In this document: in pieces, positions 1 through 64,000 of the stretch
Position numbering within the stretch: the stretch's first letter is position 1
Layout: every line of letters starts with the position of its first letter
Assembly: GCA_012441205.1 (NCBI GenBank)
Contig: GCA_012441205.1_4705.1
Direction: 5' to 3' (one strand)
Length of the DNA: 64,000 nucleotides
DNA from: a phage
Notes under the pieces: model-generated
Told to the model about the DNA's origin: nothing
Database searches by the model: none
What the model saw: the letters and a program-made list of their open reading frames with translations, nothing else
Translations under genes and position numbers: made by a program

Positions 1-365
1 TCATCGCCCCTAACACCATCATGGTGAACAACGTCACGCCTGTACAATTTCCCCTGAGCCTACGCTGTTTCCTTGCCCACGATCCGGAACTTACCAACCT
101 CAGCATGGAGGTTTGGAACGACTTCTACAAACTCTGTTTATACGCCACGCAAAGTGACATCTACAACAGAACCGTTATCCGTCTCGATAGAGGTGTTACA
201 GCACAAGGACAAGAAGTCGGTGCATTCAAGGAATACATCGATCGCTTTGCTGATGCTGAAAACACATATCAGGAATTCCTGAACGAAACGTGGGCTGGCG
301 TTGCTGCCTGGAACGATCCACAAACTAAACGTCGCGCCATTCGACTACAAACCGGTTACTTCTGA
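1..365 (+). CDS. hypothetical protein, probably 5'-partial at window edge
   Basis: ORF 21..365 stays open in frame back to position 1 and has no convincing RBS before the ATG at 21, so the gene probably starts upstream of the window. Stop TGA at 363-365. Confidence 0.4.
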   Translation, partial: IAPNTIMVNNVTPVQFPLSLRCFLAHDPELTNLSMEVWNDFYKLCLYATQSDIYNRTVIRLDRGVTAQGQEVGAFKEYIDRFADAENTYQEFLNETWAGVAAWNDPQTKRRAIRLQTGYF

Positions 366-892
366 TTAACGACAGCTTCCTCCCTCGGTGTTTTCGAGGG
401 AGGTATTTGCCGTTTAAACACTTTCAGCACGTTCGCAAATTCAGCGGCAATAATACAGGCCGAGGTTGATAGCTTATTACTGAAAATGAGATCGTCCGGT
501 AAACAATCGAACTGAATACCGTATTGCGTCTTTGTCTCATCAACGATCAATGACGGTGTCGATCTTGTCTTCGCGATGTCGGTGATATACAAACGTAGAA
601 ATAATTCACCGTCTTCGCTATCCATAAAACGATAGGCGTTACCAGAAAACGCAACACATGGCGTAACGATAAATTGAACACGATCGTCGGTCGGATGGAT
701 ATTTAACCAACGTTCGATATCATTACTACTCACATTTCGCATATTTACTACGGTAAAAGCAAATAGCGTATCGTGATGTTTGGAATAATGCAGCACGTAC
801 GCCGCACCTTTCTTTCTGTGAATCCCTTCAATGTATTCTATTGTCGTATAGCCGGATTTATATAGCTTTACTTGCGGTTTATCACTCATCAT
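356..892 (-). CDS. hypothetical protein
   Basis: ORF track 356..973; I prefer the ATG at 892 (MMSDKPQV...) because it forms an ATGA overlap with the stop of the upstream 99-aa gene and has AAGGG about 8 nt upstream. Confidence 0.5.
   Translation of the reverse strand: MMSDKPQVKLYKSGYTTIEYIEGIHRKKGAAYVLHYSKHHDTLFAFTVVNMRNVSSNDIERWLNIHPTDDRVQFIVTPCVAFSGNAYRFMDSEDGELFLRLYITDIAKTRSTPSLIVDETKTQYGIQFDCLPDDLIFSNKLSTSACIIAAEFANVLKVFKRQIPPSKTPREEAVVNQK
379..403. terminator. GC-rich hairpin between convergent genes, putative intrinsic terminator
   Basis: CCTCCCTCG-(7 nt loop)-CGAGGGAGG followed by TATTTGCCGTTT on the plus strand; overlaps the last codons of the minus-strand ORF ending at 356. Confidence 0.4.
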
Positions 893-1188
893 AACAACCC
901 TTCCCGTTTCATCGCAGCACGCATACTTGCGTAAAGCGCATTCTTCATCGCACCTGGACGCAACGGATAACAAATCTCATATCGACGTCCTTGTTTTACA
1001 GCAATTTTCCTTCCATTCAGAAACAACGTGCCATTATCCAGCAACAACTCACCTTGTAGTACCATGAGTCCTGCTTTAACATGACGTCCTTCTTCTTTCG
1101 TTAAGACCTTATAGCCGTGTTTATCCAATAACCACAATTCGTAGATACCATGCGCAGCCTTCGGCATTACTTTCTTCTTCGTCGTCAT
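889..1188 (-). CDS. hypothetical protein (99 aa)
   Basis: ORF in same-strand operon; stop overlaps start of downstream gene. Confidence 0.45.
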   Translation of the reverse strand: MTTKKKVMPKAAHGIYELWLLDKHGYKVLTKEEGRHVKAGLMVLQGELLLDNGTLFLNGRKIAVKQGRRYEICYPLRPGAMKNALYASMRAAMKREGLL

Positions 1189-1200
1189 GGAAGATCCTCC

Positions 1201-1575
1201 TTAAACTCCTTGTCGGATCATCACCAACCGGAGCATGTTGTATTCCAATGTAGCGCTTTCTAATTCGAATTCATATCGATACCAGAAATTCGGCTCTAAT
1301 TGACCTACAACACATTTACGAACATCTGTCTGCACCTTCCTCGACAACACCTGTAACAGTTGTGTTATCTCCGGCTTGAAGTAATGCGCCAAACCTAACT
1401 GATCAGAATAAAACAGGCCACAATCAAAGATGGCCTGTAAAATAACATATTCAACCATCAGGTGACGCGCATCGGGGTCAGGGAATGGCGAACGTAAAGC
1501 GAGATCTAACACATCGACGATTGGGCCGACATAAATGGCGGCACGGTACTCACGAATAACACTGATGTTATCCAT
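1201..1575 (-). CDS. hypothetical protein (124 aa)
   Basis: ORF in same-strand operon, 13-nt spacing to the next gene. Confidence 0.5.
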   Translation of the reverse strand: MDNISVIREYRAAIYVGPIVDVLDLALRSPFPDPDARHLMVEYVILQAIFDCGLFYSDQLGLAHYFKPEITQLLQVLSRKVQTDVRKCVVGQLEPNFWYRYEFELESATLEYNMLRLVMIRQGV

Positions 1576-1588
1576 GATAACCTATTCG

Positions 1589-2413
1589 TTAACTATCGCT
1601 TTCTGACGTATCGACGTAGTTGAAAATACGATCCCGTAAACACTCGTAACGAGGCAACGCGCTAAGAATGATCATCTTCAACTGCATCGCGATCGATACA
1701 CGTTCTTCATTCGATGCATCGTCTCCCCATTTACCCGGCTTAACCTGAATGGGTTCGTGCGGATCCTGCGGGAATATAAAACTTAACAACAGATAATCTG
1801 TGCGGAACTCCCACACTTCTCGACCGTCGTTATCGGTTTCCTTACGCAACGTGAAGAGTTGACGTTCGGTGGTTGGATCCAACATCAGCGGTCGGCCACG
1901 AACAATCTCCAGTTTACGTGGGCTGACGAACGTCGTACGTTCAGGAAGGTATTTTTCAACATCATCCGTATCCAACAAGAACAAAATGATGTCGTCGAAA
2001 TACTTCGGTGCGTACGTGTGTATCGGTTCACCGTCGCTATACGAAGAGATCTCTTGAAGTATTGGTGTCTTACACGAAAAGTTCTGGCATGAGCCGCGGG
2101 TGATCGGTAAGGTGGTCCATTGATGTTCTGTAGACAATTCAACAGGCACTAACGGATAGTCATCAATGAAAACCACACACGTTGTACTAATGGGTATTCT
2201 TCCATCATTACCGGGTTCAAAAACCAAACGTATCTTACCGGTAATCAACGCCATCTCATCTGGCATTAAATGGCTTGCTGAACGGGCAAGTCTGAAACCG
2301 CTCGCCTGTTTATAAGGTTCGGGTTTATAGCCACGGACAATAAGAGACACATCCGCAAGTTCAACGCTCACGAATGCATCTTTGATGTCTTCATTGTTCG
2401 TCGTTAACGTCAT
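1589..2413 (-). CDS. hypothetical protein (274 aa)
   Basis: Long ORF, same-strand operon; exact start uncertain because it overlaps the 3' end of the upstream gene. Confidence 0.5.
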   Translation of the reverse strand: MTLTTNNEDIKDAFVSVELADVSLIVRGYKPEPYKQASGFRLARSASHLMPDEMALITGKIRLVFEPGNDGRIPISTTCVVFIDDYPLVPVELSTEHQWTTLPITRGSCQNFSCKTPILQEISSYSDGEPIHTYAPKYFDDIILFLLDTDDVEKYLPERTTFVSPRKLEIVRGRPLMLDPTTERQLFTLRKETDNDGREVWEFRTDYLLLSFIFPQDPHEPIQVKPGKWGDDASNEERVSIAMQLKMIILSALPRYECLRDRIFNYVDTSESDS

Positions 2414-3428
2414 TGTTCATTTTCTCCATTGCAACGAATCGTTCAAGCTCGCGTAATAAACGCTCTTTTAACGCAGGATCAACTTCCGGAGCATGTTTAT
2501 CACGATACCACTCTGTCCCGTTGTATTGCAGGCTAACATGCCATGTTCCTAACGGGCTTTCCTCTGCAGCGGCGATGAAATTCTTAACGCCGGTTTTGGT
2601 AGGATACTCCATGATAGGAATAGCCTGCTTCAGATCCATTACGGTAAGATCCTGGAAGTTATAATCCAGGAGCGTTAATGCACGTTTGTCGCGTAACAGT
2701 AACCCGCAATCCAAGATAGTGAAATCGATACCCCAAAATTGTAGCTTACCGCCCGTACTGATAGGAATATGACCGCGATAAACCGCGAGATAAATCTCAC
2801 CTTTATCGGTTTCTTTATTGTATCCTGCGATGAATGCTGCGGTAATTAACGGCTGATCGCCTTTCGCAAAGAAAACAGGATGCGTACGATAAAGCCAATC
2901 ATTACGGATTAAATCGGATACCTGACCTAAACGTGCCGTGGGCACCATTGTCGATCCTAAGTCACTATTACTAACTTCGAATTGGTAATATTCAAACAGA
3001 ACACCGTCGACTTCTTCTTTAGCGTATGGTTCACGATCCGGATTAGCGAGTATATAACGCAACTTATTATCGATTTCGGCTACGCGTTCCTCATGGGTAT
3101 CCATAAGGCTAGTGACGACGAAAGCAGCCAGATTACGTACGCTAAGGAACACGTCGTCTTTCTCCTGGTCGCTTAGTCCTTCTTCATCTGCTAGCGTTGT
3201 CCAATGCAGTGGTCCCTCCACCATTTTCAACCATTTGTCTTCACGCTCTGGGTAAACAAAGGGCTTGTGTACAGGAACGCTGGTATGCTGCACACGCAAT
3301 AGTAACGAACAAGGGGATTGCATTATCGACTCCCATGGCACTATACCACTCGTGACAGCGATGACGTGACGATTAAGAACAAGAGAAGCTGAATAAGTAA
3401 TGTTATCTAATCCTGGTAATTGATCCAT
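2391..3428 (-). CDS. hypothetical protein (345 aa)
   Basis: Long ORF immediately downstream of an AT-rich intergenic region; no recognisable motif. Confidence 0.55.
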   Translation of the reverse strand: MDQLPGLDNITYSASLVLNRHVIAVTSGIVPWESIMQSPCSLLLRVQHTSVPVHKPFVYPEREDKWLKMVEGPLHWTTLADEEGLSDQEKDDVFLSVRNLAAFVVTSLMDTHEERVAEIDNKLRYILANPDREPYAKEEVDGVLFEYYQFEVSNSDLGSTMVPTARLGQVSDLIRNDWLYRTHPVFFAKGDQPLITAAFIAGYNKETDKGEIYLAVYRGHIPISTGGKLQFWGIDFTILDCGLLLRDKRALTLLDYNFQDLTVMDLKQAIPIMEYPTKTGVKNFIAAAEESPLGTWHVSLQYNGTEWYRDKHAPEVDPALKERLLRELERFVAMEKMNNDVNDEQ

Positions 3429-3736
3429 GATAGAAATCCTTAGTATGTTTGATATGTTGTTTAATTAACATATTAAGTTTAAAAGAGGTTATGTTTTACG
3501 TATTGTTAATAACGTATTCTTATCTCTATTAAGTTATGTTCTATCTAAAGATAGTAAACAGATATAATGCTCCCCACCTCCCCATTCTCCCAAGTAATAC
3601 TGGCCTACCGGCCCTCTCCTTTTTAAGGGAGAGAGTAAGCATTCAGTATTGCTCAAATGAATAAGCAAAACAGTATAAACTTACCGTCTCGAGTTATCTC
3701 GAGACGGCGTAGTAGTATCTGTTTATCTCTTTTATG
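3429..3736 (-). promoter_or_regulatory. AT-rich intergenic regulatory region with several hairpins
   Basis: 308-nt non-coding, AT-rich stretch between two minus-strand genes; contains C-rich/G-rich inverted repeats around 3585-3640 and the terminator hairpin at 3684-3707. No confident -35/-10 assignment. Confidence 0.4.
3684..3707 (-). terminator. intrinsic terminator
   Basis: Perfect 10-bp inverted repeat CCGTCTCGAG-TTAT-CTCGAGACGG, followed on the minus strand by TAAGTTTATACTGTTTTGC; sits just 3' of the stop of gene 3737..4090. Confidence 0.6.
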
Positions 3737-4090
3737 CTAACAGCCTATTTCTGCATGAACCTTTAACGATTCGAATACATCTTGCTTCTTTATCATCGTC
3801 TTGTATAAACGTGATTGAGCAATGATCTTTATCCATTGTTGTGGATCGCGTAAATTCACATTTTCAAAACGGGGTGGGGTATTATCTCCGTCGAGTCGGA
3901 TATACCCTAAGAGCAATCCTTCATGGTCTCCTCGACGGATTTCGATATGCGGTTTGAGGAAGACATGATTGTCTGGTGGATACCAGCTTACGGTGTAGTA
4001 ATGGTTTCCTGAAACAACGAATTCGTGAACGGCTTTTGTCTCATCGTCAATGACCGCATTTACGCTGGGAATCATTAATTTTTGAAGCAT
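3737..4090 (-). CDS. hypothetical protein (117 aa)
   Basis: ORF followed by terminator hairpin; start overlaps the upstream gene's stop. Confidence 0.45.
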   Translation of the reverse strand: MLQKLMIPSVNAVIDDETKAVHEFVVSGNHYYTVSWYPPDNHVFLKPHIEIRRGDHEGLLLGYIRLDGDNTPPRFENVNLRDPQQWIKIIAQSRLYKTMIKKQDVFESLKVHAEIGC

Positions 4091-4674
4091 GGGACATAAA
4101 CCTCCATCAACATCGCATAAAGCGCACCAAGCCCATGCAGGACTTGGTTAGGTGCAAAGGTCGGAGTGTAGCATACTTGTTCGGTTGGTGCTTGTTGACG
4201 TAAGTCTAACGGATCTCCGTTGATAAGCATCTGCAGGAGATCAGCATCATCTTGCAATGTGTCTTCATCGATATACGCATCAACACAAAGCAGTCGGTGT
4301 AACTGTTCTGGTTTAATTGAAATACCTACAACCATGCAGTTGTTGTAGGTGGCGTTGTCCAGAAAGAAGTGAATGACGCCCGCTTGAGGATCGCCACCGT
4401 AGTGGAGCCAACGCGTAAAACCAGCCGACATCATCCATAGCGGGTTGTGTTGTAACGCACTGACGACGCGGGTCTCGAAATCCAAACCAAACTTCTGGAA
4501 GATTGCGCCCATCTGGAAACGATCTTCATCGAGACGGTAACGGAATATACAGGCATCCGATCCCGTTGAGTTATCATACACCGAAAGATACCCACGATGG
4601 ATTTCCACGGTAACATTGTTGTCGTCAAGCGTGGCGCTCGCAACGCCGTTAGAAAAGGTTGGAACAAAGCTCAT
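4075..4674 (-). CDS. hypothetical protein (199 aa)
   Basis: ORF, start/stop overlap with neighbours (4671-4674). Confidence 0.5.
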   Translation of the reverse strand: MSFVPTFSNGVASATLDDNNVTVEIHRGYLSVYDNSTGSDACIFRYRLDEDRFQMGAIFQKFGLDFETRVVSALQHNPLWMMSAGFTRWLHYGGDPQAGVIHFFLDNATYNNCMVVGISIKPEQLHRLLCVDAYIDEDTLQDDADLLQMLINGDPLDLRQQAPTEQVCYTPTFAPNQVLHGLGALYAMLMEVYVPCFKN

Positions 4675-5222
4675 CTTGTAATCCTTAATTTACCTGAATG
4701 AATTATCGTTGATGGGTCCACGACGCGACCGTATTTCGCGTTACGTAATACACGATGCCCAAAGAAGTCAGCGGTTTCCAAAACAACCGTGTAACAACCC
4801 AGCTGATGTTGATGTCCCCAAAACCGTTCAATGGGAATCCAGCAGGGCGACATGCCTTTGTGTCGCCAATCCGTAACACAGCCGAATTCAGCAAACTGTT
4901 CAGTAAACCACTCGTCAATGTCGGTATCCGTAAAGAGAAACACGTGGTTTTTAACCAGATAAGCGAACCCAGGATAAAAAAGCTGAGGGTCATCTGGGTC
5001 ACGGAGATAAACACGAAGTTTGTCTAGCGTACCCTCGACAACGATTGTATCGGGTAATCCTGGCGGCGTGAACCGAAGTTGGAAGTTATCCTCGTTTGCC
5101 GAGGCGTTAACCAAATACCCCAGTTGAAGGGGTCGATGCAATTCGAAAAGGTTAAACGTTAATGCATATTCGATATACTCTAATCCTATATTCATGTCTG
5201 ACCTATGTGGTATGGACGGCAT
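4671..5222 (-). CDS. hypothetical protein (183 aa)
   Basis: ATG at 5222 with GGAAGG about 8 nt upstream; first gene of the minus-strand block. Confidence 0.5.
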   Translation of the reverse strand: MPSIPHRSDMNIGLEYIEYALTFNLFELHRPLQLGYLVNASANEDNFQLRFTPPGLPDTIVVEGTLDKLRVYLRDPDDPQLFYPGFAYLVKNHVFLFTDTDIDEWFTEQFAEFGCVTDWRHKGMSPCWIPIERFWGHQHQLGCYTVVLETADFFGHRVLRNAKYGRVVDPSTIIHSGKLRITR

Positions 5223-5333
5223 TGCATTGCCTTCCGCGAGTGTAATCAGGAAGGTAATGTAGGTTTATTTTAATCTCCATTTCGCGATGATATGACAGTC
5301 TTTATTACGTTTACCATCTGAGGGAGCATGCTC

Positions 5334-6572
5334 ATGTCTTCTATTTTACAGGTGTTTAATGCGCATGCGGAAGGCATTGACATCGACGAGTATTTTGTTA
5401 ATCAGGTTATCCGTTACGCGACACGCTTCCGTACGCAAGACCAAGAACACATGCGTTTTTTCGGTGGGGTTCTGTTAGGTGTACAGAAAATCCGATTCAC
5501 AACAAGACATAACGATACATGGTTTTCCGACGTCTTGATGATGGATGAAGAAAGCTTACGGCGCGATTTGAGTAAACTACCCTTCTACAATACGCAGACC
5601 AACCGTGTTGCCTCAAACGCCTTTAACCTAAGTTGCTGTTGGTTGCTTTATGCGATCTTCCACAGCAAACAAATCAAAAAAGAAAAGGTTCGTGAAGCCG
5701 GGATGCTTGCAGCAATGCAAGTCCTCCATTATAAATTCATTTGCGGTCTGGTAGCACGACGTTATCCTTATAACGCCGATCCGGCTATCGCCATTAAGGC
5801 GTACGATGAGTTAACCCTCAAATCAGGCATCAAGCGCATGAATAGCTGGAATGAGTACATCGACGAACGCTGTAACGCCATCATTGCGCGCAATAGCACG
5901 CATTTCAGTCGCTGGTCAACCCTGGAACCAGATAGTGTCGCCGAACGTTTTGTGCGTGATGTGAATACCGGAATCCGTAAGGTTATCAACCGTATCACCG
6001 ATACGTACTATGCGATGTATGAAGAGGGTAAGAAGATAGGCACGTCCTCTCAAACTGTAGAATTAGACGACGGCCTCGCTGTTCGCGATATCAAACGCAA
6101 CGAAACCACTTATCGTCAATATCTGTTCGAAATCGCTTATGACCGAACAAGTTTCGTTAAACGTGAACTCATGGTCGTCATCCTCGACGTGCATCATACT
6201 ACCAATCTTTTATCCCTTGAGCGAGCGTTAAGCTATATCAGCGCTAACGTAGAACGACCGACAAGAGACGGAAAACAGGTCTCTCAGATGTTGCGGCTTG
6301 TAATGGAGCATGCTATCGAGTATATCATCTTGAATAAGGTCGATATGCGCGATCTTACGTTCTTATTCTACATGCGTAACGTGTACACGTCCAACCGTAC
6401 CAGCAACCCGAAACTGTTAGAACTGCGTAAACTTGGCTCTGAAGTCATTAAGAAAGCAACCAACGCGAGAAACGACGCTGAAGCTGCAGCGACACGTACC
6501 GGTGTCTTTCTGTATATCCTGCTTCGTGTGTTTAGCCGTAACTATTACGTTCGACGTGCGATGTCACGTTAA
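5334..6572 (+). CDS. hypothetical protein (412 aa)
   Basis: ORF track starts at 5328; the second ATG at 5334 has better spacing (7 nt) to the GAGGGAG RBS at 5320-5326. Plus-strand gene between minus-strand blocks; no motif recognised. Confidence 0.5.
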   Translation: MSSILQVFNAHAEGIDIDEYFVNQVIRYATRFRTQDQEHMRFFGGVLLGVQKIRFTTRHNDTWFSDVLMMDEESLRRDLSKLPFYNTQTNRVASNAFNLSCCWLLYAIFHSKQIKKEKVREAGMLAAMQVLHYKFICGLVARRYPYNADPAIAIKAYDELTLKSGIKRMNSWNEYIDERCNAIIARNSTHFSRWSTLEPDSVAERFVRDVNTGIRKVINRITDTYYAMYEEGKKIGTSSQTVELDDGLAVRDIKRNETTYRQYLFEIAYDRTSFVKRELMVVILDVHHTTNLLSLERALSYISANVERPTRDGKQVSQMLRLVMEHAIEYIILNKVDMRDLTFLFYMRNVYTSNRTSNPKLLELRKLGSEVIKKATNARNDAEAAATRTGVFLYILLRVFSRNYYVRRAMSR

Positions 6573-6714
6573 CAATGTAACGGTAAAACTTTACTGACGT
6601 TGGTTATTATTTGAAGCATAGGGCTTCACCCAGGAGTACCATCCCTTTAAGTCGTTTGTCCTCTCCTGGTTAACTGTCGTTCTCTCACAGTGCTCGACAG
6701 ACCAAAAATGCTCA

Positions 6715-6743
6715 GGCCTCATAGCCTCCTCTGGGAATGGAAC
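6715..6743. terminator. bidirectional hairpin terminator between convergent genes
   Basis: CCTCCTCTGGG-AATGGAA-CCCAGAGGAGG (11-bp stem) followed by ACTATGTTTGCC on the plus strand. Confidence 0.5.
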
Positions 6744-6765
6744 CCAGAGGAGGACTATGTTTGCC

Positions 6766-7086
6766 TTAAAATTCAACGCGACCTTTTGTCGTAAACAATA
6801 CACCTCTTTGCCAACAGAAAAGATCCTCCGATTGAGCGCAAACACGAATACCCGCATCGAATAGATGTTTTGTTCTAGCGCTTAAACAATCAGGATCTTC
6901 TACATACAACAGAAGACGTTGGCATTTATTTTGAATGCGTTCGACAAGGATGTTCTTATCGCTTAAAATAAAATGCGCGTTATCTGTTAAGTTATCGTCG
7001 GTTTCCAGCTGCTTGACAAGTTTGATTAAAATACGTAATTGCTCAAGTGTGTCATGATCAAGTGAATCACCCATGGCGTACCTCAA
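6766..7086 (-). CDS. hypothetical protein (106 aa)
   Basis: ATG at 7086 with GAGGT RBS about 6 nt upstream; lies downstream of the terminase gene after a hairpin-rich spacer. Confidence 0.45.
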   Translation of the reverse strand: MRYAMGDSLDHDTLEQLRILIKLVKQLETDDNLTDNAHFILSDKNILVERIQNKCQRLLLYVEDPDCLSARTKHLFDAGIRVCAQSEDLFCWQRGVLFTTKGRVEF

Positions 7087-7159
7087 CGTTATACGTCGTT
7101 TGTATTATAATACGCTATCGTCTCCCCGCCAGTATTAACGGGGAGTCTGCAGACTACTC

Positions 7160-9391
7160 TTAGAAAAAACCGCCCGGGCGGTATTGGCCCATCGTCATCC
7201 ACGCATTACGAGAAATATTCCGTTCATTCGAAGAGCGGCTTATTTGACGATAAGTATTCGCTCGTTCCTCCCTTGCTTTCGTGATCATCGCATCAATAGA
7301 AACAGCCGCTGAATCCTCCCCACGTATTTTTCCTTTATACGTAAGAAGCTCTGCCTCCAATCGATCCAAGATAAGGCCGTTGGTTTCGGTCTTAAGCAAC
7401 TCATAGATTTCAGCAACGCGTTGACGTAGCTTCGCCTGCTGTTGGTTAAGATACGCTTCATACGGATCGATTTCACCCGTTACAGATGCTGGTAAACGAC
7501 TCATGACTTTAAGTGGATCGATACCGTAATGGATCTGTTTCTTAGCACGCTTGATGAACCACATCGCTAACATCCATGCGAACGTCATGTCATCGTGCAT
7601 TCCATCCTGGTGATCGACACGCCCATCTTTGATAACCAATCCGAGGATCTCGGAACACAGCATCTTGTCACGTAACTGCCCGCGGGTTTCTACAATACCT
7701 TCCATCAAGATGTCGGAATACAACTCCATACGTTTGCGCGCATCCGTTGTGAAGCCTAAATGCCGTTTACGTTGAGCATACCAACTTTCATCACGCATGC
7801 TCAATGGTAATTTCAGGTCTTCGAACATCGCTGGATTATCAGCATGCCTGTCTACAATCGTGTTGTATACGCGTTTGAACACGTCGATGCCCGCTTGCCG
7901 CAAGAACTCTTCAATTGCGTCTAACAGCATGATTGCACTGCTTTTACGTTCAGGAATCAACGTAACGTTCTTAAAACGCATCATGAAGTTGGCCATCCAA
8001 CGAGCAAAAGAAAGCAGACTCAGTTTATTAAAACGTCCTGTCGCAACAACTTCTGCTGTTTCTACATCCACCATCACCAAACCGATAGCGTCACGACCTA
8101 TTGCATCGCTGGTGTCTAAACCAGCAACCACCTTATTGTTCTGCATGTATGTCTCGATTTTACCTCGAGGTATATACCAGTTAATGCAGTAGCCTTCAGG
8201 TGAGATCTCGATATGGTCGATTTCACGTTGTCCCGCCATGATCATCTCAACCATCTCAGCGGTTAACGGGCTTTCTGCTGAACCGTTGGTCCAGATGTTC
8301 ATGTAGTCGCGGTCTTTCTGAAGTTTATCACCTTCCGTTTCGTTCATGGTTTTTGCTAACCATTCATCACTGAAGCCCAGCTGAGCGTGGTTCCATTGTG
8401 CCCCGATCCTGACGGTTGCTTTGCTGAGCTCGCACGGCACGTTGTTCAATACCGTCTGATGCAGATGCTTTTCATTACGGCAGTCAAAGAAACTTTCAGA
8501 GAACGGCGCTGAACGCATGAAAACTTCATAAGCCCATTTGCCTTCGCGTTTATCCAATTCACCTGCTGTTGTCGTATAGATGATACTCGTCAGGTCGCCG
8601 TTGCTTAATGCTTCATCGCGTGCCGCACCCATCGCACCGATACCAGCAGGAACAATGATTTCGATGTATTTCGTAAACGCGGTTTCGTCGCTATGGAATA
8701 GCGGGGTTGTTAGACCACGGCCGATGTTTGTTGCTTGTTTCTTATCCGAACGTGGAATCTTTACCGATAACTTGTTCTTGAAACGTGTGTAGGTTACGTT
8801 CTCTTTGTTCGATGAATCACGGCTATCCAGCGTCCAGAGATACGCAGGCAGCAGATCACGTATACTACGCACATCTTCTACTGTTTTCGTACGGGCATCA
8901 CCGTCTTTTGTTAACTGAATAACCTCGGTGTTTCGACTACGAACATAGGTTAGATAGCAGAACAATCCTAACATGGTCATGGATTTACCCGTCTGACGTA
9001 TCTGTATCTGATACCAGTTCGTTCGGGTAAATATTCCCCAGAGCATCGGAATGTTACCGCGGTTAGCACGGAATGAAATTTTGTTATCACCCGCTTTAGC
9101 CGGAACACGCATCACTTCACGGAAGAAGTACCATGGATTAAGATAGCATTCCGCACTGATCATCTGAATCTGTTCTGACGTCAAATTCGGTGCATGAGGA
9201 TCAACACCAATCAATCTTGGGTTTAATAACGCCATGAAAAACGCAGAGTTTCGGACACCGAATTCACGACGATACAAGATCGCTAAATCACGCCAACTTG
9301 TGTTTGTTGTTTCCCAGTGTGGAACAGCCTGAGGAAAATAATCCCAATCTTCCTCAAACAGGATGATTTTCTTCGGATCGACAATCGACAT
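7160..9391 (-). CDS. terminase large subunit (putative)
   Basis: 743 aa; Walker A-like IRQTGKSMTMLGLF resembles the terminase-type SRQLGKTT pattern (recalled from T4 gp17); strong GGAGGAG RBS; adjacent to large structural-looking genes. The last codons (RPGGFF-stop) coincide with a CCGCCCGGGCGG hairpin plus T-run. Confidence 0.6.
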   Translation of the reverse strand: MSIVDPKKIILFEEDWDYFPQAVPHWETTNTSWRDLAILYRREFGVRNSAFFMALLNPRLIGVDPHAPNLTSEQIQMISAECYLNPWYFFREVMRVPAKAGDNKISFRANRGNIPMLWGIFTRTNWYQIQIRQTGKSMTMLGLFCYLTYVRSRNTEVIQLTKDGDARTKTVEDVRSIRDLLPAYLWTLDSRDSSNKENVTYTRFKNKLSVKIPRSDKKQATNIGRGLTTPLFHSDETAFTKYIEIIVPAGIGAMGAARDEALSNGDLTSIIYTTTAGELDKREGKWAYEVFMRSAPFSESFFDCRNEKHLHQTVLNNVPCELSKATVRIGAQWNHAQLGFSDEWLAKTMNETEGDKLQKDRDYMNIWTNGSAESPLTAEMVEMIMAGQREIDHIEISPEGYCINWYIPRGKIETYMQNNKVVAGLDTSDAIGRDAIGLVMVDVETAEVVATGRFNKLSLLSFARWMANFMMRFKNVTLIPERKSSAIMLLDAIEEFLRQAGIDVFKRVYNTIVDRHADNPAMFEDLKLPLSMRDESWYAQRKRHLGFTTDARKRMELYSDILMEGIVETRGQLRDKMLCSEILGLVIKDGRVDHQDGMHDDMTFAWMLAMWFIKRAKKQIHYGIDPLKVMSRLPASVTGEIDPYEAYLNQQQAKLRQRVAEIYELLKTETNGLILDRLEAELLTYKGKIRGEDSAAVSIDAMITKAREERANTYRQISRSSNERNISRNAWMTMGQYRPGGFF

Positions 9392-9403
9392 ATAAACTCC
9401 TCC

Positions 9404-9430
9404 GATGGAGGGTGCCGAGCACCCTCCATC
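9404..9430 (-). promoter_or_regulatory. stable hairpin in the 47-nt spacer upstream of the terminase RBS
   Basis: About 11-12 bp stem GATGGAGGGTGC / GCACCCTCCATC with a short loop, directly followed by GGAGGAGTTTAT-ATG. No U-tract, so more likely a processing or attenuation element than a full terminator. Confidence 0.35.
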
Positions 9431-9441
9431 GTTGTATTACC

Positions 9442-11175
9442 TTATGCGACTTTACTAATAACGACTGCTGTGATACCGAGATGTAGGTCGACGCCATTCT
9501 GTACTTTAATCCAGCGGATATACAGGTTAGCGTTATCCTGTCCCGTACCACCTGGGACGTTATTGTTCCTATTCCATTGCGAGATTTCGAAACGTTTCTG
9601 CACGTTAGGACCAACCATGATTTCAAAGTGGGTCGGTTCTGGTGCTTTCGATTCCGTTTTCTCAAGATAGAGCGGATGTGTCGCGTAGTAAAGTTGGTTC
9701 AACCATTCACCCAGATCTGAGTGTTTGTTCGTCAAGTCAACATACGCGTTACCAGCAACATCGTAAGTAAACAACGCTTTCGTGTTACGACCGTACACAT
9801 CCGTTGTCGTCGGCGTTGTTTGCGAGCTGAACGTTACTGTCCAGTAATCACCGGATGTTGCCGAACCTGCTTGCAATAGCGTCATTCGAATAGTCTGCGT
9901 ATGACGTACGCGTTTGTAAACGGTAGGATCGACTTCATCTAACCAGATGTTGTACGCAAATTCCTGAGGTTGTCCGTATTTCTTCGGATTAAACTCAGGG
10001 CTGTTCAGCGCCAATTGTACTTTATCGGTTACGTTGTAGTAACGTTCACGGTCGACGTTGTACAACCAGAACACCAGCTCGTATCCCACAGCATCAGATA
10101 CCCATTGCGGATAGCAGAACAGTTTAACACTGTAAGCCCCTTTCGCTTCTTTAGAAACGACGGTATAAGGCACACTGATGTGTTTCACCGCTCCTGGTAA
10201 CGCGTAGGATGTGTCCTCATCGTCGTCCAGGTAGTAGTGTAACGCCAGCGGATGTTTGCTGTTGATGACCTGGGACGTGAAGACGTTAAGGCCGTCCAAC
10301 ACAACCTTGTTACCAGTAACCGGCCAATGTTTAATGGAACCATCACTGTAAGTGACTTCAGCCTGAAGGTCGACGGAATCCAGGTTGACGTTGATCGGTA
10401 ACTCAAGCAGTTTGGTATCGCTGCTGCTCAGCCACGTTGATTTCAGTCGTACCCCGTCTTCCAGAATATATTTAATACCCTGGTCTGGGGTGCGTACATA
10501 GTCAGTGATACGAACGATCATGCGTTTCATGGATAGCGGCTGCGGACCGTCACCATAACCTACTACCATCACCTGCTCAAAATCTTCGACAGGCTTAATG
10601 CAGTAACCTTCACGAGGTGCCCAGATAGCTTTATTCGTTCCGTCTTTGTAAGCGATAAGCTGACACGGAATGAAATCGCTGATCTTATTCCCGCTGTTGT
10701 CATACATCGCACTGATGATTTCGCCTTTGGCGCTGATATCAGAACCGCGGAACACTGCGATACGTCGAATATCCGAGCCATGCAGATGGAAACGACGATC
10801 GATGTTCATTGTAGCAGGGATCGTGTTCGTATTAATCAATACACGCCATGTATCGTACGACCACGTCGGGTCAATACCTTCAAAGGTTGTCGTCCCATCG
10901 CCCTGACCATCGAACGGAGCAGACAGCTGACCGATAAGTTTAAGGGTACTTAGTTTTGTGCGATCGTCTACGGCGATAACACGGTACACCGCATTCGTAT
11001 CCCAGTCTTCAACTTTATCGTCCACGTTGGGGACGTAAAGTTTCCAGTCTTCTTCAACGCCATTATAGATCTCTTTATACGCATAGGTGGTATAGCGTCT
11101 GTCGAGATCCTGAATAGCGAGTTTATCCGGATGCTGTTGTGCATAAAGCACCGGATTGGTAATCTCTCTTCCCAT
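9442..11175 (-). CDS. hypothetical protein, possibly virion structural
   Basis: ORF track starts at a GTG (11181) that overlaps the upstream stop (GTGA); the ATG at 11175 has AAAGGTGAG upstream. About 577 aa, no recognisable motif; function guessed only from neighbourhood with the terminase. Confidence 0.45.
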   Translation of the reverse strand: MGREITNPVLYAQQHPDKLAIQDLDRRYTTYAYKEIYNGVEEDWKLYVPNVDDKVEDWDTNAVYRVIAVDDRTKLSTLKLIGQLSAPFDGQGDGTTTFEGIDPTWSYDTWRVLINTNTIPATMNIDRRFHLHGSDIRRIAVFRGSDISAKGEIISAMYDNSGNKISDFIPCQLIAYKDGTNKAIWAPREGYCIKPVEDFEQVMVVGYGDGPQPLSMKRMIVRITDYVRTPDQGIKYILEDGVRLKSTWLSSSDTKLLELPINVNLDSVDLQAEVTYSDGSIKHWPVTGNKVVLDGLNVFTSQVINSKHPLALHYYLDDDEDTSYALPGAVKHISVPYTVVSKEAKGAYSVKLFCYPQWVSDAVGYELVFWLYNVDRERYYNVTDKVQLALNSPEFNPKKYGQPQEFAYNIWLDEVDPTVYKRVRHTQTIRMTLLQAGSATSGDYWTVTFSSQTTPTTTDVYGRNTKALFTYDVAGNAYVDLTNKHSDLGEWLNQLYYATHPLYLEKTESKAPEPTHFEIMVGPNVQKRFEISQWNRNNNVPGGTGQDNANLYIRWIKVQNGVDLHLGITAVVISKVA

Positions 11176-11177
11176 TA

Positions 11178-13772
11178 TCACTCACCTTTGATTGTGTAAA
11201 ACTTCGTGAAGTCCACGCGATCTTTCAAGAACTCACGACTGACGCGTTCTAAGAACCGCAGTTGTTTAACCGTAACTTCAAGCGGCGTCCAACTGTCGTG
11301 TGGATGAATAGAGACCATCCGCCAATCGTAATTACGTAACGCAGGATCGTAGTCATAGAACCATTTATACGGCTCCATGAAATCCATCAGTTTAACGTCC
11401 TGCATATCAGGATCGGGATCGATAACACCATTGATAAGATCGTACGTTACCGCCATCAACGTTGGGCTGATAAGCTGGTATTTGTTTTCAATCGTTACCG
11501 GCGTATCGTACTTCACACGAGGGAAATACAAGGACATATAGTCTTCAACGCGTTTATCGGTTTCAAGACTTTTGTCGCGTAGATAATACGTGTCTGTGTT
11601 CACGAGACCACGGATAGGGGCAATAACATGGTAAATCGCATAAGGCACCCCATCGTTGACTTTGATGTCGGCAGGGTATTGCGTGTCCTCTGCGGTAACC
11701 ACTTCGCTACGATCGTAAATACGTCCACCAACCACAATACGAACAACATGGTCGTCACGAACATTAAACACGTCGTCGTAAGAAAGCTGATTATGCATCG
11801 TCCAACCGGTATCGTAAACGGTTTCACCGGTTAAGTCCGTACGTGGAAAACCAGTACATCTCACGGTAACCGTGTGCGTGTTCCCTTCACTGAAATACCG
11901 TTTCGCGTTGATCATGATCGTTGGCCATTTTACGATATAATCGATATCGCGTACCAAGCTGTAGCTTTTGGTTGCTCGCTCGTCACCTAACCATACTTCG
12001 ATTTGACCAGGTTCGAAAGGCAGCGGATATTCAACATCAATACCCGTCGTAACATCCAACCATACGGTGTGGTTACGATGTTGTATTGTGGTCTTATACG
12101 CTAAGAAGTAGGTGTCGAACAATACTAAACCGGTTTGCTTTCTTCCATCCAACGACCATTTTATTACCCCGTTCTCTTCCGTTACCACAGAAGCATCGTC
12201 GGTAACATCCTTCCATGTGTTCGCGACAGGTTGTCCGTTACGAAGATTTACGCTATAACAGCGGTAACTCGCCCATTCACGGATTGGGACGTCGGCAACA
12301 CCCATCACGTAATCAAGCGTTCTCCCACCAACACCCGATCGACCCTCAACATAGGACGTGGTTTCATATTGCGGATAAAAATGTCGGCCTGCCGGATGTT
12401 GCGTGATACCCAATAATAGACCGTCACTGTCGTACTCAAAGAACGTCGCATTTGCACGTAAACCCCATGGTACTTCAGCGGTAGGGGTACCCATATCGTC
12501 AGTAACGCGTTGTGGACTATCTGCAACCAGTTTTGCCATCGCGTTATACCCGTAAGCGGAGGTCACCATGTCGATCGTGATATTGCTTTCCTTATTACGC
12601 ATGATGCGTGTATAATCACTGGCTTCAAGCGTGCGTGCAAAGAACTCGGGTATATTAGCGTTCTGTTCTAACATCGCACCGACGATGACGTCGTCTGGAA
12701 GTTTATACAGTTCGTGGATGCGGTTATGTTCGAAGGTTAACTGCGTTTTCAAACCGCTATCACGGACAACCACTTCCAGGGTTAAATCACGAAGCGATTC
12801 TGCTCCATCAACCCGTTCAACGAAGTAGCTGACATAATCAACAGGAATCCCGTAATCACGATGCGTGAGCATGCGGATACTATTTTCCTGGTTGGTATGG
12901 TAATAACGTCCTTTTCCGTTAGGCCCTTTCACGTAGATATCAACGTCATCACGATACCGGATTTTAGTATCCGCTTCATCTTTCGGCGGATGAATAAGAT
13001 ACTTCACTTTTTTGTCCAGATCGCCGTTGTACGTTTTAAGATCTTCTACACGGAAGCTGTACCGATGAACAACGGTACCGTCATAGACGACCTGAATGCT
13101 ATCACCGATCTTAAAACTTGTCGGCGGAATGTCTTCAACCGCTTCACCATTGATACTGCAGTGCGTCCAGCCGATACCGGTTTCCTGAATCTTTTTACGC
13201 CAGGCGTATAGCTGACGCTGCCACTGTAGAACCTGTGTCGAGCTGGTTACAATCCCCCCAAGGACATGCACTTCACGCCCCGTCGGTTTCGTGTATGACG
13301 GATAGCCTTCTGCGAAGTCGGCGTTGAGATAGGTGCGCCAGTAATAATCACCAACGCCAAGGTCAGCGATATTCGGTTGGTCGAGCACACAGACCAGCAT
13401 CGTTTCGTTTTCCAGATTACCCGTCCACGTTAATGTCAACGGGAATTCTTTACCGTCCTCGGTATAGATATTGTAATACGATCCCTTCACCTCACAGAAC
13501 TTGCTGAGTTCTCGCCACCACAACCGACCCGCCCCGACATTAAAATCCTCCCCCATATGTCGTCCAATAACAAACACATGGAACGTATTGGTATCATCAG
13601 GAAGATTGAATGTACGATGCCAAGCCGTAAAGTTTTTTACTGCGCCGGTCTTTCCGGTAATACGACGCATCTTGATACGATGCTGGTTGTCCATTAATGG
13701 ACGGCAGTTCACATTCAGCGCAGCATGATTTATCAAGTATTGCGCTGTAGGATTAGAAGCGTTCAACACCAC
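11178..13772 (-). CDS. hypothetical large protein (about 860 aa), possibly virion structural
   Basis: Very long ORF in the terminase block; the ORF-track start is a GTG overlapping the upstream gene, so the true start is uncertain. Confidence 0.45.
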   Translation of the reverse strand: MVLNASNPTAQYLINHAALNVNCRPLMDNQHRIKMRRITGKTGAVKNFTAWHRTFNLPDDTNTFHVFVIGRHMGEDFNVGAGRLWWRELSKFCEVKGSYYNIYTEDGKEFPLTLTWTGNLENETMLVCVLDQPNIADLGVGDYYWRTYLNADFAEGYPSYTKPTGREVHVLGGIVTSSTQVLQWQRQLYAWRKKIQETGIGWTHCSINGEAVEDIPPTSFKIGDSIQVVYDGTVVHRYSFRVEDLKTYNGDLDKKVKYLIHPPKDEADTKIRYRDDVDIYVKGPNGKGRYYHTNQENSIRMLTHRDYGIPVDYVSYFVERVDGAESLRDLTLEVVVRDSGLKTQLTFEHNRIHELYKLPDDVIVGAMLEQNANIPEFFARTLEASDYTRIMRNKESNITIDMVTSAYGYNAMAKLVADSPQRVTDDMGTPTAEVPWGLRANATFFEYDSDGLLLGITQHPAGRHFYPQYETTSYVEGRSGVGGRTLDYVMGVADVPIREWASYRCYSVNLRNGQPVANTWKDVTDDASVVTEENGVIKWSLDGRKQTGLVLFDTYFLAYKTTIQHRNHTVWLDVTTGIDVEYPLPFEPGQIEVWLGDERATKSYSLVRDIDYIVKWPTIMINAKRYFSEGNTHTVTVRCTGFPRTDLTGETVYDTGWTMHNQLSYDDVFNVRDDHVVRIVVGGRIYDRSEVVTAEDTQYPADIKVNDGVPYAIYHVIAPIRGLVNTDTYYLRDKSLETDKRVEDYMSLYFPRVKYDTPVTIENKYQLISPTLMAVTYDLINGVIDPDPDMQDVKLMDFMEPYKWFYDYDPALRNYDWRMVSIHPHDSWTPLEVTVKQLRFLERVSREFLKDRVDFTKFYTIKGE

Positions 13773-14700
13773 GGCATGCCTCCAGGAGGTATTTCATGTT
13801 GGCTTGGAAATCATTGACGTCACGCGCCATACGACGCTGATCCGCCATGAGACGAGCCAACACGGTATCACGGTAACCACGATCGTGGTCAGCAGCAGAG
13901 CATAAAAGAATAAATGTTGGTGGATGCTCTAAAGCAATCCCAGCAACTTCTTTACTATAACCCCCAACCCAGCTGTAAGCGGTGATTTCAAACAACAACG
14001 CTTGGGTTAACGTGTTCAAACGGGGACTAATATTACTTTCTTTTAATGCTGTTACGAAAGCTGCCATGTTAGGGATATAACCCAGGTTTTCGGTTACGAT
14101 ACCGATGCTCGCAAAATCGTAACGAAGCGTTGTCTGGATGGTGCGCACCATAGTTAGTCTTTCATTATTTGTAAGGCTATCTTTAAACAGGCAAAGATAA
14201 TACCATGCTGTTATGATGGCAACATCACGACGTTGTTGAAGGTCCAGCCCTAAACGTTGTGTGATTTGTCCGCTAATCCAATCACAAAAGACACGCATCG
14301 GGATAGGGCCAAGACGTTCAAAAGGACGTGTGCCCAAGGATTCCCATCCTACCTGAAGATACGCACGTGATTGAAGAAAGTTATATTCACGTTCGTTAAC
14401 AACGGTAGTACGCGATCCTGGGCGTGAAGTATCTGTTGGGGTGCGCGCGTAAGCGCGTTGGTCGATAACAACGCGCTGTCCGTCCATCACTGTTTTAATG
14501 ACCAACGGATGACCAAAAGAAGGGATATCGTCCAACGTATTTTTGTTGCCGATGACTTCGAGAACGGGAGTGTTTACGCCACTTTCTTCACCGGGTGCAC
14601 TTAACAATCCGCCGACGTAAGCAACTTCGATAGCGGTTCGGATACGGTCAATGCCTTTTAGTTTTGTTCCAACAGTTGTGTCGTAAGGAGAGATGAACAT
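13753..14700 (-). CDS. hypothetical protein (315 aa)
   Basis: ATG at 14700 with AAAGGAA RBS; first gene of the minus-strand block that runs through the terminase. Confidence 0.5.
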   Translation of the reverse strand: MFISPYDTTVGTKLKGIDRIRTAIEVAYVGGLLSAPGEESGVNTPVLEVIGNKNTLDDIPSFGHPLVIKTVMDGQRVVIDQRAYARTPTDTSRPGSRTTVVNEREYNFLQSRAYLQVGWESLGTRPFERLGPIPMRVFCDWISGQITQRLGLDLQQRRDVAIITAWYYLCLFKDSLTNNERLTMVRTIQTTLRYDFASIGIVTENLGYIPNMAAFVTALKESNISPRLNTLTQALLFEITAYSWVGGYSKEVAGIALEHPPTFILLCSAADHDRGYRDTVLARLMADQRRMARDVNDFQANMKYLLEACRGVERF

Positions 14701-14762
14701 ATGTAATTCCTTTATTACGGCATATAAGAAAACGGGTTAAGCACACAGATTTACGCATAATT

Positions 14763-14774
14763 GTAATATTTTAC
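14763..14774. promoter_or_regulatory. quasi-palindromic promoter-like motif in divergent intergenic region
   Basis: GTAATATTTTAC reads as AATATTAC on the minus strand and TATTTTAC on the plus strand; a second copy TTTATTACG lies at 14711-14719. Both resemble the recurring CTATATTAC motif. Confidence 0.3.
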
Positions 14775-14843
14775 GTTATGCCTATGACATTGTGTCACGT
14801 GTGCAATTATGTCATACAATTTCCTTAAATTAAGGAGAGTTCC

Positions 14844-16916
14844 ATGAGGCTTAAGAATAGCACGCCTCGCGCGATTTTTACGGGCTTTAAAGAGGGTCTT
14901 ACCACGGATCCGGTTACAGCCCCAGAGATCACGCCCATTCACCTCCCGTATGTTTTCATTCAGGGTGGTCGTGGTAAAGAGGACACCTTGCTGTTAACAG
15001 GGGACGCCCTGTCTACAGTCTACGGTGAAGATATGCTGAACTACCGCAGTAAGTACGCTTCTCCAGCAACACTGATTGCTCGCCAGGCGGCTTCTACAGG
15101 TAGCGCGATCTTCACAAAACGTTTGGTTGCGCCGGATGCAACGGCAGCACGCATCCGTATCGGTGTTGAAGTGGTCGCCGATAAACTGGTCGTTTACCAG
15201 CGTAACGCTGACGGGTCCTTTATGAAGGACACCGACGGCAACAAAATCCCTGACGGCGATAAAACCGTTGACGGGGTGAAAATGCGTTGGATTGTTAACC
15301 ACGACAAAGATGCCGTAGCGCCTAACGCCTTCGGTAAAGATGAAGTGGTTATCGGACAAATGACCGCAGCTGATGGTACCCAGAGCAACTACTATCCTAT
15401 TCTGGATGGAATGGTGAGCTGGCGTGGTGCTGAAGGGGACAACATCGGCTTACGTCTGGAAGCACCGACCGCGCTGAGCAGCAACCCTACCCGTACCGAT
15501 ATCATCGAACGTATCGGTGCTTTCCTGTACCGCATTCAGTTCGTGGAACGTAAGTCTTCACGAACTGCGCCGACGGTCATTCGTACGATCAGCGGTATGG
15601 AACAAGAAACCTTCGCGTTGCAGGAAGGTGTTATCCAGCCTGATGACGAAACCGATCTGTCCTTCGGTAAAGTGGTCGTTGATGCCTACGAGTATAATGA
15701 AACGGGTAACACCCCGATCTTTGCTCCGATGGATCAGATGCATCTTTATCAGAAGAACATCGATGAAGTCGTCAAGAAGCTGTACGAATCTGAAAGCAAA
15801 GTTAACAAAGATCTGTTAACCGACGTTGAATTCGTCGAAGGTCAGATGAACATCTTCACCGGTGTCGATTACAACGGCATCCCGTATCAAACCATCGAAG
15901 TTCTCGATGCGGATCAGGGCGGCGTCATCTTTGATGGTACCAGCACCTTCTACGCAATTGATGGTAGCGACGGTGACGTCGACTGGGATACCTTCGACGC
16001 GTTAGCGAAACAGCAGTTCGAATCGTTCGGCAGAATGGGCGAAGATCTGGAAGACATGGCTTTCTATCCGTTCTCCATCGTGTATGATATTGGTTACAAA
16101 GTCGACACGAAGAAAGCGATGGCAAACGTCTTGTCTCTGCGTCCGGATGTCATGATCATTGCGTCAACCCATACCTGGAAGGGTGTGGAACTGAATGTCG
16201 ATGAAGAAAGCTCCATGGGCGCGATGCTGCGTAACTACTATCGTCTGCATCCAGAAAGCGTGCTTTACAATACCCCAGCTTGCCGTGCTGCGGTATTCAT
16301 GCAATACGGTGAAAGCATCGAAGCGCCAAGCCTGGGTAAAGTTCCGTTGACGCTGGAAGTTGCTAATAAACTTGCAACTTACATGGGTGCTTCGGATGGT
16401 GTTATCCGCGGTACCCGCATCGATAACAACCCTGGTAACGTTGTCACAACGATGCGTAAAATCAACAAGACGTATCGTAACGCAACGGTCCGCGATCGTG
16501 ATTGGGAAAACGGCTTGAACTATGTTCAGACCTACAACCGTAATTCCAACTTCTTCCCGGCTTGGGGCACGATCTACAATAACGACCGTTCGGTATGGCG
16601 TTCGTTGATCAACGTGATCATCGGTTGCGATCTGACTCGCGTGTGCTATCGTCTCTGGGCAGAAACCACCGGTACTACAGGAATGGATGAAACCCTGTTC
16701 CTGAAACTGATGGGCGAACGCTTCCTGGAATACACCACGGGCCGTTACAACGACCATGTGACTGTTAAGGGACGTTTCTACCTGGATAAAGAAGACGGTT
16801 ACAACGGCTTCAGCTATCACGGCGATATCAGCCTGATCGGCGATCCAGGCATGACCGTGGGTACGTTTACCATCACCGGGCTGCGTCGTAACACCGAAGC
16901 AGCAGAAGCGGCGTAA
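14844..16916 (+). CDS. putative tail sheath protein
   Basis: 690 aa, consensus RBS AAGGAGAG, own upstream region and downstream terminator; size and the following about 296-aa gene fit a jumbo-myovirus sheath/tube pair. No diagnostic motif, so a capsid or other abundant protein is possible. Confidence 0.4.
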   Translation: MRLKNSTPRAIFTGFKEGLTTDPVTAPEITPIHLPYVFIQGGRGKEDTLLLTGDALSTVYGEDMLNYRSKYASPATLIARQAASTGSAIFTKRLVAPDATAARIRIGVEVVADKLVVYQRNADGSFMKDTDGNKIPDGDKTVDGVKMRWIVNHDKDAVAPNAFGKDEVVIGQMTAADGTQSNYYPILDGMVSWRGAEGDNIGLRLEAPTALSSNPTRTDIIERIGAFLYRIQFVERKSSRTAPTVIRTISGMEQETFALQEGVIQPDDETDLSFGKVVVDAYEYNETGNTPIFAPMDQMHLYQKNIDEVVKKLYESESKVNKDLLTDVEFVEGQMNIFTGVDYNGIPYQTIEVLDADQGGVIFDGTSTFYAIDGSDGDVDWDTFDALAKQQFESFGRMGEDLEDMAFYPFSIVYDIGYKVDTKKAMANVLSLRPDVMIIASTHTWKGVELNVDEESSMGAMLRNYYRLHPESVLYNTPACRAAVFMQYGESIEAPSLGKVPLTLEVANKLATYMGASDGVIRGTRIDNNPGNVVTTMRKINKTYRNATVRDRDWENGLNYVQTYNRNSNFFPAWGTIYNNDRSVWRSLINVIIGCDLTRVCYRLWAETTGTTGMDETLFLKLMGERFLEYTTGRYNDHVTVKGRFYLDKEDGYNGFSYHGDISLIGDPGMTVGTFTITGLRRNTEAAEAA

Positions 16917-16931
16917 TGAGAGGAGTCCATA

Positions 16932-17822
16932 ATGCGTCCTGATAATACCCTACTCGGTGAACAGGGTGTTGGTGCTCTTAGCAACGCGGCTATGGTCGAT
17001 ATTCGTGCAGGTGCCCAAAACGGGTACATCAGCAATATCGGTACGTACGTTGCTAACGCCAACTACATTCCGAACCAAATGTTCTGTCTCCTGCTGGAGG
17101 CACCACGTGGTTTCAACTATCTACCTAACCCGGATGTACAGATTGGTTATCTGAAGGCGTTGGTAGAAGAAGTTGCGCATTCGATTACCGGTCTGCAACG
17201 CGGATTGGAAGTTGAATTCGTTAGCGTCCCGGTTTCTGGTTCCGGTGAAATCCAGGAAGAAGTCTCTGACGTTAAACGTCCTCGCTCTAACCCGACTTTC
17301 GGGATCTATGAGAAAGAAGGTCGTTCCGTTAGTTACTTCCTGGAACAATGGATCACGTATCTGTTGATGGATCCGGATGCCAAATACCCGATGTTGTCGT
17401 CTATCGTATCCACTGGTGGTCCAACCGACCTGCTGGCGGATTATCGTAGCGCAACAATGCTGTTCGTTGAGCCAGACCGCCAACACAAAAAAGTGGTTAA
17501 CGCCTGGCTGTGCACGAACATGATGCCTCACGGTACCGGTGACTGGACATCACGTCGTAACAAGAACGATGCGCCAAACGTGGTAGAATTGAGCATTCAG
17601 TTCACAGCGTTAACACAGACCAACTACGGCGTGCGTGCTTTTGCACAACGTCTGCTGGATAAGATGAACCTGCTCAAAGTGAACCCGGATTTCCGTCCGG
17701 CTTATCTGAGCGACATCGATCCGGCTGTGGCAGCGCAGAAGGTTGGCTACACCTTCGACTTTGATAACAACGATACCTTTGAGGTACCGAATACTTATCA
17801 AAACGTAACACCTCGCGTGTAA
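16932..17822 (+). CDS. putative tail tube protein
   Basis: 296 aa, starts 15 nt after the sheath candidate with GAGAGGAG RBS; followed by an A9 run and a hairpin terminator. Confidence 0.3.
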   Translation: MRPDNTLLGEQGVGALSNAAMVDIRAGAQNGYISNIGTYVANANYIPNQMFCLLLEAPRGFNYLPNPDVQIGYLKALVEEVAHSITGLQRGLEVEFVSVPVSGSGEIQEEVSDVKRPRSNPTFGIYEKEGRSVSYFLEQWITYLLMDPDAKYPMLSSIVSTGGPTDLLADYRSATMLFVEPDRQHKKVVNAWLCTNMMPHGTGDWTSRRNKNDAPNVVELSIQFTALTQTNYGVRAFAQRLLDKMNLLKVNPDFRPAYLSDIDPAVAAQKVGYTFDFDNNDTFEVPNTYQNVTPRV

Positions 17823-17847
17823 CGTAAAAAAAAAGCATATTAACCTC

Positions 17848-17884
17848 CCTTCCTTCCCCGGCCTTGACGGCTAGGGAAGGAAGG
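17848..17884. terminator. hairpin terminator between convergent genes
   Basis: CCTTCCTTCCC-(15 nt)-GGGAAGGAAGG followed by TTTATGGTTTATTT. Confidence 0.55.
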
Positions 17885-17896
17885 TTTATGGTTTAT

Positions 17897-18436
17897 TTAC
17901 TGTTTGTTCGTGGCTTCACGAATGAAAATGACATCAGGATATTCTTGAGATTCAATGAATTCAGGATTACGATAACGACGAATATGACGCATCGTTGTAC
18001 AAGCAAGTTTGTAAAGATGTTCCTCCTCACGTTGTGTTAATAACATCAGTTGCGCGTCTGGAATCACGAATGGGAGTCTTTCATTCACGTATTCCCGAAG
18101 GTCATCGAGATCATCGTGATGAATGCCCTCTGAGAGCTTATATAACGCTTCCAGCAATTCTAATCCACCGAACTGGTAACTTCCTATTGTCGTCTTAAAC
18201 AATGCGCCAGAACGCGTGGTGGATGCTCTATCGGCGACATCGTATTGTTCTAACATATATCCGTAGACCATGCTACGTCGATCCAGTGTATCCGTAACGA
18301 GATTACGCCACCGTTCCAGTCTTTCGAGCGCTTTGTCGATAGAGTAAACGATCATGCCATGTTCATCCAACTCTTCCGCAATACCCAATAGTTCATTGTT
18401 GTTAGGTTTTGCTGCACCGATAAGAAAAACACTCAT
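17897..18436 (-). CDS. hypothetical protein (179 aa)
   Basis: ORF; stop/start overlap with the upstream gene at 18436. Confidence 0.45.
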   Translation of the reverse strand: MSVFLIGAAKPNNNELLGIAEELDEHGMIVYSIDKALERLERWRNLVTDTLDRRSMVYGYMLEQYDVADRASTTRSGALFKTTIGSYQFGGLELLEALYKLSEGIHHDDLDDLREYVNERLPFVIPDAQLMLLTQREEEHLYKLACTTMRHIRRYRNPEFIESQEYPDVIFIREATNKQ

Positions 18437-18897
18437 TACTCAAACTCCTTATTCCAAAACTCGATTAATGAATCGAGCTGTTCCTTACTGGTTATCTCAC
18501 CTCCCCTAACAAAATGAAATCGTTCTTGAATGGCGATCTTTTCAAGGATATCGGTAAGCAAATGACGGTGACAGAAATTTCCTGCAGGACAATAACACCC
18601 TAACACCACAACCGGATGGGAGAATAAAGCCAACCATTCCGGTGTATGATCAACAAAGCTTTTGCGCATAAGCGCGTAGTAGCCTATGGTATATTCATCC
18701 TCGGTTAACGTTTTTGATTTGATTCCTGTAACAAGTTCCCATGAAGGTGCGAAGAGTGGGTTACCTGTTTTCACCGTCGTGTCCAGTAGAAACGCTCGTG
18801 TGTCTGAAAGCCAACGATATTTGGCTAATTGAAGGGTGTATAAAAACACAGCGCTAACCCCAAAGGATAAAAAATAAAACCTTGACATAACCACCAC
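18436..18897 (-). CDS. hypothetical membrane-anchored protein with Cys/His motif
   Basis: 153 aa; hydrophobic N-terminus (FYFLSFGVSAVFLYTL) and a conserved-looking VVLGCYCPAGNFCHRHLL motif. Confidence 0.45.
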   Translation of the reverse strand: MVVMSRFYFLSFGVSAVFLYTLQLAKYRWLSDTRAFLLDTTVKTGNPLFAPSWELVTGIKSKTLTEDEYTIGYYALMRKSFVDHTPEWLALFSHPVVVLGCYCPAGNFCHRHLLTDILEKIAIQERFHFVRGGEITSKEQLDSLIEFWNKEFE

Positions 18898-18953
18898 CGC
18901 AACCCCATACAGGGCTACGGTGGGGTCATACAGAGAGACGTGTTAAGTTACAA

Positions 18954-19433
18954 TCAGTCTTTCAGCAGCTCAGCTGCATACGCACTGATGTTGTCGCGAA
19001 TATGCTTAACCTGAGTTGTTGGGAAAGATTTCTTATACGCGGTGGTCAGGCGTCCGTAAACCTGTTTCTTCTCGTTAGAGCCGAAACCAACTTCAGCGCT
19101 ACGTTGAACCGTTGCGGACACAACGTCTTTGCCCAGCGGCAGGGTTACAGAAACAACGTCAACCTGCTTGTTATCCGCCATGAACTGCGCGCCAACGCGA
19201 CCTACCGCCAGACCATGAGCCAGACCGATATCGGTGGTCAGTTTCTGTGCTTTTTCCAGGATTTCTTTTTCTTCCGGCGTTACCAGAGTACCCAGGAAAT
19301 CACTGCCTAACTTCTGGCTACCAGATTCGTCCAGTTTAATACCAGCGGCGATTTTATCAGAAAGAGCCTGAACTTCCGGACGTACGTTAGAAGTGGTTTC
19401 AGTCGCTACGGTGGTTTCTACAGCTTCAGACAT
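18954..19433 (-). CDS. hypothetical protein (159 aa)
   Basis: ATG at 19433 with GGAG about 9-12 nt upstream; the CTATATTAC motif lies about 125 nt upstream. Confidence 0.5.
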   Translation of the reverse strand: MSEAVETTVATETTSNVRPEVQALSDKIAAGIKLDESGSQKLGSDFLGTLVTPEEKEILEKAQKLTTDIGLAHGLAVGRVGAQFMADNKQVDVVSVTLPLGKDVVSATVQRSAEVGFGSNEKKQVYGRLTTAYKKSFPTTQVKHIRDNISAYAAELLKD

Positions 19434-19555
19434 GTTAATACTCCAATTAGTTTTTTCGATCGATCAAAAGGATAAAATCAGAAGATTCTTTCTTCATAGG
19501 GAAAACACAAGTCGGTTAAGGTTTACTTCTTAAACTCCTTGCGTTCTATCAGTTA

Positions 19556-19568
19556 GGTAATATAGACC
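19556..19568 (-). promoter_or_regulatory. putative phage promoter motif (GGTCTATATTACC on minus strand)
   Basis: Plus-strand GGTAATATAGACC; near-identical copies at 44242-44254 and 57368-57378, each 30-125 nt upstream of a minus-strand gene start. Confidence 0.4.
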
Positions 19569-20369
19569 TCAACTTTTTTCCAATAATGCTGCAACGTTCC
19601 GCGCGAAACGAATTACCTTGTAATTGCGGGTCTGTTTGATATCTTCTTCCCCATCACTGTCACCTTCAGACGGATCTTCCCACATGAAGTCTTGTTCGTC
19701 CGCTTTCTGTAAGTAGCGGTATAACTGCACCATGCTGCGTGCGGTCGGAGAGATAGCGCGAAGCTCATCCAATTCTTCATCCGTGAGCAGAACATGCGGT
19801 GAACGCAGTGGTTCCATTGTTGTATTACACAACAGACGAATCAGCAGATCGACGCACGGAATAACCGAACCTGGTGAGGCGATTTCTGGGTGTAATGTAT
19901 AACCCCAATATACGGTGTTAAAATACGTCAAAACAGCAGGTAGTGACGGATGTTCCATCGCACGGCCAATTTGCTGTCTTACGATAGATGCACGATCGTT
20001 CAATACATCGAAAGTAATCTGCTGCGGTTCCATAACCGCAAGTGAAATACCGTATGCGTCAGCCACACCCAGGATTTCATGAAGGGCCGAACGTTCTTCT
20101 TCGGTGGATATTGTCCCGATTGCCTTACGCCCTGCAAGGTCAATCAGCATCGGTGAAACAGCTTCTTTAACCGCATTAAAAGAAGCCTGGTAAGCGTGTT
20201 TGTGAATATACAGTGTCCACGCTAATGCGCGCTCAGCCGCATGAAGCAGATCGACATAAGACAGTTCTTGATGGCATGGGCCATACACACTCACAGCAAG
20301 CTTGGTGGCTTTCTCAGAGGCTTGCATAATAACATCTGGTGATTTAGGCATATCGCGTTCTTCTTGCAT
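19569..20369 (-). CDS. hypothetical protein (266 aa)
   Basis: Long ORF; no motif recognised. Confidence 0.5.
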   Translation of the reverse strand: MQEERDMPKSPDVIMQASEKATKLAVSVYGPCHQELSYVDLLHAAERALAWTLYIHKHAYQASFNAVKEAVSPMLIDLAGRKAIGTISTEEERSALHEILGVADAYGISLAVMEPQQITFDVLNDRASIVRQQIGRAMEHPSLPAVLTYFNTVYWGYTLHPEIASPGSVIPCVDLLIRLLCNTTMEPLRSPHVLLTDEELDELRAISPTARSMVQLYRYLQKADEQDFMWEDPSEGDSDGEEDIKQTRNYKVIRFARNVAALLEKS

Positions 20370-20471
20370 CTTTTAAATTCCTACTTAACAATAAAGTTCA
20401 TATACGGCGTATGTATCCGTAGAATAATGGGTTCTGGTAAGATCTTACATCAAAATGACGGCATAAAAAGT

Positions 20472-20499
20472 ACCTCCTTACCCACATGGGTAAGGAGGT
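20472..20499 (-). terminator. intrinsic terminator
   Basis: 12-bp stem ACCTCCTTACCC / GGGTAAGGAGGT with a 4-nt loop, followed on the minus strand by ACTTTTTATGCCGTCATTTTG. Confidence 0.55.
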
Positions 20500-20651
20500 T
20501 CGTCCATCACGACGAAAGGACGTTATGTGACGCGGTGTCCATAACGGCCCTGGTAGCAGGCATCAAAGATAACAAAAAGGATGTAAGTTGAGCTAAACCA
20601 CCTAAATACGGTAACGATTACTTCCGTACACAATATAACGCAACATCTTTT

Positions 20652-21461
20652 TTACCAATGATTAAAGCTGCCCGCTTTAACGACATCACAACGTAGGTGG
20701 TTACGTAACTGATCCAGGAAGACAACCGGACTGTCGCCAGACAACATAGCCAGCGCGTGTTGGCCACCGGAACGAACAACAAGCTCATCGACCATTGGTG
20801 CTGTAATCGGGAGATCATACGCATCCATGATTGCTTTGGCTTCCTGTTCTACGTCTTTCTGGAACCCTTCCATCGTCGGAGAGTCATATTTGGTTGCAAA
20901 CTCGATCCCAGGCAAGTTAACGTAATCGTAAGTCATGACACGGGTCATAACACGACGGCGCTCACGTTGCCAGATCTGAGGATCGGTTAACGCGCGAACC
21001 GAAAAACACACGTTCACCAACGGCGTTTCAAAATCTTTACGTAATGGATCACCGTACGGCCCGCAAGGAATAACATCCCCCATCACCATCACGACAGGAC
21101 GACCACGACGATCGCGTCCCGCTTCTTCTAACCAAATCTTAGAAAAGCAATGGCTTACCTTCGTTTCTTCGATTCGTAACGCTCGCTGCAAAAAGCTGGT
21201 TGCATCCTGACCGATCTCTGGTTTAGGGTGACCGTATTCACCTTTCAACGAACGATTGCGTGCGTTTGTTTGCAGTAAGCTGTTTTCCAGAAACAGCGGT
21301 TTCGAACGCTCAAGTTCGTAATATTCTTCGGTATTGTTAAAACAGTTAAATCCGCCGATAACACAGGTGTAGGCACCGTCAGCATTAGGACGGATAATAC
21401 CTTTCTTATTCACACCAAGATAACTGGTGCAAACAAGATTACTAATTGGTGGTTGCATCAT
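20652..21461 (-). CDS. hypothetical protein (269 aa)
   Basis: ORF followed about 150 nt downstream by a terminator hairpin. Confidence 0.5.
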   Translation of the reverse strand: MMQPPISNLVCTSYLGVNKKGIIRPNADGAYTCVIGGFNCFNNTEEYYELERSKPLFLENSLLQTNARNRSLKGEYGHPKPEIGQDATSFLQRALRIEETKVSHCFSKIWLEEAGRDRRGRPVVMVMGDVIPCGPYGDPLRKDFETPLVNVCFSVRALTDPQIWQRERRRVMTRVMTYDYVNLPGIEFATKYDSPTMEGFQKDVEQEAKAIMDAYDLPITAPMVDELVVRSGGQHALAMLSGDSPVVFLDQLRNHLRCDVVKAGSFNHW

Positions 21462-21539
21462 AACCCCTTTATAAGCAACTGAATGAAAAAAGCGTTACAT
21501 TCCCGCTTTTACGTCAGAAGGTGACGCGTAAGCGTTATA

Positions 21540-22271
21540 TCACCATTCATACGATCCGGCGCACTGATGCCCCAACAGTACCAACGCGTCGTCTTTGGCA
21601 GCTAGGTATTTCTCTAACGTTATCCGTGAAACAGACACATTAGAGAAATCCATCACACCTAAGCGATGATCGTAATGGTTAATTTGCATCCGGTAATAAC
21701 CTTTCTTTACCACCAGAAACTCGCCTTGACGCAACCATAGCGGAACGTTATCAACCTCCGCATGGATATAAAACACCGGACATTCTGTCGTAACGGAGTT
21801 TTCCTTCCCATCGCTATCTGTAATCTTCCCTTTGGGAACAGCCGCGATAAAACATTCTCCGATACGCTCGGTTTGATACCCGTTTGGATAGCGCGGATCG
21901 TGAAATAACCAGTGCTCATCGCTAATATCAACATCGGATAATAACGTACGATGTGGACGTAAGGCGATATCAAACGGAACACGATAAATAACGTACCCGC
22001 CTAACCAATGGGCTAAGTGACCGCCAGAAAAATACTGCTTGATTGCGGTACTGTAACCGTATATACAACCCATCAAACTGCTGGACACACAGATCCTTGG
22101 AAACGACCCGTCTTCCATACGCAAGGTACGTTGAGGGATACGTGGCATCATCGTTTTCAGTTCGGTATCGGTGCTAATATGCAATAAACCGAAAGGAAGC
22201 GTTTTGCTCGGCACCCACACACAACGTTCCATAATCGCTCTTGGGACAATAGTCTCGATAGACGATAACAT
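21540..22271 (-). CDS. hypothetical protein (243 aa)
   Basis: ORF in minus-strand block. Confidence 0.5.
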   Translation of the reverse strand: MLSSIETIVPRAIMERCVWVPSKTLPFGLLHISTDTELKTMMPRIPQRTLRMEDGSFPRICVSSSLMGCIYGYSTAIKQYFSGGHLAHWLGGYVIYRVPFDIALRPHRTLLSDVDISDEHWLFHDPRYPNGYQTERIGECFIAAVPKGKITDSDGKENSVTTECPVFYIHAEVDNVPLWLRQGEFLVVKKGYYRMQINHYDHRLGVMDFSNVSVSRITLEKYLAAKDDALVLLGHQCAGSYEW

Positions 22272-22272
22272 A

Positions 22273-22983
22273 TCACCCCCTCAGAATCGCTTCTGTTTCG
22301 CTGATCGTATCCGCAGGATAAACCAAACTACTATCGATTGCGTTATTCACGTAACCACCCATTAAGTTGGTGATGGTGTTTGTACCACTATCGATAATGT
22401 TTCGTAATCCGATATCGATGGCTTTTAACGTGCTGCGTTCCTCATCCGAAAGCAAACGCCATGCTCGACGACGATCGTTGGGGTCACGTGTGGTGATAGA
22501 AGCCAGAACAGAATAGATGCTGCTATCCGCATTCAGTTTAACGCCTGCCAATTTCGCTGACGTGTAGAGCAGCTGATATTTTTCTTTCTCAGTGTACCAC
22601 CATGGCACTTTACCGAGCGTATAGATCTCGTTATACATCAGCCATGGGAAAGAGTTTCGCATCACGACATCGGTTGACACCAACACCGTGTCACCGGGAA
22701 GAAACACAAACTCATAAAACGGCTGGCCATCCATGGTAATTTCACGGATGTCAGACGGGTCGATATGGAGCTGGGTCAATGCGTGGCTGACACCATACTG
22801 ACCATCGGGAAGAATAATCGGGCAGCACGCACAAACCCGGTTCTCACTCCCGATGATAGATAAACCCAATCCCTCGTAACGGACGGGTGTCAGAATCGAA
22901 CACCCGCCACGAGTAACAACAGATTTATCTTCTTGTATGTCCCAGTCCGCAAGCACCGCAGCACCGTTGCGGACAAGCGCCAT
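22273..22983 (-). CDS. hypothetical protein (236 aa)
   Basis: ORF, 1-nt spacing to neighbours. Confidence 0.5.
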   Translation of the reverse strand: MALVRNGAAVLADWDIQEDKSVVTRGGCSILTPVRYEGLGLSIIGSENRVCACCPIILPDGQYGVSHALTQLHIDPSDIREITMDGQPFYEFVFLPGDTVLVSTDVVMRNSFPWLMYNEIYTLGKVPWWYTEKEKYQLLYTSAKLAGVKLNADSSIYSVLASITTRDPNDRRRAWRLLSDEERSTLKAIDIGLRNIIDSGTNTITNLMGGYVNNAIDSSLVYPADTISETEAILRG

Positions 22984-24507
22984 TTACACCTCGCTAATCT
23001 GGATAACGTAAAGCTGCTGGGCCACGTAATCGGTGGTCAGATGCATCGTTGCGATGGTCGCTGCTTCGAACACCGTGAGTTCAGGACGTTCACGCATAAT
23101 CAAATCGATCTCATCGATGAGACGGTTAACGCCTTGAGCGTCTTCGTGATGCATGGTTTTCACGTACAGCGTACGGAAATACTGCTGGAAGTTAGCTACG
23201 TCGGTATCGGTAAGGGTAGCAACTTCACCACGTACGATTTCCATAACCTTCTTACGGGTATCTTCATCGAGGTCCACTGTAATCAGGTCAGCAAATACGC
23301 CCTGCAATGCCAACGCGTATGCACGTAAGCGGTTTGCGGCCTGCTGACTGGCTTTCATGTTGATGTAGTTACGGTAATGCTGCATGAAGCCTGCACCGTT
23401 AGCCAACAGCTCATCTTTACTGATGAGTTCACGTTCTAACAGGACAGCTGCGGTCAGTGCTTCCGGCGAACCACCTTCTTGCAGATAACCCATGTAGACA
23501 TCTGCGTTAACGAAAATCGTCATCGTTGACGCATCTTCAGCACGTTGAATCTGAGAAGCCGACGGTGCAGAAAGAATCAGCTCACCACGCTCCATACGCA
23601 GGATACGATCACGACCGACGCGGGCCATCCCGTTGATCGCCGCAGCGCGAGCTTGTTGCATTTTAGCGCGGTAGTTTTCAAGCATCATGTCGTTGCCGTC
23701 CTGGATATCTTCCAGCAGGTTAACGGCCCACATATAGCAGAGGAATGCAGGAGTTGCCGCAGCGCGGGAACCGTGGAATGCAACGTTATCGCTATCCGGA
23801 TATGTAATCAGATAAGCGGTGTTGTTCGAAGAAGGAGCGGAACCACGGAAGAAATAGTTGTAGATGTCTTCCAGTGCCTGATCGCTCATCCCTTCCGTTG
23901 CTTGCTGTACAAAACGATCCAGGTTTTCATTACCGGTATACAGCAACGTACGCAGCTTATCACCGGTGATAAACGCAAGCTTTCCGGTTGGAGTGAAATC
24001 GTTATTAATCGAAATCAAGCCATTGAGGTCATAATCGCTAACTAAGGCCTGGTACTCTTCGGAGTTATAAAACTCAGGATAGTAACTCAGACTTACTGTC
24101 GGGATCAGTTTCGGTGCCAGGATGATCGAATCGATGCGTTTTTCCAGTTCCGGGTACAGCGCACGGCATTTCGGCAGGATGGTATTACGCGCCAACTCTT
24201 TGGCATACACCACTTTTTCCACCACGTCTTGAACTGCGGTCTGTAAAACTTCATCGTGGATATAAACCTCGCGTTCGCTGGCAGGTGCTACAACGCCATC
24301 TTCGGTTTCATCAAGTGTTTCAGCAACAACCATACGTTCAGCACTAAGCTGCACCAACGCATCCGCGTCTTCCGGCGGCTGGTTCCAGTGCATGGTTTCA
24401 CAAACCGCGGCTAACGGCGTGCCCGGAATGGCTGCGACGATTTGGTTACGTTTGATAAACCCTTCGACAATAGGCTCAACAGCATAAACGGTTTTATTGG
24501 TGATCAT
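22984..24507 (-). CDS. hypothetical protein (507 aa)
   Basis: Long ORF; start overlaps the stop of the upstream 77-aa gene. Confidence 0.5.
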   Translation of the reverse strand: MITNKTVYAVEPIVEGFIKRNQIVAAIPGTPLAAVCETMHWNQPPEDADALVQLSAERMVVAETLDETEDGVVAPASEREVYIHDEVLQTAVQDVVEKVVYAKELARNTILPKCRALYPELEKRIDSIILAPKLIPTVSLSYYPEFYNSEEYQALVSDYDLNGLISINNDFTPTGKLAFITGDKLRTLLYTGNENLDRFVQQATEGMSDQALEDIYNYFFRGSAPSSNNTAYLITYPDSDNVAFHGSRAAATPAFLCYMWAVNLLEDIQDGNDMMLENYRAKMQQARAAAINGMARVGRDRILRMERGELILSAPSASQIQRAEDASTMTIFVNADVYMGYLQEGGSPEALTAAVLLERELISKDELLANGAGFMQHYRNYINMKASQQAANRLRAYALALQGVFADLITVDLDEDTRKKVMEIVRGEVATLTDTDVANFQQYFRTLYVKTMHHEDAQGVNRLIDEIDLIMRERPELTVFEAATIATMHLTTDYVAQQLYVIQISEV

Positions 24508-24740
24508 TACTGCGCTCCCTCCAACGCATTACTACCTACGGGTTCTTTGGTTTCCAGACGGCTGTTTAAGCGCGCAGCAACCGCATCTTCCAATCCCAAC
24601 GGCATAACCTTTTTGTTCACGTCAGGATCGGCGGCATCATTACCAACGGTTTGACGTACGACCTCAGCAACCAACGTTACCGCGTTCGTCAGCGCAACAA
24701 AGCTCGCTGCCCGAGCCGTGTTAAGTTGTTCTTGGTTCAT
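24507..24740 (-). CDS. hypothetical small protein (77 aa)
   Basis: Short ORF preceded by a terminator and a 20-bp perfect palindrome. Confidence 0.4.
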   Translation of the reverse strand: MNQEQLNTARAASFVALTNAVTLVAEVVRQTVGNDAADPDVNKKVMPLGLEDAVAARLNSRLETKEPVGSNALEGAQ

Positions 24741-24771
24741 TCACTTTTCCTTTTAATGTCAGAGCATCGCA

Positions 24772-24791
24772 TTCTTGACGTACGTCAAGAA
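24772..24791. promoter_or_regulatory. 20-bp perfect palindrome, putative operator or regulatory hairpin
   Basis: TTCTTGACGTACGTCAAGAA equals its own reverse complement; lies about 35 nt upstream of the start of gene 24507..24740 and just downstream of the beta-gene terminator. Confidence 0.4.
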
Positions 24792-24815
24792 GGTACTGCG
24801 TTCAGCGAAATAAAC

Positions 24816-24841
24816 GAGCAGGGGCATGAAGCCCCCTGCTC
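24816..24841 (-). terminator. intrinsic terminator after the RNAP beta-like gene
   Basis: 10-bp stem GAGCAGGGGC / GCCCCTGCTC with loop; on the minus strand it begins right after the TAA stop and is followed by GTTTATTTCGC. Confidence 0.6.
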
Positions 24842-27800
24842 TTATTTGGCGTCGTTAAAATAAATATCAACAGCTCGTTCCGTTGCGTAGAGGAGACCAA
24901 GATTCACAGTCCCAACCACTTCCGGTGAACCGATGATACGGTTAGCGATACTGGTGCCACTGAAGATAGCATCAAGGGTGTGCCCGTCTTCGGTTTTGTT
25001 CACACCATGACCCACGGAAGAGACAACGGATTTCGCTTGAGCTGCGAAGGTACCTTTATCGCCCATCCCCGCACCAAGGTCGTAACGCATGAAAATACGG
25101 ATTGCGATCTGGTTCTCGCCTAACGGATTACCGTCTATTCTCACGTTACTGTTATTGATACGCCCCGTAGTTGCTTCGTTGAGTTTCAGTTCCTTAACGC
25201 GTTTAGCTCGCGCTTTATCTGCATCACCGACGAGCGCCGCCATGGTTTCACTCATATCCTCAATCTGAGCGCGGTACAGCACATCGATCTGTACAACTTC
25301 ACCATGAACGTCAGCACGTGGGTTATACTGACTCATACGACGTAATGCTTCAACGGCTTCCTGACTCTCATCACTCAGATCGGTCGCAATCGGTTCTTCC
25401 AGTGTTGCAAGGATCGTTCGTGGTTCAACATGATCGCCGATTTTCACGAGACCACGAATGTTGAGATGGGCGTCAACGATGAGCGTACGGCTCTTAATCG
25501 ATGGTGTTACGAGACGATCGGCAAGATTGTCGAAGATATACGAACTGTCCTCGTGAGTCTCTGGAATATCCAGAATACCGACAAGAGACAGAACACCTGC
25601 GCGCCAAACAACCTGACCTGGGTTCCACCAATCGCGTTTAAAATAAAGACGATGGAAGACCACCACATCCTGATCCTTAACGCGATCCCCGACTTTATAA
25701 TCGGTAATGAGATCGTGAGGATAATACTTACCTGGTCCTTTCCCGATTATCGTACCGAGCTGGAAAACCTCTTCCCCTAACTCTGGATCGTCGTATTGTA
25801 TCGTCAGCGCAGTTTTGGTGACCTTCTTAACAACACCGTCACCTTGGGCGGCAGCTGCAAAGAGTTTACCAACACGATGCGCGATGACAGTCTCACCGCC
25901 GGTGCGCCACGGTTGTACATCGTAACCCTCAGCGGCAATCATGCGGTTGTGTTGGATCCCGACGAAGACCAGACGTTTTCCATCATCACGGTCTACAGCC
26001 GGAACAGCTAACGCTGACGTACTCATTACCGATGAGATGCCGTCTGTCTTTTCATCGAATGGTCGTGTTTCACCATACACCGACACGATATTAGCATTAG
26101 GTGCAAGGTAAGCAGAGATACCCACATCCCCACTATCTTTCGTACCCTCTGACACAATACCAACATCGGACTTGTCGTATTCACGATCACGTGCGCGTCG
26201 AAGCGATGTCTTTGAACGACCCCCGATACCGGTCATCGTTGCTTCTTCACCCTGCTTGATATCCAGCATCGGGTTGGTTTCATCGATCACGATGGACGCG
26301 CTGTCGTCGAGAATTTGGTTCCAGACACTTACCGGACTGATTGAGATTTTCTGGCGGTTTCCTTGACTGCTGTTCTCATTCTGACGAATAGCGCCAACCA
26401 GATCCTTATACACCAATTCAGCGAACTTATCGTACGTTTTAAAACGTTGGTAGTTCACATCGTTCGTGTTAGGTGCCCAATCATCCAGAAGCAGTTCAAC
26501 AGCACGCAGTAACAACATGGCGAAATCGGTAGGTTCTCCCATGTTCTGTAGCAACGTACGGCTTACCGGATCAACGAAAAGACGCTCCATGAGTTCAAGT
26601 TCGCGTAAATGGCGAACCTTAAGTCCGGCACCATCGACAACGTTAAAATAGATATCTCGATTGTCGAAAGCACCGCGAGCGTAACCGATGTAGTTACGGT
26701 ACTCGTTAAATCCGCCCAGCAACAACGTCGTCATGCGATCGTCTTTACTGAAGATCAAACTTTCGTCATCAAAGCTCACCGCGAATTCATCGGGTGCTAG
26801 ACCCATACGAGAACCGCGAGGTACCGTACGATAGTTCGCTTTAAGATGTTCTAATAACGGGGTAAGTCCACCCAGATAACTTAGAACAACACCAACCGGA
26901 ATACGTACACCCATGAATTCAAGATCGGCGGCTTCGATCGGCATCTTAGCCGCATTGATACCGAAGAAATCAGGGAACGTCCCTACAGGTGTTGGTGTTT
27001 GTCCTGACTGACAGATATAGAGCTGATTGCGTTTATCGATTGCTAAGAATTCACCCAGCGTGTTACGCGCAAACGTCAGGAGCCCTTCGGCTAACTGTTC
27101 GTTGAACCGATCTTCCCCGATGAACTCCGGTAGCGTTTTTATATCGAGACGTATATCCCAATCAGCAAATTGGATTTGGGTATAGTTGCGTGCAAGCACA
27201 GCGAAGTAATACGGGACTTTGACGGCCGGATCAAAGACGTTACCACGTTTTAACGTGGTTAAGGGTGAGGACTTATCGTAATACATCGCTGTAAGTTGGC
27301 GTGTTAACCAACGACCGGCGTTATTAACGACACGCTCTGAACGTTTAACAAACACCTTACCGTAGGCGGTACTCAACGCAACTTCGGATGATGATACCTT
27401 TCTAATAGGTTTATCAACACGTTGTTTACGCATCCGGTATTTGATGCCGTTAACGACATAAATGCCGTCCTTACGAACCTTCGGCAACATCACCGGGAAC
27501 GTGGTTGGGACACCGCCTACAGGGGCCAGTTTAATCGTGATGACTTGATAATCCCCCATCACGTCAACAACATCTTCAACTTTATATCCCGTGACAGGGT
27601 AACCTGCCTGTTGTACGGCAACAACAGCGGCTGCGATGTCCTTTTGCATCACGTGTTCAACGTAATGTTTATCCCACACCGCAAGCGTCGATTTACATAG
27701 GCTCTTATCGACGATAACATCCGCTTCCGGCATAACCTTTGCTGGCGCTAATTTCGCGGCTTTTGGTTTAACTTCAACATACTCAGCAAGTGTTAATCCA

Positions 27801-29188
27801 GAACCGTCGGGTGCTTCGATTTCATGGATGGCGTCAGCATTACGCATCGCTGCTTTATATTGGACGCCGCTTAACTGACCCGCATCAGCCAGATCGCTCG
27901 CGCGTACCAACACCGCATCCGATAACGACTGAATATATTCACCGTGCGTTTTTGGTAACGTTGCCGCGTCAAAGACATCAACCTTTTCTTCTTCGGTATC
28001 GTCGGTAACGACTTCGAAGAGATCGTCGGTAATGTCCTGATCTTCATCAGGTTGAAAATCCGGCTGTACTTCTACCCCGGGTACTTCACGGACATCTTCG
28101 AACGAGCGTTCTACAATGGCGTTCCACGCATCAGCGTCATCGTCTTCATCCGACCCACCAACCAACTCCGCTTCTAACTCATCGGAATCAAGAACAGTGG
28201 CCAGATCCTCACCGTTAGGAAGCACGACGTCGCGATCATCGTACTCTGCATCCGGGCTGTCCGCAAGAATATCTCGCTCTTGACGAAGAACCTGTTCCTC
28301 TTCTTGTTTCTGTTCTTCTTCATTCGCGCTCTGCGACCATAGACGTGTTACCGCCATCATCCAACGACGCTGGAAGGTTTCGAGTGTCGTTTTATCGAGT
28401 TCTTCCCCTTCCTTTACAAGCCCGGTACGCCATTCTTCCAACAGGCCGAGATTCAGCGTAAAGAAGTACACACCGTCTGTAAATACAACGTTAAGCTTAT
28501 CCAGCGTGGCTCTGTCTAACGAAGCCATTGTGCTGTTCTCACGATCGGTTCCCAACCAGCGGAAGAAGTCAAAGAACGACAGCTCCTCCGGCGTGGCGAA
28601 ATTCATGAGGTTGTTACGGGTCGGTGCCTGTTGCGTGGTACGCATCAACGAAATCTTCGGCAATGTTGACGGTATACGGAACAACAAAAAGTGTTGGCGA
28701 TCGCTTTGCTGCGCGATTTCGTTGGCTTTCGACCAAATTGTTTTACGTACGTTGAACCATTCATCATACCAACGGGTGAGCGTTGGACGATAGATGTACA
28801 TGTGGTTAAGATGTGCGTAGTTAGCAACGATCTGAGCGTTGATGTTTTTCTCCACCGTACTTAGATCGGTAACCAAACGAAAACGACGATGTGACGCACG
28901 ATAATCCAATTTCGCTCGTGGGAGCTGGAATCGCTGATCACGTCGAGGTGCACCCTGTTTGGTTGCGAGATCATCAGCAAACGAAATCCATAGTTGAGCA
29001 CTTTCTTTACTCAACATGTATTCGTTTTCTGGAGGACCTATCAATGAAGGATCCGTTGCGGTGTAATGATAGACAGCATAACGTGGCAGCTGCAATAGCT
29101 GCACTAAACGTAATCTCGGTGACAATAGCTCTTGGTATCGTCTGACGCCAAACTGTCGGTAGTAATCAAGGTATTTAAGTTTTGCCAT
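24842..29188 (-). CDS. multisubunit RNA polymerase beta-like subunit (divergent)
   Basis: 1448 aa. GIGGRSK...DVGIVSEGTKDSGDVGI parallels the bacterial beta region GPGGLTRER...GRVCPIETPEGPNIGL, and GMGDKGTFAAQAKS...DAIFSGTSIANRIIG parallels GDKMAGRHGNKGVIS...DIVLNPLGVPSRMNIGQ (E. coli beta recalled from memory). Contains a long acidic insertion. GGAG RBS 8 nt before the ATG at 29188. Confidence 0.65.
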   Translation of the reverse strand: MAKLKYLDYYRQFGVRRYQELLSPRLRLVQLLQLPRYAVYHYTATDPSLIGPPENEYMLSKESAQLWISFADDLATKQGAPRRDQRFQLPRAKLDYRASHRRFRLVTDLSTVEKNINAQIVANYAHLNHMYIYRPTLTRWYDEWFNVRKTIWSKANEIAQQSDRQHFLLFRIPSTLPKISLMRTTQQAPTRNNLMNFATPEELSFFDFFRWLGTDRENSTMASLDRATLDKLNVVFTDGVYFFTLNLGLLEEWRTGLVKEGEELDKTTLETFQRRWMMAVTRLWSQSANEEEQKQEEEQVLRQERDILADSPDAEYDDRDVVLPNGEDLATVLDSDELEAELVGGSDEDDDADAWNAIVERSFEDVREVPGVEVQPDFQPDEDQDITDDLFEVVTDDTEEEKVDVFDAATLPKTHGEYIQSLSDAVLVRASDLADAGQLSGVQYKAAMRNADAIHEIEAPDGSGLTLAEYVEVKPKAAKLAPAKVMPEADVIVDKSLCKSTLAVWDKHYVEHVMQKDIAAAVVAVQQAGYPVTGYKVEDVVDVMGDYQVITIKLAPVGGVPTTFPVMLPKVRKDGIYVVNGIKYRMRKQRVDKPIRKVSSSEVALSTAYGKVFVKRSERVVNNAGRWLTRQLTAMYYDKSSPLTTLKRGNVFDPAVKVPYYFAVLARNYTQIQFADWDIRLDIKTLPEFIGEDRFNEQLAEGLLTFARNTLGEFLAIDKRNQLYICQSGQTPTPVGTFPDFFGINAAKMPIEAADLEFMGVRIPVGVVLSYLGGLTPLLEHLKANYRTVPRGSRMGLAPDEFAVSFDDESLIFSKDDRMTTLLLGGFNEYRNYIGYARGAFDNRDIYFNVVDGAGLKVRHLRELELMERLFVDPVSRTLLQNMGEPTDFAMLLLRAVELLLDDWAPNTNDVNYQRFKTYDKFAELVYKDLVGAIRQNENSSQGNRQKISISPVSVWNQILDDSASIVIDETNPMLDIKQGEEATMTGIGGRSKTSLRRARDREYDKSDVGIVSEGTKDSGDVGISAYLAPNANIVSVYGETRPFDEKTDGISSVMSTSALAVPAVDRDDGKRLVFVGIQHNRMIAAEGYDVQPWRTGGETVIAHRVGKLFAAAAQGDGVVKKVTKTALTIQYDDPELGEEVFQLGTIIGKGPGKYYPHDLITDYKVGDRVKDQDVVVFHRLYFKRDWWNPGQVVWRAGVLSLVGILDIPETHEDSSYIFDNLADRLVTPSIKSRTLIVDAHLNIRGLVKIGDHVEPRTILATLEEPIATDLSDESQEAVEALRRMSQYNPRADVHGEVVQIDVLYRAQIEDMSETMAALVGDADKARAKRVKELKLNEATTGRINNSNVRIDGNPLGENQIAIRIFMRYDLGAGMGDKGTFAAQAKSVVSSVGHGVNKTEDGHTLDAIFSGTSIANRIIGSPEVVGTVNLGLLYATERAVDIYFNDAK

Positions 29189-29191
29189 GGG

Positions 29192-29380
29192 TTAGGCTCC
29201 ACGAGGTCCCGTTAAGTTGCGTAATAGGAACGCAACCGTATCGTAACCAATATCGATGTTGAATTTATTTTTACCACTTACCCAGAAAGCTCGCTTCTTG
29301 TGCGAGTTGGTAATTTCGTCAATAGCTTCCATGGAATAAAGAACGTTAACCGAGACCGTATCACCGTCGAACCTTATCTT
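29192..29380 (-). CDS. predicted exon 2 of the RNAP beta-prime-like N-terminal subunit gene (contains the DFDGD-type catalytic motif)
   Basis: Minus-strand frame between an in-frame TAG and the TAA at 29192-29194 translates to ...AKIRFDGDTVSVNVLYSMEAIDEITNSHKKRAFWVSGKNKFNIDIGYDTVAFLLRNLTGPRGA-stop. FDGD (codons at 29360-29371) matches the beta-prime NADFDGD active site. It has no ATG start, so it is not in the ORF track. The 5' boundary (3' splice site) is approximate. Confidence 0.55.
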   Translation of the reverse strand, partial: KIRFDGDTVSVNVLYSMEAIDEITNSHKKRAFWVSGKNKFNIDIGYDTVAFLLRNLTGPRGA

Positions 29381-29450
29381 CGCCTCAGGTCGCTACGCTG
29401 AGACCGCCTGCATGGATACGTACATCACAGGCTGCTTGCACTTTCATGCA

Positions 29451-29756
29451 AGAGGAGACTATATCAAACCGGCAGCACAACCTGCTACGGTAACCTACAC
29501 TTCGAAGACGCTCGTCCTCTACAGGGTGGTAAATCCCTTAGTCGTTGAACCTGCGTTGTTTCCCATTCTTGCAAACAAGAATGCCGTATTGCTACGCAAC
29601 AACCAGGCTGCTGATTGCCCATTGTTTCGCACCTTAGCACCGCTTACGCGGCTTTTCTTTCAGCCTAAGCCTCTTACGGAGTTAGTGCATCTCAACTGTT
29701 GTTTCTGCCTTTCGGCACCTCATGGGTCGTTGAGCTTTAGGGGTTCCCAGCAATTC
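29451..29756 (-). ncRNA. group I intron catalytic core (P3-P9 region)
   Basis: P, Q, R and S elements as above; GNRA-loop hairpins flank the core (CCCGAAAGGG near 29775-29790 and CTTGCATGAAAGTGCAAG near 29435-29452). Confidence 0.7.
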
Positions 29757-29805
29757 GTAGGTTTTTCAAGCACTCCCTTTCGGGAATACCGGACTCATTA
29801 TTAGC

Positions 29806-31278
29806 TTATTTATTCAAGTATCTGAAATCCCACTTATCTTTACGTCGTTTATCGCACTTAATGTCAGGATGATTAACACGATGCCTAATAGTTGTTGCCG
29901 ATAGCTGGCTGAGATTCTCAGCAGATCGTGCGCCAAGAACAACGAGTTTTGTGTCGTCTGGACGCGTAACTTCTACTGCCCGATAATGCTTACGTAACAC
30001 ATCACGCCAATATTCACGACGTTCTGGTTCAGCATACTCAAGCATGTAACCGTTAACATCTACTAAACCGTAGCTTTCGTTTAATCGAGAGGTAGCGGCT
30101 GGTTTACTAATACCGATTGCTTTAGCCGCATCGACCACGGTTTTATACGGGGTCTCATTACCGTCTCTATCTACAACCACAATGAAATCTGGACGTGAAT
30201 CGAGTAGCTGCTGTCTGCGTTCGACGGCTTGTTGATGAAGCACCATGTTAACGTGTTCGAACCCGTAACCTTCTGGGCCACGCCATCCTGGATTGTTGTT
30301 CGCTCGATAAAGTATCGTCGATGATTTCACTCCAGTCTGACGCGATGCCTCGTTTGCGCTATGAACAACCGTGGTAGAGCCATCAGGATGATATATCCGT
30401 ATCTGGTTCATTATACCGGAACCAATGAAGTTACCATCGGCTGATTTAATGTCCGGCCATGGTTGCGGGTCATCTTTGAATTTAACCACCCAGCGGTTGT
30501 TAAACAGCTTAACTTTTCGAACATGTTTGCCTAATGTCGTATCCGTAACACCTGCGACCACTGACGCTTGTGTAATGCTCAGGTACTCAGTAACGGTATC
30601 GTTCCAAGTATCCCAGAGCAGAACCGGTTTATTGTCGTCACGTAAACCATGTTCGATAGCATGCAGGACATTACGACTTCTGGTTGCCCATTCCAGATTG
30701 TCAAGAGAATAGTTCCACTTATCAGCATCAAGATGATTAACGTCCATCTTATCGACATTAGCCGGATATTCCCGCCACGCCAACATCAAGCAGCGATGTA
30801 AAACCTTAGTTCTCGTTGTATCTCGACAATCGTGACGTAGACTAATGAATACGTAGTTATCCTTTTTCGGATACGATCTGCATTCCTGTCCATCCTTGCG
30901 GGAGATAACTCGCCCTTTCTCATTTATCAGATAACGAGTATGTCCAGGAATAACACGATAACCAGGGTACTTAGCGATCTCATAAGCAGGCTCGAAACGA
31001 TAGGATAAGTTATCAACATCCCAATTAGATTCGTCGCCGTCAACAAACATCGCTTTGACGTACTTCTGTGTTTCAATATCAACCAGGATGTTTTTGTGTG
31101 CGATACAAATCAATGCTGGGATATTGAATTCGCGACCAGCTAAAGTAACAGTGTCGCCGTTTCTCGGTATCGCGACGTGGGTATCACGATACCGTAAGTT
31201 TCCATAGCCGTCTATTTCAATCCAGCTCAGAAACGGAATAGATATAAATTCTTTTTCAGATACTCGCCATTTAAACAT
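29806..31278 (-). CDS. HNH homing endonuclease (intron-encoded)
   Basis: 490 aa; HNH motif VNHLDADKWNYSLDNLEWATRSRNVLHA and an N-terminal NUMOD4-like segment YPGYRVIPGHTRYLINEKGRVIS; own ATG at 31278 with AGGTG RBS; located in the 5' peripheral region of the intron. Confidence 0.8.
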   Translation of the reverse strand: MFKWRVSEKEFISIPFLSWIEIDGYGNLRYRDTHVAIPRNGDTVTLAGREFNIPALICIAHKNILVDIETQKYVKAMFVDGDESNWDVDNLSYRFEPAYEIAKYPGYRVIPGHTRYLINEKGRVISRKDGQECRSYPKKDNYVFISLRHDCRDTTRTKVLHRCLMLAWREYPANVDKMDVNHLDADKWNYSLDNLEWATRSRNVLHAIEHGLRDDNKPVLLWDTWNDTVTEYLSITQASVVAGVTDTTLGKHVRKVKLFNNRWVVKFKDDPQPWPDIKSADGNFIGSGIMNQIRIYHPDGSTTVVHSANEASRQTGVKSSTILYRANNNPGWRGPEGYGFEHVNMVLHQQAVERRQQLLDSRPDFIVVVDRDGNETPYKTVVDAAKAIGISKPAATSRLNESYGLVDVNGYMLEYAEPERREYWRDVLRKHYRAVEVTRPDDTKLVVLGARSAENLSQLSATTIRHRVNHPDIKCDKRRKDKWDFRYLNK

Positions 31279-31344
31279 ATTAACACCTATTAAATAGGAA
31301 ACATCATATTAATAGGTTTAAAAGTTAAAAATGACAGAAAATGG

Positions 31345-32820
31345 CTAAATTGAATCACCACCAAGTCCGGCGAGGTATGGCGCAGGGACAATAGTCGTTT
31401 CTACGAACGAAGCATTAGGTAACCAGTCGGGGTATTCCCATGCGATAAATCGTTCATCCGTTATTGGTTCCCAGTTACTATCCAGTTCGGTTTTCGGTTT
31501 TGCGGCGACGGTTGTACGTGCGTAACAGGTTAACGGGATAACGGATTGCATACCTGATACCGGATAACGTGTTACCATCGCAGCCAGGTTATTCCAGTAC
31601 TTATATCCGGCAATATAGATAAGCTCGGTGTAAGTAATGGGGTGAACATCCGCGCCAGGTTTATTCAACATCTCCGGGGGTAATTCACTCATGTCACGGA
31701 ATAACCGAAACGAATCGTTGTTCACATAGACGAGGCAAAGATATCGTCCATTGACCATGATAGGCTCGTTACGCACGCCAGGATCGCTTAAGGTGTTCAG
31801 TAAACGTTCTATTCCGTCCCATGTTGTAAAGTCATCGATGGTGTCTGGATCAAGCGTGACGCGCTCACGTTCCATCGTTTCGGTATCAATAAGTTCAACT
31901 TCTGTAACATCACGGACAAATATTTCCTGCAAAATACCGGTACGTAACGCATGTTGCGTTACTGGGAGAGCGGCTTTACTCATCTGGTATAACCCTAACT
32001 GAACCGCGGTACAGGAAGGCTGGTTAGGCGACCCTAATACCTCCGTTGTGGGGTTAATTGCCGAAATAACGTTACGGGTTGAGTTCCAAACGCGACGTGA
32101 ACCAAACTTACCTTGGAAGATCCCTTTCTTACCCTGGAACATATCCAACAGTAAAGCGTAGATATCGTTGAATGTTCTCTGTAAGCTCCAGCGCTGGCCG
32201 TCGTAAACGGGATCGGAATAATCTTTTAATCCATCAGGGACGGTGTTAGAAATTGCAAGGAAACGACGATACAACTCCGTGATTTCTTGCTCGCTTTCAT
32301 ACCCACCTTCTTTTACTTCTATTTCACGTAAGCCTGCAGGCAATACCAGTAAGTGACGGGTCATCGCTTTGAACATGTTCTCTTCGACAACTTTAATTCG
32401 TAGCTCTCGTTGAGCTGAACCCGTTGAAACGAACTTGATATCCGCGACGTGTTGTGCAAAGAACCCGTATCCTGTTTGTCCTGTTAATGCATCAGACGCA
32501 ACGAAGTCGCGTTGTTCGGGATCCCACCGAGCGTACGCCTTCCCCGACATGATATCGCCATAGAGGTGTTTTAATCGAATGAGACGGTCGTAAATGACAG
32601 GATGCAGGATTTCAACCTTGCATTCAATCACCGCAAATCGACGGTCTCGATCTTCACTACCCGCACTACCAAAGATGGTGTAAGAATAGAAACCATCATC
32701 GTGGAAATTACCGGTGCTTGGGTCACGAATGCTCATGCTCGTGATCTTGGGGAGAAAACGTAACTGCTGTTTATCGAGGTGTAAAATACTAATATTAAAC
32801 GGCTCTCTGACTTTAGCCAT
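31345..32820 (-). CDS. RNAP beta-prime-like N-terminal subunit, exon 1 at ORF level (last about 57 codons are probably intron sequence)
   Basis: Start moved to the ATG at 32820 (MAKVREPF..., AGAGGAG RBS about 9 nt upstream). MFQGKKGIFQGKFGSRRVWNSTRNVISAINP matches the beta-prime [27 protein letters not shown] region, and TRYPVSGMQSVIPLTCYA matches NRAPTLHRLGIQAF...HPLVCAA. The ORF then runs into a stop at 31345 without the expected DFDGD; the likely 5' splice site is near 31516. Confidence 0.65.
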   Translation of the reverse strand: MAKVREPFNISILHLDKQQLRFLPKITSMSIRDPSTGNFHDDGFYSYTIFGSAGSEDRDRRFAVIECKVEILHPVIYDRLIRLKHLYGDIMSGKAYARWDPEQRDFVASDALTGQTGYGFFAQHVADIKFVSTGSAQRELRIKVVEENMFKAMTRHLLVLPAGLREIEVKEGGYESEQEITELYRRFLAISNTVPDGLKDYSDPVYDGQRWSLQRTFNDIYALLLDMFQGKKGIFQGKFGSRRVWNSTRNVISAINPTTEVLGSPNQPSCTAVQLGLYQMSKAALPVTQHALRTGILQEIFVRDVTEVELIDTETMERERVTLDPDTIDDFTTWDGIERLLNTLSDPGVRNEPIMVNGRYLCLVYVNNDSFRLFRDMSELPPEMLNKPGADVHPITYTELIYIAGYKYWNNLAAMVTRYPVSGMQSVIPLTCYARTTVAAKPKTELDSNWEPITDERFIAWEYPDWLPNASFVETTIVPAPYLAGLGGDSI

Positions 32821-33065
32821 GGAGACACTCCTCTTTACCACCACCGGCTGCGGCGGTATCATCTGAACACACGAGAGACGTAATGGGTGATGGCGTCACC
32901 CATCGCTTCCTTGCTTGAGGCGAGGAAGTTATTAGGTTACGTACCTGCCTGATTTTATCAGGTGGGCGATGTGTGAAGTTACGCTTCAACATTATCAATG
33001 CCGAAGGTAAACTTCGTGCATCACGTTCCAACGTAACATGGGAACGTATCGAACTGGAGGTATAC

Positions 33066-36000
33066 ATGGTAGATAAAACCCGTGTTGAGGGTGATGATAA
33101 TTGGGACAACTGGGATGAAGACTTCTCCCTGGATCTCGATTTTAACGAACCCAAAGACGATCGTAAACCGATAACACGCTTTGCGATAGGAGCGGTTAAA
33201 GGTGCTGCTGAGGATCTTACTTCCTACGAAAGAATGAAGGAGATCGCCAGAAACGCATTGCCTAAGGGCTACAGCGACGGTATGGATCTTATTGATTCCG
33301 CCGTCGGATCCACGAAGGAACTATACAATGAAGCCGTTCGTGACGTTCTTCCTAAGGTCCAAAGCTCAAAACGGTTAGCCGCACAACTGACCAAGAAATA
33401 CCGTGCGAGCATGCCCGATTTCTCGAAGAAAATTCTTGAACAATGGGAGCGAGAAGCCAAGGAAGAAGACGAACGTAAACAAGCTGAAGAAACCCTTCGT
33501 CAACGCATGGCGAGCGCGGGGGACGATGAGATCGCCCGCAAGGTTGCCGAGGCATTAGGCGAATCAGCAAACCAAAGCGCGGATCAGTTCGCTGAACAGC
33601 AAGCGAAAGAGAGTATCCGTGACGATATCGCTGACAAACGGTACGCTGTAACCAACAAACAAATGAGCGCGATGCAAGAAGGCGTCGCCAAGATGGTTGG
33701 TTTCAACAACGAATTCGCTGCACGCTACATGCGTAAAAGCCTGGAACTGAAATATCGTTCCTTAGCGATTCAACGTGCAAGTTTTGATCAGCATAAAAAG
33801 TTAGCCGAAGTCTATATCGGTTTATTACAAAACATCCAGAAGAATACGGCTTTACCTGATGCGGCTAAAGCAAAAATGTCGGAAGAATTCCGCCGTAGCG
33901 CGTACCAACGTTTCTTTGGTAATGCGTTAGATGCGATGAGTTCTTTCGAGAACCGTTTCTTTGCCGATGTTAAGAAGAACCTTGCCACCAACGCATTAGG
34001 CGCTTTAAAAGGTGTCGTGTCCGGCGCAAACGATGCGTTATACGGTTTAAACGAAGCGCGTGACTCGATGTCCATGATGGACGGGATGGGGTCAGAAGGC
34101 GATATTAAGGAAATGCAAGGAAAGATGTTGGGTCAGTTCATTGGCTCAACTGTCGCGCCGTGGATGGCTAATAAAGGCAGGATGGCGTTACGCGATTTAG
34201 CAAAACGTCACCCCAATGCTAAATTCGCTAGCGCATTAAAAGCCGTGGATCAAGGTGGTGAGGCTGCCGCTTACACGACGCGTAATCTCGGTAAACTGCT
34301 CCAGGAAGATATTCGTAAAAACGAATTCAATCTTAGCGATCCGTTTTACAAGCAATTGTTACGCGGTGCAGGGCGTTGGGCGTTCAACATGGACAGCGGA
34401 CGTAACTTCCGCGTGATGAACGACACCGCTGAAACACTGGCGGAGCAAACATCTTTCGACGGTTTAACTTACCGCAGTATCAATGAAGTTATTCCTGGTT
34501 TTCTTGCACGCATTCTGAAAAGCAGTGAAGGTATCCGCACCGGAAACAGCGATCCTGACTACGAGGTCTATGACGGCATCAGCGGACAATTCGTGTCTCA
34601 GCGCACGCGTGAACAAAGCGTCAATGACACGCTGTTTAACAAACGTACATTTGGTTATTACGCCAGCCGTTTCAACGAGGTTATCTCGGTCATCGATCCC
34701 GATAAGCAATTATCGGAAAAAGCCAGAAAGGCGCTGGCCAAGCAGTTGGCGCGAGATAGCGACGCGAACATCGCATTCGACCCGGCTCGTTTTACGGATG
34801 AAAGCAACTTCGATCGTAGTATTGACCGCGACGCTATTAAGGAACTTTCCACGTACTTTCGTGACCGTTACGGTATTCGTGATGATGTCAACGATAAGGG
34901 CGAACGTCATCAGGTCATTGGAAACCGCGGGCAATATTACACGGAACGTAACCGAGCCGATCTTCGTTACGGTCATCTGAAATCTTTACAACCGGATATC
35001 CAGCGTAACCTTAACCTGCTGAAACGTACTGGTGACGTCCAATATCTGGAACGGATTGGGATTGTAACGAGAAATAGCGACGGAAGCTACTCGGTTAATC
35101 ACGATCGGTATTTCTCTGAAATCGATCAATACATCGACCGACCGGAGTACGCTGACCGCGGCGATGTCAATACGCGATTAACCGCTCAGGAAACAAGAGC
35201 GCTGGCGCTGGGTTATCGTGACGCAAAACCATCAGCTGGTGACGTCCAAAATGTCGGCCTGCCGAACATCGGTCGTAAGGCTGCTGGAACAGTAACCGTT
35301 GATGAAAACATCGGCTACGATAAATGGTGGAACGACACAGGTGTTATCACCACATCGCTTGAAGAACAGAATCGAGCGTGGCAAGAGCTTTATCTCGAGG
35401 CGTTGTCCGAAGCATCCGAACAACGTGTTGAAATGCTTGCGCTGCTGAAAGCCATTTCTGAGAAAGACTGGTCTAATAACGTTTCGCTGGATGGTGAAGA
35501 TGTACCTGAAGGTACAGCACCCATTTCATTTATCGATCGTGCCAAACAAAAACTCGGCGGACGCAACCTGTTTAAAGGCGGCCGCAATCTCCTCTGGAAA
35601 GGAATTAAAAATACCGCACGTTTAGGTGTTAAAGGCGCACGCTGGGGTGCAGAACGCACGTTGGGTAGTTTGGTAAATTCTGGCCGACGCATTATCAATT
35701 TCAACCGCTTCGTGTTCGGCGCATTATCCAAGGTTGATCAGGTTCCGTTTGACATTTACGTTAAAGGGGAATCCCAACCACGCATACTGGCTGCCAAACT
35801 TCGTCAGGGGTTATACTTCGACGAAGCGACAGGAAAAGCCGTAAAACGGATGAAGGATATCAAAGGCCCACTCGTTGATGCGGATGGAAACATCGTAATC
35901 AGCAACGAGGATATCGAGAAAGGGTTGGTCACTCGCGCTGGTCGTGCCTTTGAGAATTCAGGACTTAAAGCATGGGCACGTGAAGGTCTTAATGGAATAA

Positions 36001-39000
36001 CGACGGCATTAAGTCTCCCACGGATGTTAAAACGCGGTGCGGTTGAGATCTACAAACAGCTTGACAAAACACCCGACGTTTACGTCAAGGGAGAATCAAC
36101 GCCTCGTCTGTTGTCCATGGTGTTAGCAGCGGGTGGGTATTTCCGTCGCTCGGATGGACAAGTCATCAAAAATCTTGAAGACATCGATGGTGATGTTGTT
36201 GATGCACAAGGTAACGTCGTACTTACGCTTGCCGACATGCAGAAAGGACTTGTCGATAAATACGGTAAAGCGATTCGTCGTTTAAAAGAAAAGCTCATCA
36301 ACTTCGGTGTAAAAGCTTTTACGTTACCGTTAACGTTGCTACGTAAGACAAAGGACATCCTTAAAGCCCTTCCAGGTAAAACCGTTAACGGTCTACGGCG
36401 GATGGGATTAAATTTCCAATCACCCGACGCATTACTGGTGGGAACAACGTCGAGCATGGTAGATCGCCTCGATGCTATTTACCAGCTTCTTGACCAGCGT
36501 ATGCCGGGAGGTGATAAGGATTACCGCGATTGGAATGGCGATGGTGTTCGAGAAGGATCGTTGGAAGACCTGAAACGTAAGCGTGAAGCCAAGGAAAACG
36601 GTAAGGATGACATCGGCAAAGATTCCAATAAAGGAGAAGAAAAGGAGAAGAAACGAGGGTTACTCGGAAGCCTTTTCGATATGCTCGGTGATACCGCAAT
36701 AGGTAAACGTCTCATGGCGAGTCCGCTTGGAAAAATTCTGGGTGGTCTTGGGGCGGTGTTAAGCGGCGGTGCGTCGTTAACTGGGTTGTTGGGCAAAGGT
36801 CTCATTAGAGGAACCGGCGCGCTGGTCAAGGGAGGACTAAGTGCGGCAGGATGGTTAGGACGTGGTGCGTTAATGGCGGGTGGGGCCGCGTTGAACGCCG
36901 TTGGTGGGTTATCGGGATTAGGTGCATTCCTCATCTCACCTGTTGGGCTTGCTATCGCTGGCGGTGCGTTGGCTGCTTATGCTGGATGGAAGATCTATCA
37001 GCATTTCGCCGAGAAGCCTGACCCGATGCAGAAGCTCCGTCTTATTGCATACGGTGCAAAAGGGGATGATAAAGACTTCAATAAGAAGCTGCTTGCGACA
37101 GAAACATACCTCACCGACCATGTGGTCATGACCGGGGATACCATCGGATTCGATCCGAAAGCCGATTCTGAAAAGATTCTCGAAATCTGGGAATTGTCTC
37201 TGGAAGATTCCGACCGAATGAACGAATGGAAACGCTGGTATCTGCATCGTTTTATTCCTGTTTTCGCTCGTGCGTACAAACTCTGGAAAGAGCATATGCC
37301 GGACGAGAAGAAATACATGGAAATGGATAAATATCCGAACGGTGAGAACAAAGTGAAATGGTCGGAAGCGTTTATCTGGCCTTCCGATAGTCCTGATGGT
37401 CCGTATTACGTCGAAGCTAACCCGTTGGGTTCTTCTGGTGCGACGCGTTATATTGCTGGTCAAGACGTCAAAACCTTGATGCTGAAACAGCTCGAAGCCA
37501 TCAAGAAAGAGTACCAGAATCAGATTAAGCAATACACTCATGATGAGGCTATTGCTGATTGGTCACGGATGTCTGACACACAACGTAAATCCGTTGCGCC
37601 TAACGCATTACGTGGTCAGAAAGCGTCATTACGTTTTAACGATAAACGTTACAACAGCGCTGGTGCTAAAGGACGACAGAAACTGGATGCAACCGCGGTT
37701 ATTGAAAGCGTAGACCGTCGTGGTAGAAAATGGGTTGCCGGTGGATACATCGATGAACTCACCAGTCTCCGTGTTCGTGCGTACGGTATTAAGGTTCCGT
37801 TGTTAAGTCAGATAAAAGTGCTGATGGAACTCGAAGACGCTGTAGAACCTGGCGTTGTCGCTGAAGGTAAAGGTGTTAAATACGGTGGCGATCTTGTCGC
37901 GCTCTACAAGAAATTCGCGACGAAGTTCGGAAGAGACGTTAACAGCAAGCATGATCAGGATATCTGGTTTGCTTGGATGAACAACCGTTTCCTGCCCGTC
38001 TTTTTAACCTATTACCAACAAGTTAGCGACATGGGCGGTCAAGGACTTCTGTCCGACGTGGTACAGAACCTGAAAGACAGCCAACGTTGGGAAATCGGTG
38101 AAGAACTTGTCGCAGCGCAATACCGTGATGAGAAAGGTACACTGCAGCCCGTATGGTCGTGGAACAGTTGTGGTTTCTCCGGTACTGAAGCTAACACCAC
38201 CAGCAGTTCAACAAAGAGTCAGCTCGATCTGTTAAAAGAATATGCGGATAAAGAGAAGGTTCGTGAGAAGAACGCGGAAGCATCGCAAGAGGATACCGAT
38301 AAATTATCGAAGATCCAAGAGCTGATGATGAAGCAGGCTGGGTACGAGAAGAAAGACGGTGTCTGGCAGAAGAAATCTCGCATTACCGGCGGGATGAGTA
38401 ACTCCGAAGCGAATTACAACCCCAATGGGAATAAGGTCGGTGCAAGCAGCTTTACTGCTTCAGCTACTTCCAGTGCGGGATTGGGGTCAACCGGCGATCT
38501 TACCGGATTGCCTAACATGGGCTTACAGAAACCTGCAACGGGGCCAGGTCCCGAAGCTGGACGTCGTGCGCTTGTTAAATCCGCTGTGAAACGCGGTATT
38601 ACCGATCCAATGGAAATGGCGATGTTCCTTGCAAACATCGAACATGAATCGGGGAACTACACTCACGTACGTGAGGGGAACTATAAGACACCAGAGCATC
38701 TTAAACAGGTCTTCCCTTACAAATTCCGTGACGTGCAGGATGCAGCGCAGACGATTAGCATGGGGCCGGAAGCGGTGTTCGAACGCGTGTACGGTAATCG
38801 TAAAGACTTAGGGAACACGCAGAAAGGAGACGGGGCGAAGTATTTAGGACGTGGCTTCATTCAGGTTACCGGTAAAGCTAACTACGCTCGTCTGTCCAAG
38901 ACCTTGAATAAAGATCTTGTCAGCGATCCATCATACCTGGAAACGCCGGAAGGTGCGGCGGAAGGTAGTGTCGCGTGGTGGCTCAACCGAGGCAATGTGT

Positions 39001-39731
39001 TACGCGATCCTGCGAAACGGGGTGATGTGCGCCAAGTTCGTTATCTGGTTAACGGTGGCTATAATGGATTACGTGACGTTGAACAGCGCTCTGCTTATTG
39101 GATTCAGGCGGCTAAGAATGGCACCCTGAAGAAAATGATGGATGAGTTATCGGGATCAACATCAGGCGATCAAGCTGAAGGACCGACTACCGCCGAGCAG
39201 GTGAAGAATGAAGCAGCCCAAGAGGCAAACGGAACGCCAACTGTAAGCAACGATCCGCAAGCCCCAGCACCTTCAACCACCCCTGAAGCTAAACCGTCTG
39301 CGGCTGCCGGTACGGCTCCAGCACCCGGAGAAGCATCACCAGCGCCTGGAAGTTTCGAAACAGCGAAAGCTGCGGCAGGACAACCGACATCAACGCCAGC
39401 ACTTAGCGATTTGCCGTCAAACCCTGGCGCAAATCGAGGGATATCGGTTCCGAATACGCCTGCACAGGTCGCGCAGTCTGCGACACAAACATCGGCCGCG
39501 AGTGAGAACTTCTACGGTAGCGCAGGTGAAATTCTCCGACAGCAGCTGACCACGCAGCAGAACATCGAGAAGAACACCGGTAGAACGAATGAACTTATTT
39601 CGGAATTAATCCAAGCCGTTAAGGGTTCTTCTATCGGTAAGGGTTCTGCAAGTCCTTCTCAACAACAGGCGATGTCGCTACCTAATCGTCCGCAAGGAAT
39701 CTCTCCAACACGGACAAGGTACGCGCAGTAG
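33066..39731 (+). CDS. giant virion-associated protein with C-terminal GH19 lysozyme domain (phiKZ gp181-like by size and architecture)
   Basis: ORF track starts at a GTG (32973); the ATG at 33066 has GGAGG about 5 nt upstream, giving 2221 aa. Near the C-terminus MAMFLANIEHESGN and YLGRGFIQVTGKANY match the GH19 catalytic region (AFLAQTSHETTG and YYGRGPIQLS patterns). Also a Gly/Ala-rich hydrophobic segment (about 36650-37000), two tandem ~105-aa repeats (about 35745-36380) and a Pro/Ala/Thr-rich C-terminal linker. Confidence 0.7.
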   Translation: MVDKTRVEGDDNWDNWDEDFSLDLDFNEPKDDRKPITRFAIGAVKGAAEDLTSYERMKEIARNALPKGYSDGMDLIDSAVGSTKELYNEAVRDVLPKVQSSKRLAAQLTKKYRASMPDFSKKILEQWEREAKEEDERKQAEETLRQRMASAGDDEIARKVAEALGESANQSADQFAEQQAKESIRDDIADKRYAVTNKQMSAMQEGVAKMVGFNNEFAARYMRKSLELKYRSLAIQRASFDQHKKLAEVYIGLLQNIQKNTALPDAAKAKMSEEFRRSAYQRFFGNALDAMSSFENRFFADVKKNLATNALGALKGVVSGANDALYGLNEARDSMSMMDGMGSEGDIKEMQGKMLGQFIGSTVAPWMANKGRMALRDLAKRHPNAKFASALKAVDQGGEAAAYTTRNLGKLLQEDIRKNEFNLSDPFYKQLLRGAGRWAFNMDSGRNFRVMNDTAETLAEQTSFDGLTYRSINEVIPGFLARILKSSEGIRTGNSDPDYEVYDGISGQFVSQRTREQSVNDTLFNKRTFGYYASRFNEVISVIDPDKQLSEKARKALAKQLARDSDANIAFDPARFTDESNFDRSIDRDAIKELSTYFRDRYGIRDDVNDKGERHQVIGNRGQYYTERNRADLRYGHLKSLQPDIQRNLNLLKRTGDVQYLERIGIVTRNSDGSYSVNHDRYFSEIDQYIDRPEYADRGDVNTRLTAQETRALALGYRDAKPSAGDVQNVGLPNIGRKAAGTVTVDENIGYDKWWNDTGVITTSLEEQNRAWQELYLEALSEASEQRVEMLALLKAISEKDWSNNVSLDGEDVPEGTAPISFIDRAKQKLGGRNLFKGGRNLLWKGIKNTARLGVKGARWGAERTLGSLVNSGRRIINFNRFVFGALSKVDQVPFDIYVKGESQPRILAAKLRQGLYFDEATGKAVKRMKDIKGPLVDADGNIVISNEDIEKGLVTRAGRAFENSGLKAWAREGLNGITTALSLPRMLKRGAVEIYKQLDKTPDVYVKGESTPRLLSMVLAAGGYFRRSDGQVIKNLEDIDGDVVDAQGNVVLTLADMQKGLVDKYGKAIRRLKEKLINFGVKAFTLPLTLLRKTKDILKALPGKTVNGLRRMGLNFQSPDALLVGTTSSMVDRLDAIYQLLDQRMPGGDKDYRDWNGDGVREGSLEDLKRKREAKENGKDDIGKDSNKGEEKEKKRGLLGSLFDMLGDTAIGKRLMASPLGKILGGLGAVLSGGASLTGLLGKGLIRGTGALVKGGLSAAGWLGRGALMAGGAALNAVGGLSGLGAFLISPVGLAIAGGALAAYAGWKIYQHFAEKPDPMQKLRLIAYGAKGDDKDFNKKLLATETYLTDHVVMTGDTIGFDPKADSEKILEIWELSLEDSDRMNEWKRWYLHRFIPVFARAYKLWKEHMPDEKKYMEMDKYPNGENKVKWSEAFIWPSDSPDGPYYVEANPLGSSGATRYIAGQDVKTLMLKQLEAIKKEYQNQIKQYTHDEAIADWSRMSDTQRKSVAPNALRGQKASLRFNDKRYNSAGAKGRQKLDATAVIESVDRRGRKWVAGGYIDELTSLRVRAYGIKVPLLSQIKVLMELEDAVEPGVVAEGKGVKYGGDLVALYKKFATKFGRDVNSKHDQDIWFAWMNNRFLPVFLTYYQQVSDMGGQGLLSDVVQNLKDSQRWEIGEELVAAQYRDEKGTLQPVWSWNSCGFSGTEANTTSSSTKSQLDLLKEYADKEKVREKNAEASQEDTDKLSKIQELMMKQAGYEKKDGVWQKKSRITGGMSNSEANYNPNGNKVGASSFTASATSSAGLGSTGDLTGLPNMGLQKPATGPGPEAGRRALVKSAVKRGITDPMEMAMFLANIEHESGNYTHVREGNYKTPEHLKQVFPYKFRDVQDAAQTISMGPEAVFERVYGNRKDLGNTQKGDGAKYLGRGFIQVTGKANYARLSKTLNKDLVSDPSYLETPEGAAEGSVAWWLNRGNVLRDPAKRGDVRQVRYLVNGGYNGLRDVEQRSAYWIQAAKNGTLKKMMDELSGSTSGDQAEGPTTAEQVKNEAAQEANGTPTVSNDPQAPAPSTTPEAKPSAAAGTAPAPGEASPAPGSFETAKAAAGQPTSTPALSDLPSNPGANRGISVPNTPAQVAQSATQTSAASENFYGSAGEILRQQLTTQQNIEKNTGRTNELISELIQAVKGSSIGKGSASPSQQQAMSLPNRPQGISPTRTRYAQ
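35745..36380 (+). repeat. internal tandem duplication (two ~105-aa protein repeats) inside the giant gene
   Basis: Protein segments PFDIYVKGESQPRILAAKLRQGLYFDEATGKAVKRMKDIKGPLVDADGNIVISNEDIEKGLV... and TPDVYVKGESTPRLLSMVLAAGGYFRRSDGQVIKNLEDIDGDVVDAQGNVVLTLADMQKGLV... align position by position. Confidence 0.6.
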
Positions 39732-39742
39732 TCATTAGTTAA

Positions 39743-39761
39743 GGGCGGGAATCTCCCGCCC
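39743..39761 (+). terminator. short hairpin after the giant gene
   Basis: GGGCGGGA-ATC-TCCCGCCC followed by TCTTCTTG, then RBS and the ATG at 39781. Confidence 0.4.
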
Positions 39762-39780
39762 TCTTCTTGAGGAATGTTAC

Positions 39781-41922
39781 ATGGGTATTCTTGTTCAAAA
39801 CGCCCTAATCACCAAACAGGCGTTTTTATTACCGGGCGATAGCAGCACGCTTAGTGCTGACATGATTAAAGCGAGACATACACCGTATTCCTACGATAAC
39901 GTCGATGATACCACCTTAGGCGGGAACTGGGTGCTTAACCCACCACCGCAATATACCAAATTTGCCGACATCAAGGAACGCCGACGTGCGGTTATGCCTG
40001 GATCAACGGGCATGGGCCGAGGCTATAGTGAAAGCATTAACAGCTTTAAAGAGGTCGTTACGTTACGATTCGGTAAACCTCGCTTTACAGGCGCAAGTAT
40101 CTTCTTTACTGATTTCTACGATGCCGATGTTGCCGTAACGGTTAAAACCGGTCGCGATCCCGGTATTCTTTATTACGCAGCCAAAGCGTATACCACCGTT
40201 CTTTCTTACCTCACACCTCTACCCTACTTGTATATGGTTGGACGTATCGGTCGATATTTCCTGGGTAAGCCTACCAGTCAATATTACTATCAAGTACCAA
40301 CCATGCACGTGTATTGGGCGTCTTTCCAAACGCTGGTAAACCAAACAGCGATAAACATGGGTCTTATCGCCGGTGCCGGTAAAGATAAAGGCTATGTGGA
40401 AGAAGGGGGTACCGTACTCCACCAATATTCAATCGGTGGTCAGAACGTTGAAGAATTCATCAACTACGCCTCTAAGACGCTACCGGGGATTTATAAGAAA
40501 GGTGGTGGGATCGATATCTACCAGATCGCAACACGACGTCAGCGCATACAGAACGCATGGGTACGTCGTATTCAATCCATGATGGAAAACGATTACTCGT
40601 CTTACGAGGAGTTCTGGAACGATCTTGATAAACGACTTGATAGCGGAGCATTTCCATCGGATGTAACCGGCCGTACGTTAACGCAGTATCTCGCCGACAC
40701 GCAGAAGTCTGCTGTTTACAGTGCGACAGCTGGTGATAATAAACAAACGATGGACGACCTTTTATTTGGAAGAGCCTCGTACACCAATAAAGATGCCGAT
40801 GCTAACTTCAATGTCTCAGCGGCTACCTCCGACGGCGGTACGTCAACACAGAGTCAGGGTACAACAGCCAATGTCGGTAATTCGACGTCAGGGACAACGC
40901 AGGCTTCAACAACAGCATCAACGGCTGGAGGCGCGAACGTACAGAGCAAAGGAATCGGTCAAACGAACGCAGCCGAAGAAGCTACGTTTCTTGATCTGAT
41001 GGATGCTGAACTGGCCGATGGTGCTCAGTTTATCAGTTTTCGAGTCGACTCTGTCACCAGTGTAACCGAAACGTTTTCAAACAGCGCTTCAGAAAGTTCA
41101 ATCGCACAGACGATGAATAGCCGTGCACAAGCGAACATCGAACGTCGTTTCACCCTCTCCGGTGGTAATACAGGTTGGGCTGTACTAGACGAAGCCATCA
41201 AAGCCGGTTCCGATCTCGTTAATGGTGCTATTTCCGGGATGGGCCTGGATGGTATTTTTGGTGCCTTCATGGGTTCCGGCTTCGCCGACATTCCGAAATT
41301 CTATTCCGGATCATCGGTAAGTCTTCCGCGTGCAGATCTGACGATGGAATTGCGTTCCTGGAGCGGGGACCGCTGGTCGATCTTTACGAACCTCATGGTA
41401 CCTCTTTTAGCGATCCTTGCAGGTGGTTTACCTCAGGCTACCGGTAAATCGTCCTACGGGATGCCGTTCATGTGTGAGTGTTATATTCCAGGTAAAGTCC
41501 AGATTAAAATGGGCCTTATCGATAATATCACTGTGACGCGCCATGTTGGAAACGTACCATCAACACGCGAGCGATTACCGTTGGGGATCGACGTCAGCTT
41601 CAGCGTTTATGACCTGTCGTCTATCGTCGCCATGCCGATCACAACGACGGCCGCATCGATCGCAAAATTGGATCCTCGTGGCTTCTTAAGCGATCTTCTT
41701 GCTGACGATACGCCGCTCAACAACTATCTTGCTGTATTATCAGCATTGACACTTACGGAACAAGTTTACATGATTCCGGATTTAAGTCGTCGCATGCATA
41801 AAACCATGGCTGATATCGATAGTTTCTGGAGCAAAGGTAATTTTGCTAGCTGGTTGTCTGACACCATGCCTGGCAGGATAGCATCAGGGCTGTTATGGAA
41901 ACGTACAGAACGGCCGTTCTGA
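39781..41922 (+). CDS. hypothetical protein, possibly virion structural (713 aa)
   Basis: Follows the giant gene on the same strand; contains a Ser/Thr/Gly-rich linker; no catalytic motif seen. Confidence 0.5.
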   Translation: MGILVQNALITKQAFLLPGDSSTLSADMIKARHTPYSYDNVDDTTLGGNWVLNPPPQYTKFADIKERRRAVMPGSTGMGRGYSESINSFKEVVTLRFGKPRFTGASIFFTDFYDADVAVTVKTGRDPGILYYAAKAYTTVLSYLTPLPYLYMVGRIGRYFLGKPTSQYYYQVPTMHVYWASFQTLVNQTAINMGLIAGAGKDKGYVEEGGTVLHQYSIGGQNVEEFINYASKTLPGIYKKGGGIDIYQIATRRQRIQNAWVRRIQSMMENDYSSYEEFWNDLDKRLDSGAFPSDVTGRTLTQYLADTQKSAVYSATAGDNKQTMDDLLFGRASYTNKDADANFNVSAATSDGGTSTQSQGTTANVGNSTSGTTQASTTASTAGGANVQSKGIGQTNAAEEATFLDLMDAELADGAQFISFRVDSVTSVTETFSNSASESSIAQTMNSRAQANIERRFTLSGGNTGWAVLDEAIKAGSDLVNGAISGMGLDGIFGAFMGSGFADIPKFYSGSSVSLPRADLTMELRSWSGDRWSIFTNLMVPLLAILAGGLPQATGKSSYGMPFMCECYIPGKVQIKMGLIDNITVTRHVGNVPSTRERLPLGIDVSFSVYDLSSIVAMPITTTAASIAKLDPRGFLSDLLADDTPLNNYLAVLSALTLTEQVYMIPDLSRRMHKTMADIDSFWSKGNFASWLSDTMPGRIASGLLWKRTERPF

Positions 41923-41939
41923 TATTCACTGCATAAACC

Positions 41940-41971
41940 CCCTCTCCCTTCCCTGCTGGGTTGGGAGAGGG
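41940..41971. terminator. hairpin terminator between convergent genes (conserved family)
   Basis: CCCTCTCCC-TTCCCTGCTGGGTT-GGGAGAGGG followed by ATTATGTTAACC; near-identical to the element at 54803-54834 with compensatory stem changes. Confidence 0.55.
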
Positions 41972-41977
41972 ATTATG

Positions 41978-43045
41978 TTAACCTAACGTCACCGTCGGTA
42001 AATCAGGATAAAGTTTCTTCAAGCCTGCCATCGTGGTGGTAGTTGTATAATTCTTACCCATCGCAGCAAGAGATGCGTATTTCCTACTGCGAGAGAAAAG
42101 AGAATAGAACCCACTGGATGTTTCCATCCACATCGTGAGGAGTTCTGCATCGTTACCGTGATAGTTCGTTTTACCCCATCCAGGTTTAAACGCATCGGCA
42201 AAATCAATTAAACGCGAGGCTTCAGCGTCGTATTCTTTAAGGGTAAGGTACGATGGAATGCGGTAGTTACGAAACAGTAACGTAATGAGTTCAGGGACAA
42301 CGCTACGGGCACGTTCAGCCGTGATAAGTTCGGTGATCACAGCAGCTGTACGGAAATCGCCGTTAAGACCAACGCTGCTTAACGATTCCGCTAAAGTGGT
42401 CGCCATCGCCACTTTATCCTCCGCTGACCCAGAGTCATACAGACTACGCACATCGATGTAGTTGCCTGCTAATGCGGCTTGACGAATCAACGATGTGACA
42501 ACTGTCCGGTTCGTCTTATAGTCGTTGTAACTGAATTCGGTTCGCGTTTTCCCTTGATCGTCGAGATACCGATCGACAATCGTTGAAAGTTTATAATACT
42601 CATCGCCCGACATCAGACTATCGAGAAGCTTAACGTTTCCATCTTTATCAATAAGCTTCCCTAACGCACCATTGGATTGCTGGTTAATGGTACTGTAAAT
42701 CTGGTCTTTTACTTGCGATAGAATGTTATCGGTTGACGATATATTCAGGCCAGTAACATCTTTGATCTTATTCATCAACGCGTTTTCATTCAGGGAGATT
42801 TTGCCTCCGCTGATATCGATGAAAGAATTAAGATCGCTTATGGAAATCAGGTTTCCTGTTAACGCCGATAATGTACTATTGATACTGTTCGTAATACTGC
42901 TGCGAAAACTGGTTAACGCATCCGCCGCTGAAACAGCGGTACCGCTAACCGCTTTAAGGAGCGTATCACGCCCTGTCGAAAAATCGCTGGTGATGGTTTT
43001 GATCTTGGACGTATCTATACTCGGCAGTTTGTCGTAAAGACTCAT
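41978..43045 (-). CDS. hypothetical protein (355 aa)
   Basis: ORF track starts at 43096; the ATG at 43045 (MSLYDKLP...) has AGGAGG 6 nt upstream and sits just after a terminator hairpin. Confidence 0.5.
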   Translation of the reverse strand: MSLYDKLPSIDTSKIKTITSDFSTGRDTLLKAVSGTAVSAADALTSFRSSITNSINSTLSALTGNLISISDLNSFIDISGGKISLNENALMNKIKDVTGLNISSTDNILSQVKDQIYSTINQQSNGALGKLIDKDGNVKLLDSLMSGDEYYKLSTIVDRYLDDQGKTRTEFSYNDYKTNRTVVTSLIRQAALAGNYIDVRSLYDSGSAEDKVAMATTLAESLSSVGLNGDFRTAAVITELITAERARSVVPELITLLFRNYRIPSYLTLKEYDAEASRLIDFADAFKPGWGKTNYHGNDAELLTMWMETSSGFYSLFSRSRKYASLAAMGKNYTTTTTMAGLKKLYPDLPTVTLG

Positions 43046-43083
43046 CACGTCCTCCTGAAAAAGAAAAAAGAAATACGGCATAA

Positions 43084-43111
43084 AGCCTACCCACACAATG
43101 GTGGGTAGGCT
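43084..43111 (-). terminator. intrinsic terminator
   Basis: 10-bp stem AGCCTACCCA / TGGGTAGGCT, followed on the minus strand by TTTATGCCGTATTTCTTTTTTC. Confidence 0.55.
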
Positions 43112-43127
43112 AAGATCAACATCGATG

Positions 43128-43640
43128 TTAAACTTCTTCGTTTTCTGAACCTAATGATTCAGCATCTGGATCGTCAACAGGAATGGTTGCATCAAAATAC
43201 CGTTTCGTATGCGTGGTTGTATATCCTACGCTATCTGTGATGGAAATCGTAAACGTGACTTCCCTTGCACGGATTAAGCGTAGTTTATTCATGAAGTTAC
43301 GGAACGGCATCGATCCCCGATTCAACTCCTTAATGACGTTTCCCCGAATACTGGAAATGTCTTTATTCGTTTTATCAGGGTGTCGTTTCTTCACATCACG
43401 CATATGTCGGGTAATATACGAATTGAGCTGATTTGCGCCGATCCCTCTCTCCGTATAAATCTGCAACAGGAACTCCGTAAGGAAATCCTGTCTACCCGTA
43501 GGCGTCCAGAAATTGTTACCGTGATTGTAGTTAGTCGCTCGTCCTCGATTGCTTTGAGGATTTTCATCATCGCTTTCATCACGACGCTTAAGCGGATTAA
43601 TGCGTGCGCGGAAAGAGACTTCATTATATTTATTTGTCAT
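43128..43640 (-). CDS. hypothetical protein (about 170 aa)
   Basis: The ORF-track start at 43685 is a TTG; the ATG at 43640 forms an ATGA overlap with the upstream gene's stop. Confidence 0.45.
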   Translation of the reverse strand: MTNKYNEVSFRARINPLKRRDESDDENPQSNRGRATNYNHGNNFWTPTGRQDFLTEFLLQIYTERGIGANQLNSYITRHMRDVKKRHPDKTNKDISSIRGNVIKELNRGSMPFRNFMNKLRLIRAREVTFTISITDSVGYTTTHTKRYFDATIPVDDPDAESLGSENEEV

Positions 43641-44152
43641 AATACACCAGTGTACTGACTGAGTGCGAAGGTTAGGAGTTCGCAACAGTCTCTCGCTAGT
43701 TTCCTTGTTTTGCGTAATCCATAAGCCGCATCCAAATCGTCACGTTCCGCCAGCGCGTCTAACCACGTCGCAAGTATGCGTCCATACTCGATAACGTCAC
43801 GCATGAGAACGTCGAACCGGATAACACGACCATCGGCATCAGCAAGCCAACGATTGAACGTGATTTGTGGTGCTAGTATTGCATATGTTCTCTCCTCTAA
43901 TGCGATTATGTTTATGTTGCCTTCGTTATCGAACGCTTGATGCCAACGGCGAAGGTCAAGCATCAACGACTCAGCGTCCATATACCACAACGGTAAATAC
44001 GTTTTACGTGCAACGCGTATATCGTAGATGTTGTGAACCCAGGACGTTGTTTTGTAAAGCAACAAGAGTTCGTTTAACCGTTGCCTATCATCTTGAAACG
44101 TCTTCCTTTTATAACGTTGGAACGCACGCCTCAAGAAAAAGCGATGTAACAT
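43637..44152 (-). CDS. hypothetical protein (171 aa)
   Basis: ORF; the CTATATTAC motif lies about 95 nt upstream. Confidence 0.45.
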   Translation of the reverse strand: MLHRFFLRRAFQRYKRKTFQDDRQRLNELLLLYKTTSWVHNIYDIRVARKTYLPLWYMDAESLMLDLRRWHQAFDNEGNINIIALEERTYAILAPQITFNRWLADADGRVIRFDVLMRDVIEYGRILATWLDALAERDDLDAAYGLRKTRKLARDCCELLTFALSQYTGVL

Positions 44153-44241
44153 GGCATCACCTATGTATCATTCTTGCAGGCATCAATGAAGCCATCACAA
44201 GAAGGTAACGTTATACGTCGCCTTCATGACTGTCATCATGA

Positions 44242-44254
44242 AGGTAATATAGTC
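44242..44254 (-). promoter_or_regulatory. putative phage promoter motif (GGACTATATTACC on minus strand)
   Basis: Plus-strand GGTAATATAGTCC in a divergent intergenic region; same motif as at 19556 and 57368. Confidence 0.4.
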
Positions 44255-44285
44255 CTGTTATTTTTTTCAATACGGAGAATGTAAA

Positions 44286-44915
44286 ATGAGCGAATATGGT
44301 GTTGCCCCCGTAGATGATGAACCGCAAGAAGCACCTGATAAATTCGAGGTCCGTCTTGACGAAACCCGTAATATCCGCCAACGATTTATTCAACGCCTTG
44401 AAATGCTGTTAGATAGCGAATTCAAAGATTTCGAGCTTAATCCTGGCGCTGATAACAAAGCCATCGTCGACGTCGAAAACGTCGACCGAATAGGTAAGCT
44501 GTTGTTGAAATCGTTGGGCGATAACGACAAAGTCGACTTAACGTTGAAACGTATCAGTGCCGACCAGGCCATGAATGACAGCGCACTGAAAACAGCACAA
44601 GCCCTAACCGAAACCATGCTGCGCCGCTTAGGTCAGATGGATCAACATCCTCTCGCAGCAGGGGCTGTTTATGAAGGCGAAGTCGTGAAGCCAGTCACGC
44701 CTGAAGAACGTGATCGTCGACTTGGTTTTGCGTCATTGGAAGAGTTCGATAGCAAGGAGTTCTCACCAGGCGTTCTCATCCAGGGACGTGTCGAAGAAAC
44801 CAGCGATGCTTTCTATGCTAGAATGGCTCAACTGACGGCGTCGGTTCGTGAGGAGGTATCTCAGAAGATGGCTGCAGATCATCAGTCTTCGGAGGCGTCA
44901 CACGAGGAGGAATAA
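44286..44915 (+). CDS. hypothetical acidic protein (209 aa)
   Basis: ATG with GGAGAA RBS; acidic C-terminal tail; its 3' end overlaps the convergent gene 44818..45606 by about 98 nt. Confidence 0.5.
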   Translation: MSEYGVAPVDDEPQEAPDKFEVRLDETRNIRQRFIQRLEMLLDSEFKDFELNPGADNKAIVDVENVDRIGKLLLKSLGDNDKVDLTLKRISADQAMNDSALKTAQALTETMLRRLGQMDQHPLAAGAVYEGEVVKPVTPEERDRRLGFASLEEFDSKEFSPGVLIQGRVEETSDAFYARMAQLTASVREEVSQKMAADHQSSEASHEEE

Positions 44916-45606
44916 AATAACTGAACCATTTTATTCCAAAGAACCGCATGAACATCACAGGCGCGTTAGAAAGTTCGATTGCTTCGTAAAGTTTGTCATA
45001 AGCCAGATCGGAATCAGGGATGGTTTCACTGATTCGTCTGGCTACAACCAATACGTTACAAATCGGATTGTCTTCTAACAGCATCTGATTGGGGAGGTGC
45101 CAGCGTTTGAAATCGTAAAAGAACATCGCATTATACGTCTTACGGATTTCTGACGGATGCAGTGTGGCCGGATGACGGTAAATAATCTCAACGCTATCTT
45201 GCGCGCCGAGGTATTGCTGGATGCCTTCTTTTAACGCAATTGCAGCATCTCCCACAAATTCAAACGGGTACGTATTCACATGAACCGAAAAATCCGGTGC
45301 GGCAATCCCTGTCAAGCGGTCTTTCATGTAGTCCGCAACCACGTAACATAATCGCCACATCAACTCCGTCGGAATACATTTATCAAGAATGGTTTCATCG
45401 ATATTTGCCAACGCACCCTTAAACTCTTCGTAAGTGTAAGTAACACCCGCCTGCTTTTCCGGCTCCAGGTTATAGGGTCGGTAATGCCATTTCTTCCCCC
45501 ACTTTCTGATAGCCTCAGGATCCAACGTTGTTGCTACCGCCATTTCGATATCAAGCAGCGCCTCGAGTTCTACGTACACCGTCACTAACGCCGCATTTCC
45601 AGTCAT
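44818..45606 (-). CDS. hypothetical protein (262 aa)
   Basis: Long ORF with a Pro-rich C-terminal tail lying in the overlap with the convergent plus-strand gene. Confidence 0.45.
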   Translation of the reverse strand: MTGNAALVTVYVELEALLDIEMAVATTLDPEAIRKWGKKWHYRPYNLEPEKQAGVTYTYEEFKGALANIDETILDKCIPTELMWRLCYVVADYMKDRLTGIAAPDFSVHVNTYPFEFVGDAAIALKEGIQQYLGAQDSVEIIYRHPATLHPSEIRKTYNAMFFYDFKRWHLPNQMLLEDNPICNVLVVARRISETIPDSDLAYDKLYEAIELSNAPVMFMRFFGIKWFSYFIPPRVTPPKTDDLQPSSEIPPHEPTPSVEPF

Positions 45607-46310
45607 CGTTGCTCTCCAGCTTCACCGGTTAACATCTGCATATCGGGAGACGTTTTAATTTTCTTCTCGTACTCTTTTGTTTGTTTGAATACCAACTCAC
45701 CGATTTCTTCCAATTCTTCAACGGTGACGGTATGCAAATAAAGCAACGGAATAATCCAGGTATTCGCACGAAGCATATCCCGAATATCATCAATGGTGGG
45801 TAATTCCGTAAAGAACTGTTCGTCTACCGCGAATAAATCCCGGGCGATACCATCCACCAGTTTATGATTGCTTTCATGGATCCATGCAAAACTTCCAGCA
45901 AGATGATCGATAAGCATATCGATGTCATCGACAGTTGAGAACACTGTACGCCGAACGTGCGTTGTGAGGTCCATCGTAAAACCCATTAACGAAGGGGTTT
46001 CCTCAGAACGGAGTTCACGCCAAAGACGGATCATGTTTTCAGGGATAAACAAATCATGGATGAACGTCACACTGAATTTCGTAACCCAGTCACGAATTGT
46101 TGCCCCTTTGGAATATTGTTGCGGTGGGGAATACAAATACACCCAGCGTTTCGTGTACGCGATAACTTCCTTTCGCATCGCCGCATCTAAAACAAGCACG
46201 TAACGATCGGAAGCAAGCTCTTCTAATAAAAGCTCGAACGCAGTATCACTCTCTGGGGAGAACGATCGTTTTATTTCTGCGATACGTCGTGATAACCGAC
46301 CACGTAACAT
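45603..46310 (-). CDS. hypothetical protein (235 aa)
   Basis: ORF, start/stop overlap with neighbours. Confidence 0.5.
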   Translation of the reverse strand: MLRGRLSRRIAEIKRSFSPESDTAFELLLEELASDRYVLVLDAAMRKEVIAYTKRWVYLYSPPQQYSKGATIRDWVTKFSVTFIHDLFIPENMIRLWRELRSEETPSLMGFTMDLTTHVRRTVFSTVDDIDMLIDHLAGSFAWIHESNHKLVDGIARDLFAVDEQFFTELPTIDDIRDMLRANTWIIPLLYLHTVTVEELEEIGELVFKQTKEYEKKIKTSPDMQMLTGEAGEQR

Positions 46311-46312
46311 AA

Positions 46313-46987
46313 TTAGCCCTCATCAAGGTTATTCTGGAGATGCATCGCGGTGAGGATAACGCCAACCGCCGAAACCGATTTTGCCTTGCTGTCTTCAGGG
46401 AGCTGCTCCAAGCTTACGGTACCTGTTTCTAACAGCATGCGGTTCATCGCGTTGAACTTCTTATCGTCACCACCACGAGCCTGCATCAGCTCTCGGTTCA
46501 CGTTCGGCATCGACCGTCCTAACGTCGCTTGCATTTCCGGCTGGCTCCAAGTGGAACCTTTACTATCACCCGTCGGCTGATTGGTGAGCTGGTCCTTGGT
46601 GTTGTTGTTTTTCGGAATCGAAATTTTAGCACTCAACGTTTCGGCTTGTCGGCGGTTTGGAATCAGGTACAATCTGGTTGGGCGGTCACGAAGCACCAAT
46701 TGCCCTGTTTTCTGGTCGGTGAGATAAATGCGTTGGAAGAAAGGGAAACCGTATTTCTTACCGACTTCCAACGCACGTTTTATCGTCACCTCGTTTTTGT
46801 TCATGTTGGGTACCCAGATGGGTAGAATCTCTTTCTTATCCCGACATAAACGCATATAGGCATCAAACGTCTCATCATCGATTTCAGCAAAACGTTTTTT
46901 GTAAATAGCGTAAGTCGGGCTCGATTCACCCACCAGGTCTTTGATATACCCAAGAATGAATTTTTCTGCTGCAGCGCGGTTGGACAT
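46313..46987 (-). CDS. hypothetical protein (224 aa)
   Basis: ORF in minus-strand block. Confidence 0.5.
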   Translation of the reverse strand: MSNRAAAEKFILGYIKDLVGESSPTYAIYKKRFAEIDDETFDAYMRLCRDKKEILPIWVPNMNKNEVTIKRALEVGKKYGFPFFQRIYLTDQKTGQLVLRDRPTRLYLIPNRRQAETLSAKISIPKNNNTKDQLTNQPTGDSKGSTWSQPEMQATLGRSMPNVNRELMQARGGDDKKFNAMNRMLLETGTVSLEQLPEDSKAKSVSAVGVILTAMHLQNNLDEG

Positions 46988-46996
46988 AAACGTCTC

Positions 46997-47338
46997 CTAT
47001 TGTCGTGTCTGTTGCGGAAATACCCGAAACACCTGGACAATGATGTTCTTGTCCTCGCGGTTGGCGATGTCGATCATGTGTTTTGTTCCAGGACTTTTGA
47101 AATCCCAGAACGCAATTAAATGCGTAATGACATCGCCCATCCACTCATTGCGTCTGAATCCAGCACCTTTACGATAAGGACCATCCCAATCGGCAGGAAA
47201 CGTGGTGTATTTAAACCCGTAATCCTTCGCGTAGCGGCGCACATGCAAATCAGCGCCTGAATGCGCACCGCCAGCAATGAGATGAACTTTGTCGTGAGGA
47301 AGGTTGTGTAACATCTGGTTCATACGCTTTTCGAACAA
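46997..47338 (-). CDS. hypothetical protein, possible SLOG/DprA-like Rossmann-fold domain
   Basis: 113 aa; LIAGGAHSGADLH resembles the GGAxGxD glycine-rich loop of SLOG/LOG/DprA-type proteins. Weak, motif-only call. Confidence 0.3.
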   Translation of the reverse strand: MFEKRMNQMLHNLPHDKVHLIAGGAHSGADLHVRRYAKDYGFKYTTFPADWDGPYRKGAGFRRNEWMGDVITHLIAFWDFKSPGTKHMIDIANREDKNIIVQVFRVFPQQTRQ

Positions 47339-47391
47339 GGGATAATCATCCCAGTAGCGTGATCCCGATACCCCTACACGATAGGGTTCGC

Positions 47392-47712
47392 TTATCTTCC
47401 ACCGCGCAATGACTTTACGTTGCGTGCGATAAAGGGTGCAACGTAATCACGGAAATTATGGATCCATCCTTTAATGGGTTGGTTGTCTAGTAAGCACTCA
47501 CGTACCGAAAACGTACTTACTTCTAATACACCAAACTGTAGTCGCCAATAGCGATTGATTTCAGCTTGGGTATGTTCTAATGTCATGTACTCAGGAACAC
47601 GAGCCAATAGGTCGTGTTTAAATTGCTCAGCAATCGCTGGTTGATGTGACGCAATTGTCTGCGTGATAACATCAATCAGTTCATGTGCATGCTTGATAGC
47701 AGGTGCGGTCAT
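47392..47712 (-). CDS. hypothetical protein (106 aa)
   Basis: ORF downstream of the RecA-like gene. Confidence 0.4.
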   Translation of the reverse strand: MTAPAIKHAHELIDVITQTIASHQPAIAEQFKHDLLARVPEYMTLEHTQAEINRYWRLQFGVLEVSTFSVRECLLDNQPIKGWIHNFRDYVAPFIARNVKSLRGGR

Positions 47713-47724
47713 TTATTTAGCCTT

Positions 47725-49215
47725 TTATTTTTTACTCGGACGATTCAATGCGGGTACCGGGTTCTTTGGTTGCTTTGTCTTTTCATCCATCCAGTACGGG
47801 AAGTACTCACCAGTACGCATACGCAATAAGTCCATTGTGGACAGGAACGGCAGCGGGTTAGGATCGTCCAGATACGTCCAGTAACCACGCGTGTTTAACA
47901 ATACATCCCAATCGAAACCTTTTGCTTTAAGATCGTCGTACAGTTCCTGTGGGGTGCAATACAGCTGTGGGTTTTCGTAAACCTCTTGACGCCAGAGATT
48001 ATGCATTTGACACAGCTCCGACGTAATTTCCAGAGCACGCTGTAAATACTCATCCTCTTCGCAGAGAGAACGAATGGTCGTACGCTGCAACGCAACATCC
48101 GGATAAATATCCAAATATACCGTTGAAGCACCATCAGCTGACTTACCACCTGACGCATGCATACCCCAACCACGCATCCAATCTTTATCACGCAGGTAGT
48201 GGTATTCCGTTAATGATGGTTTAACCCCTTCGCTCTGACTAACCACAATCGGGAACGGTAAGCCGGTGGGTCCGTTTTTAGCGCGCATGTTAAAGACTTG
48301 AATCAACTGCAGATCGGTATCCCCGATAAGGTTGTCACCAGGCCCACGCGGATAAAGGACGCGTTTATCCGCGTTCTGAAGAATCGTCAGTTTATCGATT
48401 TTCCAGAGGTTATTCGTATAAAACGTGAAGCGTTCCGGGACGTTCTTAAACTTCTCATCGCCCTTAAACCCTTTCAGTTTTCGTACCGGTTGCTGTCCCG
48501 GCATACCACCAACGTTTACACCGTCACCAAGGTGGGCGGTCATGGTAATGTAGATACCCGCCGACGCTGTGAGTACTGGCATCTGTGATAGAATCTGGCT
48601 TTTCGCAGCTGCTGAACGCATCGCTTCAGCATTCAGTTTTGCGCCACCCGCGGTTTCTTTATCGAACAGTGCATCAACGGCATCGATTGGTAATCCAGAG
48701 AAACTGTCGATGAGTACAACGGTCGGCAACCACCAGGTATAGTTCTCACCGTGTTTATTAATAAACGGAACGGCTTTGCGTTGAGATTTATCTTTGACCT
48801 TGTCGTCACGGAATTTCTTAATCGCATCAAACCAAATGTTACCGCTCATCTGAACAGCATCGGTGATAAACACACGTTCTTCTTCGAAAAGATCGACACC
48901 TGCGATATTAGACATGTTCATCGCAAGCGTTAAGATACGTGTTGTCGTTAACGACATTTCTGTGTCGTAAACGCTACTATTGCTGTTTGCGTAACGATCG
49001 ATAACGCGTAACAAGCGAAACATTATGAACGTGGTTTTGTTCATGTTGCCGCGAGCGCCTGCGCCCTCAACAAGCATCATGCCGCCGTTACAAATGCTTT
49101 CACCGTGTTTACCGACATAGTACCGACCACCAGATGTGGGAATATCCATTAAGCAACCAATGTTGAGATTAAAACGCATCTCTTCACCAGGAGAAAGGTA
49201 CTTATTAAGATTCAT
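47725..49215 (-). CDS. RecA/UvsX-like ATPase with deviant P-loop (putative recombinase)
   Basis: 496 aa; NGGMMLVEGAGARGNMNKTTFIMF aligns to the RecA P-loop region (GRIVEIYGPESSGKTTLTL) and TVVLIDSFSGL to the RecA Walker B (VIVVDSVAAL). The P-loop reads GNMNKTT rather than SSGKTT. Confidence 0.45.
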   Translation of the reverse strand: MNLNKYLSPGEEMRFNLNIGCLMDIPTSGGRYYVGKHGESICNGGMMLVEGAGARGNMNKTTFIMFRLLRVIDRYANSNSSVYDTEMSLTTTRILTLAMNMSNIAGVDLFEEERVFITDAVQMSGNIWFDAIKKFRDDKVKDKSQRKAVPFINKHGENYTWWLPTVVLIDSFSGLPIDAVDALFDKETAGGAKLNAEAMRSAAAKSQILSQMPVLTASAGIYITMTAHLGDGVNVGGMPGQQPVRKLKGFKGDEKFKNVPERFTFYTNNLWKIDKLTILQNADKRVLYPRGPGDNLIGDTDLQLIQVFNMRAKNGPTGLPFPIVVSQSEGVKPSLTEYHYLRDKDWMRGWGMHASGGKSADGASTVYLDIYPDVALQRTTIRSLCEEDEYLQRALEITSELCQMHNLWRQEVYENPQLYCTPQELYDDLKAKGFDWDVLLNTRGYWTYLDDPNPLPFLSTMDLLRMRTGEYFPYWMDEKTKQPKNPVPALNRPSKK

Positions 49216-49314
49216 TGGGTAAAGACTCCTTCGATTCTTCGACTAATTCTTAGTGTTCAGAGAATAACTATTTTTTAGTTAAGACTGACAACCGCTATTT
49301 CCACGAGGACAATC

Positions 49315-50157
49315 ATGCATAAATTTACCATTCCTGAAGACCCGATTACACTGCAGACCCTTTGGGATTCACATCGTGCTTTATCAATGGAAGGCTTTGC
49401 GCAAGACTTCGCTTCACTTACCGCAGTAACGAATCTTCGCAGTATGTTTACCAACGGTAAGAAGTTTGTTACCGATTGGCTTAAGAAACGTGATGTGACG
49501 GTTTATCCTAAAGTTTTCGATGACCTCGATACGATTTTTAGCAACAACGCTTACAGCGATCTCATTGGGTATCGTGCTTTTATTCCGAATGGTTTAAATG
49601 CGCCGATGTCAGATTATGTTGTTGCTTTAACTCAGAGCCTGGATAGCGTGATTGGCACCATCCTACCTGATTTGGATAAGCTGACCGTAACGTGCGCTAA
49701 AGCCGTCAACGACGTTAACTTCCGTCGTAGTAGTGGTATGGCTCAAACGCTACCTAAAAACGATCCAGAGAACGTTCTAGAGACGTTACGTGCGATGTTC
49801 AAACAAGGGACGGTAACACAGACCACTGTAGGCCGTGCATATAAGAACGAAGATGATATTCGTCAGATCGGAAAAGATCTGGATGCTTCCCGTATCCGTG
49901 CGCTTGACGTTAATCCTAAAGACGTGAAGAAGGCAATCGAACGTTTCATGGAGGTAGCTGACCGTTTAACCGAAATCCTGGTTCAAGACTACAATGAAGG
50001 TGCGGTGAGCAACGCGATGATTCGCGATATTAGTGACGCTATCTACCAAACAGCCAAGCAGGCTGAACTGTATGCGTTTCTCGTGAACGCTTTGGCTGAG
50101 GCGATCATCGCATATAACGACACTTGGGACGCCGTTAAAAAGAACGCGAAAAAATAA
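49315..50157 (+). CDS. hypothetical protein (280 aa)
   Basis: ATG at 49315; followed by a terminator hairpin. Confidence 0.5.
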   Translation: MHKFTIPEDPITLQTLWDSHRALSMEGFAQDFASLTAVTNLRSMFTNGKKFVTDWLKKRDVTVYPKVFDDLDTIFSNNAYSDLIGYRAFIPNGLNAPMSDYVVALTQSLDSVIGTILPDLDKLTVTCAKAVNDVNFRRSSGMAQTLPKNDPENVLETLRAMFKQGTVTQTTVGRAYKNEDDIRQIGKDLDASRIRALDVNPKDVKKAIERFMEVADRLTEILVQDYNEGAVSNAMIRDISDAIYQTAKQAELYAFLVNALAEAIIAYNDTWDAVKKNAKK

Positions 50158-50165
50158 CATAATAA

Positions 50166-50201
50166 CCCACCCTACTACCCCGTTAAGGGCGGTAGGGTGG
50201 G
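50166..50201. terminator. bidirectional hairpin terminator between convergent genes
   Basis: CCCACCCTAC...GTAGGGTGGG (10-bp outer stem plus inner pairing), followed by GATAAGGTTTATTTGCCG on the plus strand and by TTATTATGTTATTTTTTCG on the minus strand. Confidence 0.5.
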
Positions 50202-50208
50202 ATAAGGT

Positions 50209-50640
50209 TTATTTGCCGTATAGTTGTACCACTCGTTGTGTCGTAGGAACGCAGACTCTTACCAGAAGCTTTTTAATCTCCTGACGAATCGTTGCTTTAT
50301 CATCATAATAAAGCCATGGCGGAACGCGTTGCATTATGCACTGCACGGCTTCATCGTAGTTCGTCGTCTCATTAAGTAACGTCTCACTATCCAGATCTTT
50401 CCATGCAGTAATACCAAGTCGCGCAGCAAACATCAACGCTGAAACCGACTCAGCTATCTCCAATCGCTCATTCATATCCGCAAGACCTTTTAGCATGATG
50501 TAATTATCGTCATGCTGGTGCAGGGTACCATACAAACTTCCGAAGAGAAGTATGCGTTTAGCTTTTGCGGTTAAGAGGAACGATAGGAGAGCGTGTTTCA
50601 ACGGTTGTTTCTCACGTTCTACCTGTTCGACCATCACCAT
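50209..50640 (-). CDS. hypothetical protein (143 aa)
   Basis: ORF immediately downstream of the RNase H gene. Confidence 0.45.
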   Translation of the reverse strand: MVMVEQVEREKQPLKHALLSFLLTAKAKRILLFGSLYGTLHQHDDNYIMLKGLADMNERLEIAESVSALMFAARLGITAWKDLDSETLLNETTNYDEAVQCIMQRVPPWLYYDDKATIRQEIKKLLVRVCVPTTQRVVQLYGK

Positions 50641-50643
50641 TGA

Positions 50644-52170
50644 TTACTCCAACACATAACGTGGGTTACTGTATATGTTAGCCCATATACCAACGTCGTC
50701 TCCCGACTCAATAATCACAGCGAAACGAAACGCAACATCAGACTCGCGATATGTTACCGCGTACGCTTTCGTTTCCGGTGATGCTAAATAGCTCAAGTTC
50801 AGACGTTGAGGCAGGTCTAACCCCAAGGACATGGTACAAGACGTAACGCCCTGCTTATCGGGGGTCAGTCTGTAATTCACGTCCACCTTCAAGCTTTTCG
50901 TAACCTGCGTAATCGCACTATGCACTTTGGTAACCGTTTTGCCTTTCTTATCCTTTTCTGTTTCGAAAAGAACGTCGGTAATTTCGGTTACGACTAGACG
51001 CGGTGTGGATTCGCGGTTAGCGTCAAGCCATTCATCCAGTAACGTCTTTAAGAAGTTCAAGGAATCAATCGCACGCCAAGCAAGGTTAGGCGGGTTGCAC
51101 GCTTCCATTAAAATGGCTGTGTTGGATCCACCTAGCGGAAGATGCACGCTCTTACCGAGGCCTGTCGGACGCATCGTAAGATCGCACTCACCCTCAAGAA
51201 TATCGCGATGATATTGACGATGATGAAGGTTATCCGTGTATGCGATATACACTGACTCCGTTGTCCCATGCTCTAATACCCGAGATGCATGCGTACGCAT
51301 AATCTCAACAGCATCATCCGGCTTGCTTAGATAGATAACACTGTACGCACTATCGCTAATCCTTTTCCCTAACTCAAGACGTCCCTTGTTGTCTTTATCG
51401 GTGTTACCACCGAAATAGATGTAGCGGCCATCTTTCGCACGCTCTTGCTGCTGGTTGGTGGTAAAGTAGCAGCGTGAGAACGTAAAGAACGGGCTTATTT
51501 CCGGTTCGGGGCTCCAATACCCCTTAGCCGGAAGTTCGCGGCGTATTTGGGTTCTTACAGCCCAGTCCTGGTTTTGTGATAGATATGTTCCACGCGTTGC
51601 CAACATATCCGCACGTTCGTTACCAACATTGCCCTCATGTCCAGGAACATAGCGCAGCGAAATATCGATAGCGTCGCGCTTCGCATCCCTTATCGCGCTA
51701 TCGAGTTTCCGCCACCGTTCCGCATTCATTAACGGTTTATTGTCGGATTTAACCCAGTTGTTCTCTCGCCAATTAGCAAGATGGTTGGTGGCACCTACAA
51801 CAACATATTGGCTGTCCGACAACAGCTGGATCCGTTTTGCCCCCTTTGCTTTTCCAAGTTCAATCGCACGTATTGCGGCATCCAACTCAGCCTGATTGTT
51901 CGTTACATTGAAACCCAAAGCCTCTAACTCATCCACGTATTCCTTGGGTTCGACCAGCACAGCGTCTTTAGGAAAGTCGAGTTTAGGGTCAACATAACCG
52001 TATTGCGTTGGTTTGGGCTTCCCACTTTTTGAAGGTTCCAAGGTGCCTTTTATTTCTTTCACCATATCGTAGGTGTAGCCATGCACGCCATAGCCACCAT
52101 ACCCACTCGATGTTGGACGGGATCCTCCATCACAGTAGAAAACGGCACCAAGCTCAGTATTTCCTGCCAT
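50644..52170 (-). CDS. RNase HI domain protein fused to an uncharacterised ~330-aa C-terminal domain
   Basis: Start set to the ATG at 52170 (TGAGG RBS). The N-terminal about 180 aa match RNase HI: FYCDGGS (catalytic Asp), TNNQAELDAAIRAIE (catalytic Glu), LLSDSQYVV (catalytic Asp), YVPGHEGNVGNERADMLA (His/Asp), with a roughly 45-aa insertion after the first strand. Confidence 0.8.
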   Translation of the reverse strand: MAGNTELGAVFYCDGGSRPTSSGYGGYGVHGYTYDMVKEIKGTLEPSKSGKPKPTQYGYVDPKLDFPKDAVLVEPKEYVDELEALGFNVTNNQAELDAAIRAIELGKAKGAKRIQLLSDSQYVVVGATNHLANWRENNWVKSDNKPLMNAERWRKLDSAIRDAKRDAIDISLRYVPGHEGNVGNERADMLATRGTYLSQNQDWAVRTQIRRELPAKGYWSPEPEISPFFTFSRCYFTTNQQQERAKDGRYIYFGGNTDKDNKGRLELGKRISDSAYSVIYLSKPDDAVEIMRTHASRVLEHGTTESVYIAYTDNLHHRQYHRDILEGECDLTMRPTGLGKSVHLPLGGSNTAILMEACNPPNLAWRAIDSLNFLKTLLDEWLDANRESTPRLVVTEITDVLFETEKDKKGKTVTKVHSAITQVTKSLKVDVNYRLTPDKQGVTSCTMSLGLDLPQRLNLSYLASPETKAYAVTYRESDVAFRFAVIIESGDDVGIWANIYSNPRYVLE

Positions 52171-52220
52171 TGTAAACCTCATTAATCATTGTCCGTATGA
52201 TAGCCCAAAGTTGTACGGTA

Positions 52221-52772
52221 TTACCGATTACCGTCAGTTGACGTTGGTTGATTGCGATCGATTTTCATTGACCGTAATTTTCCACCATTAGTTACACACT
52301 GATTGCGCTGTTCGACGGAGGCCAGACTGTTACAGACATAATAAGTATCGATAAAACGCTCAACGCGTTCTTGAAACTTCCTCCCGGCAACTTGCTCTTT
52401 TTCAAAAGTTCGTAATGCACGATCGACCTCACCTTGGAGAATCCGGTTCTGTTCAACCATACTGTCTATTAAACGGCCTCGCACTTCGTTCGATGTGTAG
52501 AGTTGATGAATCAGTTCTCGGTTGGTGTCTCGCGCATAACGCAATGTTGCATTTTCCTGACGTAAACTACTCACGTCAGCCATCAAGGTAATGATTTTTT
52601 CGCCAGCGAATAACGTCACGATACCCAATACGATGAAAAAGCCCGTAATCAAGAATATCGAGGACTGTCGAGCTCCATCTCGACGATAGCGTGTGGGCGG
52701 TCGCTTACTTCGCCGAAACAACTCGCGAAGAAAAGGGAAAAGCCAGGGCAACGCCTTGAGTGTAGTAAACAT
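52221..52772 (-). CDS. hypothetical membrane protein with coiled-coil region
   Basis: ORF track starts at 52916; the ATG at 52772 gives a 183-aa protein with one predicted transmembrane helix (IFLITGFFIVLGIVTLFAG) and a heptad-like C-terminal region. Confidence 0.4.
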   Translation of the reverse strand: MFTTLKALPWLFPFLRELFRRSKRPPTRYRRDGARQSSIFLITGFFIVLGIVTLFAGEKIITLMADVSSLRQENATLRYARDTNRELIHQLYTSNEVRGRLIDSMVEQNRILQGEVDRALRTFEKEQVAGRKFQERVERFIDTYYVCNSLASVEQRNQCVTNGGKLRSMKIDRNQPTSTDGNR

Positions 52773-52826
52773 GCGTGTGTCCTTGATAGTATGAAATTTC
52801 CAATACAACTTAACCGAGGACGTCGA

Positions 52827-54167
52827 ATGATTAGTATTTTTGGTTTTTATACGTACAAAGGGTACGCTAATAACCACCCAAAAACCACGGCGAAATTCGG
52901 TGAGTTCAGTCAGCACAGTGCTACGTTCAGTCGCGAAATCGGCATCTATACCAACACGGCGTACGCACGTACGACCTTATTAGTGTTGAATGCCGAAAAC
53001 GAAGCTGGTGAAGCACAAACGCTGAATGACGACACCGCAGGCCGCATTCTTCAGGTTGGTCAATGGTTGCTGGAAAAAGCCTCATCAGGCGAAATCCAGG
53101 ATGACCGAGACCAGGTTATCGGCTACCTAAAAGACGACTTCACAACGTATCTGGATTCTATCGACATCCCAACACCCACCACCGATGGTACCGTCTATCT
53201 ACCGGCGTGGATCAGTTTCAAGATAACCGCCACCGGCGATGTCGTCAAGATTTGGTTGTCTGATAGCGTATTCCAAAGTCAATATCCAAAATACGAATAT
53301 GAAGTCGTTCCCCCTGTTCCTAAGGATCAGTTAGATACCTTCTTCGAAGATCTGGCAACATTGAAGAAACTGGTTGACAGTCGAAGCAGCGAGAAACTGA
53401 CCGAAGAAATCAACGAGGTGCGCGACCAATTCCCAGACACACAATTGTGGACGAAAACATATAAAGCGTACGATTACACCGACGATTCGAAATATATTAA
53501 TACCGATTGGACGGTGATTATCTACGGTGCAGCAGGTAACAACATTGATAATATCAAGGAGTTCCTGCAAAACTGGATTCTTAGCAATAGCACGCACGGA
53601 CGTCCAGACTGGGAAATCGTTCTGCCGGATCTTTTTATTCCGACGGAACACATCTTCATTCCAATCTGGAACCGCCACAGTGCGCCAGAAATGACCAATC
53701 AGGCACGTATCTATAGTCCTATATTCGATGATTCGTTGATGGATACCTACCTGAAAAACTTTGCTGATGGTTACGGCGAAACCGCCGAAGTCCGTAAATC
53801 GCTTCAAGCGGTGCCGACGTTGTGGCGCTCGATCGGTTTCTTAAGCGTTGGTAACTCACGTAACCGAGACGGTAAACTTAAGTTCTACGATCGTTGGCCG
53901 CAATACGCGCTCATCAGCACAACCAGCATCGATATTAACCGTATCGATGATGCGACACGTGAATTCATCACGTTCACTTACGAAATGCTGAAACTGGCAG
54001 AATCGCTGACCGAAGACGACCCGGTACCGTTGGGTTATAGTCGTGTTACGCGTGGTAGCAATAGCTTCTTAGCGAAAAGCCACAACGATGTTCAGTATCT
54101 CTTCTTAACAAAAGAAGCGTTCCTGAAGAAAATGCCGGATGAAGCCGACACGCCTGTTGGAGGTTGA
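52827..54167 (+). CDS. hypothetical protein (446 aa)
   Basis: ATG at 52827 with GAGGA RBS 6 nt upstream; stop overlaps the RBS/start of the next gene. Confidence 0.5.
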   Translation: MISIFGFYTYKGYANNHPKTTAKFGEFSQHSATFSREIGIYTNTAYARTTLLVLNAENEAGEAQTLNDDTAGRILQVGQWLLEKASSGEIQDDRDQVIGYLKDDFTTYLDSIDIPTPTTDGTVYLPAWISFKITATGDVVKIWLSDSVFQSQYPKYEYEVVPPVPKDQLDTFFEDLATLKKLVDSRSSEKLTEEINEVRDQFPDTQLWTKTYKAYDYTDDSKYINTDWTVIIYGAAGNNIDNIKEFLQNWILSNSTHGRPDWEIVLPDLFIPTEHIFIPIWNRHSAPEMTNQARIYSPIFDDSLMDTYLKNFADGYGETAEVRKSLQAVPTLWRSIGFLSVGNSRNRDGKLKFYDRWPQYALISTTSIDINRIDDATREFITFTYEMLKLAESLTEDDPVPLGYSRVTRGSNSFLAKSHNDVQYLFLTKEAFLKKMPDEADTPVGG

Positions 54168-54169
54168 TT

Positions 54170-54796
54170 ATGGCTGTAACACGCATGACGCCAAGTCCCG
54201 GTGCGGTCGGGGTATTCACAGTATCAGCGCCGTTTACCGTTGGTGCGTCAACGCTATATACCGTTACAGCGTTGCGAAGATTCAGCGAAGTCATCGGTAG
54301 TGGAATCGATCTATTTACGGAACTGTACGAACCGTTATCAATAGACAAATCCACATTCGAAGCGCATCTCGAAGCGAATGCTTATCTCGTCACGTTGCAA
54401 CCGGATTACGGTGCACCCGTACTGGTACCTGATACGTATATCACGTCGTACCCAAAGAACGATTCATTGCGGTATCGTCGCATTATTCTGGGTATCGATT
54501 TCGGGCCTCTTCCTCCCGGTCTTGACCTTTCGTATTTAACAACGATATTGAAAGGTAAGGCCAGTGATATTCTTGGTGTCGAACCTGAAGTTAAAACGAT
54601 GGAAATCACTCTCGATGATACCGTTACTCAGGAACAACATCAGATAAACGAAGCCCGTCGTCAGGCCGCGATAAAAGAGCGAGATACCATATACGCACGT
54701 TGTGAAACGCAAGAGAAGCAGATAACGGCTTTACTTGCAACCCAAAAGCAACTTATCAAATTGCTTCAAGACGCCGGTATCAATCCGACACCTTAA
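54170..54796 (+). CDS. hypothetical protein (208 aa)
   Basis: ATG at 54170 with GGAGG 8 nt upstream (ORF track starts at a TTG at 54164); translationally coupled to the upstream gene. Confidence 0.5.
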   Translation: MAVTRMTPSPGAVGVFTVSAPFTVGASTLYTVTALRRFSEVIGSGIDLFTELYEPLSIDKSTFEAHLEANAYLVTLQPDYGAPVLVPDTYITSYPKNDSLRYRRIILGIDFGPLPPGLDLSYLTTILKGKASDILGVEPEVKTMEITLDDTVTQEQHQINEARRQAAIKERDTIYARCETQEKQITALLATQKQLIKLLQDAGINPTP

Positions 54797-54802
54797 CATA
54801 TT

Positions 54803-54834
54803 CCCTCCTCCTTCCCTGTTGGGTTGGAGGAGGG
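54803..54834. terminator. hairpin terminator (conserved family)
   Basis: CCCTCCTCC-TTCCCTGTTGGGTT-GGAGGAGGG followed by TTATGCTGTC. Confidence 0.55.
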
Positions 54835-54848
54835 TTATGCTGTCAAGC

Positions 54849-54864
54849 AAAAAAAAAAAAAAAA
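54849..54864. repeat. 16-nt poly(A)/poly(T) homopolymer tract
   Basis: A16 on the plus strand between two hairpins in a convergent intergenic region; reads as T16 downstream of the minus-strand gene ending at 54910. Confidence 0.8.
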
Positions 54865-54875
54865 TGATAGTCACA

Positions 54876-54897
54876 GGCTCTCCAATGAAGGAGAGCC
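54876..54897 (-). terminator. hairpin after minus-strand gene 54910..55611
   Basis: GGCTCTCC-AATGAA-GGAGAGCC; on the minus strand it is followed about 11 nt later by the T16 tract. Confidence 0.45.
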
Positions 54898-54909
54898 GTG
54901 ACCGTCAGT

Positions 54910-55611
54910 TTAAGATGCAGATAATCTCGCGTACTTCTGGCGAACATGGTTCTTACGGCGAACTTCGTCGTCCTCGTCGCGCCATTCGAGGTAAGCAACG
55001 AATCGACGTAACTGCGCCGCCGTCATCGTTGACGAGCGGTCTTCTACGTCTAGAACAACGTAACGAACATCACCAACGCCATCGCAATCAACGTAACTGA
55101 ATACCAAAAGGCCATCGCCGTACTCAACGATGGTAACTTCGAATCGTTTATCGAACAAATAAAACAGTTCCGATTCAATGATCATCGGAATGACGCATAA
55201 ATCAGCACGATTGAGGATTTCCATCATCACCCGTAACGCGCGAGGAGTATGGCGAGCGAACTGGTCGTTAAAACGTTGTTTCATCGCTTGTTCCACGCCA
55301 TCTGTTTTTGTTCCAAACCACGGACGTACTACAGATTTCGGTGGTGTAAGACGAAAGCGATATGCTTGTATAAACAACAGAATATCAGCGACGTTAGGAA
55401 ATTCTTCCTGGTCTTCGTATATCTTGCGGATAATATCCGGAATCGTAACCATCAAGTATTTCTTATCGCCTCCCACTTTCTCGAGATTAGCAATATGTCC
55501 TTCTACCACAGGCTGGTAAACGAAATTATACCAATGACGGTATCTTTCAGTACGTTGGTAGTTTGGGATAAAATTAAGAATAATACTCACTGCGCGTTTT
55601 AATGGGTTCAT
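54910..55611 (-). CDS. hypothetical protein (233 aa)
   Basis: ATG at 55611 with AGAAGGA RBS; last gene of a four-gene minus-strand operon. Confidence 0.5.
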   Translation of the reverse strand: MNPLKRAVSIILNFIPNYQRTERYRHWYNFVYQPVVEGHIANLEKVGGDKKYLMVTIPDIIRKIYEDQEEFPNVADILLFIQAYRFRLTPPKSVVRPWFGTKTDGVEQAMKQRFNDQFARHTPRALRVMMEILNRADLCVIPMIIESELFYLFDKRFEVTIVEYGDGLLVFSYVDCDGVGDVRYVVLDVEDRSSTMTAAQLRRFVAYLEWRDEDDEVRRKNHVRQKYARLSAS

Positions 55612-55625
55612 CGGAAGGATCCTTC

Positions 55626-56039
55626 TTATGTTTTAATATGCACATCGTCAATCCCCTCGGTAATCCAGCCGATGGGAAGGACAATCGTTGTTATCCTGTT
55701 ATGGGTGTAGTGGTTGAGAAAATGGAAATAGTAATTTTTGTTAGACTGTTCGATCCGCAGGTCGAGATGCGCGTCTTCAGGTAACCGTAACCAAGCACCG
55801 TACAGTTCATTAAACTTACGCTGAATTTTACCGGGGTTCATTGGAACCCCACGACCACGACGATGTAGCTGACGTAATGATTCAATCAAACACTCAGAGA
55901 TACCCGTTGTCGTTCCGTTATCGCTTGTATCAATAACGATGAACTCTCGTGACCCACGACCGAGATAAAAGCCAGCGACAAAAGCTGCAGCAACAAAAAT
56001 TATCGTACCGATACCAATATACCAATAGTAAGTATCCAT
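55626..56039 (-). CDS. hypothetical membrane protein (N-terminal transmembrane anchor)
   Basis: ATG at 56039 (MDTYYWYIGIGTIIFVAAAFVAGFYLG...) with GTGAGGT RBS; 137 aa. Confidence 0.45.
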   Translation of the reverse strand: MDTYYWYIGIGTIIFVAAAFVAGFYLGRGSREFIVIDTSDNGTTTGISECLIESLRQLHRRGRGVPMNPGKIQRKFNELYGAWLRLPEDAHLDLRIEQSNKNYYFHFLNHYTHNRITTIVLPIGWITEGIDDVHIKT

Positions 56040-56050
56040 AACGACCTCAC

Positions 56051-56578
56051 TTATACCCAATAGTCGGCAAGCGGTTTTACCTTATTAATGGGCAACTGTA
56101 CTTTACCGATGTTCTCTACATCCGCATCAGCGTAGAGAACAATTTTATCACCGTCTCTTTCCCAACGAATAATGAATCGACCAGGAAGAAGATTACTCTG
56201 TTCAAGAGACGCAGTAACCTGTTGTGTTAAAACAGACAACCAAGCAGGCATCAGTGTTGCAACATCTAAGTCATTTGACCATTCAGCGCGTTGCTCCACT
56301 GGACGTAACATACGTTCGACGGTGCGTTGAACTGTTGCGGTGATATAGCCTTTATCTTCGTCACTGATTGGATCAGGACGAGACACAAAACGTTCAGCAG
56401 GCTTGTGGGTAATATATTCATGCAAATCGATGAGTGGTGTTGTCATAGTACTCGCTCCATCAGAATGTAATTGGGTAACCCGTAGGGTTGTCTGCATGCT
56501 ATTCAGCAGCGCAAAAGCGCCATAAACAACAACGATACCAAGTATAGCCAAAACAGAAATCATTAACGTGTATTGCAT
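56051..56578 (-). CDS. hypothetical membrane protein (N-terminal transmembrane anchor)
   Basis: ATG at 56578 (MQYTLMISVLAILGIVVVYGAFALL...) with GGGGAG 6 nt upstream; 175 aa. Confidence 0.45.
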   Translation of the reverse strand: MQYTLMISVLAILGIVVVYGAFALLNSMQTTLRVTQLHSDGASTMTTPLIDLHEYITHKPAERFVSRPDPISDEDKGYITATVQRTVERMLRPVEQRAEWSNDLDVATLMPAWLSVLTQQVTASLEQSNLLPGRFIIRWERDGDKIVLYADADVENIGKVQLPINKVKPLADYWV

Positions 56579-56679
56579 TGTCATCTCCCCTACATACGCA
56601 TCTTGAAGATCGGTTAAAAACAACAAAAGAAAAAACGATATAAAGCAAGGTCCTCTGATATCAGAGGACCTTGGATCAA

Positions 56680-57336
56680 TTAGCTTGCAGCTTCTTCATT
56701 TGTATCAGGTTTGCTTCCCCCTAACAAACCGTCAAACAGACCCGTATGTTTCAGGTAGAAGAGAGCGATAGCGCCCATTGCTGCTGCGCTCGTCGCCGTT
56801 AACGCAACCCCGGCACGATACTGCCATTTACGGTCAGGCTTTTGATCAAGAGCCATACGACGCATGTATTCAGCCTCTGCTTCATTCCGATGAATTTCGG
56901 ATTCAGCCAAGCGGGCTAAGGTATCGCGGTCAAGGTTATCATAACGTACGTTCATGGTGGTTTCCTCTTGTTTGGAAGTTGATTGCTTAGTGGATTCTTG
57001 GTCAACAGTCGTTTCAGATGGTTCAAACGGCTGGTTGTTCATTTTCTGATCTTTATTGGTCATGATAGACTCCTTCGATTTTTGAGACGAAATTGATTTA
57101 AACCATCGTGGATGGCGGTATTCAGTTTTACATGTGCAGTTAAGTTTCTCGTGCAGGAAAGCGTAAAAACGTTTTGCGCCTACACGTAAGGCTTTCAGCA
57201 TTACCCATCCACGAGCACTCAAACGGTGTAGCTGTTGCGGTATGTCGAGTTTCCTAGCCAAGCGAAAGTATCTTTCAATCACTTCGATAGGAAACCATTG
57301 TTGTTCCACATCGGTGAGACTGAAAGTCTTATCCAT
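56680..57336 (-). CDS. hypothetical protein with C-terminal transmembrane segment; alternative internal start at 57063
   Basis: 218-aa ORF from the ATG at 57336 (weak RBS, about 30 nt after the promoter motif). The in-frame ATG at 57063 has a strong GGAG RBS 7 nt upstream and would give a 127-aa tail-anchored protein (C-terminal ALTATSAAAMGAIALFYL). Confidence 0.45.
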   Translation of the reverse strand: MDKTFSLTDVEQQWFPIEVIERYFRLARKLDIPQQLHRLSARGWVMLKALRVGAKRFYAFLHEKLNCTCKTEYRHPRWFKSISSQKSKESIMTNKDQKMNNQPFEPSETTVDQESTKQSTSKQEETTMNVRYDNLDRDTLARLAESEIHRNEAEAEYMRRMALDQKPDRKWQYRAGVALTATSAAAMGAIALFYLKHTGLFDGLLGGSKPDTNEEAAS

Positions 57337-57367
57337 GATTGAAATCTCGCTGGCTTACTTCACTTAA

Positions 57368-57378
57368 GTAATATAGCC
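57368..57378 (-). promoter_or_regulatory. putative phage promoter motif (GGCTATATTAC on minus strand)
   Basis: Plus-strand GTAATATAGCC, about 30 nt upstream of the ATG at 57336. Confidence 0.4.
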
Positions 57379-57486
57379 GTGAAAAATGTTGGATTAAGTT
57401 AAATACCGCAACCGCAGCTAATTTTATAGGCTTTTAGCCTAAACCAATCATCTTCGGAATCATCATCTTTGAAACAGGAATCTATC

Positions 57487-58308
57487 ATGGAAAAAGTATT
57501 TGTTTGTAAGTTGTTTACCAACGGCAATAGCCAACCAATGTATCTGACCGATCCTGTTCTAGGTAATCGGAACAGTACCGTATTCAAAGAGGCTTTCGAA
57601 TACGCTAAAAATAAAGCCGTGAGAACACTGACGTCTGATGACTGTATCAACGGTATCACGTGGGCAGAGTTAATCGGTGATGCCGTTCGACACTTCGTTC
57701 GGGATGCGAGAAAACGGGAAATCTGTCTCACGACTATTGTTGTGCGTGAAAACGCAGAAATTTTATCAAACGTTTTGGTTGATTTTAATGACGTTTGTGT
57801 GTTTAATCCAGAGAACACGTTTGAACAATACCTTACTGCCCTGAACAACCAGCTCGGTAAAGATATTCATCCCGAATTCGCCAAGTTAACATATCAGTTA
57901 CTTTTTGACGACGTCGATCCAAATACGAAGATCGATACCAGCTTATCGCCCCTGGTAAAGAAATACGGATCGGTTCTCGCTACGGCAACACCCACCACCG
58001 ATGGTGGTTATGATATCGAATTGGATGATCCATTAAAAGAACAAGAGCCTACTGGGGTTAGGGCGGTACATCACAACCTCGTCGTTAAATCTGATGGATG
58101 CGATGAACATTACGCTATGATAAACGATGAAAACAATTACCGTTTAAGTCAAGCGATTGGTGTTCTACGCTATACCGAACCCACTGTTGTAGACGATTAT
58201 ACATCGACAACAACGCACACCACGTGTTTCATTTTCATCTATCCCAATGAAAGTGTGTACATTACCGACTGCTATGGCAATACCGTAGATAGCTTACGTC
58301 GTTATTGA
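57487..58308 (+). CDS. hypothetical protein (273 aa)
   Basis: ATG at 57487 (ORF-track start 57469 is a TTG); followed by a classic terminator. Confidence 0.5.
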   Translation: MEKVFVCKLFTNGNSQPMYLTDPVLGNRNSTVFKEAFEYAKNKAVRTLTSDDCINGITWAELIGDAVRHFVRDARKREICLTTIVVRENAEILSNVLVDFNDVCVFNPENTFEQYLTALNNQLGKDIHPEFAKLTYQLLFDDVDPNTKIDTSLSPLVKKYGSVLATATPTTDGGYDIELDDPLKEQEPTGVRAVHHNLVVKSDGCDEHYAMINDENNYRLSQAIGVLRYTEPTVVDDYTSTTTHTTCFIFIYPNESVYITDCYGNTVDSLRRY

Positions 58309-58314
58309 TTATCG

Positions 58315-58345
58315 AGCCTGTCCTTCGGGGCAGGCTTTTTATGCT
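58315..58345 (+). terminator. rho-independent terminator
   Basis: 9-bp stem AGCCTGTCC / GGGCAGGCT with TTCG loop, followed by TTTTTATGCTGTT. Confidence 0.65.
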
Positions 58346-58411
58346 GTTAAATATCAGGAATAAGAATTAACAAAATAGGAAAATGGTGTGTATATAACAC
58401 AAAGGAGGGAG

Positions 58412-58534
58412 ATGATTATGTTACTCATTCTAATGGAGAGAGCATTGCTGGCGGGTATCTGCGCATTCTCTGTTAAACACGCTGTTGCTATCATGGCTGA
58501 AGAAAGGCGTAATACGCATAATGTATTACGCTGA
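58412..58534 (+). CDS. small hydrophobic protein (38-40 aa) not in ORF track
   Basis: AAAGGAGGGAG RBS (58401-58411), then ATG at 58412 or 58418. Translation MIMLLILMERALLAGICAFSVKHAVAIMAEERRNTHNVLR-stop, with a hydrophobic N-terminal half and basic C-terminus. Preceded by TGTATATAACAC and a TTAACA hexamer about 18 nt further upstream. Confidence 0.4.
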   Translation: MIMLLILMERALLAGICAFSVKHAVAIMAEERRNTHNVLR

Positions 58535-58644
58535 AAACACTGTGTGCATTAGTGTATGACGAGAAATCGTCGAGGCCCCCGTCTTCACGAGGGCCAACAC
58601 CTATGCATGATTATTCATCGTCTGTTAAACAAAAGGTTATAAAC

Positions 58645-58953
58645 ATGAGCAATTTGAACGTTGAATTTACTTCAACAACGCCTGTCATGAATGGTGTTGG
58701 CACTGAAACCAAAATCGTATTAGAACCCATTCCAGGGTTACGCGATCTCGGTGATTTTTATCCACTGATGCCGCGTATACGGAAGGCCTTAAACAGTATC
58801 GATCTTGATTCCAATAAAGATTTCCAACACGATACAGAAAATACCGATCATGTATTGCTGCCATCAGGGATCGCAAAATTCACCTACACGCAAACATTGA
58901 AAGCCTCTGATGGTGAAATCCGTCGTTTTATCGTTGAAGTAGAAAGCGCATAA
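58645..58953 (+). CDS. hypothetical protein (102 aa)
   Basis: ATG at 58645 with AAAAGG about 9 nt upstream (ORF-track start at 58552 looks too early). Confidence 0.45.
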   Translation: MSNLNVEFTSTTPVMNGVGTETKIVLEPIPGLRDLGDFYPLMPRIRKALNSIDLDSNKDFQHDTENTDHVLLPSGIAKFTYTQTLKASDGEIRRFIVEVESA

Positions 58954-58957
58954 AAAC

Positions 58958-58989
58958 CATCCTCCCAACCCGTAAGGGAAGGGAGGATG
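58958..58989. terminator. bidirectional hairpin terminator (conserved family, inverted orientation)
   Basis: CATCCTCCC-AACCCGTAAGGGAA-GGGAGGATG; followed by AAATATGCCGTT on the plus strand and by GTTTTTATGCGCT on the minus strand. The loop is close to the reverse complement of the loops at 41949 and 54812. Confidence 0.55.
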
Positions 58990-59006
58990 AAATATGCCGT
59001 TAAACG

Positions 59007-59636
59007 TTATTCAACAAACCCTGCATTCAACAGATTGTCGTAAACACGATTAGCGACATCAACAGGAGAATGTGTGTTACTGGTATCTATACGCAGCGTT
59101 TTCGCGTCGCCGAGATAGTCCATAAAATCCATGTAACGATAACGTCGTTTATTGAATGTCGCTTCATCGATGTTATCAAACATCTGATGTTTAGCGTGAC
59201 GAACACGGAACCGCCTTAAATACGTAGGATAGTCGATATCCAGATAAACATAGTAAGACGGCATGATAATCGACGGTAGGTTCGGCAACAATGCGTCAAA
59301 CAACTTAACGTTGGCATCATTAACCTGATAAACATACGTCGAAGCAATCGAACGATCGCTAAGCACAGTCTTCCCTTCGTTAAGGGCTGGATGAATCACC
59401 TTGTTGAAGAGATGATTACGTTGCGACATCATCGCCAATAGTTCAGTTTCTGGATCGAATCTGTTCGTTGGTGTCTGATCTTCCAGGATAAGTTTACGAA
59501 TGGCTTCTCCGTAGAGCGTACCACCGGGTTCACGTACGACACAGACGTTGTTTAAACGACTGTGTAAAGACGAGATAACCGAACTCTTTCCTGAATAATC
59601 CAGACCTTCAATAACGATATATTTATTACGAGACAT
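59007..59636 (-). CDS. tmk: thymidylate kinase
   Basis: Start set to the ATG at 59636 (GGAG RBS). YIVIEGLDYSGKSS (P-loop), REPGGT and IHPALNEGKTVLSDRSIASTYVYQ match the Tmk P-loop, REPGGT and DRY/lid regions. Confidence 0.85.
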   Translation of the reverse strand: MSRNKYIVIEGLDYSGKSSVISSLHSRLNNVCVVREPGGTLYGEAIRKLILEDQTPTNRFDPETELLAMMSQRNHLFNKVIHPALNEGKTVLSDRSIASTYVYQVNDANVKLFDALLPNLPSIIMPSYYVYLDIDYPTYLRRFRVRHAKHQMFDNIDEATFNKRRYRYMDFMDYLGDAKTLRIDTSNTHSPVDVANRVYDNLLNAGFVE

Positions 59637-59652
59637 TCCCCGCTCCAATTAA

Positions 59653-60879
59653 CTACTTCGTTTTCGCCGTTATCGGCTGCGATACTGTAATCTCGACCCG
59701 ATCGACATCGGTACGTTTAACGATGATAAGGCTGCGTTCATCACCGAATGGTTCTGAGATCTTACAAGCCTCTTTAAGATTTTCGAGAATCGTGCCATGG
59801 GGTTCAAACACCGCAAAACCGGAACTAGCGTCGATTCTTATTAAATATACACGCACATTGTTTACGGTAATGGTGTCATCCGTCTTGAACCCACAGCAGG
59901 AGGGTAGACAGAACTGACCATTAACGCAATTAGCTAAGTATGCCTCACCACCGAACATTTCTATTAACGTCACCGGTTTAAATGTTTTCTCTGGGAAAGC
60001 ATTATTAAGAATATCGTTTCCATTCACAAACCAGATCGTTACTTTATCTTCGGAATACGCTAGTCTGTATGGTTGGGTTGCGGACGCCTGCGCTTTATGC
60101 TGGTTAAATAACTTTGATTTTGTCGCAATCACAGCACGACCTTGGGCGTCAAAGTACAGAACTTCATACCCAACACATCCGATAAACACGCGACGGTTAT
60201 TAAGTTCCGGAATTCTGACTACTAACGCATTACCATCTTCCGTCGGTGTAATACCACGTAGGATGATAGATTCGTTGTTCAATGTTGAGTTGCTCACGAT
60301 GACGCTTCGCATTACCGCTGGCGACACTATTTCATCTGCTGCAGGTTCAAGTTGCTCCGCTGTTACAGTCACGGATCTGTCTTCCTTTTCAACTGGCCAG
60401 TTGAAAAGGATTGTTTTATTAAGACAAACAATTGGGGTAATTTCGCCGATACTCCGTATCTTGACTGAGGGGCAATTGCACACATACGGAACAAAAACAT
60501 CAATATCGTTGGTCGCTTCTTCAAGCATGCTAGCATACGCCATTGCTTCGGGACGATCGGTGAGATGAATAACAGCATAGACGATATCGTCTTTTAACCA
60601 CGCACGTTTCACTCGTCCTATAACACGATTGATGTCTACAATAACTCTCTGAGCTTTCATCTCCCATTTTACTGCATCAGTACCACCCGCAACCACGTTC
60701 GGTTTATCCGTGTTTACACGATGAAGGAAACTATTGATTATTTCCTCATCGATCTGGATATCCTTTCTCGCAAAATTCAACAACGGAATAACGAACTCAT
60801 TGTTACCGCACTTCTCTGCTCCGCGAATGATAGGAGTACACTTCTTGTTCTCATCTGATCCCCAGATAACTTTAGTCAT
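59653..60879 (-). CDS. hypothetical protein (408 aa)
   Basis: Start set to the ATG at 60879 (GAAGGAAA RBS); Cys-rich in places; no nuclease or phosphoesterase motif recognised. Confidence 0.45.
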   Translation of the reverse strand: MTKVIWGSDENKKCTPIIRGAEKCGNNEFVIPLLNFARKDIQIDEEIINSFLHRVNTDKPNVVAGGTDAVKWEMKAQRVIVDINRVIGRVKRAWLKDDIVYAVIHLTDRPEAMAYASMLEEATNDIDVFVPYVCNCPSVKIRSIGEITPIVCLNKTILFNWPVEKEDRSVTVTAEQLEPAADEIVSPAVMRSVIVSNSTLNNESIILRGITPTEDGNALVVRIPELNNRRVFIGCVGYEVLYFDAQGRAVIATKSKLFNQHKAQASATQPYRLAYSEDKVTIWFVNGNDILNNAFPEKTFKPVTLIEMFGGEAYLANCVNGQFCLPSCCGFKTDDTITVNNVRVYLIRIDASSGFAVFEPHGTILENLKEACKISEPFGDERSLIIVKRTDVDRVEITVSQPITAKTK

Positions 60880-60912
60880 TTTCTGTTTCCTTCTTGGGTT
60901 TTGCACAAGTTT

Positions 60913-61527
60913 CTAACGGCGTTTTGTACCGACCTTCCCATTTCGATGGTCATCAAGAATACGCCATTCTTCGAACAGGAGTTCGGCTGCGAAATAACCT
61001 ACAGCGATGCTGTCTATCGCATGCTCATCAAGATTCGCTAACACAACACCGTTTCTGGGTGTGATGTTCATGAGGTTCAACACTTTCTGGCGAACATCGT
61101 CCTTACCAACACGGGACGTCATAATCCCAACAGCGCGTTTTGCGCTTCGGTTATCAACCCCTAAGAAAGATACCGTAGGATCAAAATCGATAACCGTTGT
61201 ATGAATCGCTGAAAACAGCTCGCTGAGCGCCATACCGCTTTGCTTGAAACGACCGATGAATGGCGTCTCACAAGCGACCGCTTGCGGCTGGTACTCTTGC
61301 AATAACGTTGTCAGTGAACGACGGTGTTCTTGGATACGTGCGGCACGATTACCGTATCCAAGCGCAATATCGCCATCGGGATCATATCGACGTGAAGCGT
61401 GCCATGTCCCTGCATACAGCAGTTCAATATCTTCGACACGCACGTCCAAACGTAGTAACGACGCACCGAGTGTATCGGTGCCAGGGTCGATTGCCAGAAT
61501 ATCGTAAGCGTATTCTGGTGGGATCAT
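60913..61527 (-). CDS. RuvC-like Holliday junction resolvase
   Basis: Start set to the ATG at 61527 (ATGA overlap with the upstream stop). ILAIDPGTDTLGASL, QPQAVACETPF, KRAVGIMTSRVGKDDV and DEHAIDSIAVGYF parallel RuvC ILGIDPGSRVTGYGV, QPDYFAIEQVF, KQTVVGIGSAEKSQV and ADAADALAIAITH. Confidence 0.8.
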   Translation of the reverse strand: MIPPEYAYDILAIDPGTDTLGASLLRLDVRVEDIELLYAGTWHASRRYDPDGDIALGYGNRAARIQEHRRSLTTLLQEYQPQAVACETPFIGRFKQSGMALSELFSAIHTTVIDFDPTVSFLGVDNRSAKRAVGIMTSRVGKDDVRQKVLNLMNITPRNGVVLANLDEHAIDSIAVGYFAAELLFEEWRILDDHRNGKVGTKRR

Positions 61528-62339
61528 GGTGTTACAACAGCCTCTACTGACCATGGGAAGGTTTTCGCAACAACACCTTCCAGGAAGCGTTCAACTTCCG
61601 ATTGCTCATACACCGAAAGCTTTTCGAACGGCGTTTGGTCTTCGGTTAAACCTATCGCGTGAATAGGACCCAGGTCTTTAACCAGAGTGACTTCGCCTTT
61701 AACGCCTTCGCGTTTAACGATGATCGCATGATCATTAACCTTGGGATCATACAGCACGCGCATCATGGTTACCGCGTCATCCGGTTCATGACCGAAATCG
61801 ATGGCAACACGAGCATTCGTCCCTTCATCATCCAGAAGCTTGCTCAGCGCTTTACAACGGTCTTCAATCCAATCCAACGCAACCACGGTTTCTTGGCGTA
61901 GCTGAACCTCAACTTCTTTTCCTTGTTCGTCGATACGTTTCACGGTAACAAAATCGTGTAATAGGCGGTCAGGAAGGAGGGAAGCAATAAGCTCAATGTT
62001 GGGTTCAGGTTTTTCGTTTTCCAGAATGATGGTCGCTTGTGCGTCCAGATGTTCTTTAAAACGGATGTAGCGCGTTAATCGCAGAACTTCATCTTGGGAT
62101 TTTGCGTCTTCGGGAATAATCTCCGTCATGACGTTATAAATCTTTTCAGCGAACGTCGGAATTACGGTGATTGTAATTCGTGCTGGTGTACCACGCTCCT
62201 GGTACTCATCGGCTAACTTCTTCGCCATCCCGTTAAAGTAGGTCTGGAGAAACGGTTGCTGCGTTAAAAACATTTTCTCCAGATCGGAATAGCGATGCTT
62301 GCGTGCATGGCCTAGCTTCTTCATGGGTTTTTTCATCAA
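61524..62339 (-). CDS. hypothetical protein (271 aa)
   Basis: Lies between the SbcC-like and RuvC-like genes; lacks the metallophosphatase motifs expected of an SbcD/Mre11 partner. Confidence 0.45.
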   Translation of the reverse strand: MMKKPMKKLGHARKHRYSDLEKMFLTQQPFLQTYFNGMAKKLADEYQERGTPARITITVIPTFAEKIYNVMTEIIPEDAKSQDEVLRLTRYIRFKEHLDAQATIILENEKPEPNIELIASLLPDRLLHDFVTVKRIDEQGKEVEVQLRQETVVALDWIEDRCKALSKLLDDEGTNARVAIDFGHEPDDAVTMMRVLYDPKVNDHAIIVKREGVKGEVTLVKDLGPIHAIGLTEDQTPFEKLSVYEQSEVERFLEGVVAKTFPWSVEAVVTP

Positions 62340-62357
62340 CAGAAATCCTTATTTGTC

Positions 62358-64000
62358 TTAAATAATCGTGACGTGTTCGTTATATGTTTCAGGGAGAATG
62401 ATGTTCGTTTTATCAAGAACCATACACTCGGCTTTACGGAATGATGCATGGTTGATCACATAGTGACTGATGAACCACACCTGGCTTACGCGGTGACCAT
62501 CAACCAGACGACGAACAAAATCCATGGCATTAGATTGGTGCTGCGGATCAAATGTTGATGCGAATTCATCTAACATCAACGGATAATCCGTAAACCCCTT
62601 GTAATGCATCATCGCGATGATGAACGCGATATTGATAATTTCCTTTTGTCCCTTACTCCCATAAACAATATCTTTTCGCGGTGTCGGATACTTCTCAGTT
62701 AAAAGCGGAAAACGATAGTTCAATCCTTGCGCGTCGATAGCACACGGGAGTATCTGAAGTTGGTATTCCCAAATACTCGCAATGATGCCGTTCATGTACT
62801 CAACGAACGCGTTGATGGGACCCGCAATTGTTTCGGCAATCAGTCCGTTGGATGGACTCAACTCATCCAGAACAAGTTGTGCGTAACTGAGCTGTTCTTC
62901 CACCTCTTTTTGTGTCGTTTCCAACTGAGCCAGAAGCTGCTGGTCGGTTTTAGCTTCCTGTAGTTGCTGTTCGACATGACTTATTCGGCGAACTGTATCA
63001 GACATCGCAGCACGTAACGATTTCGTGTAGAGGTGTTGCAGATACTCTAACCACAGTTGCGTTAACGCTTTATCGCTGTTATCAGAACGTACCTGATCTT
63101 CCATAATCGCCGTAATGGTTTCCAATCTACCTTCCGTAGCTGTGATGGCTTGTGTTAACCGCTCAACGGTTGTTAACAACTCTGTCCTGTTCTTATAAAG
63201 CAATTCTCGACGTTGCTGTAACGGTTCAACATCAACCGCTTGTACACGTTCGAGCATGCCTTGAAGATGTTTACGTTCTTGTTCGGCTTGTGTATAACGT
63301 GCGAGTTTCTCGAATGCAAGCAACCAATCATTAATGATTCCAATGCTGCGGAATCCTAATCCGTTTTTACGTCCTTCTTCCAGCAGATTGTCCCACATGG
63401 GTTTAATGGCGTAATAATCCTTCGTCCAACGTGTTAACTGACGATGTTGTTCCATCCAGAGCGTATAACGCTGAACCTTCTCGCTAAGCTCAGCTAACGA
63501 TTTCTCTTGTTCTTCAACCCAAGCACGGCCTTTCTGAATGCGTTGTTCAATACTCGCTTTGCTGGTCTTTTCCGTTTCACCAACATGAAAGCGATAATTG
63601 CATTTTGGACAGCTGGTCTGGGGTTGATGATTCAGATGGTCGAGATGCGCTTCCAAATCGGCTAACGCATGTTTCGCGTTACGCAAACGCATTCTTGCTG
63701 CCTCTTCCTCCTTGATGTAAGCTTCAGCATCGTAAACATGATAGGTGTTGTCGGTATCAATCCATTCTTGCAATAGTTCCGTTAACGGAGCCTGAACTTG
63801 TGTGAGCTGTTGTAAACAAACCGCAGCGTCCAGATTCATCGTTAAAAGCTCACCTGGATGATCTTGCTGAAGTTGTTCGTCCAAACATGCAATGCGGGCT
63901 TTAATTTGATCGATATCACCTTCGCCAGACTGTTTCAACTGGTCAAGGATATTATCGATACCCAACAGCTCGTCAACCTGACTTTCGAGTTTTGCATTCG
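62358..64000 (-). CDS. SbcC/Rad50-like SMC-family ATPase, 5'-partial (N-terminal Walker A lobe lies beyond the window)
   Basis: C-terminal ABC lobe: degenerate signature motif YGSKGQKEIINIAF, Walker B LMLDEFAS, H-loop VWFISHY; long coiled-coil region with a CPKC zinc-hook-like motif. The reading frame is open to the window end. Confidence 0.7.
   Translation of the reverse strand, partial: NAKLESQVDELLGIDNILDQLKQSGEGDIDQIKARIACLDEQLQQDHPGELLTMNLDAAVCLQQLTQVQAPLTELLQEWIDTDNTYHVYDAEAYIKEEEAARMRLRNAKHALADLEAHLDHLNHQPQTSCPKCNYRFHVGETEKTSKASIEQRIQKGRAWVEEQEKSLAELSEKVQRYTLWMEQHRQLTRWTKDYYAIKPMWDNLLEEGRKNGLGFRSIGIINDWLLAFEKLARYTQAEQERKHLQGMLERVQAVDVEPLQQRRELLYKNRTELLTTVERLTQAITATEGRLETITAIMEDQVRSDNSDKALTQLWLEYLQHLYTKSLRAAMSDTVRRISHVEQQLQEAKTDQQLLAQLETTQKEVEEQLSYAQLVLDELSPSNGLIAETIAGPINAFVEYMNGIIASIWEYQLQILPCAIDAQGLNYRFPLLTEKYPTPRKDIVYGSKGQKEIINIAFIIAMMHYKGFTDYPLMLDEFASTFDPQHQSNAMDFVRRLVDGHRVSQVWFISHYVINHASFRKAECMVLDKTNIILPETYNEHVTII

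Follow-up and report, generated by a model that had tools for sequence, protein, structure and literature searches.

A 20-nt palindrome upstream of a virion-protein gene in a Goslar-like jumbo phage is the stem-loop at the core of one member of a small family of dispersed intergenic hairpins

Among enterobacteria, REP/BIME repeats are intergenic hairpins of ~40 nt that occur in hundreds of copies and have been proposed to protect RNA ends. T4-type phages carry a repeated intergenic stem-loop, the promoter-early stem-loop (PeSL; PMC2839356, PMC4122927), in which the hairpin lies upstream of a sigma-70-type −35/−10 promoter followed by a Shine-Dalgarno sequence and a start codon (PMC4122927). 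Phages of the phiKZ type share a conserved intrinsic terminator motif composed of a hairpin and YTTATKYYGT (PMC10914365), and template switching at perfect hairpins is a documented cause of loop inversion (PMC8794818). Here, we analyzed a perfect palindrome located in a 64,000-nt stretch of phage DNA (contig GCA_012441205.1_4705.1; hereafter, the window), which an earlier note had proposed to be the operator of a dimeric DNA-binding protein or, alternatively, a 10-bp RNA stem in a leader. This palindrome makes up the central stem-loop of one member of a small hairpin-repeat family scattered through intergenic regions of Goslar-like phages.

The window shares 96–97% identity with Escherichia phage vB_EcoM_Goslar, a jumbo phage of E. 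coli that forms a nucleus, and crosses the ends of the linear Goslar record at positions 54810–54864 (Goslar 237307 to 1), as a circularly permuted genome would. Near-complete Goslar-like genomes (contigs of 235–248 kb) are also present within NCBI assemblies labelled as E. coli, Shigella, or Salmonella isolates (loci L072, L076, L082, L088, L090, L093, L097, L099), and assembly GCA_020395325.1 differs from the window by 0.1% across 3.2 kb. Complete RefSeq E. coli genomes and PLSDB plasmids gave no Goslar-like match. All genes around the palindrome lie on the minus strand. The homologue of Goslar gp207, a virion RNA polymerase subunit of 1448 aa (24842–29188, minus strand; stop codon at 24842–24844), is followed by an intrinsic terminator (24806–24841, minus strand) consisting of an 11-bp GC-rich hairpin (24841–24816) with a TTCAT loop and then GTTTATTTCG. 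This terminator, which is annotated as such in Goslar too, fits the phiKZ-type motif of a hairpin and YTTATKYYGT. The palindrome is located 24 nt past it and 31 nt ahead of the ATG (24740) of the gp208 homologue, a 77-aa virion protein (24507–24740, minus strand) with a ribosome binding site, AAAGGAAAAG, at ~24753–24744; the stop of this gene overlaps the start of the 507-aa gp209 homologue. The placement given in the earlier note, between the terminator of the upstream gene and the start of the 77-aa gene, is correct when read on the minus strand. Both gp208 and gp209 are packaged in virions at >200 copies per virion, and gp207 and gp210 are among the virion RNA polymerase subunits (bioRxiv 10.64898/2026.04.21.720040). 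Because the spacer divides the low-copy gp207 and its terminator from the high-copy gp208 and gp209, it is expected to be transcribed late. Separately, the window carries an uninterrupted 1448-aa polymerase subunit gene, which in many relatives is called as two pieces (1069 aa plus 366, 375, or 407 aa; loci L083, L084, L086–L088, L092, L093, L095–L099, L101); in some of these genomes, the stretch between the pieces has a 403-aa ORF with faint or weak I-TevI DNA-binding/NUMOD1 matches, suggestive of an intron or homing-endonuclease insertion that varies among genomes.

Sequence, position, and symmetry of the palindrome were all confirmed in the window: the exact 20-mer TTCTTGACGTACGTCAAGAA occupies positions 24772–24791, and on the minus strand, i.e. 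the gene strand, it reads as a 5′ arm TTCTTGAC (24791–24784), a central GTAC (24783–24780), and a 3′ arm GTCAAGAA (24779–24772). As a single strand, it is predicted to form a 7–8-bp stem closed by a 4-nt loop (−8.5 kcal/mol, RNA fold), a 10-bp stem being impossible. The alternative of an RNA stem in the leader is thus supported as to the hairpin but not as to its proposed length, and single-stranded DNA could fold into this hairpin just as well. The stem is AT-rich, with G–C pairs at three of eight positions, and is followed by TGCGATGC / TGCGATGCTC; there is no TTAT or T run 3′ of the stem, and a terminator scan does not report the palindrome. Rfam 15 covariance models yielded no match at E ≤ 1 across window positions 24300–25300. 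The earlier note had suggested looking for further copies of the 20-mer, and none was found when up to 3 mismatches were allowed in the window or up to 4 in the Goslar genome (237 kb). Across IMG/VR, the exact 14-mer core was detected in 60 unrelated contigs and in no Goslar-like one. A 10-nt partial copy, CGTACGTCAA on the gene strand, lies ~120 nt downstream within the 77-aa gene (24651–24660); it is kept in the Goslar clade, altered in the sister clade defined below, and probably due to chance.

The window contains 3 perfect ungapped palindromes whose arms reach 10 nt or more, against 0.055 expected per dinucleotide shuffle. Two perfect 28-bp palindromes were noted elsewhere in the window. 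One, TCCTTTTCAACTGGCCAGTTGAAAAGGA (60383–60410), is located inside a 417-aa ORF (59653–60906, minus strand), within the sole segment of the window (~60357–60886) not aligned to Goslar by megablast. The other, CAAGGTCCTCTGATATCAGAGGACCTTG (56646–56673), directly 3′ of a stop codon and with CTTTATATCGTTTTTTC behind it, belongs to the conserved hairpin and TTAT class of terminators and is annotated accordingly in Goslar.

The spacer was next compared across 49 non-redundant Goslar-clade genomes, retrieved through the 77-aa protein, its sequence variants, and gp210. The two arms, TTCTTGAC and GTCAAGAA, are unchanged in 49 of 49 genomes. The centre is GTAC in 29 of these (window included), GTAT in 16, and GCAT, GCAC, ATGC, or ATAC in one genome each; the Goslar reference version of the palindrome is TTCTTGACGTATGTCAAGAA, with centre GTAT. 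Two of the rare variants are reverse complements of others found in their relatives: ATGC, the reverse complement of GCAT, is found in a close relative of the GCAT genome, and ATAC, the reverse complement of GTAT, belongs to a group whose nine other members are all GTAT. The centre therefore behaves as an unconstrained, occasionally inverted hairpin loop, and all six variants yield the same stem-loop at −8.5 kcal/mol. All four central sites are polymorphic, which makes this the most variable spot of the region, compared to only 2–8% of sites across the surrounding ~700 nt. The perfect symmetry described in the earlier note is real in the window, but it depends on this polymorphic centre and reflects no more than the most frequent loop allele. 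Its origin as a mutation private to the window, considered on the basis of four genomes, was rejected because GTAC is the major allele. Marker combinations show recombination or homoplasy, which stands in the way of polarising the loop states on a tree.

The stretch around the palindrome is itself a low-diversity island (window ~24440–25140) that extends from the final 300 nt of gp207 through the spacer and gp208 into the beginning of gp209. Across 22 genomes, 2–8% of sites are polymorphic inside this island vs. 13–20% around it, and third codon positions vary at 5 of 77 codons in gp208, vs. 201 of 466 and 172 of 500 in neighbouring genes (34–43%). A recent sweep, strong codon selection, or a nucleotide-level constraint could each have produced this pattern. 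Since the whole ~700-nt stretch is uniform, the invariant arms of the palindrome are on their own no evidence of selection; what stands out clearly is the hypervariable centre.

Related units were recovered by a search around the conserved flank TACCTTC, and share an outer stem and flanks summarized by the consensus TACC-TTCT[stem-loop-stem]AGAA-TGCGA(T/A)GCT. Goslar contains four clear copies along with degenerate ones, for a load of 4–6 per genome. Written as 5′ flank, arm, loop, arm, and 3′ flank, copy 1 (Goslar 9972–10012, plus strand) reads TACC TTCTGAACC CGT GGTTCAGAA TGCGAAGCT; copy 2 (60946–60986, plus strand), TACC TTCTGAA CCGTTGA TTCAGAA GTCAAAAG; copy 3 (160883–160923, plus strand), TACC TTCTGAATC GAA GACTCAGAA TGCGATGCT; and copy 4, the palindrome (207182–207142, minus strand), TACC TTCTTGAC GTAT GTCAAGAA TGCGATGCT. 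Copies 1 and 4 are co-directional with their downstream gene, and copies 2 and 3 run antisense to the genes on both sides. Among copies, the inner stem varies through two-sided changes (GC to UA, AU to GC, and CG to UA, in either direction), i.e. compensatory changes that preserve pairing. Across the family alignment, which comprises only four distinct copies, 95% of cells are paired, compared to 28–51% when the partner is slid by 1–3 columns.

A covariance model built on the repeat copies (R1) was then searched against Goslar and the window. The full unit containing the palindrome (24760–24800, minus strand; CGCAG-TACC-[hairpin]-TGCGATGCTCTG) scores 49.6 bits, although as a training sequence. 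The best match outside the training set, at 44212–44251 (minus strand; 25–26 bits, E = 1.6e-5 to 4e-5), lies upstream of the gp200 homologue and comprises an early-type promoter, TATATTACC, followed by the hairpin CCTTCATGA-N4-TCATGAAGG-CGA; the loop of this hairpin is GACA in the window vs. GACT in Goslar. Other matches correspond to a unit located between gp206 and gp207, where a group I intron is annotated (Goslar 211856–211894; 21 bits, E = 7e-4), to another early-type promoter (weak match), and to a degenerate relative in the gp211/gp212 spacer (21489–21528, minus strand; weak match, 11.4 bits, E = 2). The latter shares the 14-mer ACCTTCTTGACGTA with the palindrome in Goslar, and has lost one T in the window and in two other genomes. 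The exact pattern TACCTTCT-N8-20-AGAATGCGA was found 3, 3, and 2 times in the three Goslar-like IMG/VR contigs, where 3.6e-4 matches are expected per genome (2 × 237,307 × 13 / 4^17); the 46 matches found elsewhere in 2.9 million contigs are each single and stemless.

Loop inversions and short indels recur among these hairpins. At copy 1, two genomes have the loop ACG where Goslar has CGT; at copy 3, one genome carries the inner 9 nt as an exact inversion (ATCGAAGAC/GTCTTCGAT); and the loop of the gp207 terminator is either GTTAT or its reverse complement ATAAC in the sister clade (L092–L105; window equivalent 24825–24831). The terminator-loop flip is recurrent or recombined, as the two states do not track the nearby marker AAC/AAT. 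Three indels removing family members were identified: 41 nt at the palindrome, flanked by the 2-nt direct repeat TA; ~46 nt at the gp211/gp212 relative, with an 8-nt flanking repeat (TAACGCTT) in Goslar, a unit also missing in the sister clade; and 49 nt at the intron-region unit (Goslar 211854–211902; flanking repeat TCAGC, 5 nt), which is absent from the window at ~29472/29473. Transposon-type insertion was rejected because these flanking repeats are unequal (2, 8, and 5 nt), and replication slippage across the hairpin would fit better than transposition. In natural populations, these hairpins are thus hot spots of loop inversion and short deletion.

The 41-nt indel separates two clades. In the sister clade, defined by the substitutions G69R/H and S70N in the 77-aa protein and sampled here with at least 16 genomes, the segment ACCTTCTTGACGTACGTCAAGAATGCGATGCTCTGACATTA (ACCTTC…CATTA; 24754–24794, minus strand), bordered by TA..TA microhomology, is missing. 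In every genome encoding a 77-aa protein of the P0003 or P0009 type, the spacer lacks this segment and measures 60 nt; the terminator and the ribosome binding site are retained, and no replacement for the hairpin is visible. This clade is successful and common in nature, its 77-aa protein being recorded on ~60 contigs. Absence of the hairpin from at least 16 genomes indicates that the element is dispensable, and any effect it has can then only be modulatory.

Given these constraints, our leading interpretation, which we hold with about even confidence, is that the palindrome is a hairpin in the transcribed leader of gp208–gp209 that would do no more than modulate RNA stability or processing. 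The palindrome would act through pairing of its 8-nt arms around the GTAC loop, rather than as a sequence read by a dimeric protein. Its likely site of action would be the leader or intercistronic RNA of a late gp208–gp209 message, where a stem-loop of −8.5 kcal/mol could protect an RNA end or slow decay. At the DNA level, the inverted repeat evidently folds during replication, which accounts for both flipped loops and deletions between short flanking direct repeats. Two of the four clear copies are antisense to their flanking genes, which is as compatible with a DNA-level or purely historical repeat as it is with an RNA element.

Nearly as likely as this leader hairpin is a harmless relic. 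Under this explanation, which we consider possible though tentative, the palindrome is a functionless, neutral or selfish leftover of a duplicated intergenic sequence that persists by doing no harm and is currently being lost through hairpin-stimulated deletions. Its absence from the sister clade, despite the success of these phages, is as expected of such a leftover, and so are the loss of the intron-region copy in the window, the 1-nt deletion in the gp211/gp212 copy of the window and two other genomes, the presence of copies in both orientations, and the three indels with direct repeats of differing lengths, as slippage deletions would leave. Against a relic, the flanks TACC and TGCGA(T/A)GCT are kept among copies and the stems are maintained via compensatory changes; identity of the arms in 49 genomes points in the same direction, although local diversity is low anyway.

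The similarity of the repeat to early promoters raises another, rather unlikely possibility, namely that the palindrome and its left side form the start-site region and 5′ hairpin of a promoter akin to the early ones of the virion RNA polymerase, driving strong late expression of gp208–gp209. A promoter would be expected here because abundant virion proteins come after a terminator. Enrichment of k-mers in Goslar intergenic regions revealed only the early-type motif TTTCACGnCTAYATTACCTnnnTGA and the terminator motif. The left side of the palindrome, TACCTTCTTGAC, ranks 25th among 474,540 positions when scored with the downstream half of the early-promoter matrix, so that the start region TACCTnnnTGA is present with the hairpin next to it. 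Genuine TAYATTACC promoters constitute the best family-model matches outside the training set and carry a hairpin at the same place; such motifs directly followed by a hairpin are found at window positions 44212–44251 and 5220–5261, and about half of the ~13 intergenic early-type sites of Goslar have a stable hairpin within their first 45 nt. Together, the match to the downstream half of the motif and the hairpins trailing true early promoters suggest that the repeat is related to an early-promoter start region and hairpin. However, the TAYATTAC core is missing at the palindrome (core score −10.5, rank 24,588, vs. at least 13.7 for known sites), two family copies oppose their neighbouring genes, and the sister clade expresses the gp208–gp209 genes without the segment. 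The k-mer analysis of Goslar intergenic regions also revealed no third enriched motif that would contain the palindrome.

Still less probable in our view is a more specialized role, in which the units would represent a phage-borne miniature REP- or MITE-like hairpin cassette, or else a signal for a phage RNA-binding or export factor, with loop flips and gain or loss of units tuning neighbouring genes. Similarly, we consider it very unlikely that a dimeric DNA-binding protein, either phage-encoded or a host FNR/CRP-type factor, binds both arms to regulate gp208, the reading favoured by the earlier note. The perfect dyad symmetry in the window and the 8+8 arms present in 49 of 49 genomes would suit an operator, and conserved arms around a free 4-nt spacer are also typical of a protein site with two half-sites. 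Host FNR/CRP-type sites have the core TTGA-N6-TCAA, which the palindrome resembles. Yet the half-site is found nowhere else in 237 kb, the related copies alter both arms while preserving pairing, the ACGT/GTAC centre is hypervariable, and the sister clade lacks the element altogether. Nor is there a sigma-70-type promoter for such a protein to repress: the spacer contains none, and TTGACG, evaluated as a −35 box, was rejected since neither strand has a −10 box at the right spacing. Such phages transcribe their genes with their own polymerases within a protein shell that excludes most host proteins (PMC7598289), which makes a host FNR-type site implausible. Uniqueness and lack of conservation in related phages were among the things that the earlier note itself had named as counting against its proposal, and on these grounds the idea largely fails; the palindrome is probably not a repressor binding site.

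Finally, a phiKZ-type late promoter, in which the non-virion RNA polymerase would start within the loop at the TATG of the Goslar centre, is highly improbable: TATG is the phiKZ late consensus (−3 to +1), with all four bases required in vitro (PMC7598289), and Goslar reads GACGTATGTCAAG, with TATGTCAAG common to the region upstream of gp215, but TATG is present in no more than 16 of 49 genomes and TACG in 29, the window among them, and the recurrent sites with a hairpin and TTTATGCYG(T) behind this idea correspond to the published phiKZ-like terminator motif (PMC10914365).

As a candidate operator, then, the palindrome matters little, the element being dispensable and the regulatory reading unsupported. 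For annotation of Goslar-like genomes, a hairpin followed by TTTATG is best read as the terminator motif and not as a TATG promoter, and the features described here should aid the design of edits and reporters around the gp207–gp212 block of virion genes.

Compared with described systems, the repeat most resembles REP/BIME elements and the PeSL of T4-type phages. As in REP/BIME elements, as these are generally described, the units are short hairpins of ~40 nt, strictly intergenic and often beside terminators, found in both orientations, with a conserved short sequence 5′ of the stem and presence or absence among close relatives, and RNA-end protection is a proposed role for both. They differ by their number, 4–6 copies instead of hundreds, by their location on a lytic phage genome, and by having no known sequence similarity to REP; the Goslar annotation includes no RAYT-type transposase. 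With the T4 PeSL, the repeat shares an intergenic stem-loop associated with a promoter-like sequence, a location at indel sites between close relatives (here 41, ~46, and 49 nt at three members), and the presence of some copies beside genuine early promoters. Unlike in PeSL, however, the hairpin is downstream of the promoter-like piece and the spacer has no sigma-70 promoter, half of the clear copies are antisense, and it is the element itself, not an adjacent gene, that is lost in the indels. The phiKZ-like terminator motif (hairpin and TTATKYYGT; PMC10914365) provides an intergenic hairpin in the same spacer, with loop flips in both, but the palindrome has an AT-rich stem followed by TGCGATGC without TTAT or a T run. 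Template-switch, or quasi-palindrome, mutation (PMC8794818) would likewise replace a loop by its exact reverse complement while maintaining perfect stems, yet it is a mutational process and not a function, and accounts for the variable centre but not for the existence of the repeat. This kind of element is already known, from REP-like repeats and T4 PeSL cassettes, whose defining features the Goslar-like units share only in part; Goslar-like phages hold a small intergenic hairpin-repeat family of their own, apparently related to the early-promoter start region.

What the first reader, a model, noticed from the sequence alone, without database searches (positions are those of the whole stretch)
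24842..32820. Split multisubunit RNA polymerase genes next to a giant lysozyme-bearing virion protein suggest a phiKZ-like jumbo phage
The 505-aa ORF carries the beta-prime [23 protein letters not shown]-type block (here GKKGIFQGKFGSRRVWNSTRNVI) and the 1448-aa ORF carries two beta-subunit blocks, one aligning to the GPGG...ETPEGPNIGL region and one to the KMAGRHGNKG...VPSRMNIGQ region. A beta-prime N-terminal fragment encoded as its own gene beside a beta-like gene, followed by a 2221-aa protein with a lysozyme domain, matches what I recall of phiKZ-type phages that carry their own virion-packaged RNAP. If so, the rest of the genome should encode a nucleus-like shell protein and a tubulin; neither is recognisable in this window.
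Basis: partly seen in the sequence, partly recalled or inferred. Interest (0 to 1): 0.6.

Follow-up and report, generated by a model that had tools for sequence, protein, structure and literature searches.

The report
Intron-split virion RNA polymerase operon

Summary
The window is 93-97% identical to, and collinear with, the nucleus-forming jumbo phage Escherichia phage Goslar. The 1448-aa ORF is the phiKZ gp178-type beta-like subunit. The "505-aa" ORF is the gp180-type beta-prime N-terminal subunit. The divergent 2252-aa ORF is the gp181-type giant virion protein with a GH19-like lysozyme domain.

A 1982-nt group I intron (31353..29372, minus strand) carries a 490-aa I-HmuI-like HNH endonuclease gene in its P1 loop. 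It separates the first catalytic Asp (GGD) from the rest of the motif (FDGD), which lies in a 59-codon exon 2 (29371..29195). Exon 2 has no start codon of its own ahead of that motif.

The boundaries are fixed by intron-less relatives that lack exactly these 1982 nt. Their 548-aa protein matches the predicted spliced product across the junction, and one PHROG profile runs continuously across both exons. About a quarter of homologue clusters stop at the same point, including phiKZ-type phages (gp179/gp180).

Close relatives show every presence/absence state of this intron and of a second one in the beta gene, a site that is empty here. This is a new member of a known kind. Splicing and nuclease activity are inferred, not shown.

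The parts
31354..32820 (-). Exon 1 of the virion-RNAP beta-prime N-terminal subunit gene (phiKZ gp180 type): 489 codons ending ...LAGLGG-D489, with last nucleotide U. The mechanical ORF (32862..31345, 505 aa) runs into the intron for two codons (S, I) before a TAG.
   Evidence: phrog_2986 profile positions 3-484, E 1.7e-162. The start at 32820 has SD AAGAGGAG and matches the gene calls of P0001. The end is fixed by the intron-less allele L022.
29372..31353 (-). Group I intron, 1982 nt. It begins UCAAUUUAGCC... and ends ...GAAGAUAAGG, so the terminal nucleotide is G (omega-G).
   Evidence: The intron-less relatives L022, L029-L034 lack exactly this stretch. The ORF-less relative L024 has a 510-nt version at the same junction. 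Rfam RF00028 scores 57.8 bits against a cut-off of 50.
31339..31356 (-). 5' strand of the extended P1 helix: exon GAU (31356-31354) plus intron nt 1-15.
   Evidence: Base-by-base check: G-C, A-U and U.G for the exon; then U-A, C-G, A-U, one A.A mismatch, U-A; then UUAGC/GCUAA and four A-U pairs. Goslar has different but mutually complementary sequences (GGAAAGGCUA/UAGCUUUUCU) at the same two places. L024 has CCUUGAAAAA/UUUUUCAAGG as a simple hairpin.
29791..29811 (-). 3' strand of P1, with the internal guide sequence GUCC (29794-29791) immediately upstream of P2. It starts at the stop codon of the HNH ORF.
   Evidence: GUCC followed by the P2 hairpin is conserved in the window, Goslar and L024. 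In phiKZ-type U5, AAGUCC pairs with exon GGAU plus U.
29806..31278 (-). Homing-endonuclease gene: 490 aa, an I-HmuI-like HNH enzyme lying in the loop of P1.
   Evidence: Pfam HNH_3 at 5.7e-9 (35.9 bits, cut-off 24.8), with weak NUMOD hits. phrog_59 HNH endonuclease at 1.5e-28. PDB 1U3E I-HmuI at 6.7e-4. 32% identity to the intron ORF of phiKZ-type U5, E 6e-33. dN/dS 0.11 against Goslar.
31286..31316 (-). Hairpin CCUAUUAA(15 nt)UUAAUAGG. It covers part of the HNH gene's Shine-Dalgarno sequence (AGGUG, 31288-31284).
   Evidence: Read from the sequence. It is conserved, with a changed loop, in Goslar. A similar hairpin lies before the U5 ORF. A regulatory role is inference.
29435..29790 (-). Ribozyme core. 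Helices (5' strand / 3' strand): P2 29790-29782 / 29777-29769; P3 29763-29756 / 29499-29492; P4 29752-29747 / 29614-29609; P5 29743-29741 / 29620-29618, with a large P5 extension at 29734-29629; P6 29608-29549; P7 29543-29539 / 29461-29457; P7.1 29538-29523; P7.2 29519-29504; P8 29490-29469; P9 29452-29435.
   Evidence: Rfam alignment, RNAalifold consensus, and a check that all listed pairs are canonical. P7.1/P7.2 suggest subgroup IA; this is inferred from the Michel-Westhof scheme.
29372..29434 (-). 3' tail of the intron: P9.1 (29432-29406), P9.2 (29404-29382) and omega-G at 29372.
29192..29371 (-). Exon 2 of the beta-prime N gene: 59 codons, FDGDTVSVNVLYSMEAIDE...LTGPRGA, followed by TAA. 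No ATG, GTG or TTG lies in frame between the upstream stop (29395-29393) and FDGD.
   Evidence: phrog_2986 profile positions 485-538, E 1.5e-10, continuing directly from exon 1. Identical to the C-terminus of the intron-less protein P0001. Frame read.
24842..29188 (-). Beta-like subunit gene (phiKZ gp178 type), 1448 aa. Its ATG lies 3 nt after the exon 2 stop.
   Evidence: phrog_3148 E 0, full length. A profile of 7 homologues matches bacterial beta chains, with Thermus 1IW7_C at 6e-11 and 40 of 41 hits being beta.
25981..25982 (-). Unoccupied second intron site in the beta gene, between codons D1069 and G1070 (AVDRDD|GKRLVF).
   Evidence: L022 has a 1583-nt intron with an HNH ORF here, and L024 and L030 have a 461-nt ORF-less intron; the L022 and L024 copies reach the RF00028 gathering score (L030 was not scanned). 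It is the same site as the PhiPA3 gp210 intron (PMC11620839).
24816..24841 (-). Terminator-like hairpin ending the operon.
   Evidence: 9-bp stem with 7 G-C pairs followed by a T run. A terminator is annotated at the same place in Goslar.
32973..39731 (+). Divergently transcribed giant virion protein (phiKZ gp181 type), 2252 aa, with a GH19-like lysozyme domain at residues ~1867-2091 (window ~38571-39245).
   Evidence: phrog_3201 at 1.4e-295, and phrog_181 endolysin at 2.9e-52. PDB 9EOI at 8e-24 and 4OK7 at 4e-19. Syntenic with KTN4_221, annotated 'structural peptidoglycan hydrolase'.

Best explanation
The interval is the virion RNA polymerase (vRNAP) operon of a Goslar-like chimallivirus, transcribed on the minus strand from ~32.9 kb to the terminator at 24.8 kb. 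It encodes the beta-prime N-terminal subunit and then the large beta-like subunit.

The beta-prime gene is interrupted, between the first and second aspartates of the Mg-binding triad (GGD|FDGD), by a 1982-nt group I intron. The ribozyme core occupies the 3' 430 nt of the intron. An I-HmuI-like HNH homing-endonuclease gene sits in the loop of a long P1 helix.

Proposed mechanism. P1 pairs the exon end GAU with the guide sequence GUC(C) at 29794-29791, giving U.G at the splice site. Exogenous G attacks after U31354. The freed exon 1 then attacks after omega-G 29372, joining ...GGT GGT GAT to TTC GAC GGT GAT. The product is a 548-aa subunit carrying GGDFDGD. Unspliced mRNA yields a 491-aa product that lacks two of the three catalytic aspartates.

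The endonuclease is expected to nick intron-less alleles of co-infecting relatives at this motif and so spread the intron by homing.

Shown here: gene identities, exact intron boundaries, ribozyme family, helices, and an intact endonuclease gene under purifying selection. Inferred: splicing in vivo, nuclease activity and target, and virion packaging (by orthology with phiKZ gp178/gp180).
For: Genome identity: 93-97% nucleotide identity and collinearity with Goslar.

One gene in two pieces: phrog_2986 positions 3-484 fall on the 505-aa ORF and positions 485-538 on the frame after the ribozyme.

Exact boundaries: L022 and six other Goslar-like contigs lack precisely 31353..29372. The intron-less protein P0001 (548 aa, a cluster of 235 member sequences) is identical to the predicted spliced product across the junction and to its C-terminus, and ~99.6% identical overall. 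KTN4 and Proteus phage 10 read GAD|FDGD and GGD|YDGD continuously.

Splice-site rules are met: U at -1 in all intron-plus alleles, and G as the last intron nucleotide.

Ribozyme: RF00028 at 57.8 bits, E 4.7e-12. All of P1-P9.2 are canonical pairs, and the RNAalifold consensus reproduces group I topology.

P1 with the ORF in its loop: three relatives have three different but internally complementary P1 extensions. Cognate duplex energies are the lowest in every row and column (-11.8, -16.1, -19.7 kcal/mol). The ORF-less L024 shows P1 as a plain hairpin.

Beta-prime identity: profile against PDB gives AR9 beta-prime at 4e-18 and about 70 bacterial or plastid beta-prime or gamma chains. The AF2 model has pLDDT 83.8, and the 50 best of 575 Foldseek hits (E<=1e-3) are all RNAP beta-prime or gamma chains.

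Beta identity.

Endonuclease.

Exon 2 cannot be translated on its own, because no in-frame start codon precedes FDGD.
Against: No RNA or protein data for this phage were available, so splicing is not demonstrated. An ONT-cappable-seq study of phiKZ reported no evidence of splicing at the homologous gp179 locus under its conditions (PMC10914365), although other papers treat gp179 as intron-encoded (PMC12676376, PMC11512511).

The exon part of P1 is only 3 bp here (4 bp in L024 and U5). The window's own P1 duplex energy is not better than shuffles (144 of 500 shuffles reach it) because it is A/U-rich. No convincing P10 was found.

The three ribozyme copies are 93% identical, so there is no covariation in the core (0 compensatory pairs).

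The Rfam score is only 8 bits above the gathering threshold, because of the large P5 and P7.1/7.2 insertions.
Confidence: 0.9

Rival explanations
1. One reading: the 505-aa ORF is a complete, separately encoded beta-prime N-terminal subunit, the HNH gene is an unrelated free-standing gene, and no RNA processing is involved.
For: phiKZ-type beta-prime really is split into N- and C-terminal genes (PMC7598289). Goslar's RefSeq record annotates the 502-aa ORF as its own CDS.
Against: The ORF stops two codons after the first Asp of the catalytic triad. The remaining FDGD plus 55 conserved residues lie 2 kb downstream in a frame with no start codon. Homologues without the insertion are 540-550 aa and continuous. 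A ribozyme above the Rfam threshold lies exactly between the two pieces.
Confidence: 0.03
2. The intron is a decayed relic that no longer splices. The beta-prime N gene would then be a pseudogene, and the vRNAP would be non-functional or supplied in some other way.
For: There is no direct splicing evidence. phiKZ long-read data did not see splicing at the homologous locus (PMC10914365). The exon part of P1 is short, and the window has lost 49 nt of P8 relative to Goslar and L024.
Against: Exons are under strong purifying selection against Goslar: exon 1 dN 0.004 and dS 0.25, and exon 2 has no amino-acid change. All core helices are intact. The P8 loss is confined to a peripheral loop. Goslar, with the same arrangement, is a viable cultured phage (PMC12908238). 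vRNAP is described as the enzyme that transcribes early genes in this family (PMC10612078, PMC11620839). No second gp180-type gene appears in the window. The rest of the genome was not seen.
Confidence: 0.05
3. The intron splices but its endonuclease is inactive or domesticated (for example as a maturase or regulator), so the element is no longer mobile.
For: ORF-less copies of the same intron persist in L024, so the ribozyme does not need the ORF. The ORF is far more diverged than the ribozyme: dS 0.82 and dN 0.09 between window and Goslar, against near-identity of ribozyme and exon 2.
Against: The ORF is intact at 490 aa in both phages, with dN/dS 0.11 and the HNH motif kept (DVNHLD..N..LDNLEWATR..N). 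The presence/absence polymorphism, and the fixed synonymous differences at the insertion site between intron-plus and intron-minus alleles, look like ongoing homing. The PhiPA3 HNH enzyme gp210, encoded in the intron at the beta-gene site, is an active nickase (PMC11620839).
Confidence: 0.2

Closest known systems
Escherichia phage vB_EcoM_Goslar, gp205-gp206-intron-gp207 and gp204 (NC_048170 207224-222175)
   Same: The gene order and all four genes are the same. Nucleotide identity is 93% over the interval and 96-98% elsewhere. The intron is at the same junction, and the record already carries an 'Intron_gpI' ncRNA feature.
   Different: The first ~40 nt of the intron and the segment after the HNH stop differ, yet remain mutually complementary. 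The window lacks 49 nt of P8. The HNH proteins are only 86% identical, with a mosaic highly diverged stretch. The Goslar record does not join the exons and labels both subunits 'beta'.
phiKZ gp180 / gp179 / gp178 / gp181 (seen here in Phikzvirus U5; the intron-less form in KTN4)
   Same: Same operon and same neighbour. The intron is at the identical codon boundary (GAD|FDGD). The HNH ORF is homologous (32% identity, E 6e-33). The guide sequence GUCC is the same, the ORF sits upstream of the core, and P7.1/P7.2 are present. [quoted passage not shown]
   Different: The exon proteins are only ~38% identical. The U5 ORF is 357 aa against 490 aa, and the U5 ribozyme lacks the large P5 extension.
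PhiPA3 gp210 intron in the vRNAP beta gene (gp211/gp209), Birkholz et al. 2024 (PMC11620839)
   Same: It is a mobile group I intron with an HNH nicking endonuclease, inserted at an active-site motif of a vRNAP subunit. Goslar-like relatives L022, L024 and L030 carry an intron at that very site, after DRDD.
   Different: It is in a different gene and at a different site from the intron in this window. In the window that beta-gene site is empty.
I-HmuI / SPO1 DNA-polymerase intron (PDB 1U3E)
   Same: An HNH homing endonuclease encoded in a phage group I intron. It is the best solved-structure match of the ORF.
   Different: Similarity is weak (E 6.7e-4). The ORF here is nearly three times longer, with extra N- and C-terminal regions.

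Membership tests
Multisubunit RNAP beta-prime, N-terminal half (phiKZ gp180 type) | Sequence-profile similarity to beta-prime chains | tested here: met
   A profile of 42 homologues against PDB gives AR9 beta-prime at 4e-18 and bacterial, plastid and cyanobacterial beta-prime or gamma chains at 5e-9 to 4e-7. The single sequence gives 0.002. Pfam finds nothing.
Multisubunit RNAP beta-prime, N-terminal half (phiKZ gp180 type) | Mg-binding aspartate triad (NADFDGD-type motif) | tested here: met
   It is present only in the spliced product: GGD489-F-D491-G-D493. All three Asp are invariant in 42 homologues. The motif is absent from the 505-aa ORF as such.
Multisubunit RNAP beta-prime, N-terminal half (phiKZ gp180 type) | Beta-prime fold | tested here: met
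   The AF2 model of the 99.6%-identical intron-less P0001 has pLDDT 83.8. Foldseek against PDB gives 575 hits at E<=1e-3, and the 50 best are all RNAP beta-prime or gamma chains (7S00_d at 2.4e-14). TM-scores are only ~0.3 because the chain has several domains.
Multisubunit RNAP beta (phiKZ gp178 type) | Profile similarity to beta, with conserved blocks in the same order | tested here: met
   phrog_3148 E 0. A profile of 7 homologues gives Thermus beta at 6e-11, with four collinear segments. The single sequence finds no beta chain in the PDB (only one unrelated hit, E 0.31), and Pfam finds nothing.
Group I intron | Covariance-model match above the curated threshold | tested here: met
   RF00028 at 57.8 bits against 50, E 4.7e-12, full model 1-253.
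Group I intron | U at the end of the 5' exon paired with G of a guide sequence; G as the last intron nucleotide | tested here: met
   U31354 pairs with G29794, and omega-G is at 29372. All intron-plus alleles have GAT at -1, while all seven intron-minus alleles have GAC.
Group I intron | Precise absence in an intron-less allele that restores a continuous reading frame | tested here: met
   L022 and L029-L034, and P0001.
Group I intron | Covariation supporting the core helices | tested here: inconclusive
   Only three near-identical copies were available, giving 0 compensatory pairs. Compensatory change is seen only in the P1 extension.
Group I intron | Self-splicing with guanosine | not testable with these tools
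   This needs in vitro transcription and splicing, or RNA-seq.
HNH homing endonuclease (I-HmuI-like) | HNH catalytic domain | tested here: met
   Pfam HNH_3 at 35.9 bits against 24.8. phrog_59 at 1.5e-28. 1U3E at 6.7e-4.
HNH homing endonuclease (I-HmuI-like) | Cuts or nicks the intron-less allele near the insertion site | not testable with these tools
   This is inferred from the location, the polymorphism and PhiPA3 gp210 (PMC11620839).
phiKZ-like nucleus-forming jumbo phage (Chimalliviridae) | Best genome-level match is a member of the group | tested here: met
   Goslar at 93-98% over the whole 64 kb. The tail sheath carries Pfam phiKZ_gp29PR.
phiKZ-like nucleus-forming jumbo phage (Chimalliviridae) | Encodes chimallin and PhuZ | not testable with these tools
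   Neither was recognised in the window; PHROG or Pfam scans covered most but not all of the larger ORFs, and no dedicated chimallin search was run. Goslar's PhuZ lies 543 bp before the window start. The rest of this genome was not available.
phiKZ gp181-type giant virion peptidoglycan hydrolase | A protein of more than 2000 aa with a C-terminal lysozyme-like domain, divergent from the vRNAP operon | tested here: met
   with synteny in six phages. Virion location was not tested.

The most novel reading that the evidence does not exclude
In Goslar-like coliphages the vRNAP operon may be a site of ongoing, reciprocal intron warfare. Two homing-endonuclease introns target the catalytic motifs of beta-prime (GGD|FDGD) and beta (DRDD|GKR), and they are distributed in a complementary way. 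The window and Goslar are armed at the first site and empty at the second. L022 is the reverse. L024 carries both introns without nucleases. L029 and L031 have neither. Intron-less alleles carry fixed synonymous changes at the target: GGG GAC TTT against GGT GAT TTC. Each phage could therefore damage the other's virion polymerase gene in mixed infection. This would be a natural E. coli/Salmonella counterpart of the engineered PhiPA3-phiKZ interference. The endonuclease gene, lodged in the P1 loop, would be exchanged independently of the ribozyme.
Probability: 0.4. Interest if true: 0.5.

Novelty: new member of a known kind. Interest (0 to 1): 0.3.

Why it matters
For annotation, the beta-prime N subunit of Goslar-type phages should be a joined 548-aa CDS. 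The 502-505-aa ORF now deposited lacks two of the three catalytic aspartates, and both subunits are labelled 'beta'.

For biology, the phage's early transcription enzyme would depend on RNA self-splicing. The set of close relatives, with every combination of two introns with or without nuclease genes, is a ready-made system for testing whether intron endonucleases act as weapons between co-infecting jumbo phages, as shown once for PhiPA3 and phiKZ.

None of this is a new kind of element.

Tried and rejected
- **Pfam on both polymerase proteins:** no hit even at E 0.1. Single-sequence PDB search with the 1448-aa protein gave nothing relevant. Family profiles were needed.
- **First P1 guess:** I placed the guide sequence near the intron's 5' end (GUCAUU at ~31334). 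I rejected this because Goslar has GGCAAA there.
- **Rfam's 'P2' for the window** has four non-canonical pairs. I reinterpreted it as the P1 3' strand plus guide sequence.
- **P10:** no convincing pairing between exon 2 and the region 5' of the guide sequence.
- **Close relatives of the HNH protein in IMG/VR:** the search returned only Goslar and one 32% relative.
- **Ribozyme 17-mer search:** 11 loci, of which only L018 (the same contig as L024) was a true relative; L014 was Goslar itself.
- **Spliced sequence for structure prediction:** I used the intron-less P0001 instead.
- **Ceyssens 2014:** two look-ups failed because the paper is not held.
- **The 224-aa 'RNAP beta' ORF:** no PDB or Pfam support.
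- **Chimallin:** not recognised in any ORF that was scanned (most, not all, of the larger ones); no dedicated search was run.

Full report
**What is at the coordinates**

The minus strand carries, in order of transcription:
- an ORF at 32862..31345 (505 aa; likely true start ATG 32820);
- an ORF at 31278..29806 (490 aa);
- a 620-nt stretch with no long ORF;
- an ORF at 29188..24842 (1448 aa);
- a strong terminator-like hairpin at 24841..24816.

The plus strand carries a divergent ORF at 32973..39731 (2252 aa).

**Whose genome it is**

Megablast of the interval finds only Escherichia phage vB_EcoM_Goslar, at 93% identity and full length. The whole 64-kb window is collinear with Goslar 182379..237307 and then 1..9141, at 95-98% identity. 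Goslar is a 237-kb jumbo phage, Goslarvirus. The literature held here describes it as nucleus-forming, with the chimallin shell protein ChmA (PMC12908238). Goslar's PhuZ gene ends 543 bp before the position that corresponds to window base 1.

**The two polymerase proteins**

Pfam finds nothing in either protein. Family-level evidence is nevertheless clear.

The 505-aa ORF is phrog_2986 (1.7e-162) and the 1448-aa ORF is phrog_3148 (E 0, full length); both are annotated as RNA polymerase subunits.

For beta-prime, a profile of 42 homologues hits the beta-prime N-terminal chain of the AR9 non-virion RNAP at 4e-18. It then hits about 70 bacterial, plastid and cyanobacterial beta-prime or gamma chains at 5e-9 to 4e-7. 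An AlphaFold2 model of the intron-less homologue has mean pLDDT 83.8. Against the PDB it gives 575 Foldseek hits at E<=1e-3, and the 50 best are all RNAP beta-prime or gamma chains.

For beta, a profile of seven homologues hits bacterial beta subunits, with Thermus at 6e-11; 40 of 41 hits are beta. Four segments align collinearly.

**The giant neighbour**

The 2252-aa protein is phrog_3201. Residues ~1867-2091 carry an endolysin/GH19-like domain (phrog_181 at 3e-52; PDB 9EOI at 8e-24 and 4OK7 at 4e-19).

The arrangement of giant protein, divergent from beta-prime N, followed by beta, recurs in KTN4 (species phiKZ), RAY, RSL2, OBP, SPN3US and Proteus phage 10. In KTN4 the three genes are annotated as a structural peptidoglycan hydrolase and two virion-associated beta/beta-prime-like proteins. 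They correspond to phiKZ gp181, gp180 and gp178. Assignment to the virion polymerase rests on this orthology and was not tested here.

The 490-aa ORF between the two polymerase genes is an HNH endonuclease (Pfam HNH_3 at 5.7e-9; phrog_59 at 1.5e-28; best solved structure I-HmuI 1U3E at 6.7e-4). Directly after it, Rfam finds a group I intron at 29821..29435 (57.8 bits, cut-off 50, E 4.7e-12).

The frame that opens after the ribozyme reads RPEAKIR-FDGDTVSVNVLYSMEAIDE...LTGPRGA*, and its stop lies 3 nt before the ATG of the beta gene. The 505-aa ORF ends ...LAGLGGDSI*. The same PHROG profile covers positions 3-484 on the first piece and 485-538 on the second. This is one gene in two exons.

**Exact boundaries**

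Intron-less homologues read straight through: KTN4 as APLGAD-FDGDTVSF, and Proteus phage 10 as LLGGD-YDGDTMS.

A Goslar-like IMG/VR contig (L022) aligns with the window up to 31355 and again from 29371, with one unaligned base between. It therefore lacks exactly 31353..29372. Six further Goslar-like contigs do the same.

Their product, P0001 (548 aa, a cluster of 235 member sequences), is identical to my predicted spliced protein across the junction and to the C-terminus.

The resulting coordinates are:

| Feature | Coordinates (minus strand) | Note |
|---|---|---|
| Exon 1 | 32820..31354 | 489 codons, last base U |
| Intron | 31353..29372 | 1982 nt, last base G |
| Exon 2 | 29371..29195 | 59 codons, then TAA |

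The first aspartate of the invariant D-F-D-G-D triad (D489) is the last codon of exon 1. D491 and D493 are in exon 2. Exon 2 has no in-frame ATG, GTG or TTG before FDGD, so it cannot be made separately.

**Architecture of the intron**

An ORF-less version of the same intron (510 nt) sits at the same junction in contig L024. There the 5' end is a plain hairpin: exon GGAU pairs with GUCC, followed by CCUUGAAAAA/UUUUUCAAGG.

In the window, the guide sequence GUCC lies at 29794-29791, directly upstream of P2. Exon GAU pairs with GUC, giving U.G at the splice site. Intron nt 1-15 pair with the 17 nt that start at the HNH stop codon, including UUAGC/GCUAA.

Goslar has quite different sequences at both places, and they again pair with each other (GGAAAGGCUA/UAGCUUUUCU). 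Cognate 5'/3' combinations give the lowest duplex energy in every row and column of the 3x3 comparison.

The endonuclease gene therefore lies in the loop of an extended P1. phiKZ-type U5 shows the same layout with the same GUCC.

Downstream lie P2, P3, P4, P5 with a ~105-nt extension, P6, P7, P7.1, P7.2, P8, P9, P9.1 and P9.2. All are canonical pairs in the window. P7.1/P7.2 point to subgroup IA; this is my inference from the standard classification.

A hairpin at 31316-31286 covers part of the HNH gene's Shine-Dalgarno sequence and is conserved in Goslar. A role in limiting translation is inference.

The weak points are these. Exon pairing in P1 is only 3 bp. The window's P1 energy is not better than shuffles (144 of 500). 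No P10 was found. The near-identical ribozyme copies give no covariation in the core.

**Is the endonuclease gene alive?**

Window and Goslar copies are both 490 aa. They have dN/dS 0.11 and keep the HNH motif.

The gene is much more diverged than its surroundings. It shows dS 0.82 and dN 0.09, with a mosaic stretch where dS exceeds 1.5. The flanking polymerase genes show dS 0.18-0.25 and dN 0.003-0.004, and exon 2 shows dS 0.03.

The gene is 32% identical to the intron ORF of phiKZ-type U5 at the same site (E 6e-33).

**How widespread the insertion site is**

Of 120 homologue clusters returned, 34 lack the D[FYW]DGD motif. About 31 of these end at or within a few residues of ...G[AG]D, right before FDGD. 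U5 is interrupted at the identical boundary, with a stop directly after GAD. Vibrio phage pir03 is interrupted six nucleotides further on (GADFD|GD).

Papers held here call phiKZ gp179 an intron-encoded homing endonuclease within an RNAP operon (PMC12676376) and list gp180 among intron-containing genes (PMC11512511). One long-read study saw no splicing evidence at that locus (PMC10914365). Splicing at this site is therefore widely assumed, but it is not documented in the texts I could read.

**A second, empty site**

In L022, L024 and L030 the beta gene is interrupted after AVPAADRDD. In L022 the insert is a 1583-nt intron with an HNH ORF; in L024 and L030 it is a 461-nt ORF-less intron. The L022 and L024 copies reach the RF00028 gathering score; L030 was not scanned.

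This is the site of the PhiPA3 gp210 intron, whose nuclease nicks phiKZ gp178 (PMC11620839). In the window and in Goslar the site (25982|25981, D1069|G1070) is empty.

Across ten Goslar-like sequences, the main combinations occur:

| Sequence(s) | Beta-prime site (GGD\|FDGD) | Beta site (DRDD\|GKR) |
|---|---|---|
| Window, Goslar | Intron with nuclease | Empty |
| L022 | Empty | Intron with nuclease |
| L024 | Intron, no nuclease | Intron, no nuclease |
| L030 | Empty | Intron, no nuclease |
| L029, L031 | Empty | Empty |

L032-L034 also lack the beta-prime intron; their contigs end before the beta site, so it could not be scored.

Intron-plus and intron-minus alleles differ by fixed synonymous changes right at the junctions. 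At the first site all seven intron-minus alleles read GGT GGG GAC|TTT, while intron-plus alleles read GGN GGK GAT|...|TTC. This is the pattern expected from homing with co-conversion, from target-site resistance, or from both. I did not test which.

**Verdict**

The gene model needs correcting: it is a mobile group I intron inside the catalytic motif, not a simple gene split. The system is a near relative of a published phage and of the phiKZ gp178-gp181 locus, so it is a new member of a known kind.

The only moderately new points are:
- the exact exon join;
- the placement of the nuclease gene in the P1 loop;
- the natural series of intron states among close relatives.

Noticed in passing
window 25981-25982 (minus strand, beta gene codons D1069|G1070): An unoccupied insertion site for a second group I intron. 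It is occupied in close relatives: L022 has a 1583-nt intron with an HNH ORF, and L024 and L030 have a 461-nt intron without an ORF. It is the same site as the PhiPA3 gp210 intron. The flanking codons differ systematically between intron-plus and intron-minus alleles.
   Followed up: partly
window 46313-46987 (minus strand): A 224-aa ORF in phrog_3233, annotated 'RNA polymerase beta subunit' (1.1e-65); it corresponds to Goslar gp196. It has no Pfam or PDB sequence match. It is probably another fragment of a split polymerase (perhaps the phiKZ gp149 type), 17 kb from the operon.
   Followed up: partly
window 29476-29477 (minus strand, P8 loop of the ribozyme): The window lacks a 49-nt two-hairpin extension of P8 that is present in both Goslar and L024. 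Next to it, a double change (A to G and A to C) creates a new G-C pair in the shortened P8.
   Followed up: partly
window 30330-30980 (HNH ORF residues ~100-315): Divergence of the endonuclease gene from Goslar is mosaic. Residues ~100-250 show dS above 1.5 and 64-80% amino-acid identity. The flanks are 90-100% identical, and the ribozyme and exon 2 are almost unchanged. This suggests the nuclease gene recombines independently of the ribozyme.
   Followed up: partly
window 54810-54864: The window runs straight across the two ends of the Goslar GenBank record, and this 55-bp segment matches both the last and the first bases of that record. The record's ends therefore look arbitrary or overlapping rather than being physical genome ends.
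   Followed up: no
window 60357-60886: A ~530-bp stretch with no megablast match to Goslar, although both flanks match at 96%. It overlaps a 417-aa ORF (59653..60906, minus strand) that has no PHROG or Pfam hit.
   Followed up: no
window 29376-29378 and 29792-29794 (minus strand): RNAalifold pairs the guide sequence GUC with a GAU (GAC in Goslar and L024) lying 4 nt before the 3' splice site, which mimics the exon 1 end. This could be chance or an alternative pairing; it remains unexplained.
   Followed up: no
L005 (Vibrio phage pir03) 7500-9060 and 10450-12000: pir03 has an intron in the same catalytic motif, but 6 nt further downstream (GADFD|GD). It has at least one more group I intron in its beta gene. 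Different intron lineages therefore target the same few codons.
   Followed up: partly
window 14844-16916 (+), 7160-9391 (-), 47725-49215 (-), 50644-52182 (-), 62358-63965 (-): Context genes typical of phiKZ-like phages: a tail sheath with Pfam phiKZ_gp29PR (2.8e-56), the large terminase (from the Goslar annotation), a UvsX-like recombinase, an RNase H-type ribonuclease, and an SbcC-like protein.
   Followed up: partly
L011 (IMGVR_UViG_3300021254_000020) 1179-1710: An unrelated 266-kb viral contig, picked up by the ribozyme 17-mer search, carries a group II intron (RF02004 at 91 bits, RF00029 at 43 bits).
   Followed up: no

What the first reader, a model, noticed from the sequence alone, without database searches (positions are those of the whole stretch)
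29192..31515. Group I intron with HNH homing endonuclease splits the RNAP beta-prime-like gene just before its catalytic DFDGD motif
Seen in sequence: the minus strand between the HNH ORF and the beta-like gene carries all four conserved group I core elements in canonical order: P AATTGCTGGGAA (29744-29755), Q AATCAGCAGCC (29603-29616), R GTTCAACGACTAAGGG (29535-29550) and S TTTGATATAGTCTCC (29451-29468), with P7 as GACTA/TAGTC. The upstream 505-aa ORF matches beta-prime up to ...SVIPLTCYA (HPLVCAA in E. coli) and then runs about 57 more codons into a stop without any DFDGD. Downstream of the intron core an open frame with no ATG start encodes AKIRFDGDTVSVNVLYSMEA..., ending at a TAA 3 nt before the RBS-ATG of the beta gene. 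Inference: exon 1 ends near 31516 and exon 2 begins near 29380, giving roughly ...PLTCYAR|KIRFDGD...; an ORF-level annotation yields a truncated, catalytically dead beta-prime fragment. Splicing would therefore be needed to produce the phage's own RNA polymerase, and the homing endonuclease has targeted the most conserved stretch of the enzyme.
Basis: partly seen in the sequence, partly recalled or inferred. Interest (0 to 1): 0.9.

Follow-up and report, generated by a model that had tools for sequence, protein, structure and literature searches.

The report
HNH intron inside phage polymerase DFDGD

Summary
The window comes from a relative (90% nt identity) of E. coli jumbo phage Goslar.

**What is confirmed**
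- A group I intron on the minus strand: Rfam RF00028, 57.8 bits (cut-off 50), E 4.7e-12.
- A 490-aa HNH endonuclease ORF inside it.
- A start-less downstream frame encoding FDGD.

**What is wrong**
They are conserved in intron-less orthologues and show 9-11 synonymous and 0 non-synonymous changes.
- Exon 1 ends at U 31354, not 31516. The intron is 31353..29372 (1982 nt, ending in G). Exon 2 starts at 29371.
- The junction is ...LGGD|FDGDTVSV..., inside DFDGD rather than before it.

**Decisive evidence**
- An intron-less Goslar-like contig (L008) encodes exactly the predicted product in one ORF.
- Another contig (L010) has the same intron without the ORF.
- phiKZ (gp180/gp179), fMGyn-Pae01 and Goslar are split at the same codon boundary.
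- The guide sequence lies after the ORF, so the HNH gene sits in the loop of an extended P1 helix that stays complementary across alleles.

**Status**
Splicing is inferred, not shown. This is a new member of a known kind. The practical value is the corrected gene model, because public CDSs for Goslar gp205 and phiKZ gp180 are truncated.

The parts
31354..32820 (-). Exon 1 of the virion RNA polymerase beta-prime-like N-terminal subunit gene (phiKZ gp180 / Goslar gp205 orthologue), 489 codons, ending ...APYLAGLGGD. The first in-frame ATG is at 32862, but the likely start is ATG 32820.
   Evidence: The alignment with intron-less orthologues is collinear to the last codon. There are 0 non-synonymous changes in the last 54 codons against L008 and Goslar. 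AAGAGGAG lies 7 nt upstream of ATG 32820, and orthologues and the Goslar annotation start there.
29372..31353 (-). Group I intron, 1982 nt. It begins UCAAUUUAG... after exon U 31354 and ends ...GAUAAGG with the terminal G at 29372.
   Evidence: Boundaries come from the intron-less allele L008 and identical junctions in Goslar, L010, phiKZ and fMGyn. Both the U at -1 and the terminal G fit the group I rule.
31344..31356 (-). 5' strand of P1: exon GAU (31356-31354) plus intron UCA (31353-31351), then the extension UUAGC (31348-31344). The in-frame stop TAG of the unspliced ORF (31347-31345) lies in this extension.
   Evidence: Constrained folding and duplex prediction place a U.G wobble at the junction in all five intron-bearing alleles.
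29806..31278 (-). HNH homing-endonuclease ORF, 490 aa, with its own AGGTG ribosome-binding site. It is located in the loop of the extended P1 helix.
   Evidence: Pfam HNH_3 5.7e-9 with a weak NUMOD1 match. PHROG 59 'HNH endonuclease' 1.5e-28. The best solved relative is I-HmuI 1U3E, E 6.7e-4. 32% identity to phiKZ gp179, E 2e-32. Against Goslar it shows 126 syn / 67 nonsyn codon changes.
29792..29805 (-). 3' strand of P1, carrying the internal guide sequence: GCUAA (29805-29801) pairs with UUAGC, and UGAGUC (29797-29792) pairs with GAU|UCA. G 29794 sits opposite the splice-site U.
   Evidence: A conserved GUCC lies 1-2 nt 5' of P2 in the window, Goslar, L010, phiKZ and fMGyn. The extension sequences differ between alleles but remain complementary.
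29770..29789 (-). P2 hairpin GUAUUCCC-GAAA-GGGAGUGC.
   Evidence: Read from the sequence. It is conserved in Goslar and L010.
29435..29821 (-). Ribozyme core (P3-P9) as matched by Rfam RF00028, including P (29755-29744), Q (29616-29606), R (29550-29535), S (29468-29454), P7 GACUA 29543-29539 / UAGUC 29461-29457, and a shortened P8 (29490-29469).
   Evidence: cmscan 57.8 bits, E 4.7e-12, full-length model match. Element coordinates verified. The alignment with Goslar and L010 cores shows a 49-nt deletion in P8.
29372..29434 (-). 3' tail of the intron (peripheral hairpins after P9), ending in the terminal G at 29372.
   Evidence: Conserved in Goslar and L010. The intron ends ...AAGG in the Goslar group and ...AACG in the phiKZ group.
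29192..29371 (-). Exon 2: FDGDTVSVNVLYSMEAIDEITNSHKKRAFWVSGKNKFNIDIGYDTVAFLLRNLTGPRGA (59 codons) plus stop TAA 29194-29192. It has no start codon of its own before FDGD.
   Evidence: It is collinear with the C-termini of intron-less orthologues. Only synonymous changes against L008 (3) and Goslar (1). It is not annotated in the Goslar or phiKZ records.
24842..29188 (-). Downstream gene of the same operon: the 1448-aa beta-like virion RNA polymerase subunit (phiKZ gp178 orthologue). It is uninterrupted here.
   Evidence: PHROG 3148 'RNA polymerase beta subunit', full length. Synteny matches phiKZ, KTN4, SPN3US and Proteus phage 10.

Best explanation
The window carries a mobile group I intron (31353..29372, minus strand). 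It is inserted between the first and second codons of the DFDGD Mg2+-binding motif of the virion RNA polymerase beta-prime-like N-terminal subunit gene, the orthologue of phiKZ gp180 and Goslar gp205.

Shown by sequence comparison:
- Removing exactly these 1982 nt joins ...GGU GGU GAU to UUC GAC GGU GAU.... This restores a 548-aa protein (562 aa from the first ATG) that is collinear with uninterrupted orthologues and identical in sequence to the product of a natural intron-less allele.
- The 5' splice site is specified by a P1 helix. The exon's GAU and the first intron bases pair with a guide sequence (UGAGUC) about 1.56 kb downstream, just before P2. The whole HNH endonuclease gene is therefore looped out of an extended P1.

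Inferred:
- The RNA self-splices by the usual guanosine-initiated two-step transesterification.
- Unspliced mRNA gives a 491-aa product (489 exon-1 residues plus Ser-Ile) that ends two codons into the intron and has only the first Asp of the motif.
- The HNH protein, a relative of the nicking enzyme I-HmuI and of phiKZ gp179, nicks or cuts intron-less alleles of co-infecting relatives at this site and drives homing.
- The co-existence of intron-less, ORF-less-intron and HNH-intron alleles among Goslar-like phages is consistent with such gain and loss.
For: - Rfam RF00028 scores 57.8 bits against a cut-off of 50, E 4.7e-12, with a full-length match. Homologous hits in Goslar (67.7), L010 (64.9), phiKZ (92.2) and fMGyn-Pae01 (88.4) are all at the same locus.
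- Uninterrupted orthologues have no such hit.
- The spliced product aligns without gaps across the junction with KTN4, SPN3US and Proteus phage 10 orthologues.
- It covers PHROG 2986 positions 3-538 of 539, E 1e-180.
- The intron-less IMG/VR contig L008 encodes exactly the predicted protein in a 1686-nt ORF.
- The insertion point (GAU|UUC or GAU|UUU, D|F) is identical in five intron-bearing genomes. KTN4 has the uninterrupted GAT TTC.
- Only synonymous changes occur in the last 54 codons of exon 1 and in exon 2, whereas the HNH ORF has 67 non-synonymous codon changes.
- P1 with a U.G wobble at the junction forms in all five alleles, with different but complementary extension sequences.
- HNH_3 domain, I-HmuI similarity and homology to gp179.
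[quoted passage not shown] Gp180 is said to contain DFDGD (PMC10612078).
Against: - There is no RNA or protein evidence for splicing in this phage.
- For phiKZ, long-read transcriptomics found no spliced reads for the predicted gp56, gp72 and gp179 introns under the conditions used (PMC10914365).
- The window's Rfam score is only 8 bits above the cut-off, and its P8 lacks 49 nt present in Goslar and L010.
- The exon part of P1 is short: 3 bp in the window and Goslar, 4 bp in phiKZ and L010.
- No consistent P10 pairing with the 3' exon was found.
- The endonuclease's activity and target are inferred from homology only.
Confidence: 0.88

Rival explanations
1. Exon 1 ends at 31516 and exon 2 begins at 29380, giving ...PLTCYAR|KIRFDGD...; the 57 codons after PLTCYA belong to the intron.
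For: There is a U at 31516 and a G at 29381, and the join is in frame. The spacing superficially resembles E. coli HPLVCAAYNADFDGD.
Against: - The 54 codons are conserved in intron-less orthologues and show 0 non-synonymous changes.
- The intron-less allele L008 contains them.
- The join gives RFDGD, which lacks the first catalytic Asp.
- Goslar, L010, phiKZ and fMGyn all break at D|F.
- The P1 helix modelled in all five alleles puts its U.G wobble at 31354, not 31516. No guide-sequence search was run for 31516 itself.
Confidence: 0.01
2. The intron is a decayed, non-splicing relic. Either the polymerase subunit is truncated or non-functional in this phage, or the catalytic loop is supplied some other way, for example by separate translation of exon 2 or by a paralogous subunit.
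For: - No spliced reads were seen for the phiKZ introns in one study (PMC10914365).
- The window's Rfam score is near the threshold, and P8 carries a 49-nt deletion.
- The exon part of P1 is short.
Against: - Exon 2 is under strict purifying selection, with 0 non-synonymous changes against two relatives.
- Exon 2 has no start codon or ribosome-binding site before FDGD.
- All core elements, the terminal G and the U.G pair are intact.
- The virion polymerase is essential, and Gp180 is reported to carry DFDGD and to be packaged in virions (PMC10612078).
- The core is 87% identical to Goslar's, and differences are concentrated in loops.
Confidence: 0.06
3. The HNH ORF is a free-standing endonuclease gene between two separate genes, and the ribozyme-like sequence is an unrelated structured RNA such as a leader or regulatory element.
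For: Public annotations of Goslar and phiKZ list three separate features with no join.
Against: - The ORF-less L010 and fMGyn alleles retain the ribozyme at the same codon boundary.
- Precise absence of the whole 1982 nt restores one ORF in L008.
- P1 bridges the ORF.
Confidence: 0.02

Closest known systems
phiKZ gp180 / gp179 intron (Pseudomonas phage phiKZ, NC_004629)
   Same: - Same gene (virion RNAP beta-prime-like N-terminal subunit) and same operon order: giant lysin gene, then gp180, then HNH, then gp178.
- Same insertion point, ...LG[AG]D|FDGDT.
- Same layout: exon 1, HNH ORF in the P1 loop, core, exon 2.
- Homologous endonuclease (32% identity, E 2e-32) and the same GUCC guide sequence before P2.
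- The annotated CDS is likewise truncated.
   Different: - The ribozyme cores are too divergent for blastn to link them and differ in peripheral domains: a large P5 extension here, and Rfam scores of 57.8 against 92.2 bits.
- The endonuclease is 490 aa here and 357 aa in phiKZ.
- The host is E. coli rather than Pseudomonas.
Goslar Intron_gpI / gp206 (Escherichia phage vB_EcoM_Goslar, NC_048170)
   Same: Orthologous element at the orthologous site. The exons are about 95% identical, the core about 87%, and the HNH protein 86%. The RNA is already annotated as Intron_gpI.
   Different: - The first ~20 nt of the intron and the segment after the ORF stop (the two strands of the P1 extension) have different sequences in each phage, but stay complementary within each phage.
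- The window lacks 49 nt of P8.
- The Goslar record has no exon 2 and no joined CDS.
PhiPA3 gp210 intron (Birkholz et al. 2024, Science; PMC11620839)
   Same: A group I intron with an HNH nicking endonuclease in a virion RNA polymerase gene of a nucleus-forming jumbo phage. It is inserted at conserved catalytic-site aspartates and was shown to act in competition between co-infecting phages.
   Different: It lies in the neighbouring gene (phiKZ gp178 orthologue), after a conserved Asp-Asp. The window's orthologue (24842-29188) is uninterrupted at ...DRDD|GKRL. A relative, L010, does carry an intron at that second site.
I-HmuI / SPO1 DNA polymerase intron and other phage group I introns (T4 td, nrdB, nrdD)
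   Same: A phage group I intron in an essential nucleic-acid-metabolism gene at an active-site motif, with an HNH-family (I-HmuI-like) endonuclease.
   Different: The endonuclease ORF sits in the P1 loop rather than in a peripheral loop of the core, such as P6 in T4 td (from my own knowledge of those introns, not tested here). The target gene is a multisubunit RNA polymerase.

Membership tests
Group I catalytic intron (Rfam RF00028) | Covariance-model score at or above the curated gathering threshold | tested here: met
   57.8 bits against 50, E 4.7e-12, model positions 1-253.
Group I catalytic intron (Rfam RF00028) | Conserved core elements P, Q, R and S in order, with P7 pairing | tested here: met
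   Exact coordinates verified; P7 is GACUA/UAGUC.
Group I catalytic intron (Rfam RF00028) | 5' exon ends in U paired with G of an internal guide sequence (P1); intron ends in G | tested here: met
   U 31354 pairs with G 29794 in a 6-bp helix GAUUCA/UGAGUC, and the terminal G is at 29372. The same arrangement holds in four other alleles.
Group I catalytic intron (Rfam RF00028) | Removal restores a continuous, conserved reading frame | tested here: met
   The intron-less allele L008 encodes the identical product. The alignment with orthologues is gap-free. PHROG 2986 is covered end to end.
Group I catalytic intron (Rfam RF00028) | Guanosine-dependent self-splicing | not testable with these tools
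   No RNA data are available here. One study saw no spliced reads for the phiKZ homologue (PMC10914365).
Subgroup IA (phage-type) group I introns | Extra hairpins P7.1/P7.2 between P7 and the 3' strand of P3 | tested here: inconclusive
   A 37-nt insertion at that position (alignment) can be read as two hairpins (AGGGAUUUACCACCCU and GAGGACGAGCGUCUUC). This was by inspection only; no subgroup-specific model was run.
HNH homing endonuclease, I-HmuI-like | HNH catalytic motif or domain | tested here: met
   Pfam HNH_3 5.7e-9, residues 176-204. Aligns with I-HmuI 1U3E residues 11-107, E 6.7e-4.
HNH homing endonuclease, I-HmuI-like | Encoded within the intron it mobilises, with presence/absence polymorphism among close relatives | tested here: met
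   The ORF lies in the P1 loop. There are ORF-less (L010, fMGyn) and intron-less (L008, KTN4) alleles.
HNH homing endonuclease, I-HmuI-like | Site-specific nicking or cleavage of the intron-less allele | not testable with these tools
   Inferred from homology to gp179 and I-HmuI and by analogy with PhiPA3 gp210 (PMC11620839).
Multisubunit RNA polymerase beta-prime (N-terminal part) | Metal-binding motif DFDGD | tested here: met
   Present only in the spliced product, as ...LGGDFDGDTV. It aligns with GDYDGD of the phage AR9 beta-prime subunit 7S00/7S01.
Multisubunit RNA polymerase beta-prime (N-terminal part) | Match to curated beta-prime domain models (Pfam RNA_pol_Rpb1 families) | tested here: not met
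   No Pfam RNAP domain was found even at E<=10. Assignment rests on weak PDB matches to beta-prime chains (E 5e-4 to 8e-3), on PHROG 2986, and on the literature for phiKZ Gp180 (PMC10612078).
PhiPA3 gp210-type intron (Birkholz 2024) | Insertion after the conserved Asp-Asp of the beta-like subunit (phiKZ gp178 orthologue) | tested here: not met
   The window's 1448-aa gene reads through ...VDRDDGKRL.... The intron studied here is in the adjacent gene. L010 has an intron at the gp210-type site.

The most novel reading that the evidence does not exclude
Among Goslar-like coliphages this DFDGD-site intron may be an active weapon in phage-phage competition, as shown for PhiPA3 gp210, rather than a passive parasite. 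On this reading its HNH enzyme disables the virion polymerase gene of co-infecting intron-less relatives. The intron-less allele L008, which differs at all four codon third positions flanking the insertion point (GGG GAC|TTT GAT against GGT GAT|TTC GAC), would be a synonymously recoded escape allele.

A related possibility is that nucleus-forming phages tolerate several introns in their polymerase genes because transcription and splicing occur in a compartment without ribosomes. That could also permit an unusually long P1 loop holding a 1.5-kb ORF.
Probability: 0.15. Interest if true: 0.55.

Novelty: new member of a known kind. Interest (0 to 1): 0.3.

Why it matters
**Gene model.** The catalytic subunit of the virion RNA polymerase is mis-annotated as a truncated protein lacking FDGD in the reference records of Goslar (gp205) and phiKZ (gp180). 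About a dozen phiKZ-like genomes have nothing annotated over the intron core. The exact junction given here (D|FDGD) allows correct CDS joins, correct expression constructs and correct interpretation of proteomics or structures.

**Biology.** This adds a second insertion site in the same polymerase operon as the experimentally studied PhiPA3 gp210 intron. It also supplies, within one narrow phage group, all three stages of a homing-endonuclease cycle: empty site, ORF-less intron and HNH-bearing intron. That makes homing or competition experiments in E. coli straightforward to design. It does not reveal a new kind of element.

Tried and rejected
I built and translated it. It was rejected after alignment with intron-less orthologues.
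- **P1 candidate GUCAUU.** It lies 18 nt into the intron and makes 6 bp with the exon. It was rejected because Goslar has GGCAAA there and phiKZ and fMGyn have nothing equivalent. The conserved GUCC before P2 is the guide sequence.
- **P10 pairing.** I looked by inspection for pairing between the guide region and the 3' exon. At most 2 bp were found, and these were not conserved.
- **Pfam on the truncated and spliced proteins.** No RNAP domain was found.
- **PDB search for a solved virion-RNAP subunit.** Only distant beta-prime chains (AR9 and plastid) came up.
- **blastn of the window's ribozyme core against phages.** Only Goslar matches over its length, so cores of the Goslar and phiKZ groups are not alignable by blastn. 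MAFFT aligns only the conserved core elements, so no formal covariation statistics were attempted on five sequences from two tight clades.
- **Ceyssens et al. 2014 (PMC4178840).** The paper is not held, so what is said about it comes from papers that cite it.
- **L008 synonymous cluster as a general signature of intron-less alleles.** Rejected as a general rule, because intron-less KTN4 has GAT|TTC identical to phiKZ's flanks.

Full report
**What the window is.** The region 29150-32900 is 90% identical at the nucleotide level to Escherichia phage vB_EcoM_Goslar, a nucleus-forming jumbo phage, and matches no other phage record at that level. Local gene order is the same as in phiKZ, KTN4, SPN3US and Proteus phage 10:
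- a ~2250-aa tail lysin gene on the opposite strand;
- then, on the minus strand, a ~550-aa polymerase subunit gene (phiKZ gp180 type);
- then a ~1450-aa polymerase subunit gene (phiKZ gp178 type).

The Goslar record already carries an 'Intron_gpI' RNA feature and an ORF noted as 'weakly similar to ORF179 phiKZ'. It has no second exon and no joined CDS.

**Checking the observation.**
- Rfam's group I model matches 29821..29435 on the minus strand over its full length at 57.8 bits (cut-off 50), E 4.7e-12. This is the only gathering-level RNA family hit in the 64-kb window.
- The ORF 31278..29806 has a Pfam HNH_3 domain (5.7e-9) and a weak NUMOD1 match. It matches PHROG 59 'HNH endonuclease' (1.5e-28).
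- Its best solved relative is the nicking enzyme I-HmuI (1U3E, E 6.7e-4), and it is 32% identical to phiKZ gp179 (E 2e-32).
- The start-less frame ...AKIRFDGDTVSVNVLYSMEA... is present. It ends at TAA 29194-29192, 3 nt before the ATG of the 1448-aa gene.

The window has TTVAAKPKTELDSNWEPITDERFIAWEYPDWLPNASFVETTIVPAPYLAGLGGD; Proteus phage 10, for example, has TTIVSSVKQELDYDWQPIPDAYALVFPKHERDVDFSDTLSVHPSRLGLLGGD, followed directly by [YF]DGDT.
- Only the last two codons and the stop (S-I-TAG) have no counterpart.
- Taking exon 1 to U 31354 and exon 2 from 29371 gives ...GGU GGU GAU|UUC GAC GGU GAU..., that is ...LGGD|FDGDTVSV.... With this join the alignment is gap-free through the motif to the C-terminus.
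- The spliced product covers PHROG 2986 positions 3-538 of 539 (E 1e-180).
- The intron is therefore 31353..29372, 1982 nt. It is preceded by U and ends in G. It splits the catalytic motif between its first Asp and the Phe.
- Because the intron starts with U and exon 2 starts with U, sequence identity alone allows a 1-nt slide. The terminal-G rule, and Goslar (whose intron starts with C), remove this ambiguity.

**Decisive natural controls.** A scan of IMG/VR with the spliced protein found three Goslar-like contigs.
- L008 (237.5 kb) has a single 1686-nt ORF encoding exactly the predicted protein. It is followed by the same TAA-ccc-ATG and the next gene, so it is an intron-less allele.
- L010 (182.9 kb) has a 509-nt ORF-less intron at the same codon boundary, at 64.9 bits.
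- L009 is Goslar itself.

In the phiKZ group the pattern repeats:
- phiKZ has the HNH-bearing intron (1443 nt, 92.2 bits), with the gp180 CDS annotated as ending ...LGAD* and exon 2 unannotated.
- fMGyn-Pae01 has a 481-nt ORF-less version (88.4 bits). OMKO1 shows the same split match and the same core, so it probably carries it too, but I did not inspect it directly.
- KTN4 has the uninterrupted sequence GCG GAT TTC GAC.

About a dozen phiKZ-like records carry this intron core, almost all with no feature annotated over it.

**Selection.**

| Segment (window vs relative) | Synonymous | Non-synonymous | Note |
|---|---|---|---|
| Last 54 codons of exon 1, vs Goslar | 11 | 0 | |
| Exon 2, vs L008 | 3 | 0 | |
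| Exon 2, vs Goslar | 1 | 0 | |
| HNH ORF, vs Goslar | 126 | 67 | 82% nt identity, against ~95% for the exons |

Both exon parts are translated and constrained, while the endonuclease evolves faster.

**Anatomy of the ribozyme.**
- A tidy 6-bp P1 candidate 18 nt into the intron was discarded because it is not conserved in Goslar.
- Folding the ORF-less fMGyn intron, and duplex prediction for the others, put the splice-site U opposite the G of a conserved GUCC lying 1-2 nt upstream of P2, which is after the ORF.
- In the window, exon GAU plus intron UCA (31356-31351) pairs with UGAGUC (29797-29792).
- The helix continues after a small internal loop as UUAGC (31348-31344) with GCUAA (29805-29801), directly abutting the HNH stop codon.
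- The extension is GGAAAGGCUA/UAGCUUUUCU in Goslar and CCUUGAAAAA/UUUUUCAAGG in L010. The sequences differ but complementarity is preserved. The ORF, when present, occupies the loop of this extended P1.
- P2 (29789-29770) has a GAAA loop. The core follows, with a large P5 extension, a 37-nt insertion between P7 and P3' that can be read as P7.1/P7.2, a P8 shortened by 49 nt relative to Goslar and L010, P9, and a 63-nt tail ending in G 29372.
- I found no convincing P10.

**Start codon.** The first in-frame ATG (32862) has no ribosome-binding site. ATG 32820 has AAGAGGAG 7 nt upstream and corresponds to the start of the orthologues and of the Goslar annotation. The mature product is therefore most likely 548 aa.

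**Identity of the host gene.**
- Pfam does not recognise it, spliced or not.
- The beta-prime assignment rests on three things. First, weak matches to solved beta-prime chains: phage AR9 7S00/7S01 at E 5e-4, including alignment of ...LSGDYDGDVL with ...LGGDFDGDTV, and plastid beta-prime. Second, the DFDGD motif itself. Third, the literature on phiKZ Gp180, a virion RNAP subunit that co-purifies with Gp178, Gp80 and Gp149 and is stated to contain the universal Mg2+-binding DFDGD (PMC10612078).
The stretch directly before DFDGD, where E. coli has HPLVCAAYNA, is APYLAGLGG here.

**Mechanism: what is shown and what is inferred.**
- Shown by sequence: the intron's presence, boundaries and structure, restoration of the frame, presence/absence polymorphism, and homology of the endonuclease.
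- Inferred: self-splicing in vivo; a 491-aa product from unspliced mRNA (489 exon-1 residues plus Ser-Ile) that ends two codons into the intron and keeps only the first Asp of DFDGD; and homing by HNH nicking of empty sites.
- Caveats: no spliced reads were detected for the predicted phiKZ introns in one long-read study (PMC10914365). A 2025 preprint nevertheless treats gp179 as an intron-encoded homing endonuclease and shows it can be deleted (PMC12676376).

**Comparison with what is known.**
- The closest known element is the phiKZ gp179/gp180 intron, predicted in 2002 according to later papers (PMC10914365, PMC11512511), together with its orthologue flagged in the Goslar record.
- The experimentally studied PhiPA3 gp210 intron (PMC11620839) is of the same kind, but it sits in the neighbouring gene after a conserved Asp-Asp. 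The window's orthologue reads through that site (...VDRDD|GKRL..., last base 25982).
- L010 does carry a second group I intron exactly there.
- I found no paper that states the D|FDGD insertion point or describes the split of Goslar gp205. The held library is incomplete.

**Verdict.** It is a new member of a known kind. Its main value is a corrected gene model and a convenient natural allele series for experiments. Interest 0.3.

Noticed in passing
L010:9413-9800 (relative); equivalent site in window about 25982/25981 (-): The Goslar-like contig L010 has a second group I intron (Rfam 54 bits) immediately after ...PAADRDD in the orthologue of the 1448-aa polymerase gene. This is the same type of site as the PhiPA3 gp210 intron. 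The window's gene reads straight through DRDDGKRL.
   Followed up: partly
window 29469-29490 (-), compared with L001:8430-8495 and L010:5860-5925: The window's P8 is a short hairpin that lacks 49 nt present in both Goslar and L010. A flanking A.A mismatch in those two is a G-C pair in the window. This may explain the lower Rfam score (57.8 against 65-68 bits). Its effect on activity is unknown.
   Followed up: partly
window 32818-32862 (-): The mechanical ORF starts at ATG 32862, but the probable start is ATG 32820. It has a strong AAGAGGAG Shine-Dalgarno sequence and matches the orthologues and the Goslar annotation. This makes the spliced protein 548 aa rather than 562 aa.
   Followed up: yes
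window 31354-31359 and 29366-29371 (-), compared with L008:5503-5514: The intron-less allele L008 differs from the window at all four codon third positions flanking the insertion point (GGG GAC|TTT GAT against GGT GAT|TTC GAC). The chance of four adjacent changed codons at a pre-specified site is about 3e-4 given the overall divergence. Possible causes are co-conversion, an endonuclease-resistant allele, or chance. Intron-less KTN4 shows no such recoding relative to phiKZ.
   Followed up: partly
NC_004629 (L007:1793-4893), NC_048170 (L001:5081-8774), and about 12 phiKZ-like records: Reference CDSs for phiKZ gp180 (NP_803746) and Goslar gp205 (YP_009820914) stop at or shortly after the 5' splice site. 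Exon 2, which encodes FDGD and the C-terminal 59 residues, is unannotated, and most records carrying the intron have no feature over it.
   Followed up: yes
phiKZ-like genomes, second and third places (e.g. phage 6B OR608733 204541-204858; KTN4 53263-53393): Sequences 82-90% identical to the phiKZ gp180 intron core occur at other loci in phiKZ-like genomes. These are presumably the related introns in other polymerase genes (the gp55/56 and gp71-73 regions), which would suggest one intron lineage has spread between sites. I did not inspect them.
   Followed up: no
window 29806-31278 (-) against flanking exons: The HNH ORF is only 82% identical to Goslar's at the nucleotide level (67 non-synonymous codon changes), while the flanking exons are about 95% identical. 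The endonuclease either evolves faster or has a partly separate history from its host gene.
   Followed up: partly
window 32973-39731 (+): The divergently transcribed 2252-aa ORF is the orthologue of phiKZ gp181 (tail-associated lysin). It is annotated variously as 'tail fiber protein' or 'putative chitinase' in Goslar. Its position fixes the synteny of the polymerase operon.
   Followed up: no
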